Source: an uncultured Gemmatimonadota bacterium
Lineage (GTDB): Bacteria > JAAXHH01
Reading direction: 5' to 3'
DNA: 64,000 nucleotides
Assembly (NCBI GenBank): GCA_951812955.1
Contig: OX638340.1
Coordinates: 1,152,001-1,216,000 of the forward strand
Part shown: one piece after another, positions 1 through 64,000 of the stretch
Position numbering within the stretch: position 1 is the stretch's first letter
Layout: the number at the start of each line of letters is the position of its first letter
Translations under genes and position numbers: made by a program
Notes under the pieces: model-generated
Database searches by the model: none
What the model saw: only the letters and a program-made list of their open reading frames with translations
What the model was told of the DNA's origin: nothing

Positions 1-2
1 GA

Positions 3-686
3 AGCGCGGCGATGAACCGGACCGTCGGATGGATAACCGGCACGGGGCTGTTTCTCATTCCCGCGTATTTCCGTTACGAGCACCTGGCCCACCATTCCCA
101 CACGCAGATCACCGGAGACGATCCCGAAATGATCCCCATGGCGGAACGCCTGGGCGGCTATTTCTGGTATGCGACGGGCATTCCATACTTCTACAGCAAC
201 CTGACGACCCTGGTAAGGATGCTGTTCTGGAGGTTCAACGCGGCCGAACGCAAGTTCCTGCCCCGGCGGGAACGGGGCAACGTGGTGATGGAAGCCTGGA
301 GCATGGTCCTGGCATACGGGGCGCTGGCGGCCGTATCTATCTGGATCGATACGGCGGCCGTAGTCCTGTACTGGCTGGCCCCTCGCCTCGTGGGCGAACC
401 CGTCATGCGCCTCATACGCATGTCCGAACACACGGGCTGCCCCCGCGTGCGCCATATCCTGCTCAACACCCGCACCGTGCTGACCATTCCGCTGATCCGG
501 TGGCTGAACTGGAACAACGCGTATCACGCCGAACACCATGCCATTCCTACCGTACCCTTCCACGCCCTGGGCGACCTGCACCGGGTCATGGGGCCCCATT
601 TCGAGGAAGTGCGGCCGGGATACGTGAACACGCAGTTGCACCTGATGTCAAACGGGATGAAAAACAGTACGGCACAGGATGGCTGA
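3..686 (+). CDS. Fatty-acid desaturase family membrane protein, 5'-truncated by the window edge
   Basis: His boxes HLAHHSH and HAEHH are present. The frame is open to the window start and the first His box would lie upstream. Confidence 0.6.
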   Translation, partial: SAAMNRTVGWITGTGLFLIPAYFRYEHLAHHSHTQITGDDPEMIPMAERLGGYFWYATGIPYFYSNLTTLVRMLFWRFNAAERKFLPRRERGNVVMEAWSMVLAYGALAAVSIWIDTAAVVLYWLAPRLVGEPVMRLIRMSEHTGCPRVRHILLNTRTVLTIPLIRWLNWNNAYHAEHHAIPTVPFHALGDLHRVMGPHFEEVRPGYVNTQLHLMSNGMKNSTAQDG

Positions 687-694
687 CCGGCAGG

Positions 695-1090
695 TCAGTC
701 TTTCGTGGATTCCGGTGGGGAGTCCTTGGGGGGTACGACACACAGGAACCCGAGGGGATCCTTTCCGACACTCTCGAACTGGTGCTGTTCGTTCGGCGCG
801 ATATACACCACGTCGCCCGGGGACACGTCGTGCACGTCCCAGCCGATGAGCACTTTCGCCCTGCCCCGAAGTATGTAGATGCCGTGGTCGTGGTCGTGGC
901 GGTCGAAGGAGGACTGCCCGCCCGGCTCGATTTCGAAATAGCGCACGGAGAAATTGTTCGCTCCGTCTTCGGGACCGATGACCACCCGCACCGACCCGCC
1001 GACCGCGCCGCCCCCGGTGTAGGGGACCATCTCCACGCCCGCCCAGTCGTTCGCTCCGTTCTGCCCCCGATGTTTGTGCACAACGCCCAT
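695..1090 (-). CDS. Cupin-domain protein
   Basis: 131 aa with a HDHDHG...G..E..H style cupin metal-binding pattern. It is convergent with the desaturase. Confidence 0.5.
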   Translation of the reverse strand: MGVVHKHRGQNGANDWAGVEMVPYTGGGAVGGSVRVVIGPEDGANNFSVRYFEIEPGGQSSFDRHDHDHGIYILRGRAKVLIGWDVHDVSPGDVVYIAPNEQHQFESVGKDPLGFLCVVPPKDSPPESTKD

Positions 1091-1132
1091 GAGAAGCTGG
1101 TCCGCCTGATAGACACTGCCTGGGGCAGTGAA

Positions 1133-2188
1133 TTACATGAAGTTACGCACGCCGCTTCCGTGCAGTTCCGATATGCGTTCGGCGTCCGCCCGGTCGAAGC
1201 CGATGGCCACGAGCTCGCGAATGCGCTTCCGGTGCATCTCTTCGTATAGTCCCACTACCGCGTCCCGCCCCCGGGCCAGTTGCTCCGGGTGCGATCCACC
1301 GCCGGCCAGCGTCATCATGGCCTTGAGCACGAAGGGACTGGAACCCGACGCCTGCTGGAGGAACAGGGTGCGTTCCTCGGCAGCCCGCATCAGGTCATCC
1401 TTTATCGATGGGTCCTGTTCGATGTGGTAGGCGAAATGGGAGATCCCGTACCCGACGTGCCGGCCCTCGTCCTGGCGCGCGAGTTTGAAGGTCCGCGCGG
1501 TGACCGGATCCGGCGCGACCTGCTCCAGGAACATCAGCAGTTCCATGAATGTCCCCTCGCCCAGGACGTGCATCAGGAAGGATCCGTTGGAATAGTCGTC
1601 CTGGGCCAGCAGGCTGCGCAGGGACCATTCCGTCGCGGCCGAGACGTACTGCAGTCCGCCGCCGTTTGCGAGTGCCCGCTTGGTGAAAACCTCCGCGTGC
1701 CTGGCCTCGTCCATGACCTGCGTGGCGAGGAAAAGGACGACCTCGGAATACTGGGGATCGATCCTGTTCATGAACTTGGCCGGCATGTACATGGCCAGGT
1801 ATTCGTTCTGTATCAGGAAGGTCATGACCTGGCAGACCGCCTGCTCCAGATCGTCCGGCAACTCGGGTAGCTCGTGCCAGGGGATATCGGTCGTCGCGTC
1901 CCACTGCCCCGCCTTGCCCTGTTCGTACAGTTCCGCGATGTTATCGGCCCATACCAGCTTCTTCTCTCGAATGGTAAACTCGAAATCCGGCGTTCCGGGG
2001 TCGACCACCGATCCGCGCTGCGCCAGTCCCTGGCCTTGGGGCGCAACGTCCGGCACTTCGCCCGCCCTGCCGACCTGGCAGTCCCGCATCAGGATGCCGC
2101 GGCCATCCGCGGGTTTCACCCTGATTCCCCGGTCTGGCTCGCCCCAGTCGGACGTATCGGGCAATGGAATGCTGAAATCCTCGCTCAT
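1133..2188 (-). CDS. Ferritin-like diiron-carboxylate protein (AurF/CmlI-like N-oxygenase family?)
   Basis: 351 aa with paired E...EARH and DEGRH motifs typical of diiron carboxylate oxygenases. Confidence 0.45.
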   Translation of the reverse strand: MSEDFSIPLPDTSDWGEPDRGIRVKPADGRGILMRDCQVGRAGEVPDVAPQGQGLAQRGSVVDPGTPDFEFTIREKKLVWADNIAELYEQGKAGQWDATTDIPWHELPELPDDLEQAVCQVMTFLIQNEYLAMYMPAKFMNRIDPQYSEVVLFLATQVMDEARHAEVFTKRALANGGGLQYVSAATEWSLRSLLAQDDYSNGSFLMHVLGEGTFMELLMFLEQVAPDPVTARTFKLARQDEGRHVGYGISHFAYHIEQDPSIKDDLMRAAEERTLFLQQASGSSPFVLKAMMTLAGGGSHPEQLARGRDAVVGLYEEMHRKRIRELVAIGFDRADAERISELHGSGVRNFM

Positions 2189-2321
2189 TTACGGCTCATT
2201 TCCTGGTAATTCGTTTACGATTTGTTCCCTGGCACGGATTGACTTGGCCGTTCTCGCCAGGTAGTATGTATGATACTGCGTTTTGCGGTAGTTGACAAGA
2301 TGAAGGTGAACCGGGAGTCCC

Positions 2322-4388
2322 ATGAATCTGTCGCGGTTGAGGGTGTTTCGTCTCTGGCGCGTAATGGCGCGTCGCTTCAGGCAGCGCCTGCACGCCAATA
2401 TCGAACGCATGCGGACGACCGACCAGGTCTTCATGATCAGCGCCGCGGCGATCATCGGGGTACTCGGAAGCGTTGGCGCCATTGCCTTCCGCTGGCTGAT
2501 CGATACCATAGAATTCCTCGCCTGGGGGGGCGGTATACCCAGTGTCTCGTCGGCCGATACCCTGCTGATCGTGGGCGTCCCCGCGGCCGGCGGGCTGATC
2601 GTGGGCGTTCTCATCTATTTCAGTACACGCGAAGCACGCGGACTGCCCGATGTCATGGAAGCCGTAGCGCTCCGCGGCGGCCGTGTCCGACCCCGCGTCG
2701 CGGTTGAGACCTCGATGGCCACGGCCATCAGTATCGGTACCGGTCTTTCGGTGGGACGGGAAGGACCCATCGCCCAGATCGGCGCGGCGCTCGGATCCAC
2801 TTTCGGGCAACTGACGAGGGTGAACATGCACCGCATGCGTACCTTCGTGGGCTGCGGCGCGGCGGCCGGTATAGCCGCTACCTTCAACACGCCCATCGCC
2901 GGAGCGCTTTTCTCCCTGGAAGTGATCCTGGGAAACTTCTCCTTCAGCCGGTTCAGTCCCATCGTGATCTCATCCGTGGTGGCCACGGCCATATCCCGTC
3001 ACTACCTCGGCAACCAGCCCGCGATCATCGTTCCACCCCACAGCCTGAATCATCCGCTGGAACTCGCGTTCTACGCCGTGCTGGGCATATTGGCAGCCAT
3101 CGTGGGAACGTTTTTCGTCCGGGCGCTTTACGGCGTGGAAGACCTGTACCGGAAAATACCGATCCCCGAATACCTGAAACCCATGACAGGCGGCCTGCTC
3201 GTCGGCCTCATTGCCCTCCTGTATCCACAGATCCTCGGCGTGGGTTATGAAACCATGGACCGTGCGCTTTTTTCTGATCTGGAATGGAAGCTCCTGGTCA
3301 TCCTCGTTTTCATGAAAATCGCGGCTACTTCCTTCACGCTGGGGTCGGGCGCATCGGGCGGCGTAATCGCCCCGTCCATGTTCGTGGGCTGCATGCTGGG
3401 GGGCGCTTTCGGCGTGCTGGTGAATCTGCTCTTCCCCGGCATGAGCGAAGCCCACGGCGCCTATGCACTTGTGGCAATGGGGGCCCTGGTCTCGTCGACC
3501 ATCCGTACGCCGCTCACAGCGATTCTCATGATTTTTGAAATGACCGGCGACTACACGCTCATTCTGCCGCTAATGATCTCAATCATCATAAGTACGGCGT
3601 TATCCGCCTATCTGCTGAAGCCCTCGGTGTATTCTCTGCGCCTGTTGAGAAGGAACATCGACCTGGAAAAGGGTCAGGAAACGAACATACTGAGGTCGCT
3701 TACCGTCTCGGAGGTCCGCGTTCCGTTTTTCGAAACGATACCGCCCGAGGCCCCGCTTGAGGACCTGATGTCGCGCCTGGCTGAGAGTTCCTTTACCGAG
3801 TTCTACATCACCGACGGCGAAGGGCGGTACAGGGGAGCGGTCACATTCGATCGCATCCGCAGCCTCGTCGCATACGGCGAGGACCTCGAGGGGGTCATCG
3901 TGGCCCATGACATCGCCCAGTTCGACCTGCCGACGGTTACGGACACAGACACCCTGGACCGGGTCATGCTGCTGTTCGGCCGGCATCAAGTCAACGCCTT
4001 CCCCGTAGTGGAACCGGGCACGGACCGCCTCGTCGGCGTGATCAGCAGGGAGCATGTCATGGACGCGTACAACCGCGAGACCGCCAGAAGGGACCTGGCC
4101 GGTGAATTCGGCAGCATGGTGAATACGCTGACCGGAGGACAGGTCGTTCGACTGGGGGTAGATTACGCGATGGTCGAAATCAATGCGCCCGGTCGGTTCA
4201 CGGGCCGCAGTATCCGGAGCCTGCAGATCCGCAGCCGGCAGGGGGTACAGATCCTGCTCATCAGGAAACGGGAGCACCGTGCCGGCCAGGCCCATTTCGT
4301 TCCTACGCCCGATTATGTGATCCAGGAGGATGATGTATTGCTCGTCGCCGGAGAGCGCGACAGTATAGAACGCATCGTTAACCTTTAA
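2322..4388 (+). CDS. ClC-family voltage-gated chloride channel with C-terminal CBS pair and TrkA-C domain
   Basis: GREGP, GxFxP and GSGASGG selectivity-filter-like motifs. There are many TM helices, then CBS-like segments and an RCK-C-like tail. Confidence 0.8.
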   Translation: MNLSRLRVFRLWRVMARRFRQRLHANIERMRTTDQVFMISAAAIIGVLGSVGAIAFRWLIDTIEFLAWGGGIPSVSSADTLLIVGVPAAGGLIVGVLIYFSTREARGLPDVMEAVALRGGRVRPRVAVETSMATAISIGTGLSVGREGPIAQIGAALGSTFGQLTRVNMHRMRTFVGCGAAAGIAATFNTPIAGALFSLEVILGNFSFSRFSPIVISSVVATAISRHYLGNQPAIIVPPHSLNHPLELAFYAVLGILAAIVGTFFVRALYGVEDLYRKIPIPEYLKPMTGGLLVGLIALLYPQILGVGYETMDRALFSDLEWKLLVILVFMKIAATSFTLGSGASGGVIAPSMFVGCMLGGAFGVLVNLLFPGMSEAHGAYALVAMGALVSSTIRTPLTAILMIFEMTGDYTLILPLMISIIISTALSAYLLKPSVYSLRLLRRNIDLEKGQETNILRSLTVSEVRVPFFETIPPEAPLEDLMSRLAESSFTEFYITDGEGRYRGAVTFDRIRSLVAYGEDLEGVIVAHDIAQFDLPTVTDTDTLDRVMLLFGRHQVNAFPVVEPGTDRLVGVISREHVMDAYNRETARRDLAGEFGSMVNTLTGGQVVRLGVDYAMVEINAPGRFTGRSIRSLQIRSRQGVQILLIRKREHRAGQAHFVPTPDYVIQEDDVLLVAGERDSIERIVNL

Positions 4389-4395
4389 TGTTCAG

Positions 4396-4424
4396 TTGAC
4401 AGCATGCTATTTCGCCCTATTATA
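4396..4424 (+). promoter_or_regulatory. Sigma70-like promoter TTGACA-N17-ATTATA upstream of the porin gene
   Basis: TTGACA at 4396-4401, a 17-nt spacer and ATTATA at 4419-4424. A GGAGG RBS lies at 4476-4480 before ATG 4488. Confidence 0.45.
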
Positions 4425-4487
4425 TCGATCAGTCTTTAGCATCGAGGGGGTTCCTTTTCCATCACTTCACTTTATGGAGGCGCGAAA

Positions 4488-5591
4488 ATGGGTACCTTTT
4501 GGCTTCAACGGATCACCACTTTGCTACCGGTCCTGCTCCTGTCGGCCATGCCGGCAATCGCACAGGAGAATAAGGGGGACGGCGGGGAGACCGGTGGAGG
4601 CGAAGGCCTGTCGAACCTTGTCGAAATCTCAGGGTTCGTAGACGCCAGTTATACCTACAGTAACCTGGATGATGCAAATACCTTCGGCCTCGATCAGGTG
4701 GAGATCGACCTGTCGAAAAACCTGGGGGGAATCGGGACGCTGAGGGCCGACCTGGAATGGGTGAGCGACGGAGAGGGCGGCTTTACCCTGGACGCGGAGC
4801 AGGGGTACGTGACCCTGGATCTCGGCCTGGGCCGCGGGAAGGGGAACTATCCGACTCTTACTTTCGGCAAATTCAACGCGCCCATCGGGTTCGAACTCCT
4901 TGACGCCCCGGACATGTACCAGTACTCCCACGCGCTGGTCTTCGACATGGGACTTCCGACCAACCTGACCGGCGCCATGCTGTCCATGGACCTGGGCGGC
5001 GGTGTCGACGTGGTGGTCCACTTGTCGAACGGGTGGGACCAGAACGTGGATGGGAATACCGATAAGATGATCGGCGGCAGACTCGGTTATAGCCACGAGG
5101 AGAAGGGCGGTATCGGCTTTTCGGCCATGCGCGGCGACGAGTCGGGCTTCACGGGCAACCTGACGGTTTACGACATCGACCTGACCCTGACGCCGCGCCC
5201 AGACCTGATCATCGGCGGCGAGTACAACAACGGACGTACGGACCTGGACGAGGTCCTCGAACAAGATTCCAGCTGGAACGGCTACATGGTGATGGCCCAC
5301 TTCGATTTCAACGACGTCGTAGGAATTACGGGACGGTACGACTATTTCACCAGAGAGGTCGAGTCCAATTTCCCCAGCCTGCAAACCGGAAGTACCGGAC
5401 CGAAGTTCAATCTGAAAGAAACACGCCAGGCCCTTACCATCGCTCCGACGTTCGCGCTGGCCGACGGCCTGGGCTTCCTGATGGAACTACGGCGGGATTT
5501 CTCGGACGATGAGATCTTCGGGAACCCGGAAACCGGCGATGCGGAGAAGGCGATGGTCAATTTCGCCTTCGAGATGACCTACTCATTCTGA
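4488..5591 (+). CDS. Outer-membrane beta-barrel (porin-like) protein
   Basis: Signal peptide ending AIAQE, alternating beta-strand pattern and an aromatic C-terminus ...TYSF. Confidence 0.55.
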   Translation: MGTFWLQRITTLLPVLLLSAMPAIAQENKGDGGETGGGEGLSNLVEISGFVDASYTYSNLDDANTFGLDQVEIDLSKNLGGIGTLRADLEWVSDGEGGFTLDAEQGYVTLDLGLGRGKGNYPTLTFGKFNAPIGFELLDAPDMYQYSHALVFDMGLPTNLTGAMLSMDLGGGVDVVVHLSNGWDQNVDGNTDKMIGGRLGYSHEEKGGIGFSAMRGDESGFTGNLTVYDIDLTLTPRPDLIIGGEYNNGRTDLDEVLEQDSSWNGYMVMAHFDFNDVVGITGRYDYFTREVESNFPSLQTGSTGPKFNLKETRQALTIAPTFALADGLGFLMELRRDFSDDEIFGNPETGDAEKAMVNFAFEMTYSF

Positions 5592-5630
5592 TTCGTCTAT
5601 GGAATGACCTGCTCGTTCAGTCCAGCGCGG

Positions 5631-5774
5631 GACGCGGTCCGGGCAATTTGGTCTGGCGGGGCCAGTTCAGTACAGATCGGCCGCGGCCGCACCGGCTCGC
5701 AGGACGCGGTCCGGGCAATTTGGTCTGGCGGGGCCAGTTCAGTACAGATCGGCCGCGGCCGCACCGGCTCGCAG
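5631..5774. repeat. Perfect 2 x 72 bp tandem duplication spanning the tsaC 3' end and stop codon
   Basis: The unit at 5631-5702 is repeated exactly at 5703-5774. The second copy encodes the TsaC C-terminus ...ILRAGAAAADLY*. Confidence 0.9.
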
Positions 5775-6356
5775 GATGTCGGGCTCGTCGCCCGTCAGAT
5801 CGACTACTGTGGACGGCTCCGAAACACCTGCGCCGCCGTCCACGATAACATCCACGGCCTTGCCGTACCGGGACGCTATGGATTCGATGTCGTTTATCGC
5901 GAAACCGTCCGCCGCCGACGCGATGCTGGTACTCAGCACGGGTCGTCCTAGGGCCTGTACGATCTCGAGGCATATGCGGTTGTCCGGCACCCGGATTCCT
6001 ACCGTCCGCCGCTTGCCGATCATGAACTTCGGCACGTCTCGCGAAGCTTCCAGAATGAAGGTATAAGGCCCGGGGAGAAGGCGTTTCATCATGCGGTAGG
6101 CCGCATTGGAAATGTTCTTCGCATACCGGGCGAGATCACTTAAATCCGAACAAACGAAACTGAGCGGCTTCCCGGCGGGAGCCTGCTTGATCTGGTAGAT
6201 CCGGTTGATGGCCTTGCGGTTGAATATATCGCAACCCAGTCCATAGACCGTGTCGGTCGGATAGACGATTACGCCGCCCCGGTGCAGTGCTTCGACGACC
6301 CGGTCGACATGCCGTTTCTGGGGGTGTTCGGGGTGTAGTTGTAGGATATCGGCCAT
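5739..6356 (-). CDS. tsaC: L-threonylcarbamoyladenylate synthase (TsaC/YrdC family)
   Basis: 205 aa with the YPTDTVYGLGCD motif typical of YrdC/Sua5. Confidence 0.8.
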   Translation of the reverse strand: MADILQLHPEHPQKRHVDRVVEALHRGGVIVYPTDTVYGLGCDIFNRKAINRIYQIKQAPAGKPLSFVCSDLSDLARYAKNISNAAYRMMKRLLPGPYTFILEASRDVPKFMIGKRRTVGIRVPDNRICLEIVQALGRPVLSTSIASAADGFAINDIESIASRYGKAVDVIVDGGAGVSEPSTVVDLTGDEPDILRAGAAAADLY

Positions 6357-6362
6357 GGCTGC

Positions 6363-7403
6363 TCAGGAAACGTGATTCAGCACTTTCCGGCATACGTCGA
6401 TGGCCCGGTCGATCTGTTCGCCGCTCACGTCCAGATGGGTTACGGCGCGGATGACGCCCGGCTTCATGGCCAGCATCCGGACGCCTTCTTCCGACAGACG
6501 CTCGACGGCCTCGAAGGGATCAAGACCATCCCGCAGGCTGAAGAAGATCATGTTGCTGTGTATCTCGTCTAGGTCGACCTCGACGGTATCAAGATCGGCG
6601 AGCGCTTCCGCCAGCCGATGGGCGTGGGCGTGATCCTCCGCGAGCCGGGAGATATTGTGCTCCATGGCATAGAGACCGGCCGCCGCAAGGACGCCCGCTT
6701 GCCGCAAGCCGCCGCCCAGCATCTTGCGGTAGTACCTGGCCGTGTCTATCGTAGCCCGGTCCCCCGCCAGGACGCTGCCGACCGGGGCGCCCAGGCCCTT
6801 TGAAAGGCATACGGAAACCGTGTCGACGTGCTGGGTATAGGTCTGGGCCGTGAGACCCTTCGCCACGCAGGCGTTGAACAGCCTCGCGCCGTCCATGTGG
6901 ATACACAAGTTGTTTGACCGCGCGCACGCGCTGACCCTGGAAAGGGCATCCACGGGCCAGGGATAACCCGCGGACTTGTTGTGGGTGTTCTCCACGGCGA
7001 CCAGCGCGGTCCTGCCGTAATGCACGTTGTCGCCCCGCTGTATCACTTCCTCCATCTGCGCCGGCGTGAAAACGCCCCGTTCACCCGTCAGCAGCCGGAC
7101 CTGCACCCCTGACAGCGCGCCGAGGGCGCCGGCTTCCGCGTTGAACACGTGGCTGTACTTTTCCGCAATGATGTCATTGCCGTGACGGGTCTGCGACCGG
7201 ACCGCCACCTGGTTGCCCTGCGTTCCGCTGGTAACGAACAGGCCGGCCTCCTTACCGAGCAGGGCGGCCATGGCCTCTTCCAGCCGATTGACCGAGGGAT
7301 CCTCACCGAAACAGTCGTCGCCGACTTCGGCGTTCGCCATGGCGCGACGCATGGATGGAGTCGGCCTGGTCATGGTGTCGCTGCGAAGTTCGACGATCTC
7401 CAT
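6363..7403 (-). CDS. ltaE: Low-specificity L-threonine aldolase
   Basis: RSDTMTRPT, FGEDP and PLP-fold features. Confidence 0.75.
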   Translation of the reverse strand: MEIVELRSDTMTRPTPSMRRAMANAEVGDDCFGEDPSVNRLEEAMAALLGKEAGLFVTSGTQGNQVAVRSQTRHGNDIIAEKYSHVFNAEAGALGALSGVQVRLLTGERGVFTPAQMEEVIQRGDNVHYGRTALVAVENTHNKSAGYPWPVDALSRVSACARSNNLCIHMDGARLFNACVAKGLTAQTYTQHVDTVSVCLSKGLGAPVGSVLAGDRATIDTARYYRKMLGGGLRQAGVLAAAGLYAMEHNISRLAEDHAHAHRLAEALADLDTVEVDLDEIHSNMIFFSLRDGLDPFEAVERLSEEGVRMLAMKPGVIRAVTHLDVSGEQIDRAIDVCRKVLNHVS

Positions 7404-7412
7404 GGAATCTCC

Positions 7413-7853
7413 TCAGTGTCCGTACTTGATTAAGGTCACGCTGGTGCCGTTTTCCGTGATATCGAACTCTACTTCGTCCATGAGGGCCTTGATCATCAGG
7501 ATGCCTCGGCCATTTTCCTTGAGCAGGTTGTCCGGGTTTCGCGGGTCAGGAAGGGTGTCGGGATCGAAACCCCGTCCGCAGTCGCAGATGTGGATCCGGA
7601 ACACCGCCGAACTGCAATTGCAGGTGATAATGACCTGCTTGGACTCGTCGCACTGGTTTCCATGAAGAATCGCGTTCTTTACCGCTTCGTTCACGGCGAT
7701 CATGATGTCGCCGCGCGATCCCTTGTCGAAGCCGGTCCGGACCGTCAGGTCCTCTATGCGGCGATCTACCTCCGCCGTCAGATCGGGATTGCTTGGAATC
7801 GACAGTTCCAGCGTCACGCCGCTTCCAGCCTCGCCGTGCTCACATTCGCCCAT
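7413..7853 (-). CDS. Anti-sigma regulatory factor (RsbW/SpoIIAB-like Ser kinase, HATPase_c_2)
   Basis: GHKL ATPase motifs (NAILHG, DCGRGFD). The start is trimmed to internal Met 7853; the ORF extends to 7934. Confidence 0.55.
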   Translation of the reverse strand: MGECEHGEAGSGVTLELSIPSNPDLTAEVDRRIEDLTVRTGFDKGSRGDIMIAVNEAVKNAILHGNQCDESKQVIITCNCSSAVFRIHICDCGRGFDPDTLPDPRNPDNLLKENGRGILMIKALMDEVEFDITENGTSVTLIKYGH

Positions 7854-8009
7854 GTAAGACGCTCCATGTGGCCTGCGCGCGAATAGCCCGCGCCCGGCCT
7901 GAATCTCACCGGGATCATCCCCGTCCCGGAACACGGTATCTGCCTTTCGGACAAAACCAAAGTACCGAGTGGGTGGTGCCGTGTCAAGTTCGGGGAGGCG
8001 GGTTGCGGC

Positions 8010-9815
8010 CTACTGCGGTTTTTTGAATCTGCGATCGATCTCCTCGAGCGGCATGCGTACCACAATGGGCCGTCCGCCGGGCGTCACGTAGGGCATTTCC
8101 GTGGCGAACAGGTCGTTGACGAGCCCGTTCATTTCCTGCTGGGACAGCGCGTCGCCCTTACGGATTCCGGCATGGGAGGAGAAGGTAAGGGCGATTCGTT
8201 CTTCCGCCTTCAGGGCCTTCTCCGGTTGTTCCTGCAGGTTCTCAATCATTCTGTGAAACAGCGTATCCACGCCCTGGTTGCTGGCCATACAGGGTACGGC
8301 GTCGACGACCACGGTCTGCTCGCCGAACAGTTTCAAACTGAATCCCAACTTGCCGAAATGATCGAAGTGTTCCTGGACGAGCGCGATCTGGGGAACCATG
8401 AGATCCAGGGTCACCGGGAACAGCAATTGCTGGGAGGGGGCGGATTCATGGGCCATCGTATTCAGAGCCCGTTCGAACAGCACTCGCTCGTGGGCGGCGT
8501 GCTGGTCGATCAGCATGAATCCGTCTTTAACCTGGGCCAGGATATAGGCGTTGTGCAACTGCCAGAGCGATACCGTTTCGCCATCGTTACTCTCCCTGAC
8601 CGCTCCCTGCCCCTCTTCGTCACGCTCCCCTTGCTCCGCCGCCGCCGGGGTATAGGTCCACTCGCCCGAATGGTTCCCGTCGCGGTTTGTGGCGCCGAAC
8701 AGGTCGATCTGGGTCCTTCGATTCACGGCCGATCCCGGATCCGGCGCGGTCGCGCTACCGGGCGCCGCGGCCGGCGTCATCTCGGAAACGTCCGGCGTAT
8801 CCGTCTCGAAAACAGGAACCACGTCCGAGTTCTGAAGCGCCAGCCGAATGGCCCGCAACAGCCGCTCATATACCCTGGATTCGTCGGAGAACCGGACCTC
8901 GCGCTTCGCGGGATGTACATTGACGTCCACCTGGTCGAGGTCGATGTTCAGGAAAATGATGGATACGGGATACCGGTCCCGGGGAAGGATGGAACCGTAC
9001 CCTTCGTACACGGCGTGGTTCAAGGCGCGACTGGACACCGGCCTGAGGTTGATGAACAGATACTGGTGGGTACGGGAAACCCTGGCGGCGTCCGGTCGAC
9101 TGATGAACCCGTGTATCTTGACGAGTTCGTCTTCGAAAGTGACCGGTATCATCTGGTTCATGAGCGTGTTGCCCATGACGGCCTGCGCGCGGGTATAGGC
9201 GTTGGACACGGCGGGCAGGGAAAGGGTATCCCGTCCGTCTACCGTCAGCGTGAAAGCGATATCGGGATAGGCCATCGCCGTCGTGGATACCACGGAGACA
9301 ATATGGCGCGTCTCCGTAGCCGTCGTCCGCAGGAACTTCCGGCGGACGGGTACGTTGTAGAACAACTGCGACACGGCGACCGTCGTGCCCCGGGCCCGTC
9401 CGGCGTCGGTTACCCGCGGAGGCGCCCCCCCGTCGATGCGAACCCGGGTCCCCGCCGTCTCCTCTTCCGCTCGGGACGTCAGGTCCACCCTGGCCACGGA
9501 GGCGATGCTGGCCAGCGCTTCGCCGCGGAAGCCGAAAGTTCCGATGCGATAAAGATCGTCTTCACTGTCGATTTTGCTGGTCGCATGACGCTCGAAGGCC
9601 AGCACCGCGTCCTCGCGGGACATGCCCCTACCGTTGTCCATTACGCGAATGAGTTGCTTCCCGCCCGACCTGACCTCCACGGAAACACGCTGGCCGTCGG
9701 CGTCGATGGCGTTCTCTAACAGCTCCTTTACGACCGAGGCCGGCCGCTCGATCACCTCGCCCGCGGCGATCATGTTCGCCAGCTTCCCGGGGAGCACCTT
9801 GATTTTATCGGCCAT
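8010..9815 (-). CDS. mutL: DNA mismatch repair protein MutL
   Basis: N-terminus MADKIKVLPGKLANMIAAGEVIERPASVVKELLENAIDAD is the canonical MutL GHKL ATPase. Confidence 0.9.
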   Translation of the reverse strand: MADKIKVLPGKLANMIAAGEVIERPASVVKELLENAIDADGQRVSVEVRSGGKQLIRVMDNGRGMSREDAVLAFERHATSKIDSEDDLYRIGTFGFRGEALASIASVARVDLTSRAEEETAGTRVRIDGGAPPRVTDAGRARGTTVAVSQLFYNVPVRRKFLRTTATETRHIVSVVSTTAMAYPDIAFTLTVDGRDTLSLPAVSNAYTRAQAVMGNTLMNQMIPVTFEDELVKIHGFISRPDAARVSRTHQYLFINLRPVSSRALNHAVYEGYGSILPRDRYPVSIIFLNIDLDQVDVNVHPAKREVRFSDESRVYERLLRAIRLALQNSDVVPVFETDTPDVSEMTPAAAPGSATAPDPGSAVNRRTQIDLFGATNRDGNHSGEWTYTPAAAEQGERDEEGQGAVRESNDGETVSLWQLHNAYILAQVKDGFMLIDQHAAHERVLFERALNTMAHESAPSQQLLFPVTLDLMVPQIALVQEHFDHFGKLGFSLKLFGEQTVVVDAVPCMASNQGVDTLFHRMIENLQEQPEKALKAEERIALTFSSHAGIRKGDALSQQEMNGLVNDLFATEMPYVTPGGRPIVVRMPLEEIDRRFKKPQ

Positions 9816-9837
9816 GTAGCACGCGCGTCCCTGTGGC

Positions 9838-10980
9838 TCAGTTGTCGTGAGTGATCCGGTAAATCATTCCGGCGTAATCGTCTGATACGAGCAGGGATCC
9901 GTCCGGCATGACCTCCACGTCGGCCGGACGCCCGTATACCTCCTCGTCCTCGAGCCAGCCCGCGGCGAAGTCTTCGTACCCCACGGCCTCGTTGCCATCC
10001 AGGCGCACGAGGGTGATCCGGTACCCGATCTTGCTGTCCCGGTTCCAGGATCCGTGCTCTGCAATAAACACCTGGTGTCGATACTCGGACGGGAACATGC
10101 CGCCGGTGTAGAAACGCATACCCACCGCCGCGACGTGCGGGCCGAGTTCCTGCGCGGGCGCCACCATGGAATCAAGTGGACGTTTGCCGCCGAATTCGGG
10201 ATCCGGAACGCCGATGCCGTGGTGATAGGGGAAGCCGAAATGCTGACCTGATTCGGTCACGCGGTTCAACTCGTCCGCCGGAATTTCGTTCCCCATGAGG
10301 TCCCGCCCATTGTCGGTAAACCAGAGTTCGCCGGTCGCCGGATGCCAGTCGAAGCCCACGGTATTTCGCACGCCGCTCACATAGACTTCCAGGTCCGATC
10401 CGTCCGGGTTCATGCGCATGATGGTCGCATAACGCGGATCAGAGCGCTCGCAGACGTTGCACGGTGCGCCCACGGGAACGTACAGCTTGCCGTCGGGGCC
10501 GAAGCGGATGAACTTCCACCCGTGATGACGGTCGGACGGAAAACCCCCGTTGACCACGACGGGTTCCGGTGGATCTTCCAGGCGGTTTTCGATGTCGTCG
10601 TACCTTAGAACCCGGCTGACCTCGGCGACGTAGAGCGCTCCGTCACGGAACGCGACGCCGCTCGGCATCCTGAGCCCGCGGTCCAGGACGATCACCTCGT
10701 CGGCGGCGAAGTCCCCGTCCCGGTCCCGAACGGCGTAGACGTTCCCTGCGCGGCGGGAACCGACGAAGAGGGTGCCGCCGGGTCCCATGGCCATCGCCCG
10801 CGCATTTTGAACGCCCTGGGCGTAAACGGCGATCCTGAAGCCTTCGGGCAACCGGATACGGGACAGGAGCGGATCGGTTTCCGGGTTACCGGCTCCAGGC
10901 GCGGGCGTAGTTCCACACGCGGCGGCCATCAGGAAGACCGGCAGGAAGAGGCATGTTAAACAAAGGCGGATTGGGGTCAT
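9838..10980 (-). CDS. PQQ-dependent soluble sugar/aldose dehydrogenase (YliI/sorbosone dehydrogenase family), lipoprotein
   Basis: Beta-propeller glucose/sorbosone dehydrogenase motifs. The signal peptide with a lipobox Cys starts at internal Met ~10980; the ORF extends to 11076. Confidence 0.65.
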   Translation of the reverse strand: MTPIRLCLTCLFLPVFLMAAACGTTPAPGAGNPETDPLLSRIRLPEGFRIAVYAQGVQNARAMAMGPGGTLFVGSRRAGNVYAVRDRDGDFAADEVIVLDRGLRMPSGVAFRDGALYVAEVSRVLRYDDIENRLEDPPEPVVVNGGFPSDRHHGWKFIRFGPDGKLYVPVGAPCNVCERSDPRYATIMRMNPDGSDLEVYVSGVRNTVGFDWHPATGELWFTDNGRDLMGNEIPADELNRVTESGQHFGFPYHHGIGVPDPEFGGKRPLDSMVAPAQELGPHVAAVGMRFYTGGMFPSEYRHQVFIAEHGSWNRDSKIGYRITLVRLDGNEAVGYEDFAAGWLEDEEVYGRPADVEVMPDGSLLVSDDYAGMIYRITHDN

Positions 10981-11188
10981 TGAAACGGGTCGGCGGTGAT
11001 CGTTGCAGGCATGTAGTTCGGCCGGAGACGCGGCAGTTTTCGACAGGGTGCTGAATTCAGATTCTGCTCCATCCATGATATAGATTCAAGCCGCACAAAT
11101 CAAGGGCAAACTGATGCTTGCTTTTGTCCGTATCGACCGTTAACGTTTACCACGAGTTCGCCAGAATCCGTCGCATCGAGAACCGGTC

Positions 11189-12526
11189 ATGTCGCGTATC
11201 GAACGTCTGCACACAAATGGTATGGAACCGTATCCCGCCCGGGCCAACAGGTCGCACACGGTGCGGCAGGTCCGGGAATCCGGCGCTGTACTGAGTCAAT
11301 GCGTGATTTCCGGCAGGCTGGTCCAGCTGGATCCGCAGGCCCGGAGCGGCGTGCTGAAAGACTGGACGGGCACGGTCGACCTCGCCCTGGACGAACCGGC
11401 CCTCACCCACGTCCTTCCAGTGCTTTCCAAGGGCGACCTCGTGGAATGTGCAGGTACGTGGAAGAACGGCGTACATACCGTTTCCGCACTGAGGCTCCTG
11501 GCGCCCTGCCTGCGTGAAGCGCCTGAACCGGCAGCGGCCGATGCCGTGCGCATCCGGGAGCGTCTCATGGCCGGAACCCGTTCCTTCTTCGAGTCTCGCG
11601 GTTTTGTCGCCGTAGACACCCCCGCCTTCATGACAGTACCGGACCTGACACCGGCGCTGCGTTCCTTTCGAACGGAATACGTGGACGGCGAAGGCGGAGC
11701 CCGTCCTTTCTATCTGCAGACTTCGCCCGAACATTACATGAAACGCCTACTGGCGGCTGGATGCGAACGGATCTATCAGATTTGCCGGTTTTACCGAAAC
11801 GGGGAACGTTTCGACACCCACCATCCCGAATTCACCGGTTTGGAGTGGTACGAGGCCTATGCAGATTACAATACGGTCATGGACACCACCGAGGACTACG
11901 TGACTTCACTGGCCGAGATGCTCGGTCACTCCGGCAAACTGACCTACCAGGGGACCGAGATCGACCTCCACACCCCCTGGCCGCGATACCGGTTGCGGGA
12001 CATCTTCCTGGACAGGACGGGTATCGATCTGGATGATTGCGATTCGGTGGACGCCTTCGCTTCCATGGCCCGAAGCAGGAAGTTCGAGGTGCGGGGCGAC
12101 GATGACTGGGACGACCTATTCCATCGCGTCTTTCTTTCGGCGGTGGAACCTGCCCTGCCCGCCGGCAGGCCGGTCTTTCTGACGGAATATCCCGCCCGGT
12201 TGCCGTCGCTTGCGCGGTGCGTTCCCGGCAACGCCAGGTACGTGGAACGCTTTGAACTCTACATGGGCGGACTGGAACTGGCCAATGCCTTCACGGAGTT
12301 GAACGATCCGGAGGAACAACGTGCCAGATTCGAGGCTGACCTGGAGATTAAGCGATCCCGGGATGGGCGGGAACGTTACGACGGCAACGTGGACGAGGCG
12401 CTGTTGGCGGCCCTCGAATACGGAATACCCCCGTCGGGCGGTATCGCCTTGGGGTTGGACCGCCTGGCCATGCTTTTTGCCGACGCGCGCACAATCGATC
12501 CCGTGATCATGTTCAGGGATTACTGA
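11189..12526 (+). CDS. Class II lysyl-tRNA synthetase-like protein (LysS/EpmA family)
   Basis: Class II motifs FYRNGERFDTHHPEFTGLEWY and GGLELANAFTELNDPEEQRARF precede an N-terminal OB-like domain. At 445 aa it is intermediate between EpmA and LysS. Confidence 0.65.
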   Translation: MSRIERLHTNGMEPYPARANRSHTVRQVRESGAVLSQCVISGRLVQLDPQARSGVLKDWTGTVDLALDEPALTHVLPVLSKGDLVECAGTWKNGVHTVSALRLLAPCLREAPEPAAADAVRIRERLMAGTRSFFESRGFVAVDTPAFMTVPDLTPALRSFRTEYVDGEGGARPFYLQTSPEHYMKRLLAAGCERIYQICRFYRNGERFDTHHPEFTGLEWYEAYADYNTVMDTTEDYVTSLAEMLGHSGKLTYQGTEIDLHTPWPRYRLRDIFLDRTGIDLDDCDSVDAFASMARSRKFEVRGDDDWDDLFHRVFLSAVEPALPAGRPVFLTEYPARLPSLARCVPGNARYVERFELYMGGLELANAFTELNDPEEQRARFEADLEIKRSRDGRERYDGNVDEALLAALEYGIPPSGGIALGLDRLAMLFADARTIDPVIMFRDY

Positions 12527-12601
12527 CCGACGATTACTGACCGACAATTACTGACCGACTATTACTGGCCGACTATTATCGACCGACGATTATTGATCGA
12601 C
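12518..12601. repeat. 6 x 14-bp tandem repeat (consensus GATTACTGACCGAC) starting at the lysS-like stop codon
   Basis: Six consecutive 14-nt units with 1-3 mismatches each. The first unit contains the last codons GAT TAC TGA of the upstream gene. Confidence 0.9.
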
Positions 12602-12644
12602 TTTAGATTGTCCCAAACCCAATTAACGTACAGAGGAGCGTGGC

Positions 12645-13670
12645 ATGAGGGCACTGATGTATCTGGGAACGCGCAAGATGGAAATGCAGGAGGTTGAAGA
12701 ACCCCGGGTTTCGCCTGGTCACGTCGTGCTGAAGGTAGGCGCGGCGAGCATCTGCGGTTCGGACCTGCACGGCTTTCTGGGAAAGAGCGCAAAGCGCGTA
12801 CCGCCCCTGGTGATGGGTCACGAATTCACCGGTGAGGTCGTGGCCCCGGATCGGGGCGCGGAGGGGCTGTCAGTAGGAGACCGGGTCACGATCAACCCGA
12901 TCCTGTCCTGCGGCCGGTGCGAGGAATGCCTTCGGGGACGCACCAGTATCTGTCCCCGCAGAACGGTCATCGGCATCGAGCATCCGGGCGCCTTCGCCGG
13001 CTACGTCTCCGTTCCGGCGGAATCGTGCTTCAAGCTGCCGGACCACGTGGGCGATCTCGAAGGCAGCATGGTCGAATCCCTCTCGAATGCGCTGCACATC
13101 TTCGACCGGAGCCTCCATGGATTCATCCGGAGCGTGGCCGTCATCGGCGCGGGGACACAGGGGCTTCTGGCCCTTCAGGTGGCCCGGCATATCGGGGCGA
13201 CCCGCATCGCGGTGACGGACATGGTGCCTTCCCGCCTGGAGCTGGCCTCCAGGTTGGGCGCTACCCACGTCATCGACGTGCGCGCGGAAGATCCCGTGGA
13301 AGCGGTGATCGAAATGACGGATGGACAAGGGGTGGATCTGTCGGTCGAAGCCGTGGGGCACACCGCGACGCAGGAACAGGCCGTGCGGATGCTGCGGCAG
13401 GGCGGCGAAGCCGTGCTGCTGGGCCTGGGGGCCGAGGCGCCCATGAGCATCGACGGCGTAGCCATGGTCAACCGGGAACTCGTCGTCCGCGGCTCCTACG
13501 CCTACACAAGTCTGGACTTCGCCTATTCACTGGAACTGATTTCCACGGGCAGGATCGACGTTGCGTCCATGGTCGTCGCACGGGACCTGGAGGAGGGGCC
13601 GGGTATTTTCACGAAGCTGGTGGACGACCCGGGGGATTTGATCAAGGTTTCGCTGGTGCCGAATCCCTGA
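12645..13670 (+). CDS. Zn-dependent medium-chain alcohol/threonine/sorbitol dehydrogenase
   Basis: GHEFTGEV, CGRCEEC structural-zinc motif and a Rossmann GAGTQG. Confidence 0.8.
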   Translation: MRALMYLGTRKMEMQEVEEPRVSPGHVVLKVGAASICGSDLHGFLGKSAKRVPPLVMGHEFTGEVVAPDRGAEGLSVGDRVTINPILSCGRCEECLRGRTSICPRRTVIGIEHPGAFAGYVSVPAESCFKLPDHVGDLEGSMVESLSNALHIFDRSLHGFIRSVAVIGAGTQGLLALQVARHIGATRIAVTDMVPSRLELASRLGATHVIDVRAEDPVEAVIEMTDGQGVDLSVEAVGHTATQEQAVRMLRQGGEAVLLGLGAEAPMSIDGVAMVNRELVVRGSYAYTSLDFAYSLELISTGRIDVASMVVARDLEEGPGIFTKLVDDPGDLIKVSLVPNP

Positions 13671-13763
13671 TACAGCCCGAATGCGGGTTGGCAGATCGAA
13701 GCCGATCCATCAACCGCAAGCAGCATGGTTGTCGGGGAAGCGGCCCGGCGGCCCGGTAACGGA

Positions 13764-16700
13764 TCAGCGGCCGGAGCCGTGCAGGCGCATGGCTTCTCTG
13801 AAACCCTCCTGAGAGACCCACCGCGTATTGTAGGTGTCCCGGTATTTCTGATGATCAACACTGTTCGGGTAATGGGCTTCGAGACCGTAAGGGTATCGGT
13901 CCATGCCGCGGAAGGGCAGGGGTTCGATCGTCGCCGCTGTCGCCGTGTTCAGGTCGCCTTCCTTGAGCCACCCATCGGTATGCAGAACGAAGTCCCTTTT
14001 CCAGCCCGGCGGTGGTTCGGGAAGGTCATTCGCTTCGAAGGTCACTGCGATTTCCTCTCCCGAACTGTAGACGACGTAACGGCTGTCCGATTTCCGCAAC
14101 AGGGCCGTGACATCACCGTACCGCGTCCTGTATCCCTCGAACGGCAGCCACTGCGGTTCGGCGCTCAGCGTCTGGTAGTCTCTGACGAAAGGACCGAGGG
14201 GCGCCGTCCGGTATTCCCGTGAGTAGCCGCGGTAGTGAAGATCGGCGGACAACGGTTGCAACCGGGTGATCGTTCTTTCGACCCGTTCCGGCTCGTCCAC
14301 GGTGAAAAAGGCCTCGCTCCAGTACAACTCCAGGTTGGTGGTGAGCCTGACGCGGTAGTCATCGGCGGGGAAATGGCCCGTCAGATCGACGAATATGGTC
14401 TTGTGTTCCCCCGAAGGAAAACCGGTGTATGGAATAACGGTACGCCATTGCCCTGCGCGGTCCGGCGTTTCCAGGTACGGCGGTATCACGGCGGTGTTAT
14501 TTCGCTGGGACAGGGCCAGGTTGGAGCTGGGCTCCACGGGCATGATCCAGCCGCAAAGGTACAGGTGGATCCGTTCGGCCCCGCTCAGATCTCCCAAATC
14601 CAGCGTGATCGAATGCGTCTCGGGAACGCCCTGGAATTCCCCGAGTTCGAAGTCACCCACGTACAGGCTGTCCCGTGCCGCGAGACGGGGCAGGATGTCG
14701 TTTCCATTGTGGTCTCGGGCGGCCAAGGGCGGGCGCGGGTCGGTCACGGTGTGGATCTCCAGTCCCGGATAGGGCGGCGGGAGGTACTTTTCATCTACGT
14801 AGATGTCTGTCTCCGCCGGGTGATCGACGACCAGCAATTCCATTTTATCCATGTACACCGCGTCCCATAACTCTTCTACGACACGGACTTCGAACTTTCC
14901 GTCCCGCTCCCGCAGTTGGTCACCCCGGATCTTCACGTAGTCGTTGGCCGCATCCGGATAGGCCGGTGCGCCGGTTTCCGTCAGGGCGCCGATTGCACTG
15001 CGTGTCATCAAGTGCGTGACGAACTCGTACCGCGCGCCGTTCCAAGTGTACAGCGACGGACAGGAGCCCTTAAGCCGCTGGGGTTCTACGATCAGCATGC
15101 GGGACTCCGGATCGATCCGGTTCTGGGGTACGCCGTTGCTCCAGATGACCCGGATAACGTCCGCCTTTTCGCGGCTGCCGAGACCTGCGTGGGAAATGGG
15201 CCCGTCGACCAGCAATGCCTGATAATGTGCGCCGGCGTTGACTTCGATGGTGGATCCAATGCCGTAGAAATTGTTCTTCCCGCTTCCTTCCAACGCCGCG
15301 GCGAGCCGTATGTTGAGCCACCCGTTCGCATTGCCGCCGTCATTGCGGAGCGCGATGATCCGGCCTTCGGACAGCAGCACGAGATCGAGATCGCCGTCGC
15401 CGTCCAGGTCGCTCTTTTCTACGGCTTCGACGTTGCCGGGCAGTTCCGGCAACAAGGCCGCCTGTTCCTCGAACCGGCCGTTCCCCAGGTTTCTGACCAG
15501 CCGGAGTCCGGAGCGTTCCGGGACCGACGTCCCGGCAAGGACCAGGTCGATGAACCCGTCGTTGTCGAAGTCGACAGGCCGAACAACGGCGGGATCAAGG
15601 CCTTCGCAGGCTCCGCCCAGTATCGCGGGTGTGTCCTGCCCGGCGAACCGTACGCCGCCTTCATTCCAGAACAACCTGCATCCATCGATTCCGGATCCCG
15701 CCATGAACAGATCCAGCGCGCCGTCGTTGTTGAAATCGGCGGCCGCGACCATATGCGCCTTGCCCCACCCGATGTCGCCGAACCGGTCCGTCCAGTCCAA
15801 CCACCTGCCCTGCCGTACGTTTCGGTAGAGCCGGTGCGATTCATCTTCAAACAGCGCGACCACGTCCACGGCTCCGTCCCGGTCGAAGTCTCCCCAGGCG
15901 AGCGCCTGACCGGCCGAAGGGAGAAAATCGCCTTCTGCCGCCCCGGCGGGAACGCCGCCTGCCGCCTCTTCGAAACCCGTGGAGGCCGTGGCTTCTTCAA
16001 ACAGTCCGTCCTCCGTATGACGGTAGAACCGGAGCGTCCTCATGTCGGACACCAGGATGTCCAGGTCGCCGTCGTGGTCGAAATCCACTCGCGCAACGGA
16101 TACCGGTGAAGTCGATCCGGTCCATTCAAAGGACTGCGCGAGGACGTAGGTTCCGTCTCCTGCATTATGAAACACCCGCGACTGCCCCGATCCGGCGGCG
16201 AACAGGTCGGCGTCGCCGTCGTTGTCGAAGTCGCCCGTTGCCAGCCTGAAGTCGCCCGTTGCCGGCCCGATATCCGCATCCTCCCCTCCCCTGGCCCAGG
16301 GGATCGAAACCGATTCCCAACCTTCTACTCGGTTGCGCAGCACGACCAGCGCACCTGTACCCGCCAGCACCAGATCCGGGCGGCCGTCCCCGTCCACGTC
16401 CGGCAGCGCCAGGTCTGTCCACGTCCCCGGCGCTTGAAGCGATGCCCCGATCAACGCGTCACCCGCGTCCACGAACCGCATGTCGACGAGGGAGTCCGCG
16501 TCCATGACGGCGAGGCCGGGCGGTGCCGAACGGAAATTGTAGAGCGGTGGCGACTGCTGCGTTGGATCTCCCAGTCGATCCCGAGACCGGCGGTAGGACG
16601 GATCCACGACGAGCAGGTTGCCCAGGATCCCCGCGTTGAATTCGGCTTCGTCAGCGTCCCTACGTTTCAGCGCGTCAAGTGTCCTGTCGAGCCAGGTCCG

Positions 16701-17330
16701 TACATCGTCCGAAAGGGGGACGAGCAACGAGGCCATCCGATCATACCCTTCGACGGCCTCGACGATCCTGCCCATACGGACCAGGGTCTGGTTCAGCTCG
16801 ACGAGTAAGGCCAGGTTGTCCGGTTCGTACGCGAGCATCGCCCGCAACTCGTCCAGTGCATCTTCATCCCGGTGGGCCGGTCCCCGCTGCCTTCTCATTT
16901 CAGTTAGATACTTGTACCTGAGCACCACGTTGGACTCGTTGTGTCCGACCGCGTGCGCAAGCATGTCAAGGGCGCGTTCGCGGTCTCCCCTCGCAGCCGC
17001 GATATCGGACCGGATGGAAAGGACTTCCCCATCCTGCGGGGCGAGATCCGAGGCCCGGTCTATGGCCGCTTCGGCGTTCTCTAAATCCTGCAGTTTCAGC
17101 AGCGCAATGGCCATGTTCGCGTGACCGAGGGGTTCTCGGGGCACCAGCCGGACCAGCGTCTGGAAGGAACCTGCCGCGCCTTCCGGATCATTCCGGTAAA
17201 GATAGGCCAGGCCGGTGTTCTTCTCGGACAGGGCTTCCACCCATACGTCGCGGGAAGGGGATGTATCACCGCATCCCGCGAGCAGGAAAGCGGCCAGTGA
17301 GAACCCGAAAATGGCGGTTGATGTCCGCAT
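13764..17330 (-). CDS. CRTAC1/ASPIC-UnbV family protein with N-terminal TPR repeats and FG-GAP/VCBS repeats, lipoprotein
   Basis: Repeated DFDNDGDxDL motifs, a C-terminal UnbV/ASPIC-like region and a signal peptide with LAGCG lipobox. The start may be Met 17351 or 17330. Confidence 0.7.
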   Translation of the reverse strand: MRTSTAIFGFSLAAFLLAGCGDTSPSRDVWVEALSEKNTGLAYLYRNDPEGAAGSFQTLVRLVPREPLGHANMAIALLKLQDLENAEAAIDRASDLAPQDGEVLSIRSDIAAARGDRERALDMLAHAVGHNESNVVLRYKYLTEMRRQRGPAHRDEDALDELRAMLAYEPDNLALLVELNQTLVRMGRIVEAVEGYDRMASLLVPLSDDVRTWLDRTLDALKRRDADEAEFNAGILGNLLVVDPSYRRSRDRLGDPTQQSPPLYNFRSAPPGLAVMDADSLVDMRFVDAGDALIGASLQAPGTWTDLALPDVDGDGRPDLVLAGTGALVVLRNRVEGWESVSIPWARGGEDADIGPATGDFRLATGDFDNDGDADLFAAGSGQSRVFHNAGDGTYVLAQSFEWTGSTSPVSVARVDFDHDGDLDILVSDMRTLRFYRHTEDGLFEEATASTGFEEAAGGVPAGAAEGDFLPSAGQALAWGDFDRDGAVDVVALFEDESHRLYRNVRQGRWLDWTDRFGDIGWGKAHMVAAADFNNDGALDLFMAGSGIDGCRLFWNEGGVRFAGQDTPAILGGACEGLDPAVVRPVDFDNDGFIDLVLAGTSVPERSGLRLVRNLGNGRFEEQAALLPELPGNVEAVEKSDLDGDGDLDLVLLSEGRIIALRNDGGNANGWLNIRLAAALEGSGKNNFYGIGSTIEVNAGAHYQALLVDGPISHAGLGSREKADVIRVIWSNGVPQNRIDPESRMLIVEPQRLKGSCPSLYTWNGARYEFVTHLMTRSAIGALTETGAPAYPDAANDYVKIRGDQLRERDGKFEVRVVEELWDAVYMDKMELLVVDHPAETDIYVDEKYLPPPYPGLEIHTVTDPRPPLAARDHNGNDILPRLAARDSLYVGDFELGEFQGVPETHSITLDLGDLSGAERIHLYLCGWIMPVEPSSNLALSQRNNTAVIPPYLETPDRAGQWRTVIPYTGFPSGEHKTIFVDLTGHFPADDYRVRLTTNLELYWSEAFFTVDEPERVERTITRLQPLSADLHYRGYSREYRTAPLGPFVRDYQTLSAEPQWLPFEGYRTRYGDVTALLRKSDSRYVVYSSGEEIAVTFEANDLPEPPPGWKRDFVLHTDGWLKEGDLNTATAATIEPLPFRGMDRYPYGLEAHYPNSVDHQKYRDTYNTRWVSQEGFREAMRLHGSGR

Positions 17331-17355
17331 CTTGCGTCCCTCTGATCTCAAAGGA

Positions 17356-18102
17356 TCAAAACCGGTTGATGACCATCAGTTCGCTGCCGCCGCCACGCGC
17401 CACGCGCTTCACGGCTATGGCGATCCTGTTTTCCCTGTCAAGGGCGTTCCAGTACGTCCCCATGACCTCTTCCGCTCCGCCTCGCAAGGGCATGACCAGG
17501 GGATCGCCCGTAAACCCCGGCAACGGATCGCCGTCGCCCATGTAGGTCGTCAGGCACAGTCCCAGTCCTGCCGGAGGTGGCGTCGGAGCGTAGGTCGCGC
17601 GGTCGGTGTGGGCGGGATCGACGGGATTTGCTCTGAGCACGCTCAAGGAAACGGCGGGCGTCCCGGTCAGGTCCAGCATGCCGCTGATACGGGGCGTGTA
17701 GTTCGGCGCGTCCGGCTCCCGTTCCCTCGTGGCCAGGGCGGCGTCGAAGGTGCCGCCCCTGGTCAATGCATCTCGGATCGTCAGAGACTGGTCGCCGTTG
17801 GCGACGATATAAAGACCCGGCAGCTCGAGCATGGCCGGATAGATGATCAGATCGGGATTGTCCAGCCTGGATGGATCGGCCGGCATGGTCCGAAGTTCGG
17901 CCCCGTCGACGATGAACCGACGGTTACGGCTGCGCTCGCTCCGGCCCATGATCCAGTAGACTACGAGCCAGGCATCGTCTTCGGCCGTACGGCCGATGAT
18001 CAGGCCCCGCCCAGGGTAGCGGTTACCGTCGATATGCCGAGAAAAGTTCTGATCCGGGCTCAGCCTGGCGTGCATGGGGCGTTCGTTAACCGGTCCTGTC
18101 AT
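17356..18102 (-). CDS. PurO-like protein (resembles archaeal-type IMP cyclohydrolase, IMP_cyclohyd fold)
   Basis: Segments GRGLIIGRT...VYWIMGRSERSRNRRF...NPDLIIYPAM...YIVANGDQSL...TPRISG match my recollection of PurO. The start overlaps the upstream ATPase stop (ATGA). Confidence 0.4.
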   Translation of the reverse strand: MTGPVNERPMHARLSPDQNFSRHIDGNRYPGRGLIIGRTAEDDAWLVVYWIMGRSERSRNRRFIVDGAELRTMPADPSRLDNPDLIIYPAMLELPGLYIVANGDQSLTIRDALTRGGTFDAALATREREPDAPNYTPRISGMLDLTGTPAVSLSVLRANPVDPAHTDRATYAPTPPPAGLGLCLTTYMGDGDPLPGFTGDPLVMPLRGGAEEVMGTYWNALDRENRIAIAVKRVARGGGSELMVINRF

Positions 18103-19268
18103 TTGAAAAGGCTCAATTGATCGGGGCTGATGTCGAGGGTTCTCTCCGAAGGTGCCCGGTCCGGTGCGATATCGCGTTCCAGGAGCAACAAGGCGTCCCT
18201 CACGTCTTCAGCCATCTCCGCATCCGAACCTTCGTGGACGGGTTTCAACAGCAGGACTTCCTCCCGTTCGATACCGGGGTCGGATAGCAGGGCCGCGCTG
18301 TGCGTGCTGATCAACACCTGCCTGCCGGCGTTCCGCTGCATGCGGAGAATCAATACGGCGAGTCGGTTGACGATGCCCGAATGGAGACAGAGCTCGGGTT
18401 CCTCCAGCAACAGCAGTGAATCCCCTTCGAGGAGTGCCCACAACATGCCGATAAGGCGCAGCGTTCCGTCGGAAAACTGGTCTTCCCGCTGTATACCCGC
18501 CCGAGGCCGCCAGTGGGCGTATAGCGCCTGGAGATGGGGACGTCCGGTCTCCCGGTCTCGTACGAATTCGAGTTGTTCGAGCCGAGGCACGGCCAACTTG
18601 AGCACCTCCTCGATCCGGGACAGGCGGGCCTTGCGGGTCCGGTCATGCTCCCGTGCGATTCTGTCCAGGAAATCCTGGCCGTATGGATCGCCTTCGAGTG
18701 TTTGACCACCGATCAGATCCGTGTGGCGTAGAAGCGACGGTACCAGGTGATGGTAGGTGATGGCTTGAAAGAACCGGGCTATGTCCCGGAAATCACGGTT
18801 GGCGGTGATCTGTTCGAGGTAGGTCTGGGTAAGCCGCACGATGTCTTCCCGGTCGTCCTCGTTCGGCCTTTCGAGAATGACGGCCTCGTCCCTGATCACC
18901 CGTTCGAGCGTGATCAGCGTATGCCGGTTCCCCCGGGCCTGCTGCTTGAGCCCGAGTTCGTAGCGCCAGGTCTCATGCCCGTCTGCCGGATCGGAAAATC
19001 GGACCTCGATGGCGATATCGGGATCCCTGCGCGCGGCGAGATTCCGGATCTTGGTCATTCCGCCCCGGTCCGCGACCGCCTTCTGCAGTCCGCCGCCCTC
19101 GATCTTGGCGATATCCCGGAGGAACCGGAATACGTCCATCAGGTTGGACTTCCCGGACGCGTTGGGTCCGACGACGAACTGTCTTTCTCTCAGATCGGCG
19201 TCGATCCGCGGGAAATTTCGCCAGTTTCTGACTTTAATGTGACTCACGTACATGTGCCGCTCCGGCAA
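18099..19268 (-). CDS. ABC-type/AAA_21-family ATPase (OLD N-terminal-like, no nuclease domain)
   Basis: Walker A GPNASGKSN, signature/D-loop LLLLEEPELCLH and H-loop ISTHS. 389 aa with no Toprim or HNH domain. Confidence 0.7.
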   Translation of the reverse strand: MPERHMYVSHIKVRNWRNFPRIDADLRERQFVVGPNASGKSNLMDVFRFLRDIAKIEGGGLQKAVADRGGMTKIRNLAARRDPDIAIEVRFSDPADGHETWRYELGLKQQARGNRHTLITLERVIRDEAVILERPNEDDREDIVRLTQTYLEQITANRDFRDIARFFQAITYHHLVPSLLRHTDLIGGQTLEGDPYGQDFLDRIAREHDRTRKARLSRIEEVLKLAVPRLEQLEFVRDRETGRPHLQALYAHWRPRAGIQREDQFSDGTLRLIGMLWALLEGDSLLLLEEPELCLHSGIVNRLAVLILRMQRNAGRQVLISTHSAALLSDPGIEREEVLLLKPVHEGSDAEMAEDVRDALLLLERDIAPDRAPSERTLDISPDQLSLFK

Positions 19269-19277
19269 TCCGGTGTA

Positions 19278-20468
19278 TTAGTCGAAGAATCCCTGGTCGT
19301 CCTCCTTCAGGTAGGGCAGCGTCTTGTCCGGTACCAGGTCGACCCCCAGGCCGGGTCTGTCCCACACATCGATGTAACCGTCCTTCACGATCGGGTCCGG
19401 CAGGCCCTCCACGATGTCGTACCACCAGGCGGGGTTGCCGACGGGATATTCGAAGGCGATGTAGTTGGGCGGCATGGCGGCCGATGCGTGCACCAGCGCC
19501 GCCAGGCCGATCAGGCCGTCGATGACGCCGTGGGGCGCCATTAGCACGCCGTGGAGATCAGCGTATTCGGCGATCCACTTGAGCTCGGCGATCCCGCCCA
19601 CGTCGGCGGGATCGGGACCCACCACGTCCACGGCGCGTTTCTCGATGAGGTCGACGAAGTTTTCCCTGAGATAGATCTGTTCCCCCGTGTGGATGGGCGT
19701 GGACGTCTTCGAATTCACCTCCCGGTACAGGTCGGCCAGGACATAGGGCGTATAGTCTCCGGTGATCATGTCTTCCAGCCACATTATATGCAGATGTTCC
19801 ACGGCTTTTGCGAGGCGCATGGCGTCTGGAACAAGCATGCCCGGCCCGCAATCGAGCGCCAGTCCCACTTCGTCGCCGAGGACCGCTTTCATAGCCTCGA
19901 TGCAGGCCACCAGGTGCTTCAGGCCCTTTTCGGTGAGCGGGCCGCGATTGCCGTGAAATCCGTGACGCTGCAGGTCGCCGTAGAAGAAGTCGGGGACCTG
20001 GGACGGCATCTGGCTATGGAAACTGATGCCCTGTTTGATGATGGTGAATCCTTCAGGCGCCGCCTTCATCCTGGCCATGTCCTCGGCGTAGTCATCCACG
20101 GTTGATCCCTTCATGGGAAACCGTACGGCCCCGTTGTAGACCCGGACCCGGTCCCGCATCTTGCCGCCGAGCAACTTGTACACCGGCAGGCCCGCCGCCT
20201 TGCCGGCGATGTCCCACAGGGCCATCTCGATTGCGCTTACCGAGCTGCCCCACGGCTTGAAACTGCCCAGCCGTCGTATACTCGCGATGACTCTGTTTAC
20301 GTCCGTGGGATCCTGGCCGATGATGAAATCCCGATAGAAGAGGACATGGGGTTTCAGGTAGTGCTTGGAGTTCTCTATCTGTCCAAGCCCGTGGATCCCC
20401 TCGTCCGTGGTGATCCGTACCACGGGGTTCTGGCCGATCACGGCGCATTTCAGGTCGGTGATTCTCAT
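19278..20468 (-). CDS. Enolase-superfamily enzyme (mandelate racemase/muconate lactonizing / sugar-acid dehydratase-like)
   Basis: MR/MLE N- and C-domain motifs including KxK and DxG. The start overlaps the upstream PhyH stop. Confidence 0.7.
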   Translation of the reverse strand: MRITDLKCAVIGQNPVVRITTDEGIHGLGQIENSKHYLKPHVLFYRDFIIGQDPTDVNRVIASIRRLGSFKPWGSSVSAIEMALWDIAGKAAGLPVYKLLGGKMRDRVRVYNGAVRFPMKGSTVDDYAEDMARMKAAPEGFTIIKQGISFHSQMPSQVPDFFYGDLQRHGFHGNRGPLTEKGLKHLVACIEAMKAVLGDEVGLALDCGPGMLVPDAMRLAKAVEHLHIMWLEDMITGDYTPYVLADLYREVNSKTSTPIHTGEQIYLRENFVDLIEKRAVDVVGPDPADVGGIAELKWIAEYADLHGVLMAPHGVIDGLIGLAALVHASAAMPPNYIAFEYPVGNPAWWYDIVEGLPDPIVKDGYIDVWDRPGLGVDLVPDKTLPYLKEDDQGFFD

Positions 20469-21343
20469 GCTGGATTCCCTTTCGACTGCAACCGTTTCTC
20501 CCATCCTGCCGGTTTGCCCGCTTCATCCCATGCCTTCATTTCGTCCAACAGGCGTTCAACGACTTTCTTTGGCCCCTGGAATCCTCCCTGGCGTTTCATT
20601 TCGCAGACCCCTTCCGACAACTGATCCTCGTATTCCGCTATGGGACCGGCACCGGGTGTCCAGGACGCGTAGGACGTGCAGTACCGCTGGAACATCGTGC
20701 GACGCGGCGGATCGTGCAGGGGCCAGGGGAGCGCGCCGTGACAAAGCGCTTCGGTGAAAATGACGGCGTCCCCGGCGTTGACGGGAACATTGACCACTGC
20801 AGGCGGACCGGAGCGGATGTTAATGTGCTCCGGCCGTTCGAAATAGGTCTTGTGGCTACCCGGTATGCAGACGAATCCGGCCCCGTCGGGAACGTCCACG
20901 AGGGAAATGGCCGCGTTGATGAAGGTGGCGAACACTTCGCCATCCGCCGCCTGGTAATCGTTGGCCGGGTTTCTCCACGCCCCGGAGACACCGTTGTGCA
21001 GCGTGATCTCGTCGCTGTCCGGCAGATTCACGGTGAGTGCGGACAGGAGGTGCTGGGGTCGCTGCCGGGTCAGTGCGAGCACGACGCGCATGATCGGCAG
21101 GTTAAGGACCAACCGGTCGAAAACCGGGTCGGCGTACTCGGCGTGGAGAATGGCCCGCGCGGCCGTCGATTTTTTCCTGGGATCCTCATAGGAACAGAGC
21201 GGCGGCGGCAGTTCGTCTTCGTCCATGCCGTGCCACGCGTCGCACCGGGCGATCATGTGTTCCAGATCCTCCTGGGGAACAACCCGGCGGAGAACCAGGT
21301 AACCATGCAAGTCGAACAGCCACTTTTCTTTGTCTGTGAGCAT
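20465..21343 (-). CDS. Phytanoyl-CoA dioxygenase (PhyH) family Fe(II)/2OG oxygenase
   Basis: PhyH-like fold motifs (HxD...H; GSHK). Confidence 0.65.
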   Translation of the reverse strand: MLTDKEKWLFDLHGYLVLRRVVPQEDLEHMIARCDAWHGMDEDELPPPLCSYEDPRKKSTAARAILHAEYADPVFDRLVLNLPIMRVVLALTRQRPQHLLSALTVNLPDSDEITLHNGVSGAWRNPANDYQAADGEVFATFINAAISLVDVPDGAGFVCIPGSHKTYFERPEHINIRSGPPAVVNVPVNAGDAVIFTEALCHGALPWPLHDPPRRTMFQRYCTSYASWTPGAGPIAEYEDQLSEGVCEMKRQGGFQGPKKVVERLLDEMKAWDEAGKPAGWEKRLQSKGNPA

Positions 21344-21439
21344 CGGGTGAAATTCGTTTGATGTGAACCGGGTGCCGGAATCCGTCGCGGGCGAGGCTCC
21401 ACGCTGGTCTACGCTAATTTACCAGTTTGCGGGCGCTCG

Positions 21440-22888
21440 TCAATTCACATACGCGTTGTGGAACTCGATCCACTTCGGAAGGACTTCCTCGATTACTTCC
21501 CTGGGCGGCAGGAACGCGATCCTCAGGTGACTGGTGCCCGGTTGCTGTCCGAATCCTGCCCCGTTGACCGTGACCAGCCCGGTCCGATCCAGAAGTCCCA
21601 TACAATAATCGAAATCGTCCGTTCCGTCCGGCAGTCCGTCCAGCCGGGGGAACAGGTACATCGCCCCGGTCCGCCCGAAACAGGAAACGCCGTCCATATG
21701 ATCGAATCCCGCCCTTATCATGACCGCCTTGTCGTGGAGGTCTTCGAGGATCTTCCGCCGCTCATGCGTGAAACGGCGGTAGGGCGCCGTGTTCTCCGGC
21801 GGGGGATTGACCAGCAGGTACATCATCAACTGCCCGACCGTGTTCGAGCAGATATTCACCGAAGCCTGTTTAAGCACGAGGTCCGTGAATGACAGATCGG
21901 TGTTCCGAATGCGCGGAGCGTTTCTGATCTCGAGGTATCCGCCCCGGTGGCCGCACTCGCCGTAGAATCCCTTCGAGGTGCTGTGGACGCTGAAGAGCGG
22001 TACGTCGCCCCGGCCCAGCACCCGGGCGAAGGATACGAATCCCGCGTCCGCGTCGTAGACGTTTTCCTGGTAGACCTCGTCGGCGATGATGGCCAGGTCG
22101 TTGTCCCCTGCGAAAGCGATGACCTCCCTGACGGTCTCTTCGTCCAGTACGGCGCCCGTCGGGTTTCCCGGATTGATGACCACCATGGCCTTGACGGTCA
22201 CGCCGCGCTTCCGCGCGCCTTCCAAAGACGAATCCAGCAGATTCCGGTCCATGGCCCAGCCCGATTCCTCGTCGAGGAAATAGTCGACCTGCGTGCCGCC
22301 GCAACGCTTGATGGCGGCGGAATACAGCGGATACTGAGGTATGGGAATCATGACGCCGTCGGATTCGTCGTCAATCAACAGGTCGATGACGTAACGCACC
22401 GCTTCGCTGGCGCCGTTGGTGATGAATATCTGTTCCGGATCGGAACGGGGAACAGAGCCACTGACCGCTCCGTCTCTCCGGTCGATAAATCCCGCCACGG
22501 CTTCCCGGATGAACCGCGGTCCGCTGCTGTCCGAGTAGGCGCCCATGCCGGTTTCCAACTGCGACAGGTAGTTTTCGCTGAGTTCGAGCACGTAATCGGA
22601 GTGGAAGTCGTCCCTTTCCAGTCCGTGCAGGTCAGCACCGTTGAACAGTGTTTTAAGTCGCCGTTCACGCTCGATTCGAATGGGGTGTTCGACCAGGCTC
22701 AGCACCTCCCGGTAGAAGGAGACGGGCTGCTGCCCAAGCGCCTGGGGATTGCCGAGGTTGCACGGAATGATGCGTCTGCCTTGTTGCTTCAGTTCGGCTG
22801 CCCGACTGGGAATCGGTCCCCGCACGGCGTACTCCATTTCGAGTATCCTTCGGTTGACCGTCATGTCCCGGGGCTTTATCGAACCCAT
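21440..22888 (-). CDS. Alanine aminotransferase (class I PLP aminotransferase, ALT-type)
   Basis: YAVRGPI, SKGFYGECGHRGGYLE and PLP-lysine context typical of ALT/AlaA. Confidence 0.8.
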   Translation of the reverse strand: MGSIKPRDMTVNRRILEMEYAVRGPIPSRAAELKQQGRRIIPCNLGNPQALGQQPVSFYREVLSLVEHPIRIERERRLKTLFNGADLHGLERDDFHSDYVLELSENYLSQLETGMGAYSDSSGPRFIREAVAGFIDRRDGAVSGSVPRSDPEQIFITNGASEAVRYVIDLLIDDESDGVMIPIPQYPLYSAAIKRCGGTQVDYFLDEESGWAMDRNLLDSSLEGARKRGVTVKAMVVINPGNPTGAVLDEETVREVIAFAGDNDLAIIADEVYQENVYDADAGFVSFARVLGRGDVPLFSVHSTSKGFYGECGHRGGYLEIRNAPRIRNTDLSFTDLVLKQASVNICSNTVGQLMMYLLVNPPPENTAPYRRFTHERRKILEDLHDKAVMIRAGFDHMDGVSCFGRTGAMYLFPRLDGLPDGTDDFDYCMGLLDRTGLVTVNGAGFGQQPGTSHLRIAFLPPREVIEEVLPKWIEFHNAYVN

Positions 22889-23057
22889 CCCGCAAACTCC
22901 ATTGCCAGATTCTACGTGGTCATACTGCGAACGCTACAATTTCAATCTATAGCGATCGGCAGGGAAATACAATAGGAGCGCTGTGTCAGAGGATCAATTA
23001 TAGAATAAGGTAGGTATGGGCGCTAAGTCCGCATCGTTCTTCCATGTGATCGAACTA

Positions 23058-25418
23058 TTACGCAAGATCGGGACCGGCCAGTCGGTAACCGACCCGAGGC
23101 TCGTTAGAGATGTACGTCGGGCTTCCCGCATCATCACCCAGTTTGGAGCGGAGTTTCTTCACGAAAGCATGCACAACCCGGTTGTCTTCGGAACTTCCGG
23201 ACCGCCATACGTTGCGCAACAAATAGTCGTAAGTCACGACGCGGCCGGCGTTGGTCGCAAGCACGCGTAGTAAATCGTATTCGGTTGCGGTCAGTTTCAA
23301 AGGTTCGTCCGCCAGGGTCACCCGTCGTTGCTCGAAGTCGATGACGAGATCAATCACCCGGTAGGGCTCGGGTGGACCGGCATGCCTGCGAAGCGCCGAC
23401 TGGATTCTGGCCACCAGTTCCGTAGGCGAATACGGCTTGACCACATAATCGGCTGCTCCGATCTCCAGAGCTTTGGCAATTGTCTCGTCTCTGCCATACG
23501 CGGACAGGAAGATAACCGGCTGATCAGCCATGGCCGGCACGCTTTGCATCAGTTCGATACCGTCCGCATCCGGGAGCAGCAAATCCAGTAGTACCAGATC
23601 CGGTTGACGTGATTTAATCAGACCGGGTACGTCATTGGGATTGCCGGTCACCAGCGCCTCGAAACTCGCGTCCTCGAGTATACCCCGTATCTGTTCCAAC
23701 ACCTGTGGGTCGTCATCCACCACAAGGACCAGCGGCTTCTGCCGATTTCCCGTGTCCGGGAGTCTTTGCCTCATGAAGGAGGGCAATTCGATCATGGCCG
23801 GCGCTTCATCCGCCACAGGTATCGTAAATGTAAAACGTGTGCCTAGACCGTTACCTTCGCTCTCGACCCAGATACGGCCGCCATGCGCCTCGACAAGTCC
23901 CTTGCAGATGGCCAGTCCGAGGCCCTCCCCAACCCCGCGTCCGCGATCTTCCCGTCCGCTTCGGGCAAACTTGCTAAAAATGTGCGGCAGACGCTCTGCG
24001 GGAATCCCTCGCCCTTCATCGACTACCGAAACCGCTACGAACAACCCCTCGCGTTGCGCAAGTACCTGTATGACTGACGATTCTGGCGCGTGGCGGGTAG
24101 CGTTGGACAACAGGTTGATCAGGACCTGAACTATGCGCTGCCGGTCCACCCGCACCCGAGGCAGATCAGTAGGCAGGTCAATACTGATCTGGATACGGCT
24201 CTCACTACTGAGAAACATATTCCGAGCCTGGTCCACAATGGCAGCCAGATCCGAGTACTCGGGGGATACCGACAGCGATCCCGTCTCGATATGAGCCGCG
24301 TCCAGCAGGTCGCTGATCAACTGTCTCATGTGATCGGCCTGGTCGTTGATTATGCGGAAAAGCTGCCGGGTCTCGGCCGGGTCCAGCACCGACGGGGTCT
24401 CTAGCACGGTGGCGGCACAGCCCTTTACAGAAGTCAAGGGAGCCCTGAGCTCGTGACTCACCAAGCTTAAAAACTCGGCCCGCATTCTTTCAAGTTCTTC
24501 TATCGGCGTCATATCCTGTAAGGTAACAACCAAGGACTCGACTTCTTCCTGCGGTGAACGTATAGGCGTTGCGTTGACCAGTATCGTGACCTTCCGGCCG
24601 TCCGGAACCTCAAGTACGATCTCTTCGGCGCGAACCGGTGTGGCCTCGTTCAACGCCTCAACCAATGCGGACTTCTCCAGGGCAATCGCACGCCCGTCGG
24701 TTCGCCGCGCACTCATCACGTCCAACAAATCCTCGGCGGTGTTTCCCGGTGTCATGAGATTGCCGACAATGCGTCGCGTCTCCTGGTTAAGGGATACCAA
24801 CTTGCCACTTTGGGCGTCAATTACCACTACACCAACCGGAGACGTGTCTATCAGGGCTTCCAGGTCGGCCCTGACCCGTCGCTCATCGCCGTGCCTGCGG
24901 GCGTTTGCGATCGCCGCCCCGGCCTGCGAAGCGAACAGCGACAGCATCCCTTCATCCTCACCCGTAAACCCCTGATCGGACACTTTTCCAACGAGACTGA
25001 ATATGCCAACATGCACGCCTTGATGCCGCATGGGCATGCCCAGGTAACAACCAGCCAGTACAGGGTCCGCCGGGAACCCTAACGAGGCAAGGTGAGTCGC
25101 TAGTTCCTTGAGCCTTAGTGGACGTTGGACCTGTCGAAAAAACTCCCACAGATCGTACCCAAAAGGTAGATCTGTCAGCCGCCTGTATTCTTCGGGGCTC
25201 ACGCCATATGTGACAAAATCCTGCAGGCTGCCCGTTGCATCCATTGTACAGATTGCGCCGTATTCCGCATTGGTCAACAAGCATGCGTTTTCCACGACCT
25301 CGTGCAAGACGGTTTTGATATCAAGGCTTTCGCTGATACGCACACTTGCCTGACTTAGACCTAAGAATCGCTCCTTGAGCGATTGTATCTCCGCTTGCAA
25401 CTCTTCGATTTTGGACAT
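23058..25418 (-). CDS. Fused sensor histidine kinase-response regulator (GAF-PAS-HisKA-HATPase-REC-OmpR wHTH)
   Basis: H-box FLSLVSHELRAPLT, N/G boxes, receiver LVVDDDP...DLVLLDLLLPD and OmpR-type C-terminus (TATEYDLL...VGYRL). GC is lower than the flanks. Confidence 0.8.
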   Translation of the reverse strand: MSKIEELQAEIQSLKERFLGLSQASVRISESLDIKTVLHEVVENACLLTNAEYGAICTMDATGSLQDFVTYGVSPEEYRRLTDLPFGYDLWEFFRQVQRPLRLKELATHLASLGFPADPVLAGCYLGMPMRHQGVHVGIFSLVGKVSDQGFTGEDEGMLSLFASQAGAAIANARRHGDERRVRADLEALIDTSPVGVVVIDAQSGKLVSLNQETRRIVGNLMTPGNTAEDLLDVMSARRTDGRAIALEKSALVEALNEATPVRAEEIVLEVPDGRKVTILVNATPIRSPQEEVESLVVTLQDMTPIEELERMRAEFLSLVSHELRAPLTSVKGCAATVLETPSVLDPAETRQLFRIINDQADHMRQLISDLLDAAHIETGSLSVSPEYSDLAAIVDQARNMFLSSESRIQISIDLPTDLPRVRVDRQRIVQVLINLLSNATRHAPESSVIQVLAQREGLFVAVSVVDEGRGIPAERLPHIFSKFARSGREDRGRGVGEGLGLAICKGLVEAHGGRIWVESEGNGLGTRFTFTIPVADEAPAMIELPSFMRQRLPDTGNRQKPLVLVVDDDPQVLEQIRGILEDASFEALVTGNPNDVPGLIKSRQPDLVLLDLLLPDADGIELMQSVPAMADQPVIFLSAYGRDETIAKALEIGAADYVVKPYSPTELVARIQSALRRHAGPPEPYRVIDLVIDFEQRRVTLADEPLKLTATEYDLLRVLATNAGRVVTYDYLLRNVWRSGSSEDNRVVHAFVKKLRSKLGDDAGSPTYISNEPRVGYRLAGPDLA

Positions 25419-25688
25419 GTTTCCCCTCAGGGTTTTTGCAACTACGGACTATCAGTCAGATTGGTCGATTTCGCATGATTCAAATAGGCTGGGTTGACCG
25501 GGATCGTGTCACTTAAAAACACCTATTCATGAATGTTCAGCGTAAAATCACAATCATTAACCAAAATATCATTACCATGTCAGAAAAACCAGGAATAAAT
25601 GCCGTGTAATACACATTTTGGTCAGTTATACTATTGACAGTTTTCCGCCCTCCCTTGAGATCGACCCGATTTTGTTGGTGAATTAAGC

Positions 25689-25994
25689 ATGCGAAAGGAT
25701 CCCGCATTGCTGTACGCCATAGTCTTAATGAGTGATGATAACCACACCCTGACAGACTTGGATCGCATTGTCAATGCTTCCAACGTCGTACCTGCTGAAG
25801 TTCCATTCCTGAAGTTCCCCCACGTACACTTCGTGATGTATGATGGGACCTCAAAAGCTCTAAGTACCCACCTTGGTCTGGCACGAAGGAAGATCCCGGC
25901 AATCGTGTTTGAGATAACCAGGAACAGCTATGCCGGCTATGGACCTGCTGTTTTCGATACCTGGATCAGAAAAAACTCGGAAGAGATTCGTTGA
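25689..25994 (+). CDS. Hypothetical small protein in AT-rich segment
   Basis: 101-aa ORF in an AT-rich region divergent from the kinase. No recognisable motif. Confidence 0.3.
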   Translation: MRKDPALLYAIVLMSDDNHTLTDLDRIVNASNVVPAEVPFLKFPHVHFVMYDGTSKALSTHLGLARRKIPAIVFEITRNSYAGYGPAVFDTWIRKNSEEIR

Positions 25995-26091
25995 GAACCC
26001 TGGTCAAGTGCTCTCACATTCACATGCGAGTTTTTGCCAGTACACGAATACGTTGCTGAAGCAGCAGTCAAACTTTCGCTAAGGTGAGAAC

Positions 26092-27147
26092 ATGAATCGT
26101 GTTCTAGTCGTGCATGCGCTGTCGTTGGTGATCGGTTGTGCGGGTGACCAGGGACCGATTGGCCCCGGGGGGGAACAAGGTCCATAGAGCCTTCAATGTT
26201 CAGAGGGACCGGTAGGGCCGCAGGGCACGCGGGGCGAGCAAGGGCCGCAGGGAATAGCCGGGCCGACCGACCCACAGGGCTCACAGGGTCCACAGGGGAC
26301 TGGCGCGCCGCTGAATTGGGCAGACGTGATCGAGGAGGGGAACCTCTACGACGCGGTCTATGTGGTCGGTGTCTAGACTGAGAGTTACTGGACCATTATC
26401 GGCACGGCTTTTGCAGCCTACTACGACGACAAGATGTGGACCAACGCCCACGTCGTAAAGCGTGCTATGGAGGAAGCGCAGAATAAGATTGGCGAAGTGC
26501 GAACATTCGTGGCGCGAGCAGGAGAGCGGTTTGTGGATGAAGGGCAAGGTCCGGGATTTATCTACTGGAACGGCGCTATCATCCACGAAGACTATGATGC
26601 TGAGCAGTATCCCCATGACAGCCCCGACGTCGCCCTGCTCCGCCTGGAGGAGAATGTTACTGGACCACTGCCCGAGCTCTTGCCGCGTGAATTCAGCCAG
26701 GACCTGCGCATAGGCCAGCCGCAGGGAATATTGGGATATCCAGGCGGGCTGGGACATTAAACCCTCGAGCTCGTATTGCTGACGTTCAAAGAAGGCACGC
26801 TGTCTGCGCTGCGGCCCTTCCTGAACGAGAGCTTTGACGGAACCAATACGGGGATGTTGCTGCACTACAATTTCCTTACAGAAGGCGGGACACGCGGGAG
26901 CCCCGTCTTCGATCACAACGGTTACATCGTAGGCATCAATTTCGCCGGTCTTGATAAAGAAATCGAGTTCGGAGAGGAACTCGTCACGATTGAAACGTCG
27001 CACCAATTCGGCATACACGTGGAGGCTCTTTGGCAAATGATCGACCAGGTTGGCGGAGCGCCGGCCGTCGCCGCGCGCGTTACGGTACCGGAAGGATCTT
27101 ACGAGCCATTTCCGGCCGGCTGGATTGGTGAGACTATCGCGCCCTAG
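26092..27147 (+). pseudogene. Collagen-like S1 (V8/trypsin-like) serine-peptidase lipoprotein gene interrupted by three in-frame stops
   Basis: A single frame has TAG 26185, TAG 26374 and TAA 26758 with no frameshift. It reads lipobox VIGCAG, G-x-y collagen triplets, then protease motifs TNAHVV, DVALLRL and GGTRGSPVF (nucleophile Ser replaced by Arg). Confidence 0.6.
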
Positions 27148-27210
27148 GAATTACAATCCGGAATTGTCCCGAGTTTTTTCAACCAATTATCCACACGAAA
27201 GGAATGAACC

Positions 27211-27762
27211 ATGAGATCCGTCCTATTTATCGTTGCCATGCTGGTTTTCACAGCCTGCGAGGGCAAGGTAGGACCGGCTGGACCGGCTGGACCGGCTGGA
27301 TCAGCCGGTCCACAGGGTGTAAAGGGCGATACCGGGTCGCTGGGACCGAAGGGTGACAGTGGTGATCCTGGACCGGCAGGGCCGGCAGGGCCGGCAGGAC
27401 CGCAGGGGCCGGCAGGACCGCAGGGGCCGACAGGGCCGGCAGGACCGGAAGGCGGTGGTACCACGGAGCCGCCACCACCACCGCCGGAGCCGCCACCACC
27501 ACCGCCGCCACCGCCGCCACCGCCGCCACCGCCGGCCGGCGACGGAGCCTGCGTAGCCGGGTTGGTCGTGAATCCGGGTGAGAGTTGCGTTTACAATGGC
27601 TACGACTTTTCCGTTAGTTCCGAAGGCAGAGGGCGCATTGCCTTTTTCTCCGCGGGAAGCGGTATAGATGCAAGGGGTACCACGATCAACGGCGTACTTT
27701 GGAACTTCCATGCAACCCGAAACAGTGGCAGTAGCAGTTGGACCATTCATTCTGCTGATTGA
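27211..27762 (+). CDS. Collagen-like lipoprotein with polyproline linker
   Basis: Signal plus Cys, about 25 G-x-y triplets, a run of about 25 Pro, then a C-terminal globular domain. Confidence 0.7.
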
Positions 27763-28305
27763 ATGGTTTCACCAGGTACGCTTCATCTCAATGGTTTCCT
27801 CTTCATATGGTGTCAACCAAATCTGTGTGCGAAACACCGCTGTCGGTAACCTGGCTGGAACGGAGTAACAATCGTGGTCGGTGAATTGTATCGGTTAATA
27901 AGTTGCATTGCGGCTTTCTGGTTTTGGGCGGATCCTTACCGTGCAACAACGATAGCGGGGTCGAGTCGTTATCTGTTCGTGCGATGGTTCTGTTCGTCTT
28001 GACTCCCAGACCGGCGAAGGCAAGGGAAGCGGGAGTTCGCGCGACGAAGCCTTGTTGTCCGCTTTTCCGATTGTTTGTTCTAAACTCAGTATCGACAGCA
28101 AAACACTCAGTCGATGTGAACAGAACTGGATTTCGAGAACGCCAGACTTTCGGGAACGTGACCATTGTAATCCCTGCTGAGAAGATTGTCACATGCTTTG
28201 AGTCTTCTTGAGGATGAAGTTTATCAATGAACGAAATTCCAATGCAAATGGAGGTTGATAAGCTGTAGTGCACTCCAAAATGGGACAAGTAGTTAAGCTA
28301 CAGGT

Positions 28306-29050
28306 TTAAACAGGTGGTTTCATTTGCTCGAACTCGACCGAAGGCGTGTAGCTTAAGGCGGGGTGCAAGCGTTTACGATTGTAGAGCTTGTAGATGAAGT
28401 AACCGATGCGTGATCGGGCTTCTTCGAGGGATTCGTACTCGTAGAGATAGCCCTCCTCGTATTTGAGCGTCCTGATGAAGCGCTCTGCTTTGGCGTTGTC
28501 ATAGGGGTTATCGCGCCGGCTCATGCTGATTCTAATACCGGCCTTTTTGTGGGTTTCGACATAGGCTTTGGAGGCGTACTACACGTCCCGGTCGGAGTGA
28601 TGTACCAAGCCCTTTGGTACCGATCTGGATGCCAGGGCGCTGTCCAAGGCATGAAGGGCAAGACCTGCATCGAGGGTTCGATTCAAAGCCCAGCCGATGC
28701 ATTTTCTGCTGCAGGCGTCAAGGACCACGGCCAGATAGATCCATTCGCCGGCCAGGCGGATGTAGGTGATTTCGGTCCCCCAGAGTTGATTGACTCCGAT
28801 TGTGTTCAGTTCCGGAACCAATTGGCGTAGAAGGCACGATCAGGGTTCGAGTCGGTGGTCGTTACGAAGACCTTGAGTCGCAGGGCAATCCGGTTGTCTT
28901 CGTACATGAGGCGCAGGACGCGCTTATGGTTTCAACAGGTAGAAAAGGCGTCTGAGTGTCCTAGTCAAAGAACGGTAGCCTTAGGAAGACCAGGTAAGGG
29001 AGAGCTTGTGTATCATGTCCCGCAGTTCAAGGGCCGGATCCATACGGCCT
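28306..29050 (-). mobile_element. IS3-family transposase OrfB remnant (pseudogene, 5'-truncated)
   Basis: rve integrase-core motifs (NQLWGTEITYI, YLAVVLD, DNAKAERFIRTLK), broken by stops and frameshifts. OrfA is absent. Confidence 0.7.
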
Positions 29051-29388
29051 CAGAGACCGAGGTAGTAGCTGGATCGACCGATCGAGAGCGTCCTGCGAAT
29101 CCGGGTGACCACGAGACCGTCTACTGAGGGCGTAATTGGTGGCGCCACCTGTGAATCCGCTTGGGATGAACCTAGTGTTCCGCGGCTGACTGAATGATAG
29201 ATTTACCCGAATCGGCTTCCTAAAGGACTTGGAGCTTGAACTCACGGGTGAACAGACGGCGTTTCAGAGTCATGAAGCGCCTCCTCGATCGGTAGGAAGC
29301 TTAACTCTGTCTCCCAGTCAAGGGTGCGGTACGATTTAACGTAAACTGACAGATGAGCCTGCAACAATCAACAAGAGGCAAGGAAACC

Positions 29389-32181
29389 ATGCCCTTGATT
29401 TACATTCGTGCCATACCCGTGTTCATATGTCTTGTATTGTTCACTCTGACCACCTGCGGCAAGGACAGCCCCACCAGACCGAAGCCGCCAGATCCACCGC
29501 CGCCAGTAGTGCCCGTAGCCACCCGCATTGACATCACTCCGCCTTCTGCCACGTTGAACTCGGTTGGCCAGACTATTCAACTCAACGCAAGAGTCCTGGA
29601 TCAGAACAACGCGCCAATTAGTGGCGCAGCCGTGACATGGACCAGCAGCGACAACGGCGTGGCTACCGTCACCGTCCAGGGGTTGGTAACTGCGGTAAAG
29701 AACGGCACGGCACGGATCACAGCCCGATCAGGTAATATCTCTGCAAATGCGAATGTCACTGTGTTACAGACAGCCGGTAGTATCGTTATCGAATCGGCTA
29801 TGACGACGCTAACAGCCATCGGTCAGACCGTCCAGCTGACGGCGAATGTACTGGATCGTAATGACAAGCCGGTAGCCGGTGCTGTCGTGACCTGGACGAG
29901 CAGCGATGCGTCCGTAGCAACGGTCAACGAACAGGGGTTGGTGACGGCCGTCAAGAGTGGCGGCACACGGATCACGGCACGGTCAGGCAGCGCCTCAGCA
30001 GGCATCACTGTTACGGTAATGCAGTCGGTAGCAAGTATCGTGATAGAGCCTGAGATGGCGACGCTCATGTCGATCGGCGAGACCGTGCAACTCACCGCCA
30101 CCGTTCTAGATCAGAACCGGCAACCAGTAGATGATGCCGTCGTCACCTGGCAGAGCAGCGATGAGGAAGTGGCCACCGTAAGCGCTGCAGGACTCGTTAC
30201 CGCCATCGGCAACGGCATGGCAACTGTCACCGCCAGATCAGGCAACGCCTCGCAGACGGCAACCTTGACTGTGACGATCCTTGATACACGACGCGACCGA
30301 GAAGCCCTTGCCGCACTGTATCATAGTACGGATGGACCGAATTGGACCAACAACACGAACTGGCTGAGCGATGCGCCTCTAGACTCATGGCATGGCATAG
30401 GAACTACCACACTTGGAGAGGTTCAGTATCTGAATTTGGGGGAGAACAATCTCCACGGCATCATCCCACCTGAAATAGGCAAACTTCAAAAACTGACAGT
30501 ACTGGCGCTCTACGGCAATAGTTTGACCGGCAACATCCCGCCCGAAATCGGACAGTTACAGAACCTGACAGATCTTAATCTCGGCGACAACGAGTTGAGC
30601 GGCCCTATCCCCACTGAAATAGGGCAACTTCAAAAACTGACAGGTCTTACTCTCGCCGGCAACCAGTTGAGCGGTCCAATCCCCCCTAATATAGTGCAAT
30701 TGCTGGAACTAAAATTCCTGTGGCTCGGCGGCAACCAGTTGAGCGGTCCTATCCCCACTGAAATAGGGCAACTTCAAAAACTGACAACTCTATGGCTAGG
30801 CGCTAATCAACTGACCGGCAACATCCCGCCCGAAATCGGACAGTTGCGAAACCTTACTGACCTAAATCTTGATTTTAACCAGTTGTCTGGATCCATACCC
30901 CCCTTAATCGGACAACTACAGCATCTGAAATTCCTGCGGCTGAATGGCAACCAGTTGACTGGATCCATTCCGCCCGAAATCGGACAGCTTAGCATGCTTA
31001 GGTTCTTGAACATGGCCTTCAATCCCAATCTTTCGGGGCCATTACCGGTAACAATCACCTCTCTTTCCAACATGGAATCCCTGAGTTTGCACTACACTCA
31101 AGTATGTATTCCTCCTACCGCCCAATTCCAGTCATGGTTAGACGGGATAGAAAACATAAGAGGCGATATTTCTAGCTGTCCAGGGCCAGAGGGACCAGTG
31201 GAACCGGAAGAACCGGAAGAACCGGAAATGCCGCCTCCTGTCGGAGAGCGTCTGGACGTGAGGATTGTTTATTTTGTTCCTGCAAATCATACTGGATACC
31301 CGAACATAGATGCCAAGATAGATTCGTTGGTCAACATCGTCAAATTGACTTATGCGGAGATATTTGAATTTCATGGCTTCGGCGATAGAACCTTTCAGCA
31401 CGAGCAAAATGCGGATGGCACGGCCAGGGTATATCATGTGAAGGGCCAATACGATGGCGAATACTATTCCAGCGAAACATTTTTTAAGGTTATACATACC
31501 GAATTGGAACAGATATTCGATTTAGAATCGAATATTTACTGGGTCGTATTGGATGCTATCGATGCAACTGTAGATGGTTATTGCGGGCAAGGGTATGGTG
31601 ATCTTCCTGAGGGCGGCGCGTTTTTAATACCCGGACCAAACGACTACTGGTTGGAGGATCGCGGGTGGAGTTGTTTCAACCCATCAGTTGCATCCCACGA
31701 AATCGGACATTCCTTTGGTCTAACCCATGACCTGCTCAGAGACGAAGTGCGTGTCGAGTCCTCATATCAAGATGACTGGATGATTACTTCGTATTGTGCC
31801 GCCGAATGGATGTCGGTACATCCATTCTTCACCGGCGAACCAACCACGGGGAATGACAATGAGGGTGAAATAAGTCTAAGGTCGATTTCTGATGCTTCAT
31901 CCGAGACTATCCGCCTGGTTTTCGATGTGAGCGACCCCGATATGCTGCACCAGGCTCAACTTCTTGATAGAAACGGAGAAACGATAGCCTACCGTGGATT
32001 GGAAGGCGAAAGCGCTACCGTTGTGTTTGAAACCGACCAGGTATCCTACGGCGATCAGATCTTGTTACGAACTATAGATAAACGTGCCTTTGTTGTTGAA
32101 GGCAAGTTCATTATAGATCGAGATGGGCCTATAACAGTAAGACAATTACAAACGGGGCGACCCTTCAAGCCACAGTATTAA
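29389..32181 (+). CDS. Surface lipoprotein: 4 x Big_2 Ig-like domains + ~9 plant-type LRRs + C-terminal matrixin-like zinc metalloprotease domain
   Basis: Lipobox LTTCGK and a four-times repeated Big_2 pattern (VATVxxxGLVTAVxxGxARITARSG). There are 24-aa LRRs (LxxNxLxGxIPxEIGQLQxLT) and HEIGHSFGLTHD (HExxHxxGxxH). The start is trimmed to Met 29389. Confidence 0.75.
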   Translation: MPLIYIRAIPVFICLVLFTLTTCGKDSPTRPKPPDPPPPVVPVATRIDITPPSATLNSVGQTIQLNARVLDQNNAPISGAAVTWTSSDNGVATVTVQGLVTAVKNGTARITARSGNISANANVTVLQTAGSIVIESAMTTLTAIGQTVQLTANVLDRNDKPVAGAVVTWTSSDASVATVNEQGLVTAVKSGGTRITARSGSASAGITVTVMQSVASIVIEPEMATLMSIGETVQLTATVLDQNRQPVDDAVVTWQSSDEEVATVSAAGLVTAIGNGMATVTARSGNASQTATLTVTILDTRRDREALAALYHSTDGPNWTNNTNWLSDAPLDSWHGIGTTTLGEVQYLNLGENNLHGIIPPEIGKLQKLTVLALYGNSLTGNIPPEIGQLQNLTDLNLGDNELSGPIPTEIGQLQKLTGLTLAGNQLSGPIPPNIVQLLELKFLWLGGNQLSGPIPTEIGQLQKLTTLWLGANQLTGNIPPEIGQLRNLTDLNLDFNQLSGSIPPLIGQLQHLKFLRLNGNQLTGSIPPEIGQLSMLRFLNMAFNPNLSGPLPVTITSLSNMESLSLHYTQVCIPPTAQFQSWLDGIENIRGDISSCPGPEGPVEPEEPEEPEMPPPVGERLDVRIVYFVPANHTGYPNIDAKIDSLVNIVKLTYAEIFEFHGFGDRTFQHEQNADGTARVYHVKGQYDGEYYSSETFFKVIHTELEQIFDLESNIYWVVLDAIDATVDGYCGQGYGDLPEGGAFLIPGPNDYWLEDRGWSCFNPSVASHEIGHSFGLTHDLLRDEVRVESSYQDDWMITSYCAAEWMSVHPFFTGEPTTGNDNEGEISLRSISDASSETIRLVFDVSDPDMLHQAQLLDRNGETIAYRGLEGESATVVFETDQVSYGDQILLRTIDKRAFVVEGKFIIDRDGPITVRQLQTGRPFKPQY

Positions 32182-32590
32182 GTCGTAACATCATTTGCTC
32201 GAACGCGGCCGGTGGTGTGTAGCCTAACACTGATGGTAGATCGGACCACATGACAAAGAACCCGGTCTTCGTCGGTGATCCACTCGCTCCAGGACCCCGG
32301 ATAGAGCACGGCGTCACCCAGGCCCGCGTGGGCAATGGCGAGCAGGTTGTGGCAGGCCGAGACCCCTGAACCGCAGTAGTTTATGGCGCGCTCCACGGGG
32401 ATACCTGCGAGCAAACCCTCGTATCTCTGCCTCAGTTCCTCAGGCGCCCGAAAGCATCCGTCTTCCCCGAGATTCTCATCGAAAGACGCGCACCGCGTCG
32501 ACCATTGAGAACCGCGCGTCGATCACGCGCCAGTCCGGATCCCGGTGATGGCGGTGCAGCGTCTGAACGTCGATCAGCGTGGTTTGCATG
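32181..32590 (-). pseudogene. Rhodanese (SseA-like sulfurtransferase) remnant with internal deletion and frameshift, abutted by an IS3 tail fragment
   Basis: The N-terminus ...RVIDARF and C-terminus INYCGSGVSAC...YPGSWSEW are present but about 170 aa of middle are missing. An IS3 C-terminal fragment (LGYTPPAAFEQM) lies at 32190-32237. Confidence 0.5.
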
Positions 32591-32639
32591 GCCGATCCAC
32601 GTGCCGGTGTATTCAGGCTTCTTTACCCGTTCTCTTCGT

Positions 32640-33480
32640 ATGTGAATTGGGAGGTAGCAATATCACTATACTGATGTTACCCCGTTTTCGTGGATGGTTT
32701 ACCATTTGGGATTCAGGCAGTTATCTTGAACCTCCTTTCGAAGTATATAGGTGAGAGGTATCCCCAAGGGAAGAGTGCCTTCTCCGGGTGTTGTAGAAGC
32801 CCGCGATGCACTGGAACTGGGCGAGTCTGGCGTCGGCCCTGGTTCCAAAGCACTTGCGATCGAGCAGTCCGCATTCCAGGCTGGTGAAGAAGCCCTCGCA
32901 CAGGGTATTGTCGTAGCAGTCGCCGACCGAACCCATCGAGGGTCTGACCGCGGCCTGCCTGCATTGATTGCCAATGGCCATCTGGGTGTATTGCAATCCC
33001 TGGCCGCTGTGGTGGATCACCGCGTGGGGTCTGTGCATTCCAAAAGGGTCATGCCGAGGGCGTCTGTGACCAGTTCGCTTCGCAGGTGGTTGGGTATGGG
33101 CCAACGCTTCTCAGGCTGCGGCCGGAACGTACGAGGTCGACCATCTGCTGGCGGAAGGCTGCCAGACAGGGGCCATGTAATTCGGGCAGGGCACGCTCCT
33201 TTCAACAAAAGAAGTTACATGTCCACTAAACCGGGTAAACTCCACCCAATTGGGGTCTTTAATCCCGGTCAAGTTTCTCAGGTTCCAGACCGTTCCCCAA
33301 ACAATTACTTGACGTTAAAAGCTTGCGAACAGTACTATGCAGTTAATCGTACGACTATATCCCCAACAAAGCTGGCAGTATTACCGGCCAACCTACTCTG
33401 TACGGCATTCAATTCGGCTGGATCATCAAATCTAGACCGAAATCTGAAAACGTCAACTTGGCTGATACACATGTTCGGTA
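32640..33480 (-). mobile_element. IS3-family transposase remnant (OrfB with frameshift)
   Basis: HHSGQGLQYT...SMGSVGDCYDNTLCEGFF...FYNTRRRHSSLG is a typical IS3 rve core, with a frame break near the C-terminus. Confidence 0.65.
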
Positions 33481-33516
33481 TCAGCGCCAATTCAACGGAA
33501 TCATGGGAGGCATGAT

Positions 33517-34752
33517 ATGAAATGGCTTATCGGAACAACGGTTGTAGCGTTGTTTCTCACACTGACCGTCGCGTGCGCAAACATGGAAGTGGCTGAGCAG
33601 ACCGATGAAGTGGCCGAAGAGACCGCCTCCGACGCCGTGATGGCGCCGGTATTCGAGGTGGATCCCATGTGGCCGAAGCCGCTTCCCAACCACTGGATCC
33701 TAGGTTCCGCCATCGGCGTGACCGTCGACTCCAACGACAACATCTGGATCATACACCGGGGCAACGGTAATCCGAATACGGAACTGGGCGCCGCGCAGGA
33801 TCCACCCGTGGCCGAATGCTGCATTCCCGCTCCGCCCGTACTCCAATTCAGTCCCGAAGGCGATCTATTGAACCACTGGGGTGGACCGGGTGAAGGATAC
33901 GACTGGCCCGGATCGAATCACGGCATAACCGTAGACCCGATGGGCAATCTGTGGATAGGGGGCAACGGGGGTGACGACGCCCATATCCTGGTCTTCGCAC
34001 AGGACGGCACCTTCCTGAAGCAGTTCGGTTCCCCGGGCGCACGACGGGCCGAATCGTTTGACGAGGCGGACCCGTCATGGTCCGGCAACAGCATGGATCC
34101 CGGGAATTTCGGGCGGGTGGCCAAGATTTCCTTCGACGCCAGCGCGAACGAGGCCTACGTAGCGGACGGCTACCTGAACAAGCGGGTCGCGGTGCTCGAC
34201 ATCGAGACAGGAACCCTGAAGAGGTATTGGGGCGCTTACGGCAACGAGCCGGACGATGCCGATATCGGGCGGTATGATCCGGAAGCTCCGCCTGCCCAGC
34301 AGTTCCGCAATCCAGTCCACGCCGCCGATCCTTCAAACGACGGTCTCGTCTACGTCTGCGACCGCCCGAACAACCGTATCCAGGTATTCCGGACGGATGG
34401 AACCTTCGTGCAGGAGAAAGTCCTCTCCGTCAACACGCTGGGCGCCGGGTCTACCTGGGACGTTGCCTTCTCAAAGGATTCCGAACAAAAGTACGTCTAC
34501 GTGGCCGACGGACAGAATATGAAGGTATACGTGTTGCTCCGGGAGACGATGGAAGTTCTGACCACATTTGGAGCCGGCGGCCGTCAGCCCGGCCAGTTCT
34601 TCGGTACGCACAGCATCGCGACCGATTCGAAGGGCAATATCTACACCACCGAGACCTACGAAGGCAAGCGCGTCCAGAAGTTCACCTACATGGGTGAGGG
34701 CCCTGTCGAGCAAAAAGACCAGGGCGTCATATGGCCTGCCGCATCCCGGTAG
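33517..34752 (+). CDS. NHL-repeat beta-propeller lipoprotein
   Basis: Signal peptide with lipobox Cys and repeated NHL-like blades (YVADxxNxRVxVF). Confidence 0.6.
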   Translation: MKWLIGTTVVALFLTLTVACANMEVAEQTDEVAEETASDAVMAPVFEVDPMWPKPLPNHWILGSAIGVTVDSNDNIWIIHRGNGNPNTELGAAQDPPVAECCIPAPPVLQFSPEGDLLNHWGGPGEGYDWPGSNHGITVDPMGNLWIGGNGGDDAHILVFAQDGTFLKQFGSPGARRAESFDEADPSWSGNSMDPGNFGRVAKISFDASANEAYVADGYLNKRVAVLDIETGTLKRYWGAYGNEPDDADIGRYDPEAPPAQQFRNPVHAADPSNDGLVYVCDRPNNRIQVFRTDGTFVQEKVLSVNTLGAGSTWDVAFSKDSEQKYVYVADGQNMKVYVLLRETMEVLTTFGAGGRQPGQFFGTHSIATDSKGNIYTTETYEGKRVQKFTYMGEGPVEQKDQGVIWPAASR

Positions 34753-36128
34753 GAAGGGCCGACGGGGTTTCCCCTCTCCAGGGACGCAGGACGGCGACCA
34801 GCCCGGTTGCCGTCCGCGTCCTGCTGTATCTTGCCTTCACCGGAATCGCGGCCGCCGTATCGTTAACCGGTGCATACGGCCATGACATCCCCAGTGACAT
34901 AACTGTTCGAGCTTTCGTCAAGCCGGAAGGCCAGCGTCTCAGGATGCTCGTGCGCGTACCGCTCGAAGCCATGCTCGACGTGACGTTTCCCCTGTCCGGT
35001 CCCGGCTACCTGGATCTCGCCCGGGCCGACGAATCCCTGAACAACGCGGCCATGCTCTGGATCGGGCAGGAGGTGTCGATTTACGAAAACGGCTCGCGCC
35101 TCTCCTTGCCCGAACTCGCGGCCGTCAGGGCCTCTCTCCCTTCCGACCCATCCTTCCGAACGTACGAATCCGCACTGGCCTCCACCCTTGGACCGCCGCT
35201 TCCTGAAGGCACACAGGTCTATTGGCAACAGGTAATGCTGGATGTGCTGTTCGAATACCGGATCACATCGGACCGGTCGGAGTTTTCAATCCTGCCCGGC
35301 CTGGAAAGACTGGGGATGCGGGTCTCGACGGTACTGCGCTTCCTGCCCGCCGCCGGTGGCGAACGTATCTACCAGTTCACAGGGAATCCCGGCCGTATCA
35401 TGCTCGATCCCCGGTGGCACCAGGCCGCGTTTCGCTTCGTGTGGCAGGGTTTCACCCACATCCTCGACGGCATGGACCACCTCCTGTTCCTGCTGTGCCT
35501 GGTTATCCCCTTTCAAAGGCTGCGCGTACTCGTGATCCTCGTCACCGCCTTCACGATCGCGCACTCGATAACGCTGATCTCTGCCACGCTGGGTCTGACG
35601 CCCGCCGCCCTCTGGTTCGTCCCGCTCGTTGAAACGGTGATCGCGGCCTCTATCGTGTACATGGCGCTGGAGAACATCGTCGCGCCCGGACTGCGCCGGC
35701 GCTGGATGGCCGTGTTCGGATTCGGACTCGTACACGGCTTCGGTTTCGCCTCCGCGCTCCGGGACATGCTGCCCTTCGGCGGGACCCACCTTTTGACCTC
35801 GCTGCTGGCGTTCAACGTGGGCGTCGAACTCGGCCAGCTGCTGGTGATCCTGGTCTGCGTTCCTATACTGAGGGTACTCTACAGGTACATCCCGGGTGAG
35901 GGGACCGGAAGGGCCAGGCCGGTCGGCGCCATCATTCTCTCAGTACTCGTGGGGCATACGGCTTGGCATTGGCTGGTGGAACGAGGCGGAACGCTGTGGG
36001 AATTCGATGTGATGTCCACGTCGCCGGACGGCGCGCTCTATGGGGTGGCGGGACTCCTGGCCCTGATGCTGGTCATCGCCGCACTGGCCGGCTGGGCGCT
36101 TACCCGTCCTGGCCGTCCGCTCGAATGA
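34731..36128 (+). CDS. HupE/UreJ-like membrane protein with N-terminal periplasmic domain
   Basis: HILDGMDHLLF...TIAHSITL...GLVHGFGFA are HupE/UreJ_2-like His-rich TM motifs. The true start is probably downstream of 34731. Confidence 0.5.
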   Translation: MACRIPVGRADGVSPLQGRRTATSPVAVRVLLYLAFTGIAAAVSLTGAYGHDIPSDITVRAFVKPEGQRLRMLVRVPLEAMLDVTFPLSGPGYLDLARADESLNNAAMLWIGQEVSIYENGSRLSLPELAAVRASLPSDPSFRTYESALASTLGPPLPEGTQVYWQQVMLDVLFEYRITSDRSEFSILPGLERLGMRVSTVLRFLPAAGGERIYQFTGNPGRIMLDPRWHQAAFRFVWQGFTHILDGMDHLLFLLCLVIPFQRLRVLVILVTAFTIAHSITLISATLGLTPAALWFVPLVETVIAASIVYMALENIVAPGLRRRWMAVFGFGLVHGFGFASALRDMLPFGGTHLLTSLLAFNVGVELGQLLVILVCVPILRVLYRYIPGEGTGRARPVGAIILSVLVGHTAWHWLVERGGTLWEFDVMSTSPDGALYGVAGLLALMLVIAALAGWALTRPGRPLE

Positions 36129-36699
36129 AGGTCTCGGATAACGCGAATACGCAGGAGCTGCGCTCTCCGCCCAGGCTGGGCTTCCAGATATCGACTTCGT
36201 AGGGATCACCGGCAATCAGATGCCCGTTTAACATGACCTGCGCGGAATGGGCGAAGAACAGGACGGAGAAAACGTCCCATCCTTCCCTGAGTTTCGGCGA
36301 CGGCGCTTCGAGCAGTTCAGGGGACTGCAGGTCGCTCCAGCGGGCAATCACCTGGTCATTGCCCGAGTCGATCGTCCAGGCTGGCGCGTCGAGTACGTTC
36401 CCGCTCCGTGTGAAGGTTGCCTGCCTGATTTCCAATTCCATGTCGTACATGCCGCCCCGGCCGCTCATCCATTCCTGAATGAACGCCGCCATCTCCGGGT
36501 TGTCGGTGCAGATCCCCCGGTACGGTGATCCACCTCCGATCAGGACGAAGGCCACGTTTCCTTCACCGGCCGAACTGTAGTGCGAATGCCAGAGGCTGAC
36601 CATGCCGCTGTTTTCGTCTGCGCCGGGAGGACGCACGTAGTTGATCCAGTGCTGCCCAGTCCAGAACAGCCTACCCGGGTTTACCAGGGACCTTTCCAT
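36100..36699 (-). CDS. Hypothetical protein
   Basis: 199-aa ORF with no recognisable motif. Its 3' end overlaps the HupE-like gene convergently. Confidence 0.35.
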   Translation of the reverse strand: MERSLVNPGRLFWTGQHWINYVRPPGADENSGMVSLWHSHYSSAGEGNVAFVLIGGGSPYRGICTDNPEMAAFIQEWMSGRGGMYDMELEIRQATFTRSGNVLDAPAWTIDSGNDQVIARWSDLQSPELLEAPSPKLREGWDVFSVLFFAHSAQVMLNGHLIAGDPYEVDIWKPSLGGERSSCVFALSETFIRADGQDG

Positions 36700-36762
36700 T
36701 CGTTCACTCCGATCCGTTTTGTCCGTTGTGCCCGCCTTCGTCCCGCTATCCCAATCGGTTTA

Positions 36763-36872
36763 AACTGGCCGGCGCGGTCCCTTGCGTCAAGCGCGAACTG
36801 TGCGACCGGACGGCGCGGAACTTTCCGTCATGCGCAAACTGTCCGACTGGACGGCGCGGTCCCTGCGCAAGG
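36763..36872. repeat. ~41-bp imperfect tandem repeats (x2.5) upstream of tatA
   Basis: GCGCgAACTGTgCGACcGGACGGCGCGG is repeated with a partial third copy. Each unit is followed by TCCCTGCGCAAGG-like sequence. Confidence 0.7.
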
Positions 36873-37013
36873 CTTCTCCGCATTATTCGCTTGCCCGGTA
36901 ACGGCCCGTCCTGTACATTTTCTGCATCCCGCTTTCCTTTCGGGGAGGGACCCCGATACCCGGCCTGTTCGAACAGACGGATCATCGTATTATCATCCCA
37001 GGAGCGCAGCGAC

Positions 37014-37244
37014 ATGATCGGCGATATCGGCATGCAGGAACTGATGGTGATCTTCCTGATCGTACTGCTCCTGTTCGGTGCGGACCGGATTCCTTCTCTT
37101 GCGAGGGGACTGGGTAAAGGTGTGCGGGAATTCAAGCGGGTCGTAAACAATGCGAATACTGAAATCCAACGCGCAATCGACATCGACGAAAAGGAACCGC
37201 CTCCTCGAAAGCCTCCGCCGACAAAGGAATTGGATCGGTCATAG
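37014..37244 (+). CDS. tatA: Twin-arginine translocase subunit TatA/E
   Basis: MIGDIGMQELMVIFLIVLLLFGADRIPSLARGLGKGVREFK is the canonical TatA TM plus amphipathic helix. An AGGAG RBS lies 7 nt upstream. Confidence 0.85.
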   Translation: MIGDIGMQELMVIFLIVLLLFGADRIPSLARGLGKGVREFKRVVNNANTEIQRAIDIDEKEPPPRKPPPTKELDRS

Positions 37245-37286
37245 GGCAACTTTACGATAGACCTGTCGAATGGGCGTGCCGGCCGG

Positions 37287-38675
37287 TTGGCGGTGCGCCC
37301 GTTTTGCATGATCCGAAGTCTGCAGCGCTTTCCACGAATTATGGACATGTCCACAGCTGCCCTTCGTAACGATGTCAGATGCATATTCGACGCAGCGCTA
37401 GAGGCCGTAGATCCAGCGGAGGCGATCCGGCGTCATGTCGTGCGAAAGGGGAACCGCCTGGAAGTCGGCGGCATTTCCTGCGACCTGGACTGGTTCGACC
37501 ACGTATACGTCGTCGGCGCCGGCAAAGCGGGTTCCGTGATGGCCGGCGCCATGGAATCGATTCTCGGAGACCGGCTTACCGGGGGCGTCGTCAACGTCAA
37601 ATACGGCCATACATCGCCTCTGCGTCGCGTGGAATTGGTCGAAGCGGGACATCCCATACCCGACGCGGCCGGGGTGGCCGGTACGAAAACGATCGTCGGA
37701 CTCCTGGAGCAACTCGACGAAGAGGATCTTGTATTCTGTCTGCTTTCTGGTGGGGGATCCGCGCTCCTGCCGTTGCCGGCCGAAGGGGTGACGCTGGAGG
37801 AAAAACAGGCGGTCACGGGCCTGCTGCTGCAATGCGGTGCGACGATCAACGAGACCAACACGGTTCGCAAGCATATCTCGCAGGTAAAGGGTGGACAGTT
37901 GGCCAGACTGGCATCGCCCGCGCGATTGGTGAGCCTGGTGCTTTCGGACGTCATCGGAGATCCGCTCGACATCATCGCGTCGGGCCCCACGGTACCGGAC
38001 GCGAGCACCTATTCCGATTGCATGTCGATTCTGAATAGATATGGCCTGGAGGATGAACTTCCCGATTCGGTGCTAAGCCACTTAAATGCGGGGGTGAAAG
38101 GAACCGAACCTGAAACTCCGGACCCTGGAGACCGGGTCTTCGATCGAACGCATACCGTACTGATCGCCAACAATCGACAGGCGCTCGAATCCGCCCGGAC
38201 CGAGGCAAGTAAAAGGGGCTATAGTCCGCTCGTGCTGTCCAGTTCGATCGATGGAGAGACCCGCGAGATCGCTCGTGTCTACGCGGCCATGGCCCGCGAA
38301 ATCGAACGCCATGGGGATCCTGTCCGGAGTCCGGCATGCGTGATTTCCGGTGGCGAGACCACGGTAACGCTTAAAGGAGACGGAAAGGGCGGACGAAACC
38401 AGGAATTCGTGCTGGCCGCCGTTTCCGGAATCGAAGGACTGGAAAGAACCGTCGTGTTCAGCGCAGGCACGGACGGTACGGACGGTCCAACCGACGCCGC
38501 CGGTGCGGTGGCGGATGGCCGGACGATGGCACGGGCCGCCGAAAAGGGGCTGGACGCCGATGCAAGCCTGGACAACAACGACGCCTATCACTTTTTTGAG
38601 CCGCTGGGCGATCTCGTCATTACAGGACCAACGCATACGAATGTAATGGACCTGCGCCTGTTACTCGTCGGTTAA
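37287..38675 (+). CDS. Glycerate 2-kinase (MOFRL/DUF4147 family)
   Basis: GAGKAG, GGGSALL and MOFRL C-domain motifs. The start is possibly at Met 37341. Confidence 0.75.
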   Translation: MAVRPFCMIRSLQRFPRIMDMSTAALRNDVRCIFDAALEAVDPAEAIRRHVVRKGNRLEVGGISCDLDWFDHVYVVGAGKAGSVMAGAMESILGDRLTGGVVNVKYGHTSPLRRVELVEAGHPIPDAAGVAGTKTIVGLLEQLDEEDLVFCLLSGGGSALLPLPAEGVTLEEKQAVTGLLLQCGATINETNTVRKHISQVKGGQLARLASPARLVSLVLSDVIGDPLDIIASGPTVPDASTYSDCMSILNRYGLEDELPDSVLSHLNAGVKGTEPETPDPGDRVFDRTHTVLIANNRQALESARTEASKRGYSPLVLSSSIDGETREIARVYAAMAREIERHGDPVRSPACVISGGETTVTLKGDGKGGRNQEFVLAAVSGIEGLERTVVFSAGTDGTDGPTDAAGAVADGRTMARAAEKGLDADASLDNNDAYHFFEPLGDLVITGPTHTNVMDLRLLLVG

Positions 38676-38701
38676 GGACCTGAAAAAGGCTGGAGCCGGA
38701 T

Positions 38702-39508
38702 ATGATGACCGAAGCGCAGAGATACCTGTTCGACCTGACCGGCTATCTACACCTGGAAGGCGCGCTCGGCGAATCGGATCTCTCCGAGGCCCGCGCCGCC
38801 GCGGAGCGGTATATCCAAACACCTCCTGAAGATCTCCCGCTGGACTTCGGAAGCAGGGACGGTCGCATTTACGATAACGGGTTCGCTTTCGACAAGTCGC
38901 TGGAGCGGCTGATCTTCCAGCCGAGTTACTGGCCCATCGTGAAGGAGTTTACATCTGGAAAGCCCCGCTTCGTCCGAGGTTCAATGCTCGTGAACCAGGC
39001 GGGCGGCGTCGTAGACGCTGGGTCGCTCCACTGCGCGCGGGAATCCTATGGATGGCAGAGCACGCGCTACGAATGCCGGGACGGCCGCATCTACTGTGAT
39101 GACTTCGTCATTTTCACCTATCTCACCGATGTAAATCCCGGCGACGGCGGACTCGTCGTCGTGCCCGGGTCCCACAAGTGCAATTTCGACCGGCCCGATG
39201 CGATCTTCAACGGGGGTGACCTGGGAGATGACGCGCCGCCCGGCACGATCAACGTCACGCCCCGGGCGGGAGACGCGGTGATCATTTCCGAACTGCTCAC
39301 ACATGGCACGCTCAGGTGGAAGCCGACCGACCGGAGGCGTATCGTGCTCGTGCTCAGGTACGCACCGCAGTACAACGGCGGGGGACCGTGGACGACGGAT
39401 ACCCTGAAAACCCGGTTGTCGCCGGAAACCAATGAATTGATGGCCCTTGCCTCGTATACTGAAATCAAGGATGTAGCGCGCAGGGACGTGGTCACGTTGA
39501 CGGTGTAA
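38702..39508 (+). CDS. Phytanoyl-CoA dioxygenase (PhyH) family oxygenase, second copy
   Basis: PhyH-like HxD...H fold (VVPGSHK). Confidence 0.6.
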   Translation: MMTEAQRYLFDLTGYLHLEGALGESDLSEARAAAERYIQTPPEDLPLDFGSRDGRIYDNGFAFDKSLERLIFQPSYWPIVKEFTSGKPRFVRGSMLVNQAGGVVDAGSLHCARESYGWQSTRYECRDGRIYCDDFVIFTYLTDVNPGDGGLVVVPGSHKCNFDRPDAIFNGGDLGDDAPPGTINVTPRAGDAVIISELLTHGTLRWKPTDRRRIVLVLRYAPQYNGGGPWTTDTLKTRLSPETNELMALASYTEIKDVARRDVVTLTV

Positions 39509-39573
39509 CCCGCCTGCATTTCGGAATCAGAAACTACCAGGCATAGGCCCGGTATATCGTAAAGGCAAGGTAC

Positions 39574-42453
39574 ATGGACACATCCTGGCGGGAACAGATC
39601 GGGAAAGAGATCGACTGCACGTTTAGGTTCGACGAAACGGCCAGGGTCCTGTACAGCACAGACGCCAGCATTTACGAAATCGAACCCCTGGGCGTCGCCT
39701 ATCCCGCCCACGCGGATCAGGTCTCCCGCATCCTCCGTTTCGCGTACGAACGGGGCATTCCCGTCACGCCCCGCGGCGGAGGCACCAGCCTGGGCGGCCA
39801 GGCCGTGGGACGCAGCATCCAGATCGACTTCTCGCGCCACATGAACCGGATTCTCGAGGTCGACGTCGAAGCGCGATGGGCGCGGATCCAGCCCGGCGTG
39901 GTACTCGACGAGCTCAACGCCCACCTGAAACCTCTCGGACTGCTATTCGCCCCTGACGTCTCTCCGAGCAACCGGGCGAACGTCGGCGGCATGATCGGCA
40001 ACAACTCCTGCGGGTCCCATTCCATCATCTACGGTAAGACGATAGACCACGTCCTGGAACTCGACGTGGTCCTGAGCGACGGTACGCAGACGGTCTTCAA
40101 GCCGGTCGGTGACCGCGAGTACGGCGAGAAGTCCGCCGAGGGCGGCATGCAGGGGAAGATCTATCGTGAAATCCGCCGTATCGCCCACGAGCACCGGGAC
40201 GAGATCGAGGCCCGTTACCCCCGGATCATGCGTCGGGTGGGCGGTTACAACCTGGACGAATTTCTCGGAGACGGTCCCTTCGATCCCTGCAAGATGATCG
40301 TCGGGTCCGAAGGCACCCTGGTCGCCGTGACCGAGGCGCGGGTCAACCTGGTTCCGCTGCCGGCCCATACCGGACTGGGCATCTGCCATTTCTCGGACCT
40401 GATCGAATCCATGGAGGCGACGGTCGAGATCCTGAAGACCGATCCCTCGGCAGTTGAACTCACCGACAGGACCATATTGGACCTGGCCAAGGCTTCTCCC
40501 GCGGCCGCTAATCAGCGCGACTTCATTGAAGGCGATCCGGAAGCCATCCTCATGGTCGAATACTACGGTGAAACGGCCGATGAGGTGTCGGACCGCCTGG
40601 ATGCCCTCGAAGTCCTGCTCCGCGAGAAAAACCTGGGCTATGCCTGTGTCCGGGCCACAACCGCCTCCGCCCAGTCGAACGCATGGGGAATCCGAAAGGC
40701 CGGGCTTGGGTTGCTGATGGGCATGAAGGGGGATACCAAGCCGGCCACTTTTGTGGAGGACACGGCCGTCTCGCCGGAGAAGCTGCCGGACTACATCCGC
40801 GACTTTCGCGATATCGTCCACAAACACGACACGGTGGCGTCCTACTACGCCCACGCTAGCGTGGGTACGATTCACATCCGGCCGCTCATCAACCTCAAGG
40901 AGGCCGGAGAGATCGCCAAAATGCGGTCCATCGCCGAAGAGATACGCGACCTGGTCATTGCCTATGGCGGCGCGGTCAGTTCCGAGCACGGCGACGGACT
41001 CGTGCGGAGCGAGTGGAACGAGAAGGTGTTCGGCCCGCGGCTCTACGAGGCCTTCAAAGAGGTCAAGGCCGTATTCGACCCGAACGGCATAATGAATCCA
41101 GGCAAGATCATCGCGAACCAGAAGATGACGGACAACCTTAGATTCGGACCGGCTTACCAGGCGGAGGAGATCAACACTTATTTCGATTTCTCCGGCGACG
41201 GCGGCTTCTCGCGGTCCATCGAACTCTGCAACGGGGTCGGCGCGTGTCGCAAGAAACTGGTGGGCACCATGTGCCCGTCCTATATCGCCACGCTCGACGA
41301 GGAACACAGCACCAGGGGCCGTGCGAACGTGCTCCGGGCCGCCCTCTCCGGCAAGCTGGACGATGAAGGCTTCACGAGCCGGCGGGTATACGAAGCCCTC
41401 GATCTATGCCTTGAGTGCAAGGGCTGCAAAGGGGAGTGTCCCTCCAACGTCGACATGGCCAAGATGAAGTACGAGTTCCTTGCCCACTATTACGAGAAAC
41501 ACGGCCTGCCCCTGCGCAACCGACTGTTCGGCCGCATCGAGACGCTCAACCGGCTTGGTTCCGCCTTCGCTCCGCTGAGCAACCGGGTCCTGAACCATCC
41601 CTGGCACAAGAGGATCCTGGAACGGACTATCGGCGTGGACAAGCGAAGGTCCCTGCCTGAATTCGCCGAGGAGACGTTCGAACAGTGGTTCTATCAACGA
41701 AGTCCGACGAACAGCGTTGGCCGCGACCGACCGACCGTCGTCTTTTTCCCCGACACCTTCATAAACTACAGCGAACCCCATATAGGCATCGCGGCGGTGG
41801 AGGTGCTGGAAAGCTCCGGCTACACAGTGGTGCTTGCCGAACCCCGCGCCTGCTGCGGCAGGCCCTTGATATCGAAAGGGATGCTGCGCCAGGCCCGGGC
41901 GGCCGCGGAATACAACATCGCTCAGCTGGAACGGTACGTGGACCGCGGTTGGGCGATCGTGGGCTGCGAACCCAGCTGCGTCATGACCTTCCGCGACGAT
42001 TACCCCGACCTCGTGGACGACCCGCGGGCCGCCAGGATAGCGGATGGCATGTTCATGATCGACGAGTTCCTTGCCAGGGAACACGAGGCCGGACGGCTTT
42101 CGCTCCCAGTCAGACCCACCGACGGTAAAATCAGCCTGCACGGGCATTGCCAGCAGAAGGCCATAGCCGGTACGGGTCCCACAGTGGCTTCCCTGGAGTT
42201 GGTGCCCGGTTACGAGGTAACGACCTTGAATACCGGGTGTTGCGGCATGGCCGGCAGCTTCGGCTACGAACGGGAGCACTACGACCTGTCCATGAAAATC
42301 GGCGAAGACCGGCTTTTCCCGGCCATCCGGAACGCCGATGAAGTGACCGAATTCGCGGCGACGGGGACCTCCTGCCGGCACCAGATCGCCGACGGCACGG
42401 GGAGGACGGTCCGCCACCCGATCGAGCTGATCAGGGTGGCCCTGGACCGCTGA
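39574..42453 (+). CDS. Fused FAD-linked oxidase (GlcD-like) + 4Fe-4S / CCG-domain (GlcF-like) 2-hydroxyacid dehydrogenase
   Basis: An FAD-binding PCMH domain is followed by CxxCxxC...CP ferredoxin motifs and two cysteine-rich CCG repeats. Confidence 0.8.
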   Translation: MDTSWREQIGKEIDCTFRFDETARVLYSTDASIYEIEPLGVAYPAHADQVSRILRFAYERGIPVTPRGGGTSLGGQAVGRSIQIDFSRHMNRILEVDVEARWARIQPGVVLDELNAHLKPLGLLFAPDVSPSNRANVGGMIGNNSCGSHSIIYGKTIDHVLELDVVLSDGTQTVFKPVGDREYGEKSAEGGMQGKIYREIRRIAHEHRDEIEARYPRIMRRVGGYNLDEFLGDGPFDPCKMIVGSEGTLVAVTEARVNLVPLPAHTGLGICHFSDLIESMEATVEILKTDPSAVELTDRTILDLAKASPAAANQRDFIEGDPEAILMVEYYGETADEVSDRLDALEVLLREKNLGYACVRATTASAQSNAWGIRKAGLGLLMGMKGDTKPATFVEDTAVSPEKLPDYIRDFRDIVHKHDTVASYYAHASVGTIHIRPLINLKEAGEIAKMRSIAEEIRDLVIAYGGAVSSEHGDGLVRSEWNEKVFGPRLYEAFKEVKAVFDPNGIMNPGKIIANQKMTDNLRFGPAYQAEEINTYFDFSGDGGFSRSIELCNGVGACRKKLVGTMCPSYIATLDEEHSTRGRANVLRAALSGKLDDEGFTSRRVYEALDLCLECKGCKGECPSNVDMAKMKYEFLAHYYEKHGLPLRNRLFGRIETLNRLGSAFAPLSNRVLNHPWHKRILERTIGVDKRRSLPEFAEETFEQWFYQRSPTNSVGRDRPTVVFFPDTFINYSEPHIGIAAVEVLESSGYTVVLAEPRACCGRPLISKGMLRQARAAAEYNIAQLERYVDRGWAIVGCEPSCVMTFRDDYPDLVDDPRAARIADGMFMIDEFLAREHEAGRLSLPVRPTDGKISLHGHCQQKAIAGTGPTVASLELVPGYEVTTLNTGCCGMAGSFGYEREHYDLSMKIGEDRLFPAIRNADEVTEFAATGTSCRHQIADGTGRTVRHPIELIRVALDR

Positions 42454-42467
42454 CGGAGCATCTATCG

Positions 42468-43118
42468 TTGAACCACGCACCCTGTTTCTCCACTTTTTCC
42501 ATCGTCGCCCTGGATCCCGACACGGGGGATCTCGGCGTGGCGACCCAGTCGAAGTACCTCGCCGTGGGATCCGTGGTGCCCTGGGCAAGATTCAATGCGG
42601 GCGCCATCGCCACGCAGGCCTGGGCGAACGCTTCCTTTGGCCCCAGGGGCCTCGACCTGCTCGAAGCCGACGTGGGCGCCATCGACACCCTGGAACGGCT
42701 GATCGAATCCGATCCCGGACGGAAGTCCCGCCAGGTGGCCGTGGTGGATCTCGATGGTACGGCGGCGGCCTTTACGGGGGAGGATTGCCAGGAGTGGGCG
42801 GGACACGTTACCGGCCCGGGCTTCGTCTGCCTGGGTAACATTCTGGCGGGAGAAGAGGTGGTCAACGCCATGGCAGAAACGTTCGAAGCGCCTGGTGAAG
42901 AGCGTTTCGCCGAATCACTGCTGTCGGTGCTTGCCGCGGGCCAGGCGGCCGGGGGAGACCGTAGGGGCCGGCAGTCGGCCGCCCTGCTCGTGGCGCGGGA
43001 AGGTGGCGGTTGCGGTGGTACATCGGACTACCTCGCGGATCTCCGGGTCGACGACCACACCGACCCAATCGAGGAACTGCAGCGTCTGTATGGGCTCCAC
43101 GCAAGGCTGAATCCATGA
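42468..43118 (+). CDS. DUF1028-family (Ntn-hydrolase-like) protein
   Basis: FSIVALDPDTGDLGVATQSKYLAVGSVVPWA matches the DUF1028 signature as I recall it. Confidence 0.5.
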   Translation: MNHAPCFSTFSIVALDPDTGDLGVATQSKYLAVGSVVPWARFNAGAIATQAWANASFGPRGLDLLEADVGAIDTLERLIESDPGRKSRQVAVVDLDGTAAAFTGEDCQEWAGHVTGPGFVCLGNILAGEEVVNAMAETFEAPGEERFAESLLSVLAAGQAAGGDRRGRQSAALLVAREGGGCGGTSDYLADLRVDDHTDPIEELQRLYGLHARLNP

Positions 43119-44320
43119 AGTCGGATATACAGCGCGCCAAGCTGGTCCTGCTTACCGTAGTTCATTTCCTGGTGGACCTCTTTTCCTCCCTGGTAACCCC
43201 CATTCTCCCCGCGCTCGTGACGCGGCTGCAGCTTTCGCTCACGCAGGCGGGCATACTCGCCGGCCTGCCGGCCATGACCTCCTCCCTCGTCCAGCCCCTG
43301 ATGGGCGTACTCGGCGACCGGATGGAGAAACGGTATTTCATCATCCTCGGACCGTTGTTCTGTGCCGTCTTCATGTCGGCCGTGGGACTGGCCCCCTCCT
43401 TCATGATGCTGCTGCTGTTCATCATCCTGGGAGGATTCGGCACCGCCAGCTTCCACCCGCAGAGCGTATCCATGGCCGGTGACGTCAGCGGATCGAGGCG
43501 GGGATACGGCGTGTCGCTCTTCATCGTCGGCGGAACCGCCGGGCTGGCGGCCAGCCCATTCGTCGTGCCCCGCATCGTGGAACGATTCGGACTCGAAAGC
43601 CTCGTCTGGCTGTCCGTGCCCACGGTGATCGCCGTGCTGGCGATGGCCCGGGTCATTCCCATTCGCAACGAGGATCGCAGGGTGACCCGCCTGGCCGATG
43701 TGGGCGCTTCCTTTCGTCCGAACCTCTGGCCCATGGTCAATCTCACCGTGGTGGGCATCATCCGGACCATCTCGGGAGTCGGCTTCGCCACATTTTTCGT
43801 GTTGCTGCTACAGGACCGGGGACTTACCCTGCAGCAGGGGGGAGACCTGCTCTTCGTTTACCAGGCCGGCGCGGTGATCGGCGGATTCGTCGGAGGCTGG
43901 CTGTCGGACAGGCTGGGACGGGGCCGCGTGATCTGGTCTACGATCCTGATGTCCACACCCTTCCTGCTCGTTTCACTGTATGATACCGGACCGCTGCTTC
44001 CCCTGTGGCTGTTCCTTGGAGGATTCATGAACATGGCGTCCAATTCCGTCTCCGTAGCCATGGCCCAGGAGCTCGTTCCGGACAGCGCGGGGACGGCTTC
44101 CGCCTTTCCCATGGGCTTCAGCTGGGGCGCGGCGGGAGGCGCACTGATCATCTTCGGCAGTATCGCGGACCGCATCGGCGTGGTGCCTACCCTTGAAGTG
44201 CTGGCACTGGTACCACTGGCCGCGGTGGTGCTGGCCCTGATGCTGCCGCGCGACCGAGAATTCCGGCGGGGCGCGACCCAGGTGCGAAAGACGGCAACAG
44301 CCACGGGGCGGGTATCGTGA
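43115..44320 (+). CDS. MFS transporter (Fsr-like)
   Basis: 12-TM MFS pattern. The start ATG overlaps the DUF1028 stop (ATGA). Confidence 0.65.
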   Translation: MKSDIQRAKLVLLTVVHFLVDLFSSLVTPILPALVTRLQLSLTQAGILAGLPAMTSSLVQPLMGVLGDRMEKRYFIILGPLFCAVFMSAVGLAPSFMMLLLFIILGGFGTASFHPQSVSMAGDVSGSRRGYGVSLFIVGGTAGLAASPFVVPRIVERFGLESLVWLSVPTVIAVLAMARVIPIRNEDRRVTRLADVGASFRPNLWPMVNLTVVGIIRTISGVGFATFFVLLLQDRGLTLQQGGDLLFVYQAGAVIGGFVGGWLSDRLGRGRVIWSTILMSTPFLLVSLYDTGPLLPLWLFLGGFMNMASNSVSVAMAQELVPDSAGTASAFPMGFSWGAAGGALIIFGSIADRIGVVPTLEVLALVPLAAVVLALMLPRDREFRRGATQVRKTATATGRVS

Positions 44321-44408
44321 AACCGGGGAGATTTTCGAAGTTGCCGGGAATGTGTACTCCGGGCTTGCCGTGACCACCAGTTGACACCATGACCTTGAAG
44401 GAGGCCCT

Positions 44409-44762
44409 TTGATGTCGGATCACATCGTGCAACTCACCACGATGGAAGAACTGGAAAAGGCCGTAACGTCGTCGTCTGACCGGCCGGTATTCGTATATAA
44501 GCACAGTACGGTTTGCCCGGTAAGCGCCCGGGCCGCGGATCAATACAACGATTTCGCGGAAGAAGACGCATCCTCGCCGGCCCCAATGTTCACTCAAGTA
44601 ATGGTTATTGAGCACAGGGACATCTCCAATGCGATCGAATCCCGCCTGGATGTCAGGCACGAATCGCCGCAATTGCTCCTCCTCAGGGATGGGAAGGTCG
44701 CCTGGCACGCCTCCCATTTCTCCATTACGGGAAAGGCCATAGGGCAAGCGTTGGAGGGCTAG
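44409..44762 (+). CDS. YtxJ/DUF2847 thioredoxin-like monothiol protein
   Basis: 117 aa with the single-Cys motif TVCPVS in a Trx-like context. Confidence 0.5.
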   Translation: MMSDHIVQLTTMEELEKAVTSSSDRPVFVYKHSTVCPVSARAADQYNDFAEEDASSPAPMFTQVMVIEHRDISNAIESRLDVRHESPQLLLLRDGKVAWHASHFSITGKAIGQALEG

Positions 44763-44765
44763 CAC

Positions 44766-45971
44766 ATGTCGAGACATGCCGTCATCATAGGCGCGGGTGT
44801 GACCGGGCTCAGCACGGCGTACCATCTCGCCCGAAGGTCCTACGGCAGAATCACGGTCATCGAGAAGGGACGCGTCGGCGACGGCGCCAGTAGCCGCGCC
44901 GCGGGTATAATCACGGGGCTGCTGTGGTCGGAAACCGGCATACGGGCCCGCAAAATCAGCCTGGACCGGTTCAGGGAACTGTCCGATGAACTGGATGGTT
45001 ACCGGTTCCAGGACGTAGGCTGCCTTAATCTCTTCGACGCTTCCAGTTGGCCGGAAAGGGAACGTCTGCTACCCCTGTATGACCGCCTGGGTGTGAAATA
45101 CGAGATACTGGACTCGGCAGAAATGGCCGCGACGTGGCCGGACCTGGTTCTGACCGGGGAGCCGATCGGGCTTTACGATCCCCTGGGCGGCTACAGCGAA
45201 CCGGACCACTATGTACCCGCCCTGGCTGAGGGCTGCCGGAAACTGGGGGTGGAGATCAGGGAGGGCTGCATGATCTCTGACTTCATCATGGACTCGGGAC
45301 GCATGGCCGGCGTCGTCGCAGAAGACGAACGCATAGAAGCGGATGCGGTGGTGAGTACCGTGCACGTATGGACCCTGAAGGTGCTGGAAAGTGTCGGACT
45401 TCAGCTGCCCTTGAAGTCCTTCATCCACCAGCGTTACGTTACGGCGCCCTTGCCATCCCCGGCCAGGATACCGGCGGTCAACGCCAATCCCTACGGCGGA
45501 TACATCCGGCCGCACTACGGTCAGCGTTTGCTGGCCGGAATCGAAAACCCCGCGGCGCCGGAGTTTCGTGTCCCCGACCGGTCCTTCAGGATGTCGACAA
45601 TCACTCCGCCGGCGGGTCTCGGCGACGCGGCGCGGGATAACCTGCTTCCGCTCGTGCCCTCGACGGGCAGGACCGAATGGGAAATCCAGAAGGCCGGGCT
45701 TCTGTCCTTCTCCGGGGACGGTGAACCGGTACTCGGCCCCGTGGAGCGCTTTCCGGGACTGTATGTGGGGGTAGCCTTTCATTCCGGGGGATTCGCGTAC
45801 AATCCGGCGGCAGGCGCGTTGCTGGCGGGATGCGTCGCGGACGGAAGTCCCGAAATCGATATCGGGAATTTTTCGCCCAACCGGTTCGACCCGAGTGAAA
45901 CGGATGCCTACAACAGGACACTGATTACGCATGAAGAATACAACGAGACCGGGCTTTCCAGACGACACTGA
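44766..45971 (+). CDS. FAD-dependent oxidoreductase (DAO family, glycine/D-amino-acid/sarcosine oxidase-like)
   Basis: N-terminal VIIGAGVTGLSTAYHLA dinucleotide-binding motif. Confidence 0.7.
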   Translation: MSRHAVIIGAGVTGLSTAYHLARRSYGRITVIEKGRVGDGASSRAAGIITGLLWSETGIRARKISLDRFRELSDELDGYRFQDVGCLNLFDASSWPERERLLPLYDRLGVKYEILDSAEMAATWPDLVLTGEPIGLYDPLGGYSEPDHYVPALAEGCRKLGVEIREGCMISDFIMDSGRMAGVVAEDERIEADAVVSTVHVWTLKVLESVGLQLPLKSFIHQRYVTAPLPSPARIPAVNANPYGGYIRPHYGQRLLAGIENPAAPEFRVPDRSFRMSTITPPAGLGDAARDNLLPLVPSTGRTEWEIQKAGLLSFSGDGEPVLGPVERFPGLYVGVAFHSGGFAYNPAAGALLAGCVADGSPEIDIGNFSPNRFDPSETDAYNRTLITHEEYNETGLSRRH

Positions 45972-46079
45972 GGCAAGCACTTCCTTTAACGTGCACGTTC
46001 AGCGCACGTAGCGCGTGCACGCGCCTTCAAAGCCGTTCCACACTTCCCGGATATCGCTGCTTGGAGCGTAGATACTACC

Positions 46080-47264
46080 GTGGTTTCGAACGTCGATACC
46101 CTACTTGATTCCAGCCGGATCGAAGCGTTTCGCAGCGCCCTGCTCGCCTGGTACGAGACTCACCAGCGGGAAATGCCCTGGCGCGGATCCCCCGACCCCT
46201 ACGCGGTCTGGATTTCGGAGATCATGCTCCAGCAGACGCGCGTAGACCAGGTCCGGCCCTATTACGACAGGTTCATGAAACGTTTCCCCACGGTAGAAGC
46301 CCTGGGCATGGCTTCGCTCGAGGAAATCCTGAAGGCGTGGGAAGGCATGGGGTACTACGCCCGGGCGAGAAACCTCCATCGAGCAGCCGGGCAGATCGTC
46401 GAACGGCACGAAGGAAAGATACCCGACAACCCGGCTCAGATCTCCGTTCTGCCTGGCATCGGGCCCTATACGGCCGCAGCTGTATTGAGTATCGCCTACG
46501 GGAGAGACTGCCCCGTGGTCGACGGAAATGTCGTTCGCGTGCTGAGCCGCCTGTTCCACCTTACGGATGATCCCGCGGCCGCCGCTGCGAAGAAGCAGAT
46601 GGCCGCGCTGGCCGAAAGACTGCTCGTAACGGGGCGAGCCGGGGATTTCAACCAGGCCATGATGGAACTGGGAGCAACTGTGTGTACACCGCGGCAACCG
46701 GACTGCGGGGGTTGTCCCGTAAGTAGCTTCTGCCTTGCCCGCAGGGAACTGCCGGACCCTTCGGTCCTGCCACGCAAACAGCCGCGCAAACAACGTCCCC
46801 ACCATCATGTTGCCGCTGGCATCGTGCGCAGGGGAGACAAAATCCTGATCGTACGACGGCCAATGGATGGGCTGTTGGGCGGTCTGTGGGAGTTTCCGGG
46901 CGGGAAATCGGAGGATGAGGCAGCCATGGAAGAGTTTCTGCGTAACGACTTAAAACGTAAACTGGGCATTGAAATCCGTGTCGGCCGAGTCCTGGCGACC
47001 GTCAGGCACGCATTTACCCATTTCGAGATGACGTTACACGGATACGATTGTACGTATCATGGCGGGGAAGCGCGTCACCGGGACGGCAACGAATGCCGTT
47101 GGATTCGATTCGAAGATTACGAACAGTACGCTTTTCCCAGGGCACACATCCGACTCATCGAAACCATGAAGGAATCAGAAGGAAGTCCCCAACCTGCCTC
47201 GGCCACACAGTCCGAACTGTCCGCACAGTCCGGACCATCCACCAAAAATCTACCGAATGCCTGA
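46080..47264 (+). CDS. mutY: A/G-specific adenine DNA glycosylase MutY
   Basis: HhH-GPD motifs, a Cys4 Fe-S cluster (CxxxxxxCxxCPxxxxC) and a C-terminal NUDIX-like domain. Confidence 0.85.
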   Translation: MVSNVDTLLDSSRIEAFRSALLAWYETHQREMPWRGSPDPYAVWISEIMLQQTRVDQVRPYYDRFMKRFPTVEALGMASLEEILKAWEGMGYYARARNLHRAAGQIVERHEGKIPDNPAQISVLPGIGPYTAAAVLSIAYGRDCPVVDGNVVRVLSRLFHLTDDPAAAAAKKQMAALAERLLVTGRAGDFNQAMMELGATVCTPRQPDCGGCPVSSFCLARRELPDPSVLPRKQPRKQRPHHHVAAGIVRRGDKILIVRRPMDGLLGGLWEFPGGKSEDEAAMEEFLRNDLKRKLGIEIRVGRVLATVRHAFTHFEMTLHGYDCTYHGGEARHRDGNECRWIRFEDYEQYAFPRAHIRLIETMKESEGSPQPASATQSELSAQSGPSTKNLPNA

Positions 47265-47276
47265 AACCACAGGCGC

Positions 47277-48356
47277 TTACCGGCCCTTGGCCGAAGGTGC
47301 GGTCCTCGACGCCGGTTTCTCCTCGGCGCCATTGTTCGCGGTGGCGGCGTCCTGACTCGCCGGCGCAAAGACCGCGCGCACTTTCTGCTCTATCTCCTGG
47401 GCGAGTTCCCGGCGTTCCCGGAGCAACTGCCGCACGTTTTCGCGGCCCTGCCCCAGCCGTTCGTCATCGTAGGAGAACCATGTCCCGCTCTTATCAATGA
47501 TGCCGTTATTGACGCCTAGTTCGATCAGGTCGCTTTCTTTGGAAATGCCTTCTCCGTAGATTATGTCGAATTGCGCCTCGCGAAAAGGAGCCGCCAGCTT
47601 GTTCTTCTTTACGGTACCCCGAACCTGGATGCCCGCCGAAGCGTCTTCTCCCTTGATGTTCCCGATCCTGCGTACCTCGATCCGGATCGAGGAGTAGAAC
47701 TTCAGGGCCAGTCCGCCGGTCGTCGTTTCCGGATTGCCGTACATTACCCCGATTTTCTGGCGGATCTGGTTGATGAAGACCAGGCAGGTTCCGGATCTGT
47801 TGATCACCGAGGTCAATTTCCGCAGCGCCTGCGACATCAGGCGGGCCTGCAGACCGACGTGCGAATCACCCATTTCGCCTTCTATCTCGGCCCTCGGAAC
47901 GAGCGCGGCGACGGAGTCGATGACGATGACGTCCACGCCACCGCTGCGAACGAGTATCTCGGCGACGTCGAGGGCCTGTTCGCCCGTATCCGGCTGATGA
48001 ATGAGCAGTTTGTCCATATCCACGCCGAGTGCCCGCGCGTAGCGGATGTCCAGCGCATGCTCCGCGTCGATGAAGGCCGCCATCCCACCCAGTTTCTGTG
48101 CTTCCGCCACGATATGCTTGGCCAGCGTCGTTTTTCCGGAAGACTCGTTTCCGTATATCTCCACCACGCGTCCACGCGGCACGCCGCCTATACCGAGCGC
48201 CAGATCGAGGGTCAGGGATCCCGTTGGTATGGATTCTACGGCCAGTTGAGGGTTTTCGTCTCCCATCCTGATAATGGAACCCTTGCCGAACTGCCGCTCT
48301 ATCTGCGTTATGGCGCCGCTGAGTGCCTTCTCCTTACCCGGATCGATATCTTTCAT
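47277..48356 (-). CDS. recA: Recombinase RecA
   Basis: Canonical RecA sequence ([10 protein letters not shown]..., Walker [10 protein letters not shown]). Confidence 0.95.
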
Positions 48357-48398
48357 ATCCGCGGTCTCCCCCTCGTTGATGTCTTGTGAGAATCTCCT

Positions 48399-48432
48399 GG
48401 CATATCCTACTCAATATGCCAAACATGTGTTT
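48399..48432. promoter_or_regulatory. Palindromic elements upstream of recA (candidate SOS/LexA-type operator)
   Basis: GGCATAT-N8-ATATGCC (48399-48420) is immediately followed by AAACATGTGTTT (48421-48432), 40-75 nt upstream of the recA start. Confidence 0.3.
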
Positions 48433-48658
48433 AGTGTCAAGCGGTTTCCGGTTGACTGATTGAATTAGTCGGAGTCAGGTGAGGATTCTTGGAAAAAAAG
48501 TACCGCGGGACCGTATCAAAGTAAAGTAGTTTCGAGGCGATTCCGGGGCAGATCGGCATTGCCGGGCAAAAATGGAAGTACAAACGCTGAAATACCGTAT
48601 ATTACAATGGTATGCATACCGCCAGGCCTCTGCAAAACAGTTGAAGCGAGGAATATAA

Positions 48659-50896
48659 ATGAAGTTCTGCCGGCTCGAAATCTGCAACTGGATGGCCGCG
48701 CTTATACTCCTGTGGACCGCCGCAGGTTGCGCGAGCACACCGAGACCCGTTTCCCATGACGCCGATATCGGAGGCGTGATGGAAGCCGGCAACGCGTCAA
48801 TGCGCAACGGAGACTACGAAAGCGCCATCTCCTTCTACCGCAGGGCATTGGCGATCGACATGACGGATTCTGAAGCCTTCGGGAACCTCGGCGTGGCCTA
48901 CTACTACCTGGAAAGATACGATGATGCGGTCCGGGAGGTATTGCAGGCCGTCGTACTTTCACCCGAAGAGATCAACTGGCGGCTCAACCTGGGTGCGATC
49001 TATACGCGCAGGGATGATCACGAAGGCGCTGCGAGGGCCTATGGCGCCGCCGTCGATATCGCCCGGGACCTGCCGGACGAAAACCGGCATCAGCTACGGA
49101 ATGCCCTGCTCGGCCTGGGGCGGTCGTGTGAAATGGTCGGCTGGTACGACCGGGCGCTTGAGGCCTACGAAGAGGCACTGGTGTTCGGACCCGAGGACAC
49201 GGAACTGCTGACAGGGGCCGGCAACGTGTATTTCCGGCTGGGACGGCTGGACGAGGCCGAAGCGTCTTATCAACGCACGCTGGCGCGGGATTCCACCCAC
49301 ACCGTGGCCAGGTATAACGTGGCCCTAATCTACGCCAGGACGGGACGGTACGAAGAGGCACTCGAACTCTTTGAGGATAATCCCGCGGTGGACAGGCAGC
49401 TGGAAGGCGCCCTGGAAGGGAGTACCGTGAGCGCCGTGGACCGGTCGAAGACGCGCAGCATCACGGCCTATCGCGCCAGGCTCGAGAGAATGGGCGGAAC
49501 GCCGCCCCCCGTCGCCAGGCAGGGGCGCCGAGCGAGCCGGCCGCTGCCCTATATCCACGTGATGGGCGTGTCCTATTACGAGCAAGGTGCATACTTCGAG
49601 GCGATGCAGGCCTTCGAAAAGGCGCTGGAGGAAGACCCGGGGCTTGCGGACGCTCATCTGTATATAGGTAATATCCACGCCAGGCAGAATCGCCATGCGT
49701 CGGCGATCGATGCCTATGAAAAAGCGGTAGATGCCGACGCAGAATTCGCCGAGGCCTATAACAACCTGGGCAGCATGTATGCCAACGTGGACCGGACCGA
49801 AGACGCCATGGCGGCATATAGGAAGGCGCTCTCGCTCAACGATCGATTCTATGACGCCCGGACCAACCTCGGGCTGCTGTATGCAGAGGCCGGGCGACTG
49901 GATGACGCGGTCGACGAGTACATGCAGGTCATCCGGGCCGATGTAGGCATCGCCGAGGTCCACAACAACCTTGGCATGGTGTATCTCAGGCAGGGGAGGT
50001 ATGACGATGCCAGGGAACAGATTGAAAAGGCCATAGCGCTTCACGCCGGCTTTGCGGAAGCCTACAATAACCTCGCGCTTACATACAGCAGGAACATCGT
50101 CCTGGACGATGTGATAGAAACCTGGCGTGAACTCGCGGCCGGGTGGGCGGGTCATGATCGCACGACCGGGACGGTCTACGACTGGCTGCCGCTCCGGCGC
50201 GTTCCCGCCCATTCCTCCGCCGTGGGCGGCGAAGCGAGATCGGCCTACCGCGACGGAGTCGATGCCGCCTTCGCACATGACCTGGACACCGCGATTTCCC
50301 GCTTCGAAGAAGCCCTTGCGATGCGGCCCGGGTGGAGCGCCGCGCGGATGGCCATCGGCGCCGTGTTGCTGGCCCAGGGGAAATGGGACGCGGTGGAATC
50401 AGTAGTCGCAGAAGCCCTGGACCCGGAATCTTCCGATCCGCTGCCCAATGCCATCCTGGCTATCGCGCAGGTATCCGGCGGCGACTACGGCTCGGCACTG
50501 ATGTCCTGGGAAGAATCGGTCCGATTTGCCGCGGAACCGGACAGAACGGCCGCGCGTGAAGCGCTGGAGGCGATGCGTTCGCGTACCGAGGCAGGAGAAA
50601 GCGTGTTGAATGCACTGGACCGGGCCTTGGCGTTGCGGCCGGGCTTTACAACCGCTCATTTCAATATTGGTCTTGTCAATGACCAGTTGCACCGGTACCA
50701 TCAGGGCATTCGAAGCTACAGGGAAGTCGTCCGCCTCGCCCCGGAGCTTGCAGCCGGACATTTCCGTCTTGGTATCGCATACTACCGGTTGGGGGAGTTC
50801 GAAAAGGCCCGGGATTCGATGCGCGAGTACATTCGTCTCTCCGCAGATCCCATGCTGCTCCCCCAGGTAGAAACCTTCTTGAATAAACAGGGGTAG
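48659..50896 (+). CDS. TPR-repeat lipoprotein
   Basis: Signal peptide plus lipobox AAGCAST and more than 12 tandem TPR units (xAxxYxNLGxxYxxxGxxxxA). Confidence 0.8.
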   Translation: MKFCRLEICNWMAALILLWTAAGCASTPRPVSHDADIGGVMEAGNASMRNGDYESAISFYRRALAIDMTDSEAFGNLGVAYYYLERYDDAVREVLQAVVLSPEEINWRLNLGAIYTRRDDHEGAARAYGAAVDIARDLPDENRHQLRNALLGLGRSCEMVGWYDRALEAYEEALVFGPEDTELLTGAGNVYFRLGRLDEAEASYQRTLARDSTHTVARYNVALIYARTGRYEEALELFEDNPAVDRQLEGALEGSTVSAVDRSKTRSITAYRARLERMGGTPPPVARQGRRASRPLPYIHVMGVSYYEQGAYFEAMQAFEKALEEDPGLADAHLYIGNIHARQNRHASAIDAYEKAVDADAEFAEAYNNLGSMYANVDRTEDAMAAYRKALSLNDRFYDARTNLGLLYAEAGRLDDAVDEYMQVIRADVGIAEVHNNLGMVYLRQGRYDDAREQIEKAIALHAGFAEAYNNLALTYSRNIVLDDVIETWRELAAGWAGHDRTTGTVYDWLPLRRVPAHSSAVGGEARSAYRDGVDAAFAHDLDTAISRFEEALAMRPGWSAARMAIGAVLLAQGKWDAVESVVAEALDPESSDPLPNAILAIAQVSGGDYGSALMSWEESVRFAAEPDRTAAREALEAMRSRTEAGESVLNALDRALALRPGFTTAHFNIGLVNDQLHRYHQGIRSYREVVRLAPELAAGHFRLGIAYYRLGEFEKARDSMREYIRLSADPMLLPQVETFLNKQG

Positions 50897-50902
50897 TCCG
50901 TA

Positions 50903-50981
50903 CCGATGCGTTCCGGGAACGGTAGTTCGAGCCGATGCGTTCCGGGAACGGCATTCCGCTTCGGTGCGTTCCGGGGACAGG
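50903..50981. repeat. Three 29-bp-spaced direct repeats each containing the palindrome CGTTCCGGGAACG
   Basis: CCGATGCGTTCCGGGAACGG occurs at 50903 and 50932, with a variant at 50961, between the TPR gene and the next ORF. Confidence 0.8.
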
Positions 50982-50995
50982 AAACCTAAGCGCAT

Positions 50996-51838
50996 ATGAC
51001 CGATAAAACGCTCGAACAAGTCGTACTCGAAAGGCCGTTTCCCGAATATGCCGCCTGGTGGCAGGTAGGCAACGAATTCACCACGTTCATGTCCGATGCC
51101 ATTGTCAGCGAATGGAAGGCGCTAGACCCGCACGACGATGGGTTTACGGACGTCGAGGCAGACGCCGATTCATATATACGGACGGTGTACGGCAGGCCGG
51201 CCAGGCGTGGATTGCTGGAGTCCTTTGTTCGTCCCGACGGTGAAACGACTTTGCAGTCCGGCGAATTCGACGCGCTTTCCTACGCGTTTTACCGGTCGGC
51301 CTTCCAGCTGATCGAAAGGCATGCCGATCGCTACGATTACTCACTGGAGCGTGAACGCCGCCTGTTTACCATACGGGTGGGGAAGTTGTTCTTCGACCGC
51401 CTAAGGTGCTACCTCGCGCTGGACCTGCCAGATGACCTGGCCAGGCAGGACCGGCTCGACCAACTGTCCAGCGGCATCGACCGCATTGGCCGTTTCCTGC
51501 ACGACCAGGGATACCTCCGCAGTCATTTCGCATTCCGTTTCGACGTAGATATCGAGCATGGCGGCGCGCGGATTGCTCAGCAAGCCCATGACGTTATTCG
51601 TTGCCTGCATCAGAATCAACCGGCCTATGCGTTGTACGAGATGGGTTATCCCGTGATTCTTCCGTCTGCGGTCTATCTTTACCACACGATCGGCGAGGCG
51701 CAGCATCATTCTTCCCGAACCATCGAGAACCTGTTCGGCGCGGTAGGCTACGACGCCAGGGAGACGGACGACTTCGATCCCATCGGCTATCCTGCCGACA
51801 TGGTAGTCGAACTCTGGGAAATACGAAGAATCGGATGA
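50996..51838 (+). CDS. Hypothetical protein
   Basis: 280-aa ORF in operon position upstream of the 2OG oxygenase. No recognisable motif. Confidence 0.4.
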   Translation: MTDKTLEQVVLERPFPEYAAWWQVGNEFTTFMSDAIVSEWKALDPHDDGFTDVEADADSYIRTVYGRPARRGLLESFVRPDGETTLQSGEFDALSYAFYRSAFQLIERHADRYDYSLERERRLFTIRVGKLFFDRLRCYLALDLPDDLARQDRLDQLSSGIDRIGRFLHDQGYLRSHFAFRFDVDIEHGGARIAQQAHDVIRCLHQNQPAYALYEMGYPVILPSAVYLYHTIGEAQHHSSRTIENLFGAVGYDARETDDFDPIGYPADMVVELWEIRRIG

Positions 51839-51891
51839 GAACCCGTGCGGACCGTACCGGTTTTGCCCGTGCCCGTGAGAGGATCAGGACC

Positions 51892-52734
51892 ATGAAACCC
51901 GTGCGTCCCGCCGCCCTGGTCGACGTCGGCCGGTACCCGATGGATAACCTGGACGGTCCTTCCGGTACGGAGTTCCTCGCGTCCTGCCGATCCGAGCTGC
52001 AGGAGAAGTCCATCTGCGTGCTTGAGGGTTTCGTGAAGCCACATGCGCTGGCCGGCATGGTGAAGGAGACCCGCGCCCTGATCCCGCTGGGCTATTACTA
52101 TGACAGGCCACGCACAAGCTACGAGGGGAACGACTACGTTGACCGGAACTGGCCCTCCGACCATCCCAGGACGGTCGAGCACACAAACAGGTACCGGCAG
52201 GTCCTGAACTACCAGATACCCAATGACAGCCTCGTACGCAGTGTATTTCACTGGCCGGCGCTGACCGAATTCGTGCGAAGGATACTGGGATTCGATACAC
52301 TGTATACGTGCGCCTGTCCCCACCTTGCCCTGACCCTGCAGATCGCCATGGAAGGCGACAGCAACGGGTGGCACTACGATTCCAACAACGGGAACATCAC
52401 GCTGTTGATCCAGGAGCCCGATTCCGGTGGGGAGTTCGAATACGTACCCGGCCTTCGGGAGGACCACGACGAGCACTACGACGACGTGCGCGCCGTCTTC
52501 GAAGCGCCTCGGCGCCACGCTCGCCGCACTGACATCCGGCCGGGCACACTCGTGCTGTTCAACGGCAAGTACGCGCTGCACCGGGTTGCTCCGGTCGGAC
52601 CGACGAAACGGCCCCGGATCATCGCGATCTTCAGCTACGACAGGCGCCCGGACAAGCTATTCTCCCGAGACTACATCGACATGGTGCGCAGCTTCAGGCA
52701 GGACGCGGAAACGGGGCTTAACCCGAGACCGTAA
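51892..52734 (+). CDS. Fe(II)/2-oxoglutarate-dependent oxygenase-like protein
   Basis: WHYDSN (HxD) plus a distal LHRV His. Internal Met start with a GAGAGGA RBS; the ORF upstream of it looks non-coding. Confidence 0.5.
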   Translation: MKPVRPAALVDVGRYPMDNLDGPSGTEFLASCRSELQEKSICVLEGFVKPHALAGMVKETRALIPLGYYYDRPRTSYEGNDYVDRNWPSDHPRTVEHTNRYRQVLNYQIPNDSLVRSVFHWPALTEFVRRILGFDTLYTCACPHLALTLQIAMEGDSNGWHYDSNNGNITLLIQEPDSGGEFEYVPGLREDHDEHYDDVRAVFEAPRRHARRTDIRPGTLVLFNGKYALHRVAPVGPTKRPRIIAIFSYDRRPDKLFSRDYIDMVRSFRQDAETGLNPRP

Positions 52735-52776
52735 AGAGTAGACTCCTGAATCCGCACAAGCCGGTAATTCCTGGCC

Positions 52777-54168
52777 ATGACCTTCATAGAACCCTACGTA
52801 GTCGCCTTTTCCAACCTGGTGTGGTCATACGTATTCTATCTGATCATCGGCGGCGGGGCGCTGCTGTTGCTTTACAGCCGCTTCGCGCCGTTCCGGTACG
52901 TGAAACACGCCTTCGACCTGGTCCGCGGCAGGTACGATGATCCTGCCGACCCAGGGGACGTTTCCCACTTCAAAGCGCTCGTCAGCGCCCTCTCCGCCAC
53001 GATTGGCATGGGAAACATTTCAGGCGTCGCCATCGCCATCTCCACGGGAGGCCCCGGAGCGATTTTCTGGATGTGGGTCAGCGCCTTCGTCGGCATGGCT
53101 ACCAAGTTCTTTACCTGTTCGCTGGCCATCATGTACCGGGCGCGAGACACCGCGGGACGCATACAAGGCGGTCCGATGTACGTGATTTCGGAAGGCCTGG
53201 GGAGCGCCTGGAAACCCCTGGCTTTCCTCTTCGCCGTAGCCGGCGTCATCGGATGTCTCCCGCTCCTGCAACCCAACCAGTTGATACAGATTTTCCGGGA
53301 CGTCGTGTTCTCGTCCTACTTGTCTCCCGGAGATGGCCACTTCCAATTCGATCTCATCGCGGGTGTGGTTCTGTCCGTCCTGGTAGCGGCAGTGATTTTC
53401 GGCGGAATCACCCGCATTGCGGAAGTGGCTTCCCGCGCCGTTCCCGCCATGGTGGTTCTCTACATGGTCTCGACGCTTTGGATTATCCTGAACAACCTGG
53501 ACGAGGTGCCCCGGTACCTGTCTCTTATTCTTACCGATGCATTCACCGGGACCGCGGTGGCGGGTGGCCTGGTCGGTACGACCATCGTCACCGGGGTCCG
53601 TCGCGCGGCGTTTTCCAACGAGGCCGGCATAGGCACGGAAGCGCTGGCCCACGGCGCCGCCAAGACCGACGAGCCGGTTCGGGAAGGCCTCGTCGCCATG
53701 GTGGGGCCGGTCATCGATACGATGATCGTTTGTACCTGCACGGCCCTTGTCATCCTGATGACCGGAGTATGGCGGACCACATCGGACGACGGAGTAACGC
53801 TCACCGCCGGCGCGTTCGAAGCCGCCATGCCCGGTTATGGTGCGTACATCCTGACCGTATGCGTGTTTTTCTTCGCCGTTACCACGCTGTTGACCTACTC
53901 CTACTACGGCGCCAAGTGCCTGAGCTTTCTGATCGGCGCCCGGTATGCAAAGTACTATAACGTGGCCTATGTCATCTTCGTCGTGGTCGCCTCCGTCGCC
54001 TCGATTGACGCGGTGATCAGTTTCGCCGACGCCCTGTTCGCCCTCATGGCGATTCCGACCATGACTTCCGCCTTGCGTCTCGCTCCTGCGGTAATGAACG
54101 CTTTCCGAAGGTACAACGCCTCTTCGACGCACGGCAGAAAGAAGTCAGTAAGACCTTCCGCTGTATAG
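52777..54168 (+). CDS. Alanine/glycine:cation symporter (AGCS family)
   Basis: SALSATIGMGNISGVAIAISTGGPGAIFWMW is the AGCS signature. Confidence 0.8.
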   Translation: MTFIEPYVVAFSNLVWSYVFYLIIGGGALLLLYSRFAPFRYVKHAFDLVRGRYDDPADPGDVSHFKALVSALSATIGMGNISGVAIAISTGGPGAIFWMWVSAFVGMATKFFTCSLAIMYRARDTAGRIQGGPMYVISEGLGSAWKPLAFLFAVAGVIGCLPLLQPNQLIQIFRDVVFSSYLSPGDGHFQFDLIAGVVLSVLVAAVIFGGITRIAEVASRAVPAMVVLYMVSTLWIILNNLDEVPRYLSLILTDAFTGTAVAGGLVGTTIVTGVRRAAFSNEAGIGTEALAHGAAKTDEPVREGLVAMVGPVIDTMIVCTCTALVILMTGVWRTTSDDGVTLTAGAFEAAMPGYGAYILTVCVFFFAVTTLLTYSYYGAKCLSFLIGARYAKYYNVAYVIFVVVASVASIDAVISFADALFALMAIPTMTSALRLAPAVMNAFRRYNASSTHGRKKSVRPSAV

Positions 54169-54369
54169 CCTTATAAATCCCGGTAAAAGGCAGATTTGGA
54201 AACTCCCACTCTATCCTGCTCATTACTTAAAAAAAACAACATTTTGTATTGGCAACTTTAACATTAGTCGCCATATTGCAATTACTGGTTATTCACCACA
54301 CCATTTACCCACACTACGAGGGGGGAGGCGTTACATCGAATCCACCATTCACGAGTAAGGAGAATTGCC

Positions 54370-57174
54370 ATGATACACCGTAGGTTTATTTCCTGGATTG
54401 CGCTTGCGCTGTTTGCTCTGGTCTCGACCGATGCCATCGCACAGCAAGATCAGGAAATGGAAGAGATCGATTTCGTCGCCGAAGAAGTGACCGTTACCGG
54501 TTCCCGCATCAGGGGCGAAGCCGCAGAATCTACCGCACCCGTTATAATCCTCGCTAAAACACAGATTCAGGAGTTGGGGCTCGCGTCCATCGGCGACGTG
54601 CTCCAGACCCTGACCGTCCAATCCAACGCCATCAACACCCAGGCCAACAACGGCGGAGACGGATCCACTCGGATCAGCCTTCGCGGACTGGGCTCTACCC
54701 GAACATTAGTACTGGTCAACGGCCGCCGTTTCGTGCCGGGCGGCACCGGGGCGAACTCGTCCGTCGATCTGAACTCCATACCCGCGTCCGTGATCGAACG
54801 AATCGAGGTGCTTAAAGACGGCGCCTCGGCCGTGTATGGTTCCGATGCCATCGGAGGTGTCGTAAACGTTATTACGCGGTCCGACCTGGAAGGCGTGGAG
54901 TTCGAGTACTACCAGGGCGTTTCGGGCGCGGGCGACGGTGACGTGATCGACGCGAGCATAACCGCCGGCTTGCGAAGCGGCCGGGGGAGTATCCTGTTCT
55001 CCGCCGGGTACCACAACCGCAAACCGGTCTGGACCGGCGACCGCGATTTCAGCGCGGCGGACAAGAGCTATGACTGGGGTGCGAACGACGGAACCTTCAC
55101 CACCAGCGGCAGTTCGGCCACGCCCGAAGGAACCATTATCGACCGTTTGGGTGAGGAGGGCAACGCGGCCTGGCAGGCGATTGTTGACAGGGCCGGGGAA
55201 GACGCTGGAGTCTACTTTAACGCACCATCCGGTGGGTGGCGTCCCTTCAACTTCTCGGGAAACTCGCTGGACGGGACAGGCGACCTGTACAACTACCAGC
55301 CGGCGAACTACCTGTACACGCCGCAGACAAGGTACTCCGCGTTTCTAAGTGGCAATTACCTTTTCAACGATAATCTGAGCGGGTTTTTCGAGGTGTCGTA
55401 CACTAACCGGCAATCGGACCAGAAGCTAGCGCCGACTCCTCTGTTTATCTTCTTCGAAGATGATGTCTCGGTGTCAGAGGAAAACCAATACAACGAATAT
55501 GGCCGCGACTTCTTGGACGTCCGACGGAGATTCGTCGAAGCGAGCAACCGCAACTTCCTGCAGGACCTCGACACTTACCGGATCGTCCTCGGACTGGATC
55601 ACGAATTCAGAGGATTTACCGGAGACCTGGCCTTTTCCTATGGCCGCACCAGCGGAACCAACATAAACGAGGGCCGGTTCATCCTGAGCAATGTAAGGAA
55701 AGCGCTGGGACCTGATTCGGAGTGTGTGGCGCCCTGCGTACCCCTCGACCTGCTGCACGGGCCCGGTACAATCACGGAGGATATGCTTAAGTACATTCAA
55801 TACACCGGCATCGCCAGGGGTTATACGAAGCAGAGAATCCTGCAGTACAACCTGACCGGTGACCTGTATGAATTGCCGGCGGGACCCCTTGCCGTGGCCG
55901 TAGGTGCATCGTCCAGGTGGGAAGCGGGTGGCGCTATTCCCGATCCCATTACCGCCACGGGCAACACCACGGGCAACAAGGAAGAAGCGACCGAGGGCGA
56001 CTACTCGGTCCGCGCAGTTTACGCCGAGACCAGCATTCCTGTGTATCAGAACGAGATGGGCGGCCTGGACATTACGGCCGCGGGCCGTCTTTTCAACTAC
56101 GACACCTTCGGTACGGACTTCACGTACGAGGCGGGCGCCCGGCTCGAACTCCCACGGGGCCTGGCCTTCCGTTCGACCTTCTCAAAGGCATTTCGTGCAC
56201 CGAGCGTCGCCGAGATGTTCCTGGGACAGAGCGACAGCTTCCCGCTGGTCAGCGATCCGTGCAGCGTCGTGGACGAGGCCGGCAACCCGCGCAACCTGTC
56301 TTCGCAGCAGAGGAGCAACTGCGCGTCCGCGGGGGTACCTGCGGATTTTGAAGACACCAGGGCACAGCTCAGGGCCCGGATCGGTGGCTCCACCGATCTC
56401 GATCCCGAACGAGCCAACACGGTCACGGCCGGCGTGGTGTACCAGCCCGAGTTCATGGAAAACCTCGATGTCGCAGTCAGTTACTACGCCACAAAGATCG
56501 AGGACGAAATTGGAGCACTCGGCGCGGGTCTGATCCTGAGCAACTGCTACTCCCAGGACAGCCCGACGGACTGCGACAAAGTCCAGCGTGACCAGAGCGG
56601 AGTGATCAGAAACATCTTCTCGACCGCCACCAACATCGGCGAGACGGAAACCAATGGGCTGGACTTCGAACTGAATTACTTCGAAGACACGCCCCTCGGC
56701 CTGCTCTCGGCACGGCTCGAATCCAATTACCTCTTCGCCTACGACGTGTACCTGCCCATACCGGGTGGTTTCGAACTGGTCCAAGGCAGAGGGTATTACG
56801 ACCTGGGTGTGTACCCCACCTGGCGGCACAACGCCAACGTCGGGTTGAAGTGGAGCCGCACATCGGCGGGTGTGACTTGGCAGTACACCGGTGGATTTCA
56901 GGAGTGCGAAGACGATGACTGCAAGGGCCTGTACCGCGACGACGTCGAAACGTCCCCGACGGTCCGGGACGTGGATGCGAACCACCTCTTCGGCATCCAG
57001 GGGTCCTACCGGTTGTTTTCACGGGCAGGCGGCTCCATAATAACGGTCGGTGTCAACAACGTGTTCGACACGGCGCCCTCGGTGATCTTCAACGGGTTCC
57101 TGGGCACGTCTGACGCGTCGACGTACGACTTTCTGGGCAGGTACCTGTACATCCGTCTGTCCCACTTTTTGTAG
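54370..57174 (+). CDS. TonB-dependent outer-membrane receptor
   Basis: Signal peptide, TonB box/plug (VTGSRIRGEA...), TBDR barrel and C-terminal aromatic. Confidence 0.85.
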   Translation: MIHRRFISWIALALFALVSTDAIAQQDQEMEEIDFVAEEVTVTGSRIRGEAAESTAPVIILAKTQIQELGLASIGDVLQTLTVQSNAINTQANNGGDGSTRISLRGLGSTRTLVLVNGRRFVPGGTGANSSVDLNSIPASVIERIEVLKDGASAVYGSDAIGGVVNVITRSDLEGVEFEYYQGVSGAGDGDVIDASITAGLRSGRGSILFSAGYHNRKPVWTGDRDFSAADKSYDWGANDGTFTTSGSSATPEGTIIDRLGEEGNAAWQAIVDRAGEDAGVYFNAPSGGWRPFNFSGNSLDGTGDLYNYQPANYLYTPQTRYSAFLSGNYLFNDNLSGFFEVSYTNRQSDQKLAPTPLFIFFEDDVSVSEENQYNEYGRDFLDVRRRFVEASNRNFLQDLDTYRIVLGLDHEFRGFTGDLAFSYGRTSGTNINEGRFILSNVRKALGPDSECVAPCVPLDLLHGPGTITEDMLKYIQYTGIARGYTKQRILQYNLTGDLYELPAGPLAVAVGASSRWEAGGAIPDPITATGNTTGNKEEATEGDYSVRAVYAETSIPVYQNEMGGLDITAAGRLFNYDTFGTDFTYEAGARLELPRGLAFRSTFSKAFRAPSVAEMFLGQSDSFPLVSDPCSVVDEAGNPRNLSSQQRSNCASAGVPADFEDTRAQLRARIGGSTDLDPERANTVTAGVVYQPEFMENLDVAVSYYATKIEDEIGALGAGLILSNCYSQDSPTDCDKVQRDQSGVIRNIFSTATNIGETETNGLDFELNYFEDTPLGLLSARLESNYLFAYDVYLPIPGGFELVQGRGYYDLGVYPTWRHNANVGLKWSRTSAGVTWQYTGGFQECEDDDCKGLYRDDVETSPTVRDVDANHLFGIQGSYRLFSRAGGSIITVGVNNVFDTAPSVIFNGFLGTSDASTYDFLGRYLYIRLSHFL

Positions 57175-57207
57175 TCTGCACGAACTGTAAACCGACAGGT
57201 CCCGGTC

Positions 57208-60018
57208 TTGGCAAACGGACGAACATTGCTGCTGGCGGCGGTTTTATTCGTCGTACCGACCAACACCGGGACCTTCGCCCAGGACGCCGACAACCCGGAT
57301 TCCGTTCAGGTCGACTATGTCTTTGACGAACTGACGGTGACCGGGTCCCGGATCCGGGGCGAGGCGGAAGGCTCTACGGCCCCGGTAGTCATCCTGGCTC
57401 GCGAGGATATCCAGGCCAAGGGGCTCGCCTCCGTGGGGGACGTCCTCCAGTCGCTCACGATCCAATCCAACGCCACCAATACCCAGGCCAACTACAGCGG
57501 CGACGGGGCTACCCGTATCAGCCTCCGCGGCCTGGGCGCCCAGCGGACCCTGGTCCTGGTCAATGGCCGCAGGTTCGTACCCGGCGGCCTCGGCGCGGAC
57601 GCAGCAGTCGATCTCAACTCCCTCCCATCCACCGTCATCGAACGGATCGAGGTGCTCAAAGACGGAGCCTCCGCGGTCTACGGTTCCGACGCCGTGGGCG
57701 GTGTGGTCAACGTCATCACGCGTTCGGACCTGGACGGCGTGGAGTTCGAGTCCTACCAGGGCATATCGGGCGCCGGTGACGGCGTGGCCATCGACCTGGC
57801 CTTTACCGCGGGCCTCAGGCGAGACCGGGGCAATATCCTGTTCTCCGCCGGATACCATGACCAACGGCCGGTCTGGACCTACGAGCGCGGTTTCAGCGAA
57901 TCCGACAAGAACTACAACTGGGCGAAGAACGACGGGACCTTCACTACGAGCGGCAGCTCGGCGACGCCTGAGGGCCATATCGTCGACCAGTCGGGCGAGG
58001 CGGGCAATGCCTCGTGGCAAGTGATCAACGCCGCCGCTGGTGACGGCGCCGGGGATTTTCATCTGGATTCATCCACGGGCTGGCGTCCCTTCAGCTACGC
58101 GGGAAACTCCCTGGACGGCACCGGTGACCTGTACAACTACCAGCCCGAGAATTACATATTCACGCCACAAAAGAAATACACCACGTTCCTCAGCGGCACC
58201 CACCGGTTAAGCGACCGGCTGCGTCCGTTTTTCGAGGTGGTGTATACCAACCGGCAGTCCGAACAGAAGCTCGCGCCGACCCCGCTCTTCACCATCGAGG
58301 AAGGCACCACGGTGTCGGCGGGCAACCGGTACAACGAGTTCGGGCGGGACTTCGTGGATGTCCGCCGGCGTTTCGTGGAGGCCGGCAACCGCGTCTTCAA
58401 ACAGGACCTGAGCACATTTCGAATTGTACTGGGACTCAGGAGTCGACTGGCGAACTTCGACTCGAACGGGTTCTTTGCCTTCGGGCGCACATACGGAACC
58501 ACGGTCAACCGGGGCAGGTTCATCCGAAGCAACCTCATGAAGGCCCTGGGTCCGGACGAGGAGTGCACGGGAAGCTGCGTGCCGCTCGATATCCTGCACG
58601 GCGCCGGGACCATCACGCCGGAGATGCTGGCCTACATCCAGTACACCGGCGTGGCCCGGGGATACACGCAGCAGAAGATCCTGCAGTGGAACCTGGCGGG
58701 CGACCTGGCGGATCTGTCCCACGGACCGCTATCCGTTGCCGCGGGTGTTTCCTCGCGCTGGGAGTCCGGCGCCTATACGCCCGATCCGGTCACGGCCTCG
58801 GGCAACACGACCGGATTCCGATCCGAAGCGACCGAGGGAAGCTTCGCGGTACAGGCGTTGTATGGCGAGACCCGGCTGCCGGTTTACCACCGGAATGGCG
58901 TCGGATTCCACCTGACCGCGGCGGGGCGGGCGTTTCACTACGACACCTTCGGTTCCGGCCTGACCTATGAAACCGGGGCCAGTGTCGAGCTGCCAAGTGG
59001 GCTGGTCCTTCGCGCTACCTATTCCAATGCCTTCCGGGCCCCCAACATCGCCGAAATGTTTCTCGGCGCTAACGACGTGTTTCCCCTGGTGAGCGATCCA
59101 TGCAGTAGGATAGACGAAGGAGGCAATCCGCGTGTTTTGACTGCGCAGCAGCAGCGGAACTGCGCCGCCGCGGGCATCCCGTCCGGTTTCAGGGACTCCA
59201 GGGCCCAGCTTCGTGCCCGGGAAGGCGGGTCCACGGACCTCGATCCGGAAAAGGCGGGCATGATCACGGCAGGTATGAGCTTCCGCCCCGAGTTCGTGCC
59301 GGATCTCCGACTCAACCTGAACTACTACCGGAATCGCATCGAGGACGAGATCGGATCGCTCCCAGCGGGCGTCATCCTGAGCAATTGTTACTCGCAGGAC
59401 AGTCCTACGCATTGTGACCAGATCGTTCGGGATACCGGTACGAAGTTGATCTCCCACATTGTTCAGACCAATTCCAACGTCGGCGAGACCGAGACCGCGG
59501 GAATAGACATGGAGGCGTCGTACAACGCGAACACCTCATGGGGCATATTGTCGGCGCGGCTGGACTCCAACCTGCTGATCGAGTACGACCAGTTCCTGCC
59601 CTCGGCCGGCGGCACGGAAGTAATCAAGGCCAGGGGATACTACGACGTGGGCGTGTTCCCCCGGTGGCGCCATGCGGCCTCGATGGACCTGAAGTGGCGG
59701 CGCGCTTCGGCGGGTCTCACGTGGGAATACATCGGCGGTTTCGTGGAGTGCGAAGACAACGACTGCAAGGGGCTGTACCGTTCAGACGTCGTCGAAACGC
59801 CGGCCTACAGGGACGTGGAGTCCAACAGCGTGCTTGGTCTCCGGGGGACCTACAGGATTTTTACGAGGGCAGGCGGCACCGCACTGACGATGGGGGTGAA
59901 CAACGTACTCAACCATCCTCCCGCGGTGATATTCAACGGGCTGCTGGGCACTTCGGATTTCTCCACCTACGATTTCATGGGCAGGTATCTGTACTTGAGG
60001 ATTTCGCACTTTCTGTGA
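57208..60018 (+). CDS. TonB-dependent outer-membrane receptor (tandem paralog)
   Basis: Similar to the upstream receptor along its whole length. Confidence 0.85.
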   Translation: MANGRTLLLAAVLFVVPTNTGTFAQDADNPDSVQVDYVFDELTVTGSRIRGEAEGSTAPVVILAREDIQAKGLASVGDVLQSLTIQSNATNTQANYSGDGATRISLRGLGAQRTLVLVNGRRFVPGGLGADAAVDLNSLPSTVIERIEVLKDGASAVYGSDAVGGVVNVITRSDLDGVEFESYQGISGAGDGVAIDLAFTAGLRRDRGNILFSAGYHDQRPVWTYERGFSESDKNYNWAKNDGTFTTSGSSATPEGHIVDQSGEAGNASWQVINAAAGDGAGDFHLDSSTGWRPFSYAGNSLDGTGDLYNYQPENYIFTPQKKYTTFLSGTHRLSDRLRPFFEVVYTNRQSEQKLAPTPLFTIEEGTTVSAGNRYNEFGRDFVDVRRRFVEAGNRVFKQDLSTFRIVLGLRSRLANFDSNGFFAFGRTYGTTVNRGRFIRSNLMKALGPDEECTGSCVPLDILHGAGTITPEMLAYIQYTGVARGYTQQKILQWNLAGDLADLSHGPLSVAAGVSSRWESGAYTPDPVTASGNTTGFRSEATEGSFAVQALYGETRLPVYHRNGVGFHLTAAGRAFHYDTFGSGLTYETGASVELPSGLVLRATYSNAFRAPNIAEMFLGANDVFPLVSDPCSRIDEGGNPRVLTAQQQRNCAAAGIPSGFRDSRAQLRAREGGSTDLDPEKAGMITAGMSFRPEFVPDLRLNLNYYRNRIEDEIGSLPAGVILSNCYSQDSPTHCDQIVRDTGTKLISHIVQTNSNVGETETAGIDMEASYNANTSWGILSARLDSNLLIEYDQFLPSAGGTEVIKARGYYDVGVFPRWRHAASMDLKWRRASAGLTWEYIGGFVECEDNDCKGLYRSDVVETPAYRDVESNSVLGLRGTYRIFTRAGGTALTMGVNNVLNHPPAVIFNGLLGTSDFSTYDFMGRYLYLRISHFL

Positions 60019-60056
60019 GCGGCCGATCACCTTTGCTGGGGTTGAATTCCACTGCG

Positions 60057-61409
60057 TCAAGTGTGTGGATCTGTTTCGACCTGTCGGGAATCCACCTTGG
60101 TCTGATCAGTATCATCACTACTATCTATTGGTGGAGGCGGTGGAATCCACTTGCGCAAATTTTGTCCAACCCTGTCATAGAAGCCCGGTATTGCTTTCTC
60201 CAGCTGGTCTATAAAAGTCGACCTGCCTGAAAAACGACCTCCAGGATCAGTGATTATAGCAACTTCAAAATAAGTCAAGTTGACGTCTGGCTGGTCGATT
60301 TCAAGGCAGGCCGGATCGGCTTGTACTTTGGTTAGTACCGCCTGCGTGGATAGATTCCGCCTGGACCAGAAAGTACGAATAAAGATATCACTTGTCTTCG
60401 TGTCGGGTAGTTGCCGGAGAAGCCAGTTTATCTTGGATCGAGAACGCTTCCTGTCACCAGGAGCCTGCAGTCTCATCGAACACGAGATTGTTCTTCTTTG
60501 AAGATTTACAGCTACTTCCAAATCGCTGGCTGCATTGGGGATGTCAAAACCTGATCTCAGTTCGTAGGCGCCAACAAGATCATCGCAAGCTTCCTGAAAA
60601 CGTAGCGCCGTGTTACTACGATGTTTACGTGGCAGGCGGATGTCAACCCGTTTGCCAATCTGGCGAGTCAGAATCAAGCAGACGTCTCTTTCTTCCTGGT
60701 GCCAGCTCGCTACTGTGTATTCTACTTCCGGTGATGTTTTTTTAAAACTTTCTCCTCGTTTGATTCCCGAAACCAGGGATTGCCATTCTCGATTCATCTT
60801 ATCGAATCGTTTGACGCCGGAGTTGACATGTTCGAAATACCGCACCATTTCTTCCAGTATAAATCGCTGTTCCGGACTTAAGTCTTCACTGTCCTTCAGT
60901 GTCAGCATGGCTTGAGTGCGAATGCTTGTCCAGGAAATGTGGTAGAATTCGATTTTCCTGCTTAAAGGCTTTGGAATAGAGTATGGAATATGAGTTGGTA
61001 GTGGAACCAGTTGATTCGACAAAGTGATTACCGCATTGAGCCCGAAATTCTGCGCCGCCTTGCCATATCTCAAGACCTGATCACCATCAATCTCCGAATT
61101 GCCAACTTTCGCCTCGAAAAGGGCTGACCAACGGACTTTGCTACGATTCCTCAGAATCAACAGGCCATCCGGTCTGTCGTTCTGTTTGGCGTTTGGATTT
61201 GGCAAACTTACTTCTGTGAAACTGTCCACTATGGACATTTTCCCCACTCTGACACCGCAACTTTCCAGAAGGTTTGCGGTAAATGGTCGCACCGACCCTA
61301 AAACGGCCAGCAGAATGGATACCAATCGCATCTCCTGGCTGGATCTTGCCACGTTCGGGATCAATCTCGCACTGTTGGCCTTGTTCAGGACGTCATCCAG
61401 GGAACTCAT
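60057..61409 (-). CDS. Hypothetical protein with N-terminal PD-(D/E)xK-like nuclease motif, low-GC gene
   Basis: ...RPDGLLILRN...SALFEAKVG... fits D-(x)n-ExK. GC is about 47% versus about 63% in the flanks. Confidence 0.4.
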   Translation of the reverse strand: MSSLDDVLNKANSARLIPNVARSSQEMRLVSILLAVLGSVRPFTANLLESCGVRVGKMSIVDSFTEVSLPNPNAKQNDRPDGLLILRNRSKVRWSALFEAKVGNSEIDGDQVLRYGKAAQNFGLNAVITLSNQLVPLPTHIPYSIPKPLSRKIEFYHISWTSIRTQAMLTLKDSEDLSPEQRFILEEMVRYFEHVNSGVKRFDKMNREWQSLVSGIKRGESFKKTSPEVEYTVASWHQEERDVCLILTRQIGKRVDIRLPRKHRSNTALRFQEACDDLVGAYELRSGFDIPNAASDLEVAVNLQRRTISCSMRLQAPGDRKRSRSKINWLLRQLPDTKTSDIFIRTFWSRRNLSTQAVLTKVQADPACLEIDQPDVNLTYFEVAIITDPGGRFSGRSTFIDQLEKAIPGFYDRVGQNLRKWIPPPPPIDSSDDTDQTKVDSRQVETDPHT

Positions 61410-61506
61410 TCCGTCTCCTAGATTAAGCGGAATTACTATAGAGTTTACTTTGTATTGTAATTACACATCGATAAGATAATCCGCCTGTGGGTATATCCCA
61501 CAAATT

Positions 61507-62763
61507 TCAACCAAACTCAGGCCGGTCTTTCCTGTCGTCGTCTGTTTCCTTTGGTGTCGAAGGTGGTTCTTCTTCGCCGTTAACGGAGTCAGAGCCTGAG
61601 GATTCCTTTGCTTCTGATGTCGGTTTCTCGTCGGATTCGATTTTGGATCCGTCCCGATTCTCTTTATCATCCTTTTGATCAGGCTCCCTATCCTGGCTGG
61701 ACTCACCTCCGCTCTTTTCACGCCTGTTCGAATCAGTGCCCCCTTCGCCATCGTCGCCTACGTCGTTCTCGCCCGATTTCGCGTCATCCGCATCCGGCTC
61801 CTCCGAGTACCCCATCTCCGCGTCATAGTCGTAGATGAATTCGTCATCGTCAGGCCAGTAGTCGCGGCCGGTCCGTTGCCCGGTACCCGGAGACGACCCA
61901 CGCGGAAGCGTCGGTGTGTCGGGCTCGTCCGTAGTCAGCGCGGGTTGTTCCTCGTCCCCTCCATCGTCGCCTCCACCACCGTCATCGTCGCCATCATCCT
62001 CTTCTTCAGCCTCTTCCGCTTTCTTTCTACTCCTGCCGATCAGCGCGGCAATACCCATGCTGATGAAATACAGCACTACAAGGGGAATCGCTACCAGGGT
62101 CTGCGTGTAGGGATCTCCTGTGGGCGTGATTACGGCGGCCGCTATAAATATGACCACCAGGGCGATACGCCACACCCGCTTCAGCACACTGGCGTTCAGG
62201 ATGCGAAGCCAGGTCAGAAACGCAACCACCGCCGGCATCTGGAACACGATGCCCATGATCAGGACCATCTTGTTTACAAGTCCGACATAGAACCCGATAT
62301 CCCACTGGGGCTTTATGTCGGGGACATGCAGCTGAACAAAGAAGCGGACCATGACCGGGATCAGTACATAGAAAGCGAAGGCTGCGCCGGTGAGGAAAAG
62401 CACGCAGCAGAAGAAGATAACGATGGGGACATACTTCTTCTCTCTATCCAGCAGACCGGGTGATACGAATATCCACAAGTTATAAAGCACGTAGGGCAGT
62501 GCGAAGGCGAAGCCCAGCAGCAAAGAGATGTTCACCTTGGCCGTAAACATGCCGGCCGGCCGGATGGCCTGGATCTCGATCTCGGTCTTCAGGTTTTCCT
62601 GGAAGGTCGGAGAGAGGAGGAAATTGATGATGTAGTCGGCGAAGGTGAAGCAGAGGACCATGCCGACCAGAATGGCGAGTACGGATTTCAATATGGCCCG
62701 GCGAAGCTCTTCGAGATGTTCCAGAAAGGACATCTCGCCGCTGCGGCCTTTCGCTGGGGACAT
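61507..62763 (-). CDS. tatC: Twin-arginine translocase subunit TatC with ~170-aa acidic low-complexity C-terminal extension
   Basis: Six-TM TatC core (MSFLEHLEELRRAIL...). The tail is rich in D/E/G (EEAEEEDDGDDDGGGGDDGGDEE...). Confidence 0.8.
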   Translation of the reverse strand: MSPAKGRSGEMSFLEHLEELRRAILKSVLAILVGMVLCFTFADYIINFLLSPTFQENLKTEIEIQAIRPAGMFTAKVNISLLLGFAFALPYVLYNLWIFVSPGLLDREKKYVPIVIFFCCVLFLTGAAFAFYVLIPVMVRFFVQLHVPDIKPQWDIGFYVGLVNKMVLIMGIVFQMPAVVAFLTWLRILNASVLKRVWRIALVVIFIAAAVITPTGDPYTQTLVAIPLVVLYFISMGIAALIGRSRKKAEEAEEEDDGDDDGGGGDDGGDEEQPALTTDEPDTPTLPRGSSPGTGQRTGRDYWPDDDEFIYDYDAEMGYSEEPDADDAKSGENDVGDDGEGGTDSNRREKSGGESSQDREPDQKDDKENRDGSKIESDEKPTSEAKESSGSDSVNGEEEPPSTPKETDDDRKDRPEFG

Positions 62764-62992
62764 GACTGATCCTCTCGCCGGTTAGGAACTTACGATAACG
62801 CGCGGTAAGTAAGCCCGGACTGTGTTTCCTGTCAAGCAAATCCCCCGTATCCACCGCTTTCAATGGCCTTGACGAAGGTCCGGTCCGAACTTAGTTTAGT
62901 TGCGTGTTTGAAAGGGATTCCACACCGGCTGAAAAGGGTTGTTCGCATGGGGTTCCACCAGGTCCTGGACTCTCGCCGGGAGCCGTCGACGG

Positions 62993-64000
62993 ATGGATGA
63001 TAGCGGTTCGGTTAAAGGTGTCATTCTGACCGTGGAAGACGAGGCCGGTTCCGTCGGTTGGGATCCAGGCCCCTGTCTGCTCCTTCCCCTGGCTAACACG
63101 CCGTTAGTCGAAAGGGTGCTTGGAGAATACGCGCGGACCGGGATTCGGGAAACGCTCATCTCGGCCGGTCGGGACACCAGGGAGATCGCGTCGCTGTGTG
63201 GCGACGGCGCACGCTGGGACATGTCCCTGACGTACCGCGACCCTCAGGATGGCCAGGGCTGTATTGAAAAAAGCCATAACGAGCGCGTCCGGGAGTTGGC
63301 GGAATTCACGAAGAACGCGCCATTTCTGGTTACCCCCGGCCCCATACTGCTCGAATCGAAGGTCTACGAAAGCCTGATCCAGTCGTATAGCGAAACCCAT
63401 CCGCGTGGGATCCGAGCGGGGCGAAATGTCGGGAGCGTCGGGAGCGCCGGGAGCACACCTGGCAATGCCCATGAGTCCACTGGAATCTATCTGATGACGC
63501 CCCATGTCTACGATGCCCTGATTAGCGAAAACGCCGGTGACGATACACCGGACAATCTATTTGACGCGGCGCTGGAGGAGCTCGCCCGTCGCGGCGAAAC
63601 CGTGCTGGTTCTGGACCTCGACAATCGGCCTTACGGCGTAAGATCGCCCGAGGCTTTCCTGGAATCAAATGAAAGGCTTCTTGCATCGGTTGGCGAGGAG
63701 ACCACCTTGCCGGAGATCATGGATGACAACTTCTCATCACCCAATCTCGTGCTTCGTCAACCGTCATGTGTCGACGCCACGGCCGAACTCGAGCGTTGCC
63801 GCATCGGACCGGGCGTCTGTATCGGTCCGGGCGTCCGAATCGGACACGGCGCGGCCATAGAGCACAGCGTGATCATGGAGGGTGCGGACATCGGGGACGG
63901 CGCCTCGATCTCCCACGCGGTCATCGGCAGTCACGCCAGTATCGAGAACCGGTCCGTAATACATGGACGGGCGAACCGCGTGCGTGTCGTTCGGTCCAAA
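62993..64000 (+). CDS. Sugar-phosphate nucleotidyltransferase with C-terminal left-handed beta-helix (3'-truncated by window edge)
   Basis: GVILTVEDEAGSVGWDPGPCLLLPLANTPLV resembles the G1P nucleotidyltransferase N-terminus. Hexapeptide repeats (IGPGVCIGPGVRIGHGAAI) follow. A GGAG RBS precedes it. It is missing from the ORF track because it has no stop in the window. Confidence 0.6.
   Translation, partial: MDDSGSVKGVILTVEDEAGSVGWDPGPCLLLPLANTPLVERVLGEYARTGIRETLISAGRDTREIASLCGDGARWDMSLTYRDPQDGQGCIEKSHNERVRELAEFTKNAPFLVTPGPILLESKVYESLIQSYSETHPRGIRAGRNVGSVGSAGSTPGNAHESTGIYLMTPHVYDALISENAGDDTPDNLFDAALEELARRGETVLVLDLDNRPYGVRSPEAFLESNERLLASVGEETTLPEIMDDNFSSPNLVLRQPSCVDATAELERCRIGPGVCIGPGVRIGHGAAIEHSVIMEGADIGDGASISHAVIGSHASIENRSVIHGRANRVRVVRSK

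Follow-up and report, generated by a model that had tools for sequence, protein, structure and literature searches.

How did a block of low-GC DNA carrying genes for surface and secreted proteins come to lie between two divergently transcribed core genes, the aminotransferase gene alaA and a gene for an NHL-repeat lipoprotein? We addressed this in a 64-kb stretch of a contig from an uncultured bacterium (hereafter the window), in which a first-pass annotation had described the interval 23,058-33,500 as a decaying, horizontally acquired island. Here the island is refined to 22,889-33,560, about 10.7 kb. The region from ~22,880 to 33,565 is probably a flexible genomic island that arose by flank-guided replacement through homologous recombination and carries host-interaction cargo. 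The island is real and well documented, but it is an ordinary genomic island. The main comparisons are with L086, a more distant, non-sister relative that has the left 4.5 kb of the island at the same site, and with L081, a related organism. The gene content broadly agrees with what had been listed previously:

22,800-22,888, minus strand: 5' end of alaA, the putative left crossover zone, inside the exchanged tract, with near-identity to L086 from ~22,800-22,880
22,889-23,057, no strand: alaA-kinase spacer, belonging to the island, GC 0.46, 95-97% identical to L086
23,058-25,418, minus strand: intact 786-aa hybrid sensor kinase/response regulator, GAF-PAS-HisKA-HATPase_c-REC-OmpR-type DNA-binding domain
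25,419-25,688, no strand: AT-rich divergent intergenic region, from the kinase to the orf101/lipoprotein genes, GC 0.40
25,689-25,994, plus strand: orf101, a 101-aa ORF of uncertain coding status, 99% identical to L086 over 25,741-25,890
26,092-27,147, plus strand: collagen-trypsin lipoprotein pseudogene, with MNRVLVVHALSLVIGC, GXY repeats and a trypsin-like serine protease domain in one frame
27,211-27,762, plus strand: intact 183-aa collagen-like lipoprotein, with a Cys-containing signal, GXY repeats, a poly-Pro linker and a small Cys-containing C-terminal domain
27,763-28,305, no strand: non-coding low-GC filler, GC 0.475, short ORFs only
28,306-29,273, minus strand: IS3a, a near-full-length dead IS3-family element (OrfA and OrfB), recognized by Pfam and NCBIfam
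29,353-32,181, plus strand: intact 942-aa lipoprotein, with a signal, a poly-Pro linker, three Big_2 domains, plant-type 24-residue LRRs and a putative C-terminal protease domain
32,191-32,227, minus strand: possible IS3 3'-end relic past the Big_2-LRR stop, with a 37-nt match (84%) to the 3' end of IS3a
32,262-32,593, minus strand: two rhodanese (sulfurtransferase) stubs, a partial second copy, GC 0.64
32,721-33,104, minus strand: IS3c, C-terminal remnant of an IS3-family transposase distinct from that of IS3a, rve_3 35.6 bits
33,105-33,565, plus strand: right island end, with non-coding DNA of low GC and the replaced NHL start and signal peptide, GC 0.495

The proposal that this is horizontally acquired accessory DNA was substantiated by an empty site. 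In 12 related genomes (L001-L011 and L013) alaA and the NHL gene are adjacent without an insert, in the order NHL-HupE directly beside alaA-PhyH-MR_MLE-AAA_21; the kinase is missing from these 12 relatives, and the entire block, kinase included, is therefore an insert. The alaA-NHL spacer measures ~410 bp and is conserved among L001-L011, 11 of the 12 empty-site genomes; it is replaced by the island, as are the initial codons of alaA and of the NHL gene. At the left border, the first codons of alaA (MGSIK) are common to the window and L086, unlike those of all empty-site relatives, and the alaA-kinase spacer cannot be aligned with the ~410-bp spacer of L001-L011. At the right border, the NHL gene begins with an ATG at 33,517 and nucleotide homology with the relatives picks up again at ~33,562-33,570; the signal peptide here is MKWLIGTTVVALFLTLTVACAN, that of the relatives is a conserved MIRRSF...AVACAD, and homology begins at the lipobox. 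Both NHL and HupE are unremarkable for the clade, and the right crossover cannot be placed. The IS3c-NHL junction is seen in this window only, the L086 contig ending before it reaches the right side. A Pfam search found no integrase gene in the island, the whole 64-kb window has no tRNA, and neither direct repeats at the borders nor Rfam elements were found. The block had also been described as bounded by AT-rich DNA and IS3 remnants, which does not hold: the AT-rich segment at 25,440-25,690 exists (GC 0.39) but is internal, forming the kinase/orf101 intergenic region; IS3a is internal as well (28.3-29.3 kb), only IS3c lies near the right end, and the left end has no IS.

The history of the left part can be read from L086, which with L087 and L088 makes up three assemblies of one organism. 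The kinase lies beside a gene called alaA in all three, and in L086 and L087 PhyH is present downstream and a 356-aa gene upstream as well; the collagen lipoprotein stands at the end of the L086 contig. A tree of alaA and PhyH places L086 outside the clade formed by the window and 11 empty-site genomes. Between the window and L086, dS is 0.144 for the kinase, as opposed to 1.12 for alaA and 0.92 for PhyH, so that synonymous divergence of the kinase is ~7-fold below that of the adjoining core genes, which demonstrates recent horizontal exchange. Identity to L086 climbs from ~0.79 to 0.91-0.98 at ~22,890, with the breakpoint within alaA codons ~5-25. Judged by these divergences, the left part of the island has been exchanged horizontally and recently between related lineages at one fixed site. 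Divergence from L086 varies by segment (dS 0.14 for the kinase, 0.59 for the collagen-trypsin gene), and identity dips to 0.73 at 25,441-25,590 between neighbours that are both at 0.91-0.99. In L012 the genes adjoining alaA at this site encode a distinct Big_2-Ig-LRR lipoprotein and a giant repeat protein. These comparisons show that different relatives hold different surface-protein genes at the alaA site and that the island is pieced together from segments of differing divergence; the donors seem to come from within the same clade, not from a distant phylum.

Within the exchanged part, all Pfam domains of the kinase exceed their cutoffs, and its translation shows an H-box (SHELRAPL) and a receiver Asp context (LVLLDLLLPD). 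It is 94% identical in amino acids to its L086 counterpart (next-best homologue 71%), with a dN/dS of 0.19. As a cytoplasmic kinase with its own OmpR-type output, it may control the divergent lipoprotein genes via the AT-rich intergenic region, as their adjacency would suggest; promoter-like sites in that region were not enriched over shuffles. The ORF that follows, orf101, had no Pfam match even at E = 10, and the L086 gene call over part of it is a different 56-aa ORF. What had been listed as a first collagen-like lipoprotein and a protease pseudogene are both present, not as separate features but as one gene, 26,092-27,147. It is interrupted by TAG at 26,185 and 26,374 (both CAG in L086) and TAA at 26,758 (CGT in L086), and has lost the catalytic serine (GTRGSP, compared with GNSGSP in L086); the L086 orthologue is intact at 356 aa (dN 0.21). 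The 183-aa lipoprotein, with a lipobox read from the sequence, matches Pfam Collagen at 33.9 bits (cutoff 27.2) and, partially, the collagen-like adhesins SclB and Lcl; its L086 orthologue has the signal and collagen part in common and a different C-terminal domain. The filler beyond it showed no similarity to any related locus compared.

The largest gene, at 29,353-32,181, had been read as a Big_2-LRR-matrixin lipoprotein. The Big_2-LRR part stands, with Pfam matches to three Big_2 domains and LRR_14; the C-terminus, by profile comparison, is an OgpA-like zinc metalloprotease domain (HEIGHSFGLTHD), matching the O-glycan protease OgpA (6z2d) at E = 1.8e-14 and also 8dek/8df2 ('NPCBM/NEW2 domain-containing protein') at E ~2e-13. 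A matrixin is not supported, MMPs matching at the zinc motif only (E ~0.02-0.05). Relatives reach Pfam PF12044, and the protein belongs to a family of >7,700 members, several of them labelled Gemmatimonadota; the structure model had a pLDDT of 45 and was unusable. Compared with L081, the gene is a mosaic, with 65-68% nucleotide identity in its 5' half and 89.6% over 30,456-32,267; in the C-terminal domain dS is 0.079 and dN/dS 0.41.

The gutted rhodanese noted earlier follows. Relative to an intact 283-aa gene, deletions of 146 nt and 495 nt have left two stubs, 32,262-32,497 corresponding to L081 10,656-10,891 (82%) and 32,493-32,593 to L081 11,387-11,487 (84%); identity to L089 is 82-86%. 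An intact rhodanese gene (P0272) lies on the same source contig of 3,813,436 bp. In L081 the Big_2-LRR/rhodanese arrangement is intact and stands among SMC, guaA and lpx genes. Alignment thus shows that the Big_2-LRR-protease and rhodanese-stub segment matches a chromosomal Big_2-LRR/rhodanese locus of a related organism. Since the stubs (82-86% nucleotide identity) and the adjoining protease domain (~96% to L081) differ in divergence, the segment is itself mosaic.

Two decayed IS3 copies were confirmed. In IS3a, the OrfA fragment matches HTH_Tnp_1 (34.1 bits, cutoff 24.1), and the OrfB fragments match rve and rve_3 in Pfam and positions 215-369 of 369 of the NCBIfam IS3 transposase; the element carries at least six in-frame stops and at least two frameshifts, and no terminal inverted repeats were found for it. 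IS3c covers positions 272-364 of 369 of the NCBIfam model, and the "OrfA-like" stretch upstream of it has no Pfam match. The possible relic at 32,191-32,227 (translation LGYTPPAAFEQM) is short enough for a chance match; being part of the stretch in common with L081, it would be old and carried along. Could the two copies have acted as an IS3 composite transposon, mobilizing all that lies between them and inserting as one unit into the alaA-NHL spacer? IS3a and IS3c do lie on the same strand and, with the possible tip at 32,191-32,227, flank the Big_2-LRR gene and the stubs, and a partial rhodanese copy is the type of passenger expected from IS-mediated capture. For the island as a whole we nevertheless find this reading doubtful: the left border has no IS and the left 5.4 kb, from the kinase to the collagen lipoprotein, lies outside the pair; IS3a and IS3c have no nucleotide repeat in common, and neither terminal inverted repeats nor target-site duplications were seen; and the spacer was not merely interrupted, but replaced together with both gene starts. 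Such a mechanism may apply to the 28.3-33.1 kb sub-block only.

Base composition sets the island apart, as had been claimed. No other 10-kb stretch of the window is as low in GC, which stands at 0.540 compared with 0.606 elsewhere in the 64 kb (0.541 and 0.605 when the interval 23,058-33,500 is used); the lowest equal-size non-overlapping window has 0.578, and equal-size windows (n = 321) average 0.608 (sd 0.012). Island and remainder also differ in 1-kb windows (Mann-Whitney p = 3e-10). Tetranucleotide deviation is maximal at 24-33 kb (0.29-0.43, but 0.25 in the 26-28 kb bin), against 0.18-0.27 outside the island, windows overlapping a patch at 59-63 kb excepted. This patch is a second tetranucleotide-deviant region of the window. 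The flanks proved less GC-rich than the 62-66% given previously, at 0.60-0.63 (0.62 over 10 kb per side), and 1-kb windows inside the island span 0.475-0.591 instead of 48-55%. Island genes have GC3 values of 0.46-0.66 and flanking genes of 0.74-0.81, with one exception in the flanks at 0.66; the kinase has GC 0.57 and GC3 0.64.

The low GC had been taken as a signature of decay, and it might accordingly mark AT-biased mutation of dead DNA more than origin. In favour of that reading, the collagen-trypsin pseudogene owes two of its three internal stops to C-to-T changes (CAG to TAG), and the non-coding filler pieces have GC 0.40-0.50. We consider this improbable, because the lowest GC3 is found in intact, constrained genes (Big_2-LRR 0.54, with 0.46 in its C-domain; collagen lipoprotein 0.55), whereas the dead IS3a and the collagen-trypsin pseudogene lie above the Big_2-LRR gene at 0.62-0.66, and the dead rhodanese stubs hold GC 0.64 with unbiased directions of change relative to L081 (18 vs 14; 3 vs 6 changes). 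The Big_2-LRR gene is also low in GC (0.525) in its chromosomal setting in L081. On compositional grounds, the gene families themselves are characteristically low in GC, which decay does not explain. Decay itself is evident in the collagen-trypsin gene, IS3a and the rhodanese copy, yet purifying selection acts on the two largest genes, the kinase (dN/dS 0.19) and the Big_2-LRR gene (~0.4), both of them intact, and the decay of the island is thus partial.

It is highly improbable that the block was ancestral at the alaA site and lost from the relatives, its odd composition reflecting gene families and decay. The early-branching L012 and L086 also have surface-protein genes adjoining alaA, and the Big_2-LRR family is inherently GC-poor, even in the L081 locus; but alaA-NHL adjacency extends to the outgroup L013, with a well-conserved spacer in 11 of the 12 genomes, which makes repeated precise loss unlikely, the window branches within the empty-site genomes, and a kinase dS of 0.14 against ~1.0 for the core, with a spacer at 95-97% identity, is incompatible with vertical descent. 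Equally hard to credit is an assembly artefact joining DNA of different strains: the 3.81-Mb source does have the appearance of a single-contig metagenome assembly, the chromosome-level records of relatives are themselves MAGs, mis-joins typically arise at IS copies and in repeat-rich genes and the right junction occurs in this window only, but the alaA-kinase junction recurs in three independent assemblies of another organism, the kinase is 94%, not 100%, identical to that organism's and so does not simply derive from its reads, no island-like sequence occurs elsewhere in the 64-kb window, and the junctions lie within intact reading frames, alaA and NHL both being open.

We therefore favour a flexible island that would have entered by homologous recombination, crossing over on the left within the conserved 5' end of alaA, a flank-guided replacement and not a site-specific integration. 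As the right crossover cannot be placed, the evidence for homologous recombination is that of the left border. The IS3 elements would have inserted afterwards, brought in or rearranged the Big_2-LRR/rhodanese fragment and then died. The cargo may represent a host-interaction set: the GAF-PAS hybrid kinase, the collagen-like lipoproteins and the LRR lipoprotein, whose OgpA-like protease, from its remote homology, may cleave O-glycosylated proteins of the host. Selection would maintain the kinase and the LRR-protease, with the collagen-trypsin gene, IS copies and rhodanese copy decaying. Public records label the relatives' clade Latescibacterota or Gemmatimonadota, their isolate names suggest sponge or coral hosts, and the source bacterium is probably sponge-associated.

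Among known systems, close parallels are found in the replacement-type flexible genomic islands of marine bacteria, a concept reportedly developed by Rodriguez-Valera, Lopez-Perez and colleagues. As in these, the position between core genes is fixed while the cargo differs by strain (window, L086, L012), the cargo is surface-exposed, no integrase or tRNA was found, and a breakpoint inside a flanking core gene fits homologous recombination. Classic examples hold glycosylation or O-antigen clusters, unlike the collagen/LRR lipoproteins and sensor kinase seen here; also, many relatives have nothing at the site, so that the locus behaves as an additive island too, with one crossover documented. 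Classical genomic or pathogenicity islands share its absence from relatives, deviant composition, mobility-gene remnants, surface or secreted accessory cargo and partial decay, but are tRNA-associated and integrase-bearing with direct repeats, none of which was found here. IS3a has the OrfA (HTH_Tnp_1) and OrfB (rve, rve_3) layout of the IS3 family, IS3c being an OrfB C-terminal fragment, and both adjoin a captured chromosomal fragment as in IS-bounded composite transposons; unlike in those, both copies are dead, no linking repeat, inverted repeats or target duplications were detected, and the whole island is not bracketed. The C-domain match to OgpA of Akkermansia muciniphila (6z2d/6z2o) covers the N-terminal beta-alpha region and the HExxH site, but identity is low and the putative protease domain here is C-terminal, after Big_2 and LRR modules, with an extra beta-rich tail. 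Finally, LRR and NHL repeat proteins have been reported from MAGs of sponge-associated Latescibacterota (PMC12993501). The plant-type LRRs of the 942-aa protein resemble such sponge-symbiont eukaryotic-like proteins (LRR, NHL, ankyrin), and differ from them in that the LRR is fused to Big_2 and a putative protease domain and lies in a mobile, recently exchanged block.

A genuine genomic island occupies positions 22,889 to 33,560. The evidence that it was laterally exchanged in recent times is good, and inside it is a patchwork. Its main features and the two divergent core genes that enclose it are listed here.

Features of the island and its flanks (positions in the window)
21,440-22,888, minus strand: class I/II aminotransferase gene (alaA), left flank
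23,058-25,418, minus strand: hybrid kinase, 786 aa, GAF-PAS-HisKA-HATPase_c-REC-Trans_reg_C (Pfam)
26,092-27,147: collagen-trypsin lipoprotein pseudogene, with lipoprotein signal, GXY repeats and trypsin-like domain in one frame
27,211-27,762: collagen-repeat lipoprotein (Pfam Collagen, 33.9 bits against a cutoff of 27.2)
28,306-29,273, minus strand: IS3a, a nearly full-length IS3 copy, with integrase-core fragments at 28,306-28,821 (Pfam)
29,353-32,181: Big_2-LRR protein, 942 aa, three Big_2 domains and LRRs (Pfam)
32,721-33,104, minus strand: IS3c, an OrfB C-terminal fragment only, integrase-core (Pfam)
33,517-34,752, plus strand: NHL-repeat protein gene, right flank, followed by HupE/UreJ

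An aminotransferase scan using one genome per species yielded 13 close loci, from uncultured bacteria with Latescibacterota or Gemmatimonadota in their record titles. The aminotransferase proteins are 81-88% identical to that of the window in twelve loci and 71% identical in the other, L013. The empty site that had been proposed as a check on the island was found in 12 of these genomes (L001-L011 and L013), where alaA adjoins the NHL gene, the two being divergent and about 410-490 bp apart with no island genes present. The shared gene order is FAD-oxidase, PhyH, MOFRL, HupE, NHL / alaA, PhyH, MR_MLE, AAA_21. Nucleotide homology between the window and these relatives breaks off where alaA starts (about 22,874) and is found again from about 33,562-33,570, so that the whole block, hybrid kinase included, is an insert relative to the ancestral arrangement. 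The AAA_21 / AbiEii-type ATPase gene of the conserved left flank (18,099-19,268, minus strand) is present in 13/13 relatives and thus behaves as core, not as mobile defence cargo.

The spacer that the island replaces is well conserved within L001-L011. In L002-L011 (about 9,600-9,900, minus strand) it is strongly conserved; it includes TTGCTTGACC...GGGGTAACTTCGCC and, upstream of NHL-HupE, a hairpin rich in GC, all absent from the window. Rfam searches at the gathering threshold gave no matches in the window, L002, L007 or L012, and none in the conserved spacer of the relatives. The spacer consensus fold has weak covariation, with 5 pairs carrying compensatory changes and a slightly unfavourable covariation term. 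The spacer may represent a promoter together with a leader, both now missing from the window, in which case regulation of NHL-HupE may differ in the window genome.

The thirteenth locus, L012, is the exception, with a 954-aa lipoprotein next to alaA. This protein shares with the Big_2-LRR protein of the window the signal, the proline linker, the first Big_2 domain (55% identity) and the LRR tail, and differs in having a Big_9/PKD/cadherin middle and no protease. Beyond it, L012 holds a giant ORF of more than 2,059 aa (1-6,230, minus strand) that runs off the locus end; its repeats are 50-68% identical to the C-terminal domain of the collagen lipoprotein of L086, a locus considered below. Decayed DNA was ruled out as a reading of L012 1-6,200, which is a single giant ORF.

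The low GC content claimed for the block by the first-pass annotation was borne out. GC is 0.541 in 23,058-33,500 against 0.605 in the rest of the window, the lowest stretch of that size, and 0.540 against 0.606 when the borders are refined to 22,889-33,560; the lowest equal-size window not overlapping the island has 0.578 (mean 0.608, sd 0.012; 321 windows). Island GC is lower than outside in 1-kb windows (Mann-Whitney p = 3e-10), which range within the island from 0.475 to 0.591, and the segment 25,440-25,690 has a GC of 0.39. Tetranucleotide deviation from the window average peaks at 24-33 kb, where it is 0.29-0.43 in 2-kb windows with the exception of 26-28 kb (0.25); outside the island it is 0.18-0.27, save in windows touching a second patch at 59-63 kb. 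Nine flanking genes have a GC3 of 0.74-0.81 and a tenth has 0.66; in the island GC3 spans 0.46-0.66 (kinase 0.64, collagen-trypsin pseudogene 0.66, collagen lipoprotein 0.55, orf101 0.54, Big_2-LRR gene 0.54 and its last domain 0.46). Both base composition and codon usage therefore differ from those of the core. Two details need correction: flank GC, put at 62-66%, is 0.62 (10 kb each side), and the block is not bounded by AT-rich DNA and IS3 remnants, the latter lying in its right half only.

The second low-GC patch, at 59,800-61,900 (GC about 0.47, tetranucleotide deviation 0.395), holds a 450-aa ORF without Pfam match (60,057-61,409, minus strand) between a TonB-dependent receptor gene (57,208-60,018) and tatC (61,507-62,763), and may be another small insert. 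Two more short stretches, 48,100-48,900 and 53,800-54,700, fall under the 2-sd GC threshold.

The kinase falls in a 90%-identity cluster with a single other member. The gene for this second protein is on L086, L087 and L088, which are separate assemblies of the same organism (records JGI sample 3300002734, GCA_001753005.1 and SRR3473501), and in all three the kinase adjoins the gene called alaA. In L086 and L087, PhyH lies downstream, and upstream of the kinase are a 56-aa ORF and a 356-aa gene, which in L086 translates as an intact collagen-trypsin lipoprotein; the L086 contig ends in a collagen lipoprotein with a different C-terminal domain. Identity between the window and L086 is 0.69-0.85 (about 0.79) over 20,191-22,890 and then 0.91-0.98 through the spacer and the kinase; past the kinase it is 0.73 in the AT-rich region, 0.99 at 25,741-25,890 and 0.63-0.86 beyond 26,040. 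By the Nei-Gojobori method, dS is 0.144 for the kinase (dN/dS 0.19), 1.12 for alaA and 0.92 for PhyH, and a neighbour-joining tree of alaA plus PhyH places L086 outside the clade of the window and eleven empty-site genomes. Two non-sister genomes thus carry this block in one and the same position, and dS in it is about sevenfold lower than in the adjoining core genes, which is direct evidence of recent horizontal exchange. Taken with the 12 empty-site genomes, the dS values uphold the main idea of the first-pass annotation, that this is horizontally acquired accessory DNA.

Near-identity begins inside alaA, at about 22,800-22,880, which puts the breakpoint in alaA codons ~5-25. The first five alaA codons (MGSIK) and a 169-bp spacer are common to the window and L086 and set them apart from every empty-site genome. 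A left border in the spacer, suggested by an apparently shared TATAAT upstream of alaA, was abandoned when the L086 comparison moved the border into alaA. At the right end, the NHL protein of the window has the signal peptide MKWLIGTTVVALFLTLTVACAN in place of the conserved MIRRSF...AVACAD, and homology begins at the lipobox; in other respects NHL and HupE look as usual for the clade, and L086 ends before the right junction. The exchange documents, cleanly and in numbers, recent gene flow between uncultured bacteria that are apparently host-associated: a single block has been traded at a single site, and synonymous divergence falls sevenfold at a breakpoint placed within about 80 bases.

The kinase carries HisKA, HATPase_c and a receiver in one chain, all above the Pfam cutoffs, as are its GAF, PAS and Trans_reg_C domains; it is a hybrid histidine kinase/response regulator in which every catalytic and receiver motif is present, together with its own OmpR-type DNA-binding domain. 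The next homologues, 70-71% identical, are in L085, with phage-type integrase, ankyrin, FGE-sulfatase, restriction-modification genes and ArdC as neighbours, and in L083, next to a Type ISP restriction enzyme. These settings indicate that this kinase type is often found in mobile DNA. The L085 segment 440-18,355, in which the 70%-identical kinase sits amid phage-type integrase, ankyrin-repeat, FGE-sulfatase and DNA methylase genes, ArdC and a restriction-enzyme fragment, resembles an integrative or conjugative element in which this type of kinase is cargo.

Within 25,441-25,890, identity to L086 is only 73% in the AT-rich intergenic piece and 99% in the 150 nt that follow, which lie within orf101; L086 also carries 173 extra nt near window position 26,020. 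Such a difference inside a recently exchanged tract implies that the intergenic piece has another history than its neighbours, either faster change or separate replacement. Promoter and terminator scans gave counts equal to those of shuffled sequence.

The collagen-like lipoprotein and the protease pseudogene that the first-pass annotation treated as two features proved, on six-frame reading and comparison with the intact orthologue, to be a single gene at 26,092-27,147, with trypsin-like fragments at 26,434-27,147 (Pfam). It has three internal stops, two of them TAG for CAG of the orthologue and one TAA for CGT, and its catalytic-serine motif reads GTRGSP where the orthologue has GNSGSP. Several of its collagen glycines are mutated; Gly-X-Y runs are still readable here and in the collagen-repeat lipoprotein gene next to it, whose uninterrupted Gly-X-Y repeats conform to the bacterial collagen-like type.

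The Big_2-LRR protein belongs to a very large family (more than 7,700 matches), many members of which have Peptidase_M66 and several of which are from Gemmatimonadota-labelled MAGs. Its C-terminal domain had been labelled a matrixin (MEROPS M10, PF00413), a label that would have been wrong as an annotation. Pfam matches are sub-threshold and at motif level only (Reprolysin_4, 21.1 against a cutoff of 22; Peptidase_M10, 16.6 against 24), the Peptidase_M10 match being confined to 17 residues at the zinc motif, which reads HEIGHSFGLTHD. Among cluster representatives, 1,228 relatives of the domain were found; the PF12044 cutoff was reached by 5 of 10 relatives tested, the window protein alone being below it. 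A profile built from 17 sequences matched OgpA, the O-glycan protease of Akkermansia, over the catalytic domain including HExxH (PDB 6z2d/6z2o, E = 1.8e-14), and 8dek/8df2 at about 2e-13, against about 0.02-0.05 for matrix metalloproteinases in the same search of the PDB, so the domain is an OgpA-like metzincin, not a matrixin. An AlphaFold model of the domain, made from 3 sequences, had a pLDDT of 45, too low for its active site to be compared. As judged from sequence, the domain may have a mucinase-like activity on O-glycosylated substrates. A metagenome scan with the protease domain as query found only L082, from the same organism as the closest relative discussed next.

The closest relative of the Big_2-LRR protein is encoded on L081, a contig from the same JGI sample as L086, where an intact rhodanese gene (283 aa) comes next in convergent orientation; the neighbours of the pair are SMC, glycosyltransferase, helicase, guaA, kdtA/lpxK and lpxB. 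Window 30,456-32,267 is 89.6% identical to L081, and the match reaches 85 nt beyond the stop, an IS3-tip-like motif included; the 5' half of the gene has only 65-68% nucleotide identity. Synonymous divergence from L081 is 0.079 in the protease domain (dN/dS 0.41) and 0.36 in the LRR part. At the amino acid level, comparison of 29,353-32,181 with L081 7,158-10,424 gives 60-70% identity in the Big_2 head, 70-90% in the LRR block and about 95% in the protease, a gradient that suggests domain-level recombination between paralogues of the family.

L081 also bears on the low GC, which had been read as decay. The L081 Big_2-LRR gene is low in GC too, at 0.525, where its neighbours have 0.628 and the rhodanese gene 0.674, and the dead rhodanese stubs of the window still have a GC of 0.64, without GC-to-AT bias. 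Low GC is thus a trait of the surface-protein genes that decay does not explain and, as a warning for annotation, is here a gene-family property and no proof of a distant donor or of decay.

The stubs match the two ends of the L081 rhodanese (32,262-32,497 at 82%; 32,493-32,593 at 84%), implying deletions of 146 nt and 495 nt. What is left, about 33 N-terminal and 78 C-terminal codons, falls short of a complete two-domain rhodanese of ~283 aa, and the remnant ORF has no Pfam match. Since the source contig (3,813,436 bp) also carries an intact rhodanese gene, the stubs are a second, partial copy. They are 82-86% identical to both L081 and L089, the latter encoding a rhodanese of the same 90%-identity cluster as the intact copy; at protein level the stubs share a motif with that intact copy. 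The native L089 locus has the same guaA-helicase side and unrelated genes on the other (GmrSD/HNH, PAPS-reductase-like, DUF4007). Downstream of the L089 rhodanese, 10,962-19,796 encodes 812-aa and 1,128-aa proteins without Pfam match, GmrSD_N/HNH, PAPS-reductase-like and DUF4007. Its appearance is that of a variable region of the defence type, which may make the rhodanese site another hot spot.

The two IS copies belong to the IS3 family: IS3a has an OrfA helix-turn-helix and an OrfB DDE integrase-core, all fragments partially match NCBIfam IS3, and all copies are disrupted. The OrfA fragment of IS3a matches HTH_Tnp_1 at 34.1 bits against a cutoff of 24.1, its OrfB pieces comprise rve and rve_3 and cover positions 215-369 of the NCBIfam IS3 transposase model, and it has at least 6 in-frame stops and 2 frameshifts. 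A putative OrfA part of IS3c was rejected, being without Pfam support. Neither terminal inverted repeats nor a 3-4 bp target duplication was found around 28.15-29.42 kb and 32.56-33.56 kb, as expected of decayed copies. Neither IS3a nor IS3c has a counterpart in the loci compared or in the remainder of the window; the 37 nt at 32,191-32,227 resemble the IS3a 3' end (84%).

The island appears to combine a sensor/regulator with host-facing lipoproteins. The decay ascribed to it applies to part of it: what is dead, on our reading, is the collagen-trypsin gene, along with both IS copies and the copied rhodanese, and the kinase (dN/dS 0.19) and the LRR-protease (0.41) would have been kept by selection. 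Host-facing proteins (collagen-like, LRR, O-glycoprotease-like) and a sensor kinase linked to them are thus encoded in the mobile pool of the clade. For sponge-associated Latescibacterota, proteins with LRR and NHL repeats have been reported (PMC12993501). A bolder reading, which we regard as rather improbable, is that the alaA/NHL site is a dedicated swap point at which co-resident host-associated bacteria of this clade trade a sense-and-display module, the cytoplasmic GAF-PAS kinase and the host-facing lipoprotein genes under its control (collagen-like and LRR-mucinase-like), with the domains (Big_2 head, LRR block, protease tail) shuffled between paralogues.

These findings leave the general understanding of genomic islands unchanged. 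A composite transposon differs from this island, which has no IS at its left end, no nucleotide repeat linking IS3a with IS3c and no target duplications; IS3 activity may plausibly account for a later arrival or rearrangement of the 28.3-33.1 kb sub-block. A classical integrative island differs likewise, since it has an integrase, a tRNA or tmRNA target and flanking direct repeats. Pfam found no integrase domain among the island ORFs and there is no tRNA or tmRNA in the 64-kb window; the suggested check for direct repeats at the borders turned up nothing beyond repeats within coding sequence of the interior (LRR, collagen, poly-Pro) and pairs of a size expected by chance. Flank-guided homologous recombination fits the replaced spacer, the new 5' ends of both flank genes, the alaA breakpoint and the differing cargo in three genomes, and would be the route by which the island entered. 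Replacement-type flexible genomic islands follow this pattern, with crossovers in the flanking core genes, of which only the left one, in alaA, is documented here; and as in such islands, the same site holds different cargo, the window, L086 and L012 each having a surface-protein set next to alaA.

Follow-up and report, generated by a model that had tools for sequence, protein, structure and literature searches.

The window analysed here, a stretch of 64,000 nucleotides of contig OX638340.1 from an uncultured Gemmatimonadota bacterium, is tightly packed with genes except for its sole gene-poor stretch at 25.4-29.35 kb, in which the GC content falls to 0.50-0.58 from about 0.61. This patch contains a gene related to serine proteases (hereafter, the protease gene), very probably now a pseudogene, and the features of the locus are as follows.

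23058-25418, minus strand: hybrid histidine kinase/response regulator, divergent, a conserved neighbour of the protease gene (Pfam, synteny)
26092-27147, plus strand: very probable whole pseudogene of a collagen-like Trypsin_2 (S1) lipoprotein, collinear in one frame with its intact homologues, which have 355-359 aa and are 67-68% identical
26092-26139, plus strand: lipoprotein-type signal peptide predicted from its motif, lipobox V-I-G-C (Cys16); homologues have L-I-A-C or similar
26140-26307, plus strand: collagen G-x-y region of about 18 triplets (Pfam Collagen), with the first-position replacements G33S (26188-26190), G36C (26197-26199) and G60D (26269-26271)
26185-26187, plus strand: stop 1, TAG; homologues mostly have Gln (GPQG)
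26374-26376, plus strand: stop 2, TAG; homologue codons GAG (L080, L001) or CAG (L002)
26401-26937, plus strand: Trypsin_2/chymotrypsin-fold protease domain (Pfam, PDB search, alignment), with His120 (26449-26451) and Asp179 (26626-26628) kept
26728-26781, plus strand: changes at conserved sites, T213I (ATA, 26728-26730) and P230L (CTG, 26779-26781) (codon alignment, family columns)
26758-26760, plus strand: stop 3, TAA; homologue codons GAA (L080, L006) or GAG (L001-L003)
26893-26895, plus strand: former nucleophile codon, CGC (Arg268); AGC (Ser) in all six compared orthologues
26962-26967, plus strand: site of an in-frame deletion of 6 nt that sets the window copy apart from all six close orthologues, between GLDKEI and EFGEE (codon alignment)
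27145-27147, plus strand: native terminator TAG at the conserved C-terminus of the family, after ETIAP (sequence and homologue alignment)
27211-27762, plus strand: intact gene of a collagen-like lipoprotein that has a poly-Pro linker, conserved as the downstream neighbour (Pfam, synteny)
28324-29300, minus strand: decayed IS3-family element with 5-6 in-frame stops and 2 frameshifts, its orfA C-terminus lost

The protease gene reads as a single frame from its ATG, with 352 codons (351 plus the native TAG) and three internal stops only, as the initial annotation had described; the terminal codon, given there as TAA, is TAG. When four intact homologues were compared with the window by tblastn, each produced one HSP in frame +1, three of them covering 26092-27144 over their full length and the L085 orthologue placing its residues 3-356 at 26116-27144. 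Thus, the gene contains no frameshift, hidden or compensated. The description "zero frameshifts" is therefore right, whereas "zero indels" would be wrong, as the deletion near 26964/26965 removes two codons and is unique among seven aligned sequences. By plain arithmetic, a random frame of 352 codons with the same base composition should contain about 12 stops, and the homology, at E about 1e-153, excludes a chance open frame.

The lipoprotein signal, the collagen triplets and the S1-type domain with its catalytic His and Asp, all proposed from the sequence at first reading, were recovered in the analysis. At the motif level, the lipobox pattern [LVI][ASTVI][GAS]C is satisfied by MNRVLVVHALSLVIGC, with Cys16 conserved across the alignment. 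Pfam assigned residues 104-282 to Trypsin_2 (PF13365; E 3.5e-15, 57.4 bits against a cut-off of 27.6), with further matches to PF00089 (Trypsin; 25.7 bits against a cut-off of 20.6) and to the Collagen repeat. In a PDB sequence search, GGTRGSP aligned with the nucleophile motif GNSGGP in Deg1, and also with the V8/Esp glutamyl endopeptidases. The catalytic triad of the window copy is incomplete, His120 (TNAHV) and Asp179 (SPDVALL) being present and Ser268 being replaced by Arg. Among 108 homologues, the three catalytic columns hold His in 107, Asp in 108 and Ser in 107, and Gly occupies the columns of G33, G36 and G60 in 102-103, all three of which are lost in the window copy. A leave-one-out count showed that 5 of 47 near-invariant family columns are changed in the window copy, as compared with a median of 1 in the homologues. 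Judged by these residues, the window copy is a dead derivative of an S1/Trypsin_2 family member rather than an active member, and the earlier expectation of a pseudo-protease even upon read-through is borne out by the loss of the nucleophile.

The residues of homologues at the stop positions, which the initial annotation had proposed to compare, proved to be sense in every intact orthologue. The column of stop 1 holds Gln in 52 of the 108 homologues and in all close orthologues, and from this agreement at the amino-acid level we infer a CAG>TAG change. For the other two stops, the homologue codons indicate that a G>T transversion from GAG or GAA is the most likely origin; the CAG/CAA transitions suggested originally would thus apply to stop 1 and most likely not to stops 2 and 3. 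Each of the tabulated lesions GAG>TAG, GAA>TAA, AGC>CGC and ACA>ATA is one nucleotide away from an orthologue state. The codon of T213I is ATA in the window and ACA or ACG in orthologues, and that of P230L is CTG as compared with CCT in the sister locus L080. The gene accordingly combines full-length homology to intact genes with three premature stops at positions where orthologues carry sense residues.

Stop usage in the window is standard. The 35 longest non-overlapping ORFs, all uninterrupted, end in TGA (21), TAA (9) or TAG (5), and on this usage a reassignment of the genetic code is rejected. The internal stops of the protease gene are of two types, both in use as terminators, instead of one recurring type that is rare as a terminator. 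No tRNA gene was found within the 64-kb window, and an Rfam scan of the whole window returned no RNA family, so that nothing there suggests a recoding element.

We found that the intact family is large. Among 5.8 billion proteins searched, 642 matched (best E 8e-153, 68% identity), and those of full length are uninterrupted. Typical members have 345-390 aa and consist of an N-terminal lipobox, a variable G-x-y run, a Trypsin_2 domain and a conserved C-terminal tail, ..WNGET.AP. The named sources of the homologues are metagenome-assembled genomes (MAGs) of Gemmatimonadota and Latescibacterota, to which a genome scan added MAGs of Spirochaetia, Chloroflexota/Dehalococcoidia and Longimicrobiales; by their isolate names, many of these MAGs apparently come from sponge or coral projects. 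The occurrence in at least four phyla hints that a host-interaction gene may have spread horizontally. The family is multi-copy (loci L001-L079), with four loci in OZ241920.1, two of which lie about 9 kb apart, and three each in OY843748.1, OZ250165.1 and CBDBDQ01. It also evolves fast, the pairwise omega being 0.17-0.33 as compared with 0.09-0.19 for neighbouring genes. One intact paralogue, P0064 (355 aa, GGTSGS motif), lies on a contig of 3,813,436 bp that is apparently shared with the kinase of the window. P0016, of 322 aa on a 47-kb ENA contig, is an intact family ORF with His>Tyr (TTAYV) and Ser>Asn (GGTNGSP) replacements, and may be a pseudo-protease by nature or may stand earlier in the course of decay.

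The AlphaFold2 model of an intact homologue, P0001, had a pLDDT of 85.8 overall and about 95 across the protease domain. When it was compared with the PDB by Foldseek, the best matches were Deg1, DegP, HtrA1 and V8/Esp (E about 1e-11 and probability 1.00, at 16-22% identity), with a TM of about 0.7 on the catalytic domains of HtrA1, V8 or Esp, and the model is predicted to adopt the double beta-barrel chymotrypsin fold. These fold matches and the lipobox, G-x-y and Trypsin_2 architecture suggest that the ancestral product would have been an S1 serine peptidase with a lipid anchor and a collagen stalk, belonging to an uncharacterised subfamily. The intact homologues resemble the PA-clan S1 proteases with Trypsin_2 (PF13365), namely HtrA/DegP (S1C) and V8/Esp (S1B), in their predicted fold and in the canonical order of His, Asp and Ser in TNAHV, D-V-A-L-L and G-T-S-G-S-P. 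They differ from these proteases in having no PDZ domain, in their low identity to the solved structures, in the lipobox and collagen stalk at the N-terminus and in the C-terminal tail ..Y.PFP..WNGET..P, and the window copy differs further in its missing Ser nucleophile. In the variable length of the N-terminal G-x-y region and in its expected surface anchoring, the family is similar to Scl1/Scl2 of Streptococcus, Lcl of Legionella and BclA of Bacillus, and the weak NCBIfam and PDB matches to collagen-like surface proteins concern the repeat region only. In contrast to those proteins, it is anchored by a lipobox instead of LPXTG, its globular domain is a protease, and it scores about 40 bits against the cut-offs of 325-500 of their models. 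No curated NCBIfam model for the family as such was found, the collagen stretch alone giving a weak match.

The order of a divergent hybrid histidine kinase, the protease, the collagen-like lipoprotein and an LRR/Big_2 protein is conserved at loci L002, L003 and L004 and on two Petrosia ficiformis metagenome contigs, L085 and L086, which were located through a kinase sharing a 90%-identity cluster with that of the window. In all five, the protease is uninterrupted, with an ORF of 351-356 aa or more, and the syntenic orthologues carry the motifs GPQGLQG, PTGPEG and GG(T/N)SGSP. The closest protease at the DNA level is that of L080 (81% nucleotide and 78% amino-acid identity over the domain), which is intact except for a scaffold gap within the collagen repeats. 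Scans of genomes and metagenome contigs gave no match above 65-67% protein identity, and searches for exact copies of P0121, the kinase and the lipoprotein next to the protease were negative.

With 94% amino-acid identity in the kinase, the two sponge metagenome contigs seemed to be very close relatives of the window; this was rejected, as neighbouring genes have a dS of about 1. Since only the kinase is unusually similar, these contigs are unusable for dating the stops. The kinase region 22853-25252 is 92-97% identical in nucleotides to L085 and L086, with a dS of 0.14, whereas the aminotransferase and PhyH genes beside it are 72-83% identical, with a dS of 0.9-1.1. This sharp block of identity suggests that the sensor kinase may have been recombined or transferred recently between well-diverged symbiont lineages.

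Downstream of the protease gene, the intact lipoprotein has about 21 G-x-y triplets. Its poly-Pro linker (27463-27540) is 27 residues long, and its small C-terminal domain, which contains Cys, gave no Pfam match. The C-terminal region is different in the L085 protein at the same position, suggesting that domains may be swapped behind a conserved signal and collagen stalk. The IS3 remnant, 1.2 kb downstream of the protease gene, retains an orfA part (29273-29130) with two in-frame stops and an orfB/rve part (29109-28324) with three to four in-frame stops and both frameshifts; one larger deletion removed the orfA C-terminus and the frameshift region, and the best plasmid homologues are rhizobial IS3 transposases of about 55% identity. 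A second rve-type remnant was observed at 33029-32766 (within 32191-33029, minus strand), the 3' end of which, 32191-32227, is 84% identical to 28320-28356. The two remnants have the same orientation and flank an LRR/Big_2/reprolysin-like gene (29353-32181, plus strand, GC 0.50), in what may be a composite-transposon-like arrangement. The LRR/Big_2 block is missing in L080, where the lipoprotein region joins sequence matching the window from 32671 onwards. The 254-aa plus-strand ORF at 32751-33515 has no Pfam match and overlaps the rve-type remnant, and is therefore probably spurious. Likewise, no Pfam match was obtained for a 251-aa ORF antisense to the protease gene (26281-27036, minus strand), which is likely spurious and for which an automatic annotator might report a hypothetical protein instead of the pseudogene.

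To place the changes in the protease on their branches, the differences between the window and L080 were polarised with five outgroups. Because nucleotide polarisation with distant outgroups is noisy at third positions, we relied on amino-acid polarisation and on three-point Nei-Gojobori dN. The window lineage showed 29 derived amino-acid changes as compared with 10 for L080 (binomial P=0.003), and its branch dN was 0.078 as compared with 0.046, a ratio of 1.67 (bootstrap 95% CI 1.12-2.81) at a pairwise dS of 0.50. The dN ratio, the excess of derived replacements and the loss of Ser268, three Gly, T213 and P230 show that constraint is relaxed on the window lineage. On this branch, GC>AT changes outnumbered AT>GC changes by 42:12 (3.5:1), as compared with 24:15 on the sister branch, and seven of eight key lesions run in the GC>AT direction. 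Bacteria have a general AT mutational bias, which fits GC>AT lesions once selection is lifted. A special G>T hypermutation was also considered and rejected, the proportions of transversions and transitions being equal on the two branches. Assuming equal dS on both branches and taking the omega of the sister as the functional rate, we estimated a neutral phase of 0.039 (0.009-0.071) substitutions per site, equivalent to about 41 (10-75) substitutions in 1053 nt. The branch-wide omega on the window lineage is about 0.32, meaning that the neutral phase makes up a minority of the branch and that its duration is poorly constrained.

The combination of three stops with no frameshift had been called statistically odd. 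When all single substitutions of the repaired gene were enumerated, 3.8% (uniform spectrum) to 4.9% (AT-biased spectrum) were nonsense, so that about 41 neutral substitutions predict 1.6-2.0 stops, as compared with the three observed. Since the protein is rich in Gln and Glu, 100 of its 351 codons are one step from a stop, and the gene has only one homopolymer of at least 5 nt (G7). In pseudogenes of the M. tuberculosis complex, frameshifts are present in 66.5% and internal stops in 16.1% (PMC9676053), a ratio that gives (1/5)^3, about 0.01, for three stops without a frameshift. A cross-species regression from mutation-accumulation data, log uid = -1.56 + 0.91 log ubs (PMC4978911), implies about 0.1-0.2 indels per substitution; if about 70% of these are taken not to be multiples of three, about 3 frameshifts are expected at about 41 neutral substitutions, and the probability of none is about 0.05 (range 0.003-0.5). 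The nearby IS3 remnant, used as a local yardstick with its 5-6 stops and 2 frameshifts, gives P about 0.3. In neutral bacterial pseudogenes, lengths divisible by three are favoured among small deletions (PMC6054270), in agreement with the one 6-nt deletion of the protease gene. There is also a selection effect, in that a pseudogene in one frame is exactly what a reader without tools can spot. Three stops with no frameshift are thus mildly unusual for a pre-specified gene (P roughly 0.01-0.3) and lie within ordinary decay, with no special mechanism required. The oddity claimed at first persists under the published ratios (P about 0.01-0.1) and was overstated in view of the IS3 remnant, the Gln- and Glu-rich protein and the single homopolymer.

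Taken together, it is highly probable that 26092-27147 is a unitary pseudogene that arose by ordinary decay of one orthologous copy of a multi-copy surface lipoprotein family. That the compared orthologues are intact, and that this copy combines the stops, Ser268Arg, the lost glycines, a faster dN and an AT bias, argue for a decayed gene; decay had been among the explanations listed in the initial annotation, and the sense codons of the intact orthologues and the relaxed constraint bear it out. Function would have been lost in this Gemmatimonadota lineage, after which the copy would have drifted neutrally. Ordinary AT-biased point mutation would have turned one Gln codon and two Glu/Gln codons into stops, and the same process would have changed AGC to CGC at the nucleophile and altered three collagen glycines and other invariant residues, with no frameshifting indel so far. 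No functional product would be expected, and at most a 31-residue signal-peptide fragment would be translated. The intact paralogue P0064 makes it plausible that redundancy permitted the loss, at least one working copy being apparently present on the same 3.81-Mb contig. This order of events, the neutrality since inactivation and redundancy as the reason for tolerance are what we infer from the comparison.

The window copy resembles bacterial unitary pseudogenes formed by nonsense mutation, as recognised by PGAP/Pseudofinder in Salmonella, the M. tuberculosis complex and the leaf-nodule symbionts of Burkholderia, in that a syntenic single-copy orthologue carries premature stops, with raised dN, an AT-biased spectrum and IS remnants nearby. 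Its deletion of a multiple of three belongs to a class over-represented in neutral bacterial pseudogenes (PMC6054270). The point against decay is that frameshifts usually outnumber nonsense changes among pseudogene lesions (PMC9676053), whereas this copy has three nonsense changes and no frameshift, which is a difference of degree only.

Among the alternative explanations, inactivation of a host-facing protease may itself have been selected in the symbiont lineage, through less host damage or recognition, with the later lesions being neutral. The multi-copy and fast-evolving nature of the family is in keeping with this, as are the neighbouring eukaryote-like LRR/Big_2 and collagen-like genes, which are typical of host interaction and make birth-and-death turnover plausible. 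However, the orthologues are intact in related symbionts, and a single loss in a single lineage cannot separate selection from drift, so that we consider adaptive loss unlikely. We hold it to be quite unlikely that the locus is a snapshot of birth-and-death turnover in an uncharacterised host-interaction family, in which selection favoured the inactivation of this copy, or in which the dead copy is still made as a surface protein with no catalytic role. That reading draws on the presence of three to four copies per genome and on a family common to sponge and coral symbionts of the Gemmatimonadota, Latescibacterota, Spirochaetia and Chloroflexota.

The stops could also be errors of sequencing, consensus or assembly, for example from mixed-strain polishing, in a gene that is really intact, as the initial annotation had allowed; the bases come from an uncultured MAG, for which searches gave no second assembly of the same strain. 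This is very improbable, since three nonsense changes and at least five radical changes at near-invariant sites within 1 kb form no error pattern, and the 6-nt deletion and the gene-wide excess of derived replacements come in addition. Such a density of radical changes is limited to the protease gene; random substitution errors at this level would wreck the neighbouring genes, yet these are long and intact. Long-read errors are mostly indels, yet the protease gene has no frameshifting indel. Polishing that corrects frames was rejected as a cause of the missing frameshifts, because the adjacent IS3 remnant keeps its two. Barely credible is the read-through or suppressor tRNA raised at first reading, by which the gene would still give a collagen-like surface protein of full length, catalytically dead and serving as a pseudo-protease in binding. 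It gains from a frame kept over 351 codons without a frameshift, from the retained His and Asp and from the intact P0016, which indicates that non-catalytic members may exist, but two stop types (TAG twice, TAA once) would both need suppression although TAG and TAA end 14 of the 35 long ORFs and the gene's own conserved C-terminus, the dN is accelerated with an AT-biased spectrum, and the replacement of three invariant collagen glycines would break the triple helix needed for binding. With the nucleophile also lost, even read-through would give no protease and no stable triple helix.

Ordinary decay of one gene copy therefore remains our preferred explanation of the locus. It makes the locus a routine pseudogene, a well-known kind of feature for which recoding, suppression or artefact is unneeded; the region deserves a "pseudo" flag, and the antisense ORF within it should not be called a gene. 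It also serves as a calibration point, in that nonsense lesions can outnumber frameshifts in a moderately GC-rich, AT-biased symbiont genome. Of more interest is a by-product of the analysis, an unstudied, multi-copy family of collagen-like S1 peptidases in sponge and coral symbionts, which is apparently fast-evolving and turning over. Should the locus indeed be a snapshot of such turnover, interest would lie with the family and not with the three stops.

Follow-up and report, generated by a model that had tools for sequence, protein, structure and literature searches.

A probably lipid-anchored, LRR-bearing protease of the OgpA/AMUC_1438 family in a Gemmatimonadota bacterium

Here, we describe a gene, located within a stretch of 64,000 nucleotides that we refer to as the window, whose product is an intact and probably lipid-anchored extracellular protease. 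The bacterium that carries it probably belongs to the Gemmatimonadota and to a microbiome of the sponge type. Ig-like and plant-type leucine-rich repeat (LRR) modules precede the C-terminal domain of the protein, a zinc endopeptidase of the metzincin type in which the HExxHxxGxxH motif is intact, and the preliminary description of this DNA was right to expect a metzincin. The protease belongs, however, to the recently defined OgpA/AMUC_1438 family of O-glycoprotein-cutting enzymes and not to the MMP (matrixin) family in which it had been placed. We consider it quite probable that the protein is a lipid-anchored, LRR-tethered member of this family, with O-glycoproteins of a host or of other cells as its likely substrates. 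The layout of the gene and its surroundings is given in Table 1.

Table 1. Features of the protease gene and its flanks, in window coordinates
Feature	Position	Strand	Basis
Upstream IS3-family transposase remnant, frameshifted fragments	28306..28821	-	Pfam rve, rve_2, rve_3; NCBIfam NF033516 positions 215-283 and 305-369 of 369
Protease gene open reading frame	29353/29389..32181	+	Single uninterrupted frame, 930 codons
Putative signal peptide with non-canonical lipobox LFTLTT-C	29389..29457	+	Reading of the sequence; Cys23 codon 29455-29457
Pro-rich linker GKDSPTRPKPPDPPPPVVPV after the putatively lipidated Cys	29458..29520	+	Translation
Three tandem Big_2 Ig-like domains, aa 45-127, 128-211 and 212-297	29521..30279	+	Pfam PF02368, E 1.1e-31, 3 stretches
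LRR N-terminal cap DREALAALYHSTDGPNWTNNTNWLSDAPLDSWHGI	30280..30411	+	Sequence; conserved in P0003, P0014 and P0036
Nine 24-residue plant-specific-type LRR units, 72 nt each, aa 342-557	30412..31059	+	Pfam LRR_14, LRR_1, LRR_8; Tandem Repeats Finder, period 72
LRR C-terminal cap LSNMESLSLHYTQVCIPPTAQFQSWLDGIENIRGDISSC	31060..31179	+	End of the cassette common to M66-bearing paralogues; BLASTP against P0036 stops at aa 601
Pro/Glu-rich linker with 9-nt x3 tandem repeat at 31201-31227	31180..31248	+	Tandem-repeat scan and translation
Metzincin catalytic domain, OgpA/AMUC_1438 family	31249..31857	+	
Zinc-binding/catalytic motif HEIGHSFGLTHD, aa 770-781 (H770, E771, H774, G777, H780, D781)	31696..31731	+	Translation; 35-sequence alignment
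Met798, Met-turn candidate	31780..31782	+	Alignment consensus DxMxTS
C-terminal beta-sandwich domain, predicted to pack on the protease as in OgpA	31858..32148	+	
Rhodanese / 3-mercaptopyruvate sulfurtransferase gene remnant	32178..32593	-	blastn against L001; NCBIfam NF008557 fragment
Downstream IS3-family transposase remnant	32721..33104	-	Pfam rve_3; NCBIfam NF033516 positions 272-364 of 369

The gene is under purifying selection, with dN/dS values of 0.41 and 0.27 against two orthologues that lie in two other genomic contexts, and a ribosome-binding-site-like AAGGA stands 6 nt 5' of the ATG at 29389. No sigma-70-like promoter was found upstream in a scan confined to that promoter type; the promoter and terminator scan scored no higher than shuffled expectation, and an Rfam search of the whole window gave no matches. 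At the N-terminus, the lipobox noted earlier (L-T-T-C) is non-canonical, its Thr at -1 falling outside the set [LVI][ASTVI][GAS]C, yet the same mature N-terminus, CGKDSPT, is common to orthologues and paralogues, where it follows LAAC, VVSC or LATC. The mature protein may be lipidated and exposed at the cell surface. The Big_2 domains that follow had been counted as four; there are three, as shown by the three stretches of the Pfam match and by three occurrences of the core motif G[EQ]T[VIL]QL[TN]A.

Plant-specific LRRs reportedly consist of 24-residue tandem units of the form LxxLxxLxLxxNxLxGxIPxxLGx (the Kobe and Kajava classification), and the nine plant-type repeats of the preliminary description are borne out as nine units of LxxLxxLxLxxNxLxGxIPxEIGQ, all in register and bounded by N- and C-terminal caps (Pfam LRR_14, E 3e-32). 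Its 'near-identical' 72-bp units are an overstatement, as whole 72-nt units are 47-79% identical in pairwise nucleotide comparison, and the pair that it quoted (30601-30660 and 30731-30790) is out of register, agreeing at 17/60 positions against 49/60 at the true offset of +144. The longest exact repeat is 39 nt (30604-30642 = 30748-30786). Variation in repeat number, which had been anticipated, does occur, since the number of LRR units differs among orthologues. The Xanthomonas effectors XopAE, XopAC and XopL and the Leptospira protein LIC_11051 were rejected as relatives, their NCBIfam LRR models scoring far under the cut-offs; the likeness is one of LRR class and not of orthology.

The HExxHxxGxxH motif of metzincin clan MA(M), with its three His and Glu, lies at aa 770-780. 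In the numbering of the C-terminal domain (protein numbering minus 620), H150, E151, H154, G157 and H160 correspond to H770, E771, H774, G777 and H780; across an alignment of 35 sequences H160 is invariant, and each of the other four reaches at least 90% conservation. Of the two features that had been named for checking, the third His is present as H780, and for the Met-turn there is a candidate, M798, which follows H780 by 18 residues in the context DDWMITSY, Met being the majority residue of a column that falls below 90% conservation among the 35 sequences. An alignment-based AF2 model, used after a single-sequence AF2 model had been set aside (pLDDT 45), predicts a two-domain fold in which a five-stranded metzincin catalytic domain precedes a beta-sandwich, the latter forming the groove for the substrate; the zinc motif begins on helix 145-155 of this model (domain numbering).

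A full HMMER search recovered 1203 relatives of the C-terminal domain, and a family profile (A1) built from 35 sequences was run with hmmsearch against the PDB. The profile's matches to OgpA (6z2d, E 3.2e-14) and AMUC_1438 (8dek/8df2, E 1.2e-12) surpass those to all other proteases in the PDB by ten orders of magnitude; the best classical metzincin there was a snake-venom metalloproteinase (E 7e-4), and the best MMP reached E 4e-3. The closest matches by fold are these same two O-glycopeptidases, to which amino-acid identity is only 13-17% (about 14-17% for OgpA and about 15% for AMUC_1438), and the next best are ADAMs and snake-venom proteinases. PF12044, which in AMUC_1438 covers a stretch of about 30 residues that surrounds the motif (PMC9513282), is matched by 30 of the 35 family members, whereas the window protein alone stays under its cut-off (12.9 vs 27); NCBIfam has no model for the C-terminal domain.

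In OgpA (AMUC_1119, 'OpeRATOR', of Akkermansia muciniphila; PDB 6Z2D/6Z2O/6Z2P/6Z2Q), the profile match takes in the strand and helix at the N-terminus (..IVYF.. / ..Y..EM..HG(F/Y)G..) as well as HExxHxxxxxH, and neither protein has an evident prodomain. The Met-turn of OgpA comes 16 residues after the third His (M231 and H215; PMC7518263) as against 18 for the candidate here, the residue following that His is Asn in OgpA and Asp in the window protein, and an extra helix insert, NDYWLED (domain residues 131-137), sets the latter apart. OgpA stands alone as a two-domain enzyme in its gut Verrucomicrobium, while its counterpart here is the C-terminal module of a 930-aa putative lipoprotein that also contains 3 Big_2 domains and 9 LRRs. 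AMUC_1438, a Tn-antigen-specific O-glycopeptidase of A. muciniphila (PDB 8DEK/8DF2), is matched over residues 5-152 and shares with the window protein a marginal PF12044 coverage, the lack of a MEROPS class and the possession of an accessory binding module, but this module is a C-terminal, carbohydrate-binding one (a CBM51-like NPCBM domain) in place of the N-terminal LRR/Ig cassette, a type of module that is normally protein-binding. Adamalysins or reprolysins (M12B; ADAMs and snake-venom metalloproteinases) have the same HExxHxxGxxHD with Asp, followed by a Met-turn where the window protein has its candidate; nevertheless, all adamalysin-type Pfam scores of the window protein are under cut-off (Reprolysin_4, 21.2 vs 22), the superposition extends over only about 150-165 residues with a TM-score of about 0.32, and disintegrin and Cys-rich domains are absent.

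The gene is a mosaic, in which the LRR C-cap marks the junction between a common Big_2-LRR cassette and a protease module of low GC content. The window has about 60% GC, the Big_2 region 58%, the LRR region 49% and the protease 46%. Big_2-LRR-Peptidase_M66 (StcE-like) proteins of Gemmatimonadota follow the same plan of a cassette with a protease attached; one of them, P0036, is 56% identical to the window protein over aa 11-601, a span that begins with the lipobox (..TCGKDSPT..) and closes with the LRR C-cap. These proteins differ in being longer, with a second LRR block and a C-terminal M66 domain (trypsin-like in P0040) where the window protein has its OgpA-like end. In these lineages the cassette abounds, with 6019 matches at E<=1e-10; 42 of the 120 best matches carry PF10462 (Peptidase_M66), and others carry Trypsin_2. 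LRR fusions are likewise frequent in the protease family, 70 of 151 representatives having 3 or more LRR units when these are counted by regex, so that the architecture is not rare in the broad sense first proposed, although this particular order was found in only three sequences.

The surroundings are those of a decaying, IS3-flanked island. Transposase fragments lie on both sides of the gene, as originally noted, and the rhodanese gene has lost about 500 bp internally relative to the orthologous locus in the sponge-metagenome contig L001, which has an intact Rhodanese gene of 283 aa; by blastn, window 32262-32497 corresponds to L001 10656-10891 and window 32493-32593 to L001 11387-11487. In a tblastx comparison of the window with L001, the protease gene and the rhodanese remnant are the only parts in common. 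A broken trypsin-like gene is also among the flanking pseudogenes.

Only two members of the family, both from Akkermansia, have been characterised, and both cut immediately N-terminal to O-glycosylated Ser/Thr. Their aromatic glycan-binding (G') pocket comprises Y116, F166, W199 and N235/Y236 in OgpA, and Y171 and Y217 in AMUC_1438. Candidate equivalents in the window protein, chosen by loop position from uncertain alignments, are Y73 (invariant), Y111, F143 (in a conserved 'CF') and Y182 (domain numbering), and the OgpA residues are not demonstrably conserved. At the position of AMUC_1438 Y217, 6 residues before the first His, the window protein has a non-aromatic Asn, with a conserved Phe one residue earlier. 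By analogy with the Akkermansia enzymes, this protease may be O-glycan-dependent. In the arrangement that we propose, the three Big_2 Ig-like domains would form a stalk and the nine-unit LRR solenoid a target-binding exosite conferring target selectivity, beyond which a flexible Pro/Glu linker would carry the two-domain zinc endopeptidase (metzincin catalytic domain plus beta-sandwich). Catalysis would follow the standard metzincin scheme, in which H770, H774 and H780 would coordinate the Zn, E771 would serve as general base and M798 would lie under the metal. The likeliest substrates, judged by homology, would be mucin-like O-glycoproteins of a host matrix or of other cells; we infer both the exosite role and the host substrates.

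Several other readings can be set against this one. The original proposal, a matrixin (M10, MMP-like) domain with a eukaryote-like origin, joined to an LRR receptor module, draws on the motif HEIGHSFGLTHD, which agrees with the MMP consensus HEFGHSLGLxHS at 8 of 11 defined positions and shares the generic metzincin form HExGHSxGLxH with matrixins, and on weak Pfam M10 matches, seen here and in 9 of 35 relatives at E<=1e-3. Here, however, Peptidase_M10 (PF00413) scores 14.6 bits against a cut-off of 24 and covers only profile positions 110-126 of 159, that is, the motif, and across the family it is outscored by reprolysin-type and PF12044 models. Asp stands after the third His where the matrixin motif HExxHxxGxxHS has Ser, the Met sits in DDWMITSY and not in an ALMYP-type Met-turn, and the cysteine switch of matrixin propeptides (PRCGxPD) was not seen on reading the sequence, in which the linker PGPEGPVEPEEPEEPEMPPPVGE directly precedes the catalytic domain. 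With MMPs absent among the structural matches listed, the fold and profile searches refute a 'bacterial MMP', and we regard this origin as extremely improbable. A different proposal keeps the OgpA fold and makes the enzyme a metzincin endopeptidase of general, glycan-independent action that would serve nutrition or the remodelling of the niche, its LRR and Ig modules serving adhesion or tethering only and its substrates being ordinary proteins of the host extracellular matrix or of competing microbes. The generic metzincin fold and motif, the ADAMs and snake-venom proteinases as next-best structural neighbours, the uncertain conservation of the glycan pocket and the trypsin-like proteases borne by the same cassette all speak for it, as does the statement by the authors on AMUC_1438 that the family is large and mostly environmental and that its 'biological roles may be diverse' (PMC9513282). 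Against it, both characterised members are strictly O-glycan-dependent, the two-domain groove that holds the glycopeptide is kept over 265 aligned residues, the invariant Y73 lies in the loop that bears the Gal-stacking Y116 of OgpA, and sister cassette proteins carry Peptidase_M66, the family of StcE, itself listed among O-glycan-specific peptidases (PMC7518263). A glycan-independent enzyme seems to us rather unlikely.

The setting of the gene raises the further idea that, as a relic of a degraded mobile island, it is decaying or non-functional and has lost its expression or activity. For this one could cite the IS3 remnants, the broken trypsin-like gene, the deleted rhodanese gene, the missing sigma-70-like promoter and the atypical GC content. 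This we judge improbable, given that the 930-codon frame is uninterrupted and preceded by a ribosome-binding-site-like sequence, that all catalytic residues are intact, that dN/dS is 0.27-0.41 against orthologues in two other contexts, and that the promoter scan covers sigma-70 types only.

The O-glycopeptidases of the OgpA type are used as tools in glycoproteomics and still lack a MEROPS family, and the present locus, besides correcting a 'bacterial MMP' annotation, suggests a large divergent branch of the family in symbionts of early-branching animals, with LRR modules instead of carbohydrate-binding modules. Curated libraries (Pfam, NCBIfam) are at present unable to resolve the family. If glycan-dependent, its members would be candidate tools with new specificities and candidate effectors that process sponge matrix or surface glycoproteins. 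Tentatively, we put forward the possibility that OgpA-like glycoprotein proteases form a large radiation, as yet undescribed, in sponge and coral symbionts, repeatedly fused to LRRs and with exchangeable targeting cassettes. Its hosts may include Poribacteria, Latescibacterota, Gemmatimonadota and Acidobacteriota of sponge and coral microbiomes, and the LRR fusions may be independent, internalin-like repeats being C-terminal in most cases and plant-type repeats N-terminal here. Recombination at the LRR C-cap may have swapped the Big_2-LRR 'targeting cassette' among OgpA-like, M66/StcE-like and trypsin-like modules, which may allow a modular recognition and cutting of host or neighbour surface glycoproteins, diversified by LRR number.

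A scan of GTDB found at least 80 family loci, at least 48 of them in Poribacteria and at least 20 in Latescibacterota, taxon counts that are biased because the search patterns were derived from this subfamily. The closest orthologue lies on contig LXNJ01008791 of a Petrosia ficiformis sponge metagenome, and a close relative, P0003, is 94% identical to the window protein. The host-interaction role suggested at the outset is plausible. A metagenome scan for further close orthologues returned only one contig, probably from the same Petrosia ficiformis population as L001 and P0003. The MutL protein of the window is 82-86% identical to proteins of 'Gemmatimonadetes bacterium'.

An uninterrupted open reading frame occupies window positions 29353..32181 (+) and contains an ATG at 29389, preceded by AAGGA, which yields a 930-aa product identical to a protein in the public collection (P0001) and is the start proposed in a preliminary description of this DNA. 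The product is predicted to be a modular lipoprotein. Pfam places Big_2 in three stretches (E 1e-31) and finds a strong LRR region (LRR_14, E 3e-32), so the four Ig-like domains originally proposed become three, while the count of nine plant-type LRRs was correct. The proposed lipobox is non-canonical in motif, although the mature N-terminus that it would create is conserved in relatives.

Layout of the 930-aa protein
Feature	Position (aa)	Detail	Basis
Signal peptide		ends in LFTLTT-C23	translation
Pro-rich linker	directly after C23		translation
Big_2 domains, three	45-127, 128-211, 212-297		Pfam + translation
LRR N-cap		after Big_2 domains	translation
Plant-type LRRs, nine	342-557	24-residue units	translation
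LRR C-cap	to about 597		translation
Linker		between C-cap and C-terminal region; PGPEGPVEPEEPEEPEMPPP	translation
C-terminal region (protease)	621-930		translation
Zinc motif	770-781	HEIGHSFGLTHD	translation
Met-turn candidate	Met798		translation

The C-terminal domain had been read as a matrixin (MMP-like) protease. For the last 310 residues, Pfam returns only sub-threshold matches within ~20 residues around HExxH, namely Reprolysin_4 (18.6 bits, cut-off 22), Peptidase_M10 (14.6 bits, cut-off 24) and Astacin (13.6 bits, cut-off 22.5), and an NCBIfam scan gave no protease match. A word-indexed search with the 310-aa domain was falsely negative, missing identical and 94%-identical proteins present in the database, and its sub-domain negatives are therefore untrustworthy. 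HMMER, run exhaustively over 1.84 billion representative sequences, recovered 1203 relatives of the domain at E<=1e-3, of which 849 reach E<=1e-10; the orthologues P0003 (94% identity) and P0014 (81%) are close, and all others in this set are at most 48% identical. Across 35 of these relatives, which we aligned, the HExxHxxGxxH residues, an N-terminal VRxxYFxP strand, a YAExMExHGFGRKTF helix and a CAAEW segment are invariant or nearly so. The third His, which the preliminary description had left to be found, lies within a conserved motif, and the Met-turn candidate follows it by 18 residues, in a column where Met is the majority residue at <90% conservation. In 128 of 161 domain matches the residue after the third His is Asp.

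Searched against the PDB as a single sequence, the domain gives a weak yet collinear match to an 'O-glycan protease' (6z2d, E 0.15-0.26). The profile of the 35-sequence alignment matches two characterised Akkermansia muciniphila O-glycopeptidases, OgpA at E 3.2e-14 and AMUC_1438 (8dek/8df2) at about 1e-12, compared with 7e-4 for the best adamalysin and 4e-3 for the best MMP. An AlphaFold model from the single sequence was unusable (pLDDT 45), whereas with the alignment the domain modelled well (pLDDT 90.4, pTM 0.89), as a metzincin of OgpA type. Foldseek against the PDB agrees with the profile, returning OgpA (E 1.5e-15, TM 0.66) and AMUC_1438 (E 1.4e-14, TM up to 0.70), followed by ADAM and snake-venom proteinases at a TM of about 0.32, with MMPs absent from the listed matches of both structural searches. 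These profile and predicted-fold matches place the C-terminal domain in the OgpA/AMUC_1438 metzincin family, and the matrixin, or 'bacterial MMP', reading is rejected.

In OgpA, residues 25-262 form the catalytic domain and 263-385 a beta-sandwich; the zinc ligands are H205, H209 and H215, the catalytic residue is E206 and the Met-turn lies at M231 (PMC7518263). AMUC_1438 shares the OgpA fold at 19% identity, neither enzyme has been assigned to a MEROPS family, and PF12044 covers just about 30 residues of AMUC_1438 (PMC9513282); the PF12044 matches of 30 of our 35 aligned relatives are consistent with this. We found no NCBIfam model covering these relatives.

In the proposed mechanism, the protein would be exported by Sec and lipidated at C23, with the Pro-rich linker, followed by the three Ig-like domains, keeping it clear of the membrane. 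The LRR solenoid would bind a protein or glycoprotein target, and the Pro/Glu linker would give the OgpA-like unit reach to it. Zinc would be held by H770, H774 and H780, water activated by E771, and the peptide would lie in the groove between catalytic and beta-sandwich domains.

Both Akkermansia enzymes cut N-terminal to O-glycosylated Ser/Thr and bind the sugar within an aromatic pocket, formed in OgpA by Y116, F166, W199, N235 and Y236 and involving Y171 and Y217 in AMUC_1438. In profile alignments, whose loop regions are uncertain, the window domain offers positional candidates for this pocket: a family-invariant Y73 (domain numbering, protein minus 620) lies in the loop equivalent to that of Y116, Y111 likewise stands ahead of the edge strand as do OgpA F166 and AMUC_1438 Y171, and Y182 lies at Met +4, where OgpA has N235/Y236 at +4/+5. 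Six residues before the first His, however, the window protein has Asn in place of W199 or Y217, with a conserved Phe one position ahead of it. Homology suggests that the window protease may depend on O-glycans, and mucin-like O-glycoproteins of the host or other cells are probably its substrates; a protease acting independently of glycans is the rather unlikely alternative.

The N-terminal part has a separate affiliation. From ..TCGKDSPT.. to the LRR C-cap (aa 1-~600) it is 56% identical to a paralogue, P0036, whose C-terminal end is a Peptidase_M66 domain, and this homology ends exactly at the C-cap (aa 601). Among the 120 best Big_2/LRR matches, 42 carry PF10462 and others Trypsin_2. GC content falls from 58% in the Big_2 part to 49% across the LRRs and 46% (GC3 48%) for the protease, against 60-64% (GC3 64-77%) in neighbouring genes. 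The gene is therefore mosaic, joining a resident cassette to a module that differs in composition and was presumably acquired horizontally.

The closest orthologue, P0003, lies on JGI contig PetF_10000195, and the same sequence occurs on LXNJ01008791, from a Petrosia ficiformis sponge metagenome (PMC5099237). As to the source organism, the window MutL shares 82-86% identity with proteins named 'Gemmatimonadetes bacterium', and the window further has TonB-dependent receptors and a GC content of about 60%. Among the best 80 protease-family loci listed for GTDB representative genomes, 48 belong to Poribacteria, 20 to Latescibacterota, three to Gemmatimonadota, two to Acidobacteriota, and one to Rhodothermales, while six are unnamed; there are up to four paralogues per genome. 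These counts cover the listed loci and are only indicative, because the search patterns derive from the window protein's subfamily. By a conservative regex count in 151 family representatives, at least three LRR units lie C-terminal to the protease in 59, N-terminal in five and on both sides in six. The fused LRRs are mostly internalin-like, and plant-type LRRs N-terminal to the protease were found in just three sequences, the window protein plus the orthologues P0003 and P0014. In the relatives P0121-P0128, whose protease domain is N-terminal, ~40 residues with a conserved Cys (..FCxPxD..) separate signal peptide and domain; this segment might serve as a short propeptide and has no counterpart in the window protein.

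The characterised members of the protease family are OgpA (2020) and AMUC_1438 (2022), and the breadth of the family has already been noted; that sponge symbionts have 'eukaryotic-like' LRR and Ig proteins is textbook knowledge. An open-access full-text keyword search found no description of this family coupled to LRR modules, of its expansion in Poribacteria and Latescibacterota, or of one Big_2-LRR cassette swapped among OgpA-like, M66 and trypsin-like proteases.

The LRR DNA pair earlier called near-identical was quoted out of register (17/60 matching); at the true +144 offset 49/60 match, the longest stretch repeated without mismatch spans 39 nt (30604-30642 = 30748-30786), and whole units are 47-79% identical. 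The suggested repeat-number variation is borne out between lineages by the orthologues, which have three Big_2 domains and nine LRR units in the window protein, one and eight in P0014, and four and 16 in P0003.

The flanking IS3 remnants described previously are real, and beside them lie a broken trypsin-like gene and a deleted rhodanese gene. The former (26196-27147 (+); Trypsin_2 / Peptidase_S46 C-terminal part), in the same low-GC stretch as the protease gene, is spread across two or more reading frames (26434-26760 and 26776-27147) and looks like a frameshifted pseudogene. The rhodanese / 3-mercaptopyruvate sulfurtransferase gene (32178-32593 (-)) retains only its two ends, lacking a ~500-bp internal segment present in the sponge-metagenome locus of P0003 (L001, 10891-11387). 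The region 25400-33500 looks like a decaying island: its GC is 50-58%, against about 60-64% in the rest of the window (about 60% overall), and apart from the protease gene and a collagen-like gene it contains only broken genes and IS3 remnants. Unlike these surroundings, the protease gene is maintained: its reading frame and catalytic residues are intact, comparison with L001 gives a dN/dS of 0.41 and comparison with a further orthologue locus (L082) one of 0.27, and genomic contexts differ among the three orthologues.

The collagen-like gene (27211-27762 (+)) encodes a predicted 183-aa lipoprotein (lipobox FTAC) in which ~60 residues of G-x-y repeats precede a poly-Pro tract and then a small C-terminal domain. 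The product matches Pfam Collagen (E 2.6e-8) and, weakly, the NCBIfam models of the Scl and Lcl collagen-like adhesins, and is another 'eukaryotic-like' protein adjoining the protease gene. Immediately downstream of the island are a 411-aa NHL-repeat beta-propeller lipoprotein (33517-34752 (+), lipobox LTVAC) and then a HupE/UreJ_2 membrane protein (34731-36128). A second low-GC patch (50%, bin 60001-62000) holds a 450-aa ORF (60057-61409 (-)) with no Pfam match at E<=1e-5. The window also encodes tandem TonB-dependent receptors of 934 and 936 aa (54370-57174 and 57208-60018 (+)), an FG-GAP/TPR repeat protein (13764-17351) and a multi-TPR repeat protein (48659-50896).

Follow-up and report, generated by a model that had tools for sequence, protein, structure and literature searches.

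A solitary, horizontally exchanged gene with a PD-(D/E)xK nuclease fold occupies a variable slot between tatC and a TonB-dependent receptor gene in Gemmatimonadota and is a candidate single-gene defence system

The window (the whole 64-kb stretch of DNA that was analysed) contains, between tatC and a pair of TonB-dependent receptor genes, an open reading frame for a 450-amino-acid protein that was found to belong to a large, unnamed family of stand-alone restriction-enzyme-fold nucleases for which there is no library model. The gene is exchanged between genomes as a cassette of about 1.5 kb, and in the Gemmatimonadota lineage of the window the tatC-TonB junction is a fixed slot at which divergent alleles replace one another. 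Our preferred reading, to which we assign a probability a little under one half (about 0.45), is that the gene encodes a solitary, horizontally exchanged PD-(D/E)xK nuclease acting as a defence or conflict system.

The features of the locus are collected in Table 1. The open reading frame starts with ATG, an AGGAG Shine-Dalgarno sequence is located 5 nt ahead of it, and the product is identical to an ORF product present in public data (P0001). The GC content of the gene was 0.480 and its GC3 was 0.49, compared with GC3 values of 0.80 for the neighbouring TonB receptor gene and 0.68 for tatC; among all segments of 1,353 bp across the 64-kb stretch, the gene lies at z = -3.1, and only 1.1% of the segments are equally low. 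A first-pass annotation had reported this low-GC dip (0.48 relative to 0.59) correctly, although the value of about 63% that it gave for the context was slightly too high, the DNA around the gene having a GC content of about 0.59-0.66. The same annotation named the neighbours correctly: tatC lies upstream of the gene and on the same (minus) strand, whereas the gene is convergent with the receptor genes, of which the second of the tandem pair lies directly downstream. A simple promoter scan found no sigma-70 site in the 97-bp upstream spacer, promoter and terminator scans of the locus gave no excess over shuffled expectation, and no Rfam family and no tRNA were detected at the locus.

Table 1. 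Features of the nuclease gene, its product and its flanks (window positions; residues are those of the 450-aa protein).
Feature	Position	Strand	Basis
450-aa protein, coding sequence	60057..61409	-	Stop codon 60057-60059; ORF listing; N-termini of 40 homologues align at M1
AT-rich upstream spacer, 97 bp	61410..61506	-	Sequence
Spacer hairpin TGTGGG-ATATA-CCCACA	61486-61502	-	Sequence
Spacer elements TATAGT and AGGAG	61435-61440 and 61415-61419	-	Sequence
Inserted segment, 1,488 bp, GC 0.475, filling the tatC-TonB receptor junction	60019..61506	.	Comparison with junctions of relatives
tatC flank, 418 aa, with acidic hypervariable C-terminal tail of ~170 aa	61507..62763	-	PF00902 on relatives
TonB-dependent receptor flank, 936 aa, convergent with nuclease gene	57208..60018	+	Plug and TonB_dep_Rec on syntenic genes
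N-terminal PD-(D/E)xK (restriction-endonuclease-fold) nuclease domain, residues ~20-175	60885..61352	-	
Catalytic core P80-D81 ... E99-x-K101	61107..61172	-	Invariance in alignments; strand positions in model
Q111-x-x-x-Y115, helix after ExK strand	61065..61079	-	Q111 and Y115 invariant in 74 diverse members and TerD fusions
Helical linker/bundle, residues 176-282	60564..60884	-	Secondary structure of both models; conservation
C-terminal alpha/beta domain, residues 283-415, YktB(DUF1054)/YbjN/T3SS-chaperone-like fold	60165..60563	-	
W-x-P-P-P-P-x-I motif, residues 421-428	60126..60149	-	W421, P425 and I428 invariant, P423 and P426 nearly so (40 homologues)
Disordered acidic tail, residues 429-450	60060-60125	-	pLDDT < 50 at residues 432-450

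Searches of Pfam, NCBIfam, PADLOC, PHROGs and PDB sequences, made with the single protein and with a set of 74 family members, returned no significant match; the recurrent sub-threshold matches were all to PD-(D/E)xK families, namely VRR_NUC (8 of the 74 members), PDDEXK_4 (4 of 74) and Mrr_cat (3 of 74). The fold was evaluated on an AlphaFold2 model computed from 40 homologues (pLDDT 85, pTM 0.77). It was found that the N-terminal domain has the alpha-beta-beta-beta-alpha-beta core of the PD-(D/E)xK superfamily, with the D ... (D/E)xK residues at the expected strands 2 and 3: D81 is located just ahead of strand 2 (residues 82-88), E99 is inside strand 3 (residues 91-100) with K101 directly after it, and Q111 and Y115 are inside a helix formed by residues 109-121. 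A Foldseek search with this model matched EcoT38I (E 2.8e-4, probability 1.0).

The segments P80-D81-G82 and E99-A-K101 were invariant in 40 close homologues; D81, G82, E99 and K101 were invariant, and P80 nearly so, in 74 diverse homologues; and P80, D81, E99 and K101 were invariant, and G82 nearly so, in actinomycete relatives of 26-27% identity that are fused to a TerD domain. Over the 74 members, which cover 28-74% identity, the invariant residues were E26, D81, G82, E99, K101, Q111, Y115, H157, W160, W209 and W236. We take Q111-x-x-x-Y115 to be the 'motif IV' of RecB/Cas4-type enzymes, and the overall E / D / ExK / QxxxY pattern is presumably that of RecB/Cas4-type nucleases. Both the D...ExK motif and the restriction-endonuclease-like fold proposed in the first-pass annotation are therefore upheld, and the motif did not arise by chance similarity. 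Because the catalytic residues are invariant, the active site is conserved, and dN/dS values of 0.05-0.16, wherever computable, indicate that the protein is under purifying selection. From the fold, the conserved active site and the purifying selection, we infer that the protein is probably an active nuclease.

The linker that follows the nuclease domain carries the invariant W209 and W236 plus a clade-specific WHQEERD motif. The C-terminal domain resembles YktB/DUF1054, YbjN/AmyR and T3SS-chaperone-like proteins at the level of fold only (6-11% identity), and none of these proteins is fused to a nuclease, unlike the window protein. The C-terminal fold matches no known DNA- or modification-reading domain, and no description of the combination of nuclease, linker and chaperone-like domain was found in the literature searched.

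The protein had been labelled an orphan, a description that does not hold. A word-indexed search gave 428 matches, the best 120 of which are 52-100% identical over 91-100% of the query, and in an exhaustive search 1,372 clusters (50% identity) were matched through their representatives at E <= 1e-3, of which 390 reached E <= 1e-30. Among the 150 cluster matches listed, most span nearly the whole query and are about 410-620 aa long, the rest being shorter fragments. The public name, where any is given, is 'hypothetical protein', and a literature search returned no paper on the family, with the Anantharaman-Iyer-Aravind Ter paper being outside its reach. We rate the family as new and uncharacterised, yet of a familiar sort, that of solitary restriction-fold nucleases. 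When the longer members were checked for additional domains, a single one was found, a C-terminal GYF_2 domain (a proline-motif binder) in one relative (P0131). In reference genomes, 61 homologue loci were retrieved with the tighter alignment, the diverse one offering no conserved stretch; they come from Gemmatimonadota, Alpha- and Gammaproteobacteria, Binatia, Acidobacteriota, Latescibacterota and 'delta' MAGs, with 50-60% identity. The MAG series Ca. Porisulfidus and the APA, RHO, COS and SB bins are presumably sponge-microbiome sets.

The variability of the tatC-TonB junction was evaluated by sampling its occupants through relatives of TatC, which place the host in Gemmatimonadota, and not through the nuclease. 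In the window, the inserted DNA reaches to about 4 bp from the stop codon of the TonB receptor gene. The nuclease gene was found at the same junction in L072, in which TatC is 98% identical and the insert is equal in length and GC, and also in L001, L003-L006 and L044. Two other genomes (L073 and L075) have an MNT (NTP_transf_2) and HEPN gene pair at this junction, and in three (L074, with a 45-bp spacer of GC 0.76, L079 and L080) it is empty. Relative to L044, flank identity is about 91%; it ends within the tatC tail, at window position 61785, and is regained from position 60008 onwards; the TonB receptor genes are 95% identical in nucleotides over the coding alignment, whereas the nuclease genes are only 67% identical. 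The flanking genes of these two genomes have dS values of 0.15-0.20, whereas the nuclease alleles (67% identical as proteins) are saturated in dS.

A comparison of gene and host was made with seven genomes that have the nuclease gene at the tatC-TonB site. The flanking genes divide the hosts into the groups (window, L044, L003), (L004, L005, L001) and L006, whereas the nuclease alleles form the groups (window, L003, L001) and (L044, L004, L005), such that the L044 allele groups with alleles of distant hosts. Because the host and allele groupings disagree and dN/dS is low, we conclude that divergent functional alleles are exchanged at one fixed site. That the gene is accessory is shown by its presence/absence polymorphism, the exchange of its alleles, its low GC and its decayed copies. 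Restriction genes are known for 'cassette-like variation' at fixed chromosomal loci, as in the immigration-control region of E. coli, and the tatC-TonB slot is like these enterobacterial loci in its allelic replacement and its presence or absence at one junction.

Between unrelated contexts, the homology of copies is confined to the gene and 50-400 bp of flanking DNA, with sharp edges. Two copies within one genome (L032 and L042) share 1,540 bp with 99.0% identity, consisting of the ORF, 44 bp upstream and about 70 bp downstream, which leaves no space for a partner gene. The edges of the cassette vary between pairs, as L016 and L056 share 1,864 bp (99.0% identity) and L016 and L019 share 2,139 bp (97.5% identity); the upstream DNA common to cassette copies elsewhere is about 25-45 bp only. 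The gene was at least 3 GC points under its flanks in 44 of 54 loci, with a median difference of -9 points. There is usually one copy per genome, and in about 8 of the 61 loci the gene is interrupted by an IS, frameshifted or incomplete.

At the edges in the window, in L032/L042 and in L016/L019/L056, neither terminal inverted repeats nor target-site duplications were found, no recombination sites were found at the window, at the cassette edges or in alignments of upstream DNA, and the flanks of duplicated copies encode no transposase or integrase. All-versus-all clustering of ORFs from 64 loci gave no conserved partner gene outside the window's own lineage; the recurrent ORF clusters were rejected as partner genes, being almost entirely shadow ORFs within the nuclease gene, and among neighbours of 80 aa or more no small one recurred across loci. 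Taken together, the missing conserved neighbour, the GC dip, the bare cassette and the variable slot support the earlier proposal of a stand-alone, horizontally acquired gene. The family was absent from 50,697 GenBank phage records, and no relative was found when 2.9 M IMG/VR contigs were scanned for two motif patterns derived from the close clade; therefore, the usual vehicles of defence genes were not seen.

An alternative explanation of this mobility is that the gene is selfish, either homing-endonuclease-like or a new single-gene transposable unit, and spreads by its own cleavage with no benefit to the host. Such an element could account for homology that ends sharply at most 50-400 bp beyond the ORF, for typically lone insertions amid housekeeping genes and for spread across phyla with a persistently low GC, and the occurrence of intact, decayed and missing copies at a single site is reminiscent of the gain, decay and loss cycle of homing genes. 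However, the insertion contexts all differ, so that there is no fixed target site, the repeats, duplications and flanking transposase or integrase genes that were looked for above were not found, the cassette edges vary, and the gene, which is usually single-copy, lies outside introns, inteins and phages. Furthermore, strong purifying selection extends over the whole 430-aa module, the non-nuclease half included. We therefore regard a selfish element as improbable.

The neighbourhoods of homologues in other genomes were inspected for genes of defence and conflict. A type II methyltransferase and REase pair lies directly upstream of the homologue in L065, a complete type II CBASS (cyclase, E1-E2, JAB, NucC) is located about 1 kb downstream of a Rhodococcus homologue (L070), and in L071 the homologue is beside a pVip viperin gene and a kinase gene. 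Other homologues are near a prophage (L064), IS clusters with PIN-Phd, Fic and DruA (L067-L069) or a PemK module (L002); RES, PIN and PemK toxin-antitoxin modules, DruA and a prophage are represented among the neighbourhoods. In a coarse, Pfam-based test of enrichment, the 150 nearest neighbours (44 independent loci) were compared with 136 genes more than 6.5 kb away, and it was found that most of the near genes serve metabolism or transport and a minority are of transposase type, and that defence genes are not clearly commoner near the gene than far from it.

On plasmids of Streptomyces and Rhodococcus, the homologues, of which WP_159929459.1 is an example, are proteins of 663-679 aa in which an N-terminal TerD domain (PF02342) is followed by the whole nuclease and C-terminal module, the latter with 26-28% identity. 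The TerD domain, which binds Ca2+, is absent from the window protein; the part shared with these relatives is the nuclease and C-terminal module, and it is because of their N-terminal domain that they are called 'TerD family protein'. The TerD-fused genes are again solitary, and they adjoin type II CBASS, pVip viperin with kinase, RES-Xre modules and polymorphic toxins.

Conflict biology is indicated by the sharing of the slot with MNT-HEPN and by the R-M, CBASS and pVip genes that adjoin homologues of three unrelated lineages. The single-gene defence or abortive-infection function suggested in the first-pass annotation is therefore plausible from context, namely the variable slot and the individual R-M, CBASS and viperin neighbours, whereas the defence islands for which it proposed to look did not emerge as a clear enrichment. 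The neighbours in the 44 loci are mostly ordinary metabolic and transport genes, which, by the annotation's own standard for refutation, counts in part against a defence role.

Some of the same observations would suit a nuclease that responds to stress or resembles a toxin, whose main targets are not phages and whose fused C-terminal domain is inhibitory and immunity-like, as part of a Ter-type stress or addiction biology. The fusion of the whole module to TerD on Streptomyces and Rhodococcus plasmids, the slot shared with an MNT-HEPN toxin-antitoxin pair, the nearby RES, PIN and PemK modules, and a C-terminal fold like that of chaperone or immunity-type protein binders are in keeping with this explanation. 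However, there is no separate antitoxin, and the TerD fusions occur in actinomycete plasmids only. Because toxin-antitoxin and defence roles overlap, the two are hard to tell apart by sequence alone; we think it unlikely that a stress or toxin function is the primary one. A housekeeping nuclease of DNA repair or recombination (NucS/RecB-like) that is AT-rich by chance would explain the purifying selection, but this very improbable alternative is largely refuted by the distribution of the gene, with presence/absence polymorphism among close relatives (including the three empty sites), an allele tree that disagrees with that of the hosts, a low GC in the majority of hosts, IS-disrupted copies and no conserved operon partners.

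Among the known systems compared, Shedu (SduA, DUF4263) is a single-gene defence consisting of a PD-(D/E)xK nuclease and a variable non-catalytic domain. In Shedu, the nuclease is C-terminal and follows the variable N-terminal domain, whereas the window protein has the reverse order. The window protein gave no DUF4263 Pfam match at E <= 10 and no PADLOC match of any kind, and DUF4263/Shedu models were absent among the weak matches (E <= 0.1) listed for the 74 members. With Mrr, the only link was the sub-threshold Mrr_cat match in a few members noted above. Therefore, a kinship with Shedu or Mrr, which had been raised with the original description, found no support in PADLOC, Pfam or NCBIfam models. 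The type IV enzymes Mrr and MspJI/AspBHI are similar to the window protein in being encoded by a single gene without a methyltransferase, but it lacks SRA, winged-helix and all other domains known to read modifications, and its nuclease is N-terminal and followed by the YbjN/chaperone-like domain. Unlike the sensor-regulated PD-(D/E)xK effectors Can2/Card1, Cap4 and NucC, it has no CARF domain, SAVED domain or cyclase partner, and the CBASS beside the Rhodococcus homologue is already equipped with a NucC effector. The matches to AF1548 (PDB 1y88) and EcoT38I are of 8-14% identity and cover the nuclease core only, the overall architecture being different.

Several established classes were considered and rejected. 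The mobile unit of 1,540 bp holds only the nuclease ORF and has no conserved neighbour, as opposed to type II R-M; the 25 families that the 150 nearest neighbours matched most often include no methyltransferase family, and the sole adjacent methyltransferase (L065) is already paired with its own REase. A type II toxin-antitoxin assignment was discarded for lack of an adjacent small partner, given the 44 bp upstream and ~70 bp downstream left by the cassette. With no methyltransferase and no partner, classical type II R-M and toxin-antitoxin organisation are excluded. Nor was the gene assigned to the homing endonuclease genes, as it is intergenic, absent from phage records and has no conserved neighbours outside the Gemmatimonadota clade, or to insertion sequences and transposons, as it lacks inverted repeats and a target duplication, has variable edges and is mostly single-copy.

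In our preferred reading, that of a solitary defence nuclease, the N-terminal domain would be a divalent-metal-dependent endonuclease, with a predicted active site of D81, E99 and K101 that may be helped by E26, E66 and Q111/Y115. The enzyme would cut nucleic acid, most probably invading DNA. Because there is no linked methyltransferase, discrimination of self from non-self would have to come from the target itself or from trigger-gated activity: the host could be spared by the nature of the target, as with a modification-dependent, type-IV-like enzyme, or the nuclease might be kept inactive until a trigger is perceived. The helical linker and the YbjN/T3SS-chaperone-like domain, a protein-binding type of fold, are candidates for a regulatory, sensor or oligomerisation module; in the actinomycete fusions TerD may provide an alternative sensory input. 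Negative frequency-dependent selection could account for the swapping of alleles at the slot.

A more far-reaching version, which we consider doubtful, is that the protein founds a widespread but so far unrecognised family of single-protein immune nucleases (about 1,400 clusters at 50% identity), in which a chaperone-like sensor at the C-terminus gates an N-terminal RecB-type PD-(D/E)xK nuclease, the same effector is wired to TerD in actinomycetes, and the gene crosses phyla, probably within sponge microbiomes, as a bare ~1.5-kb cassette that leaves no repeats or recombinase genes. If this were true, the long-enigmatic TerD/tellurite-resistance domain would be directly tied to nuclease-based defence, and the TerD-fused relatives would provide a concrete effector for studies of TerD signalling.

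If the protein does protect against phages or plasmids, the catalogue of defence systems would gain a compact nuclease system that consists of one gene and has a new domain architecture, and about 1,400 clusters of proteins that are now unnamed or 'hypothetical' would gain a testable function. Whatever the function of the gene, the locus is a clean natural case of a very small variable slot, in which a nuclease, a toxin-antitoxin pair or nothing lies between two core genes and alleles are swapped among lineages, and it lends itself to studies of the circulation of accessory genes in communities of unculturable symbionts.

It was found that the junction between tatC and the TonB-dependent receptors, which is occupied by the nuclease gene in the window, is filled in two relatives sampled through TatC (L073 and L075) by a gene pair encoding an MNT protein (NTP_transf_2/Polbeta) and a HEPN protein. 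The upstream sequences of these two inserts are visibly alike, and the MNT of the slot-resident pair matches the PADLOC candidate PDC-S09. The coordinates of these and the other features considered here are collected in the table.

Coordinates of features in the window and in related loci
Feature	Position	Strand	Remarks
tatC	window 61507-62763	-	variable C-terminal tail, especially 61507-62010
Tandem TonB-dependent receptors, two paralogues	window 54370-57174 and 57208-60018	+	
Leucine-rich-repeat protein, 942 aa	window 29353-32181	+	match to FLS2 4mn8_A, E 2.9e-141
Hybrid signalling protein, 786 aa	window 23058-25418	-	PDB sequence matches
MNT (NTP_transf_2/Polbeta) + HEPN pair	L073 7393-8113; L075 7251-7944		junction equivalent to window 60019-61506
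Possible second slot, contents	L072 1-920; L080 206-1698		past SelB/COX3, outside window end

On one side of the slot, the window TatC carries an acidic, low-complexity C-terminal tail of about 170 aa, the sequence of which is hypervariable among relatives; the closer TatC relatives, several of them named Gemmatimonadota, are commonly about 360-450 aa long. The DNA identity of about 91% between the window and L044, a Gemmatimonadota locus with the nuclease gene at the same junction, collapses at 61785, within this tail. On the other side, the two TonB receptors of the window are about 70% identical to each other, an estimate taken from how they cross-align with the tandem receptors at related loci. 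The number of receptor copies among relatives is two or three, and an additional copy adjoins tatC in L003, L079, and L080.

There is possibly a second variable slot beside COX3, beyond the window end. The COX3-side content was AAA_15/AAA_21 and DUF4276 in L072, a close relative with a TatC 98% identical to that of the window, and AbiEi and AbiEii in L080.

A further stretch of the window, at about 24.9-33.8 kb, is likewise low in GC: the DNA around the gene of the 942-aa protein has a GC content of about 0.50, and the 1,353-bp segment starting at 30844 is the lowest in GC of its length in the whole 64-kb sequence. This protein, whose repeats are of the plant leucine-rich type and match FLS2, belongs to the eukaryote-like repeat proteins, a class that sponge symbionts typically carry. 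According to PDB sequence matches, the gene bordering this stretch encodes GAF, histidine kinase, receiver, and winged-helix output domains in a single polypeptide.

Within the nuclease family, we found the gene interrupted in L044 (10697-11989), L053, and L054 by inserts of about 1.1-1.4 kb; those of L044 and L054 contain an ORF from one repeated (IS-like) family, at different sites within the nuclease gene. The sole clear local duplication is in L037, a soil deltaproteobacterial MAG, which has two full-length paralogues less than 7 kb apart (1998-3767 and 9216-10754) plus a fragment.

The C-terminus of every family member bears a conserved PPPP motif, and in one member (P0131) residues 500-547 form a C-terminal GYF_2 domain, of a kind that binds proline motifs. 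Together, these features hint that the tail of the nuclease family may mediate self-association or partner binding.
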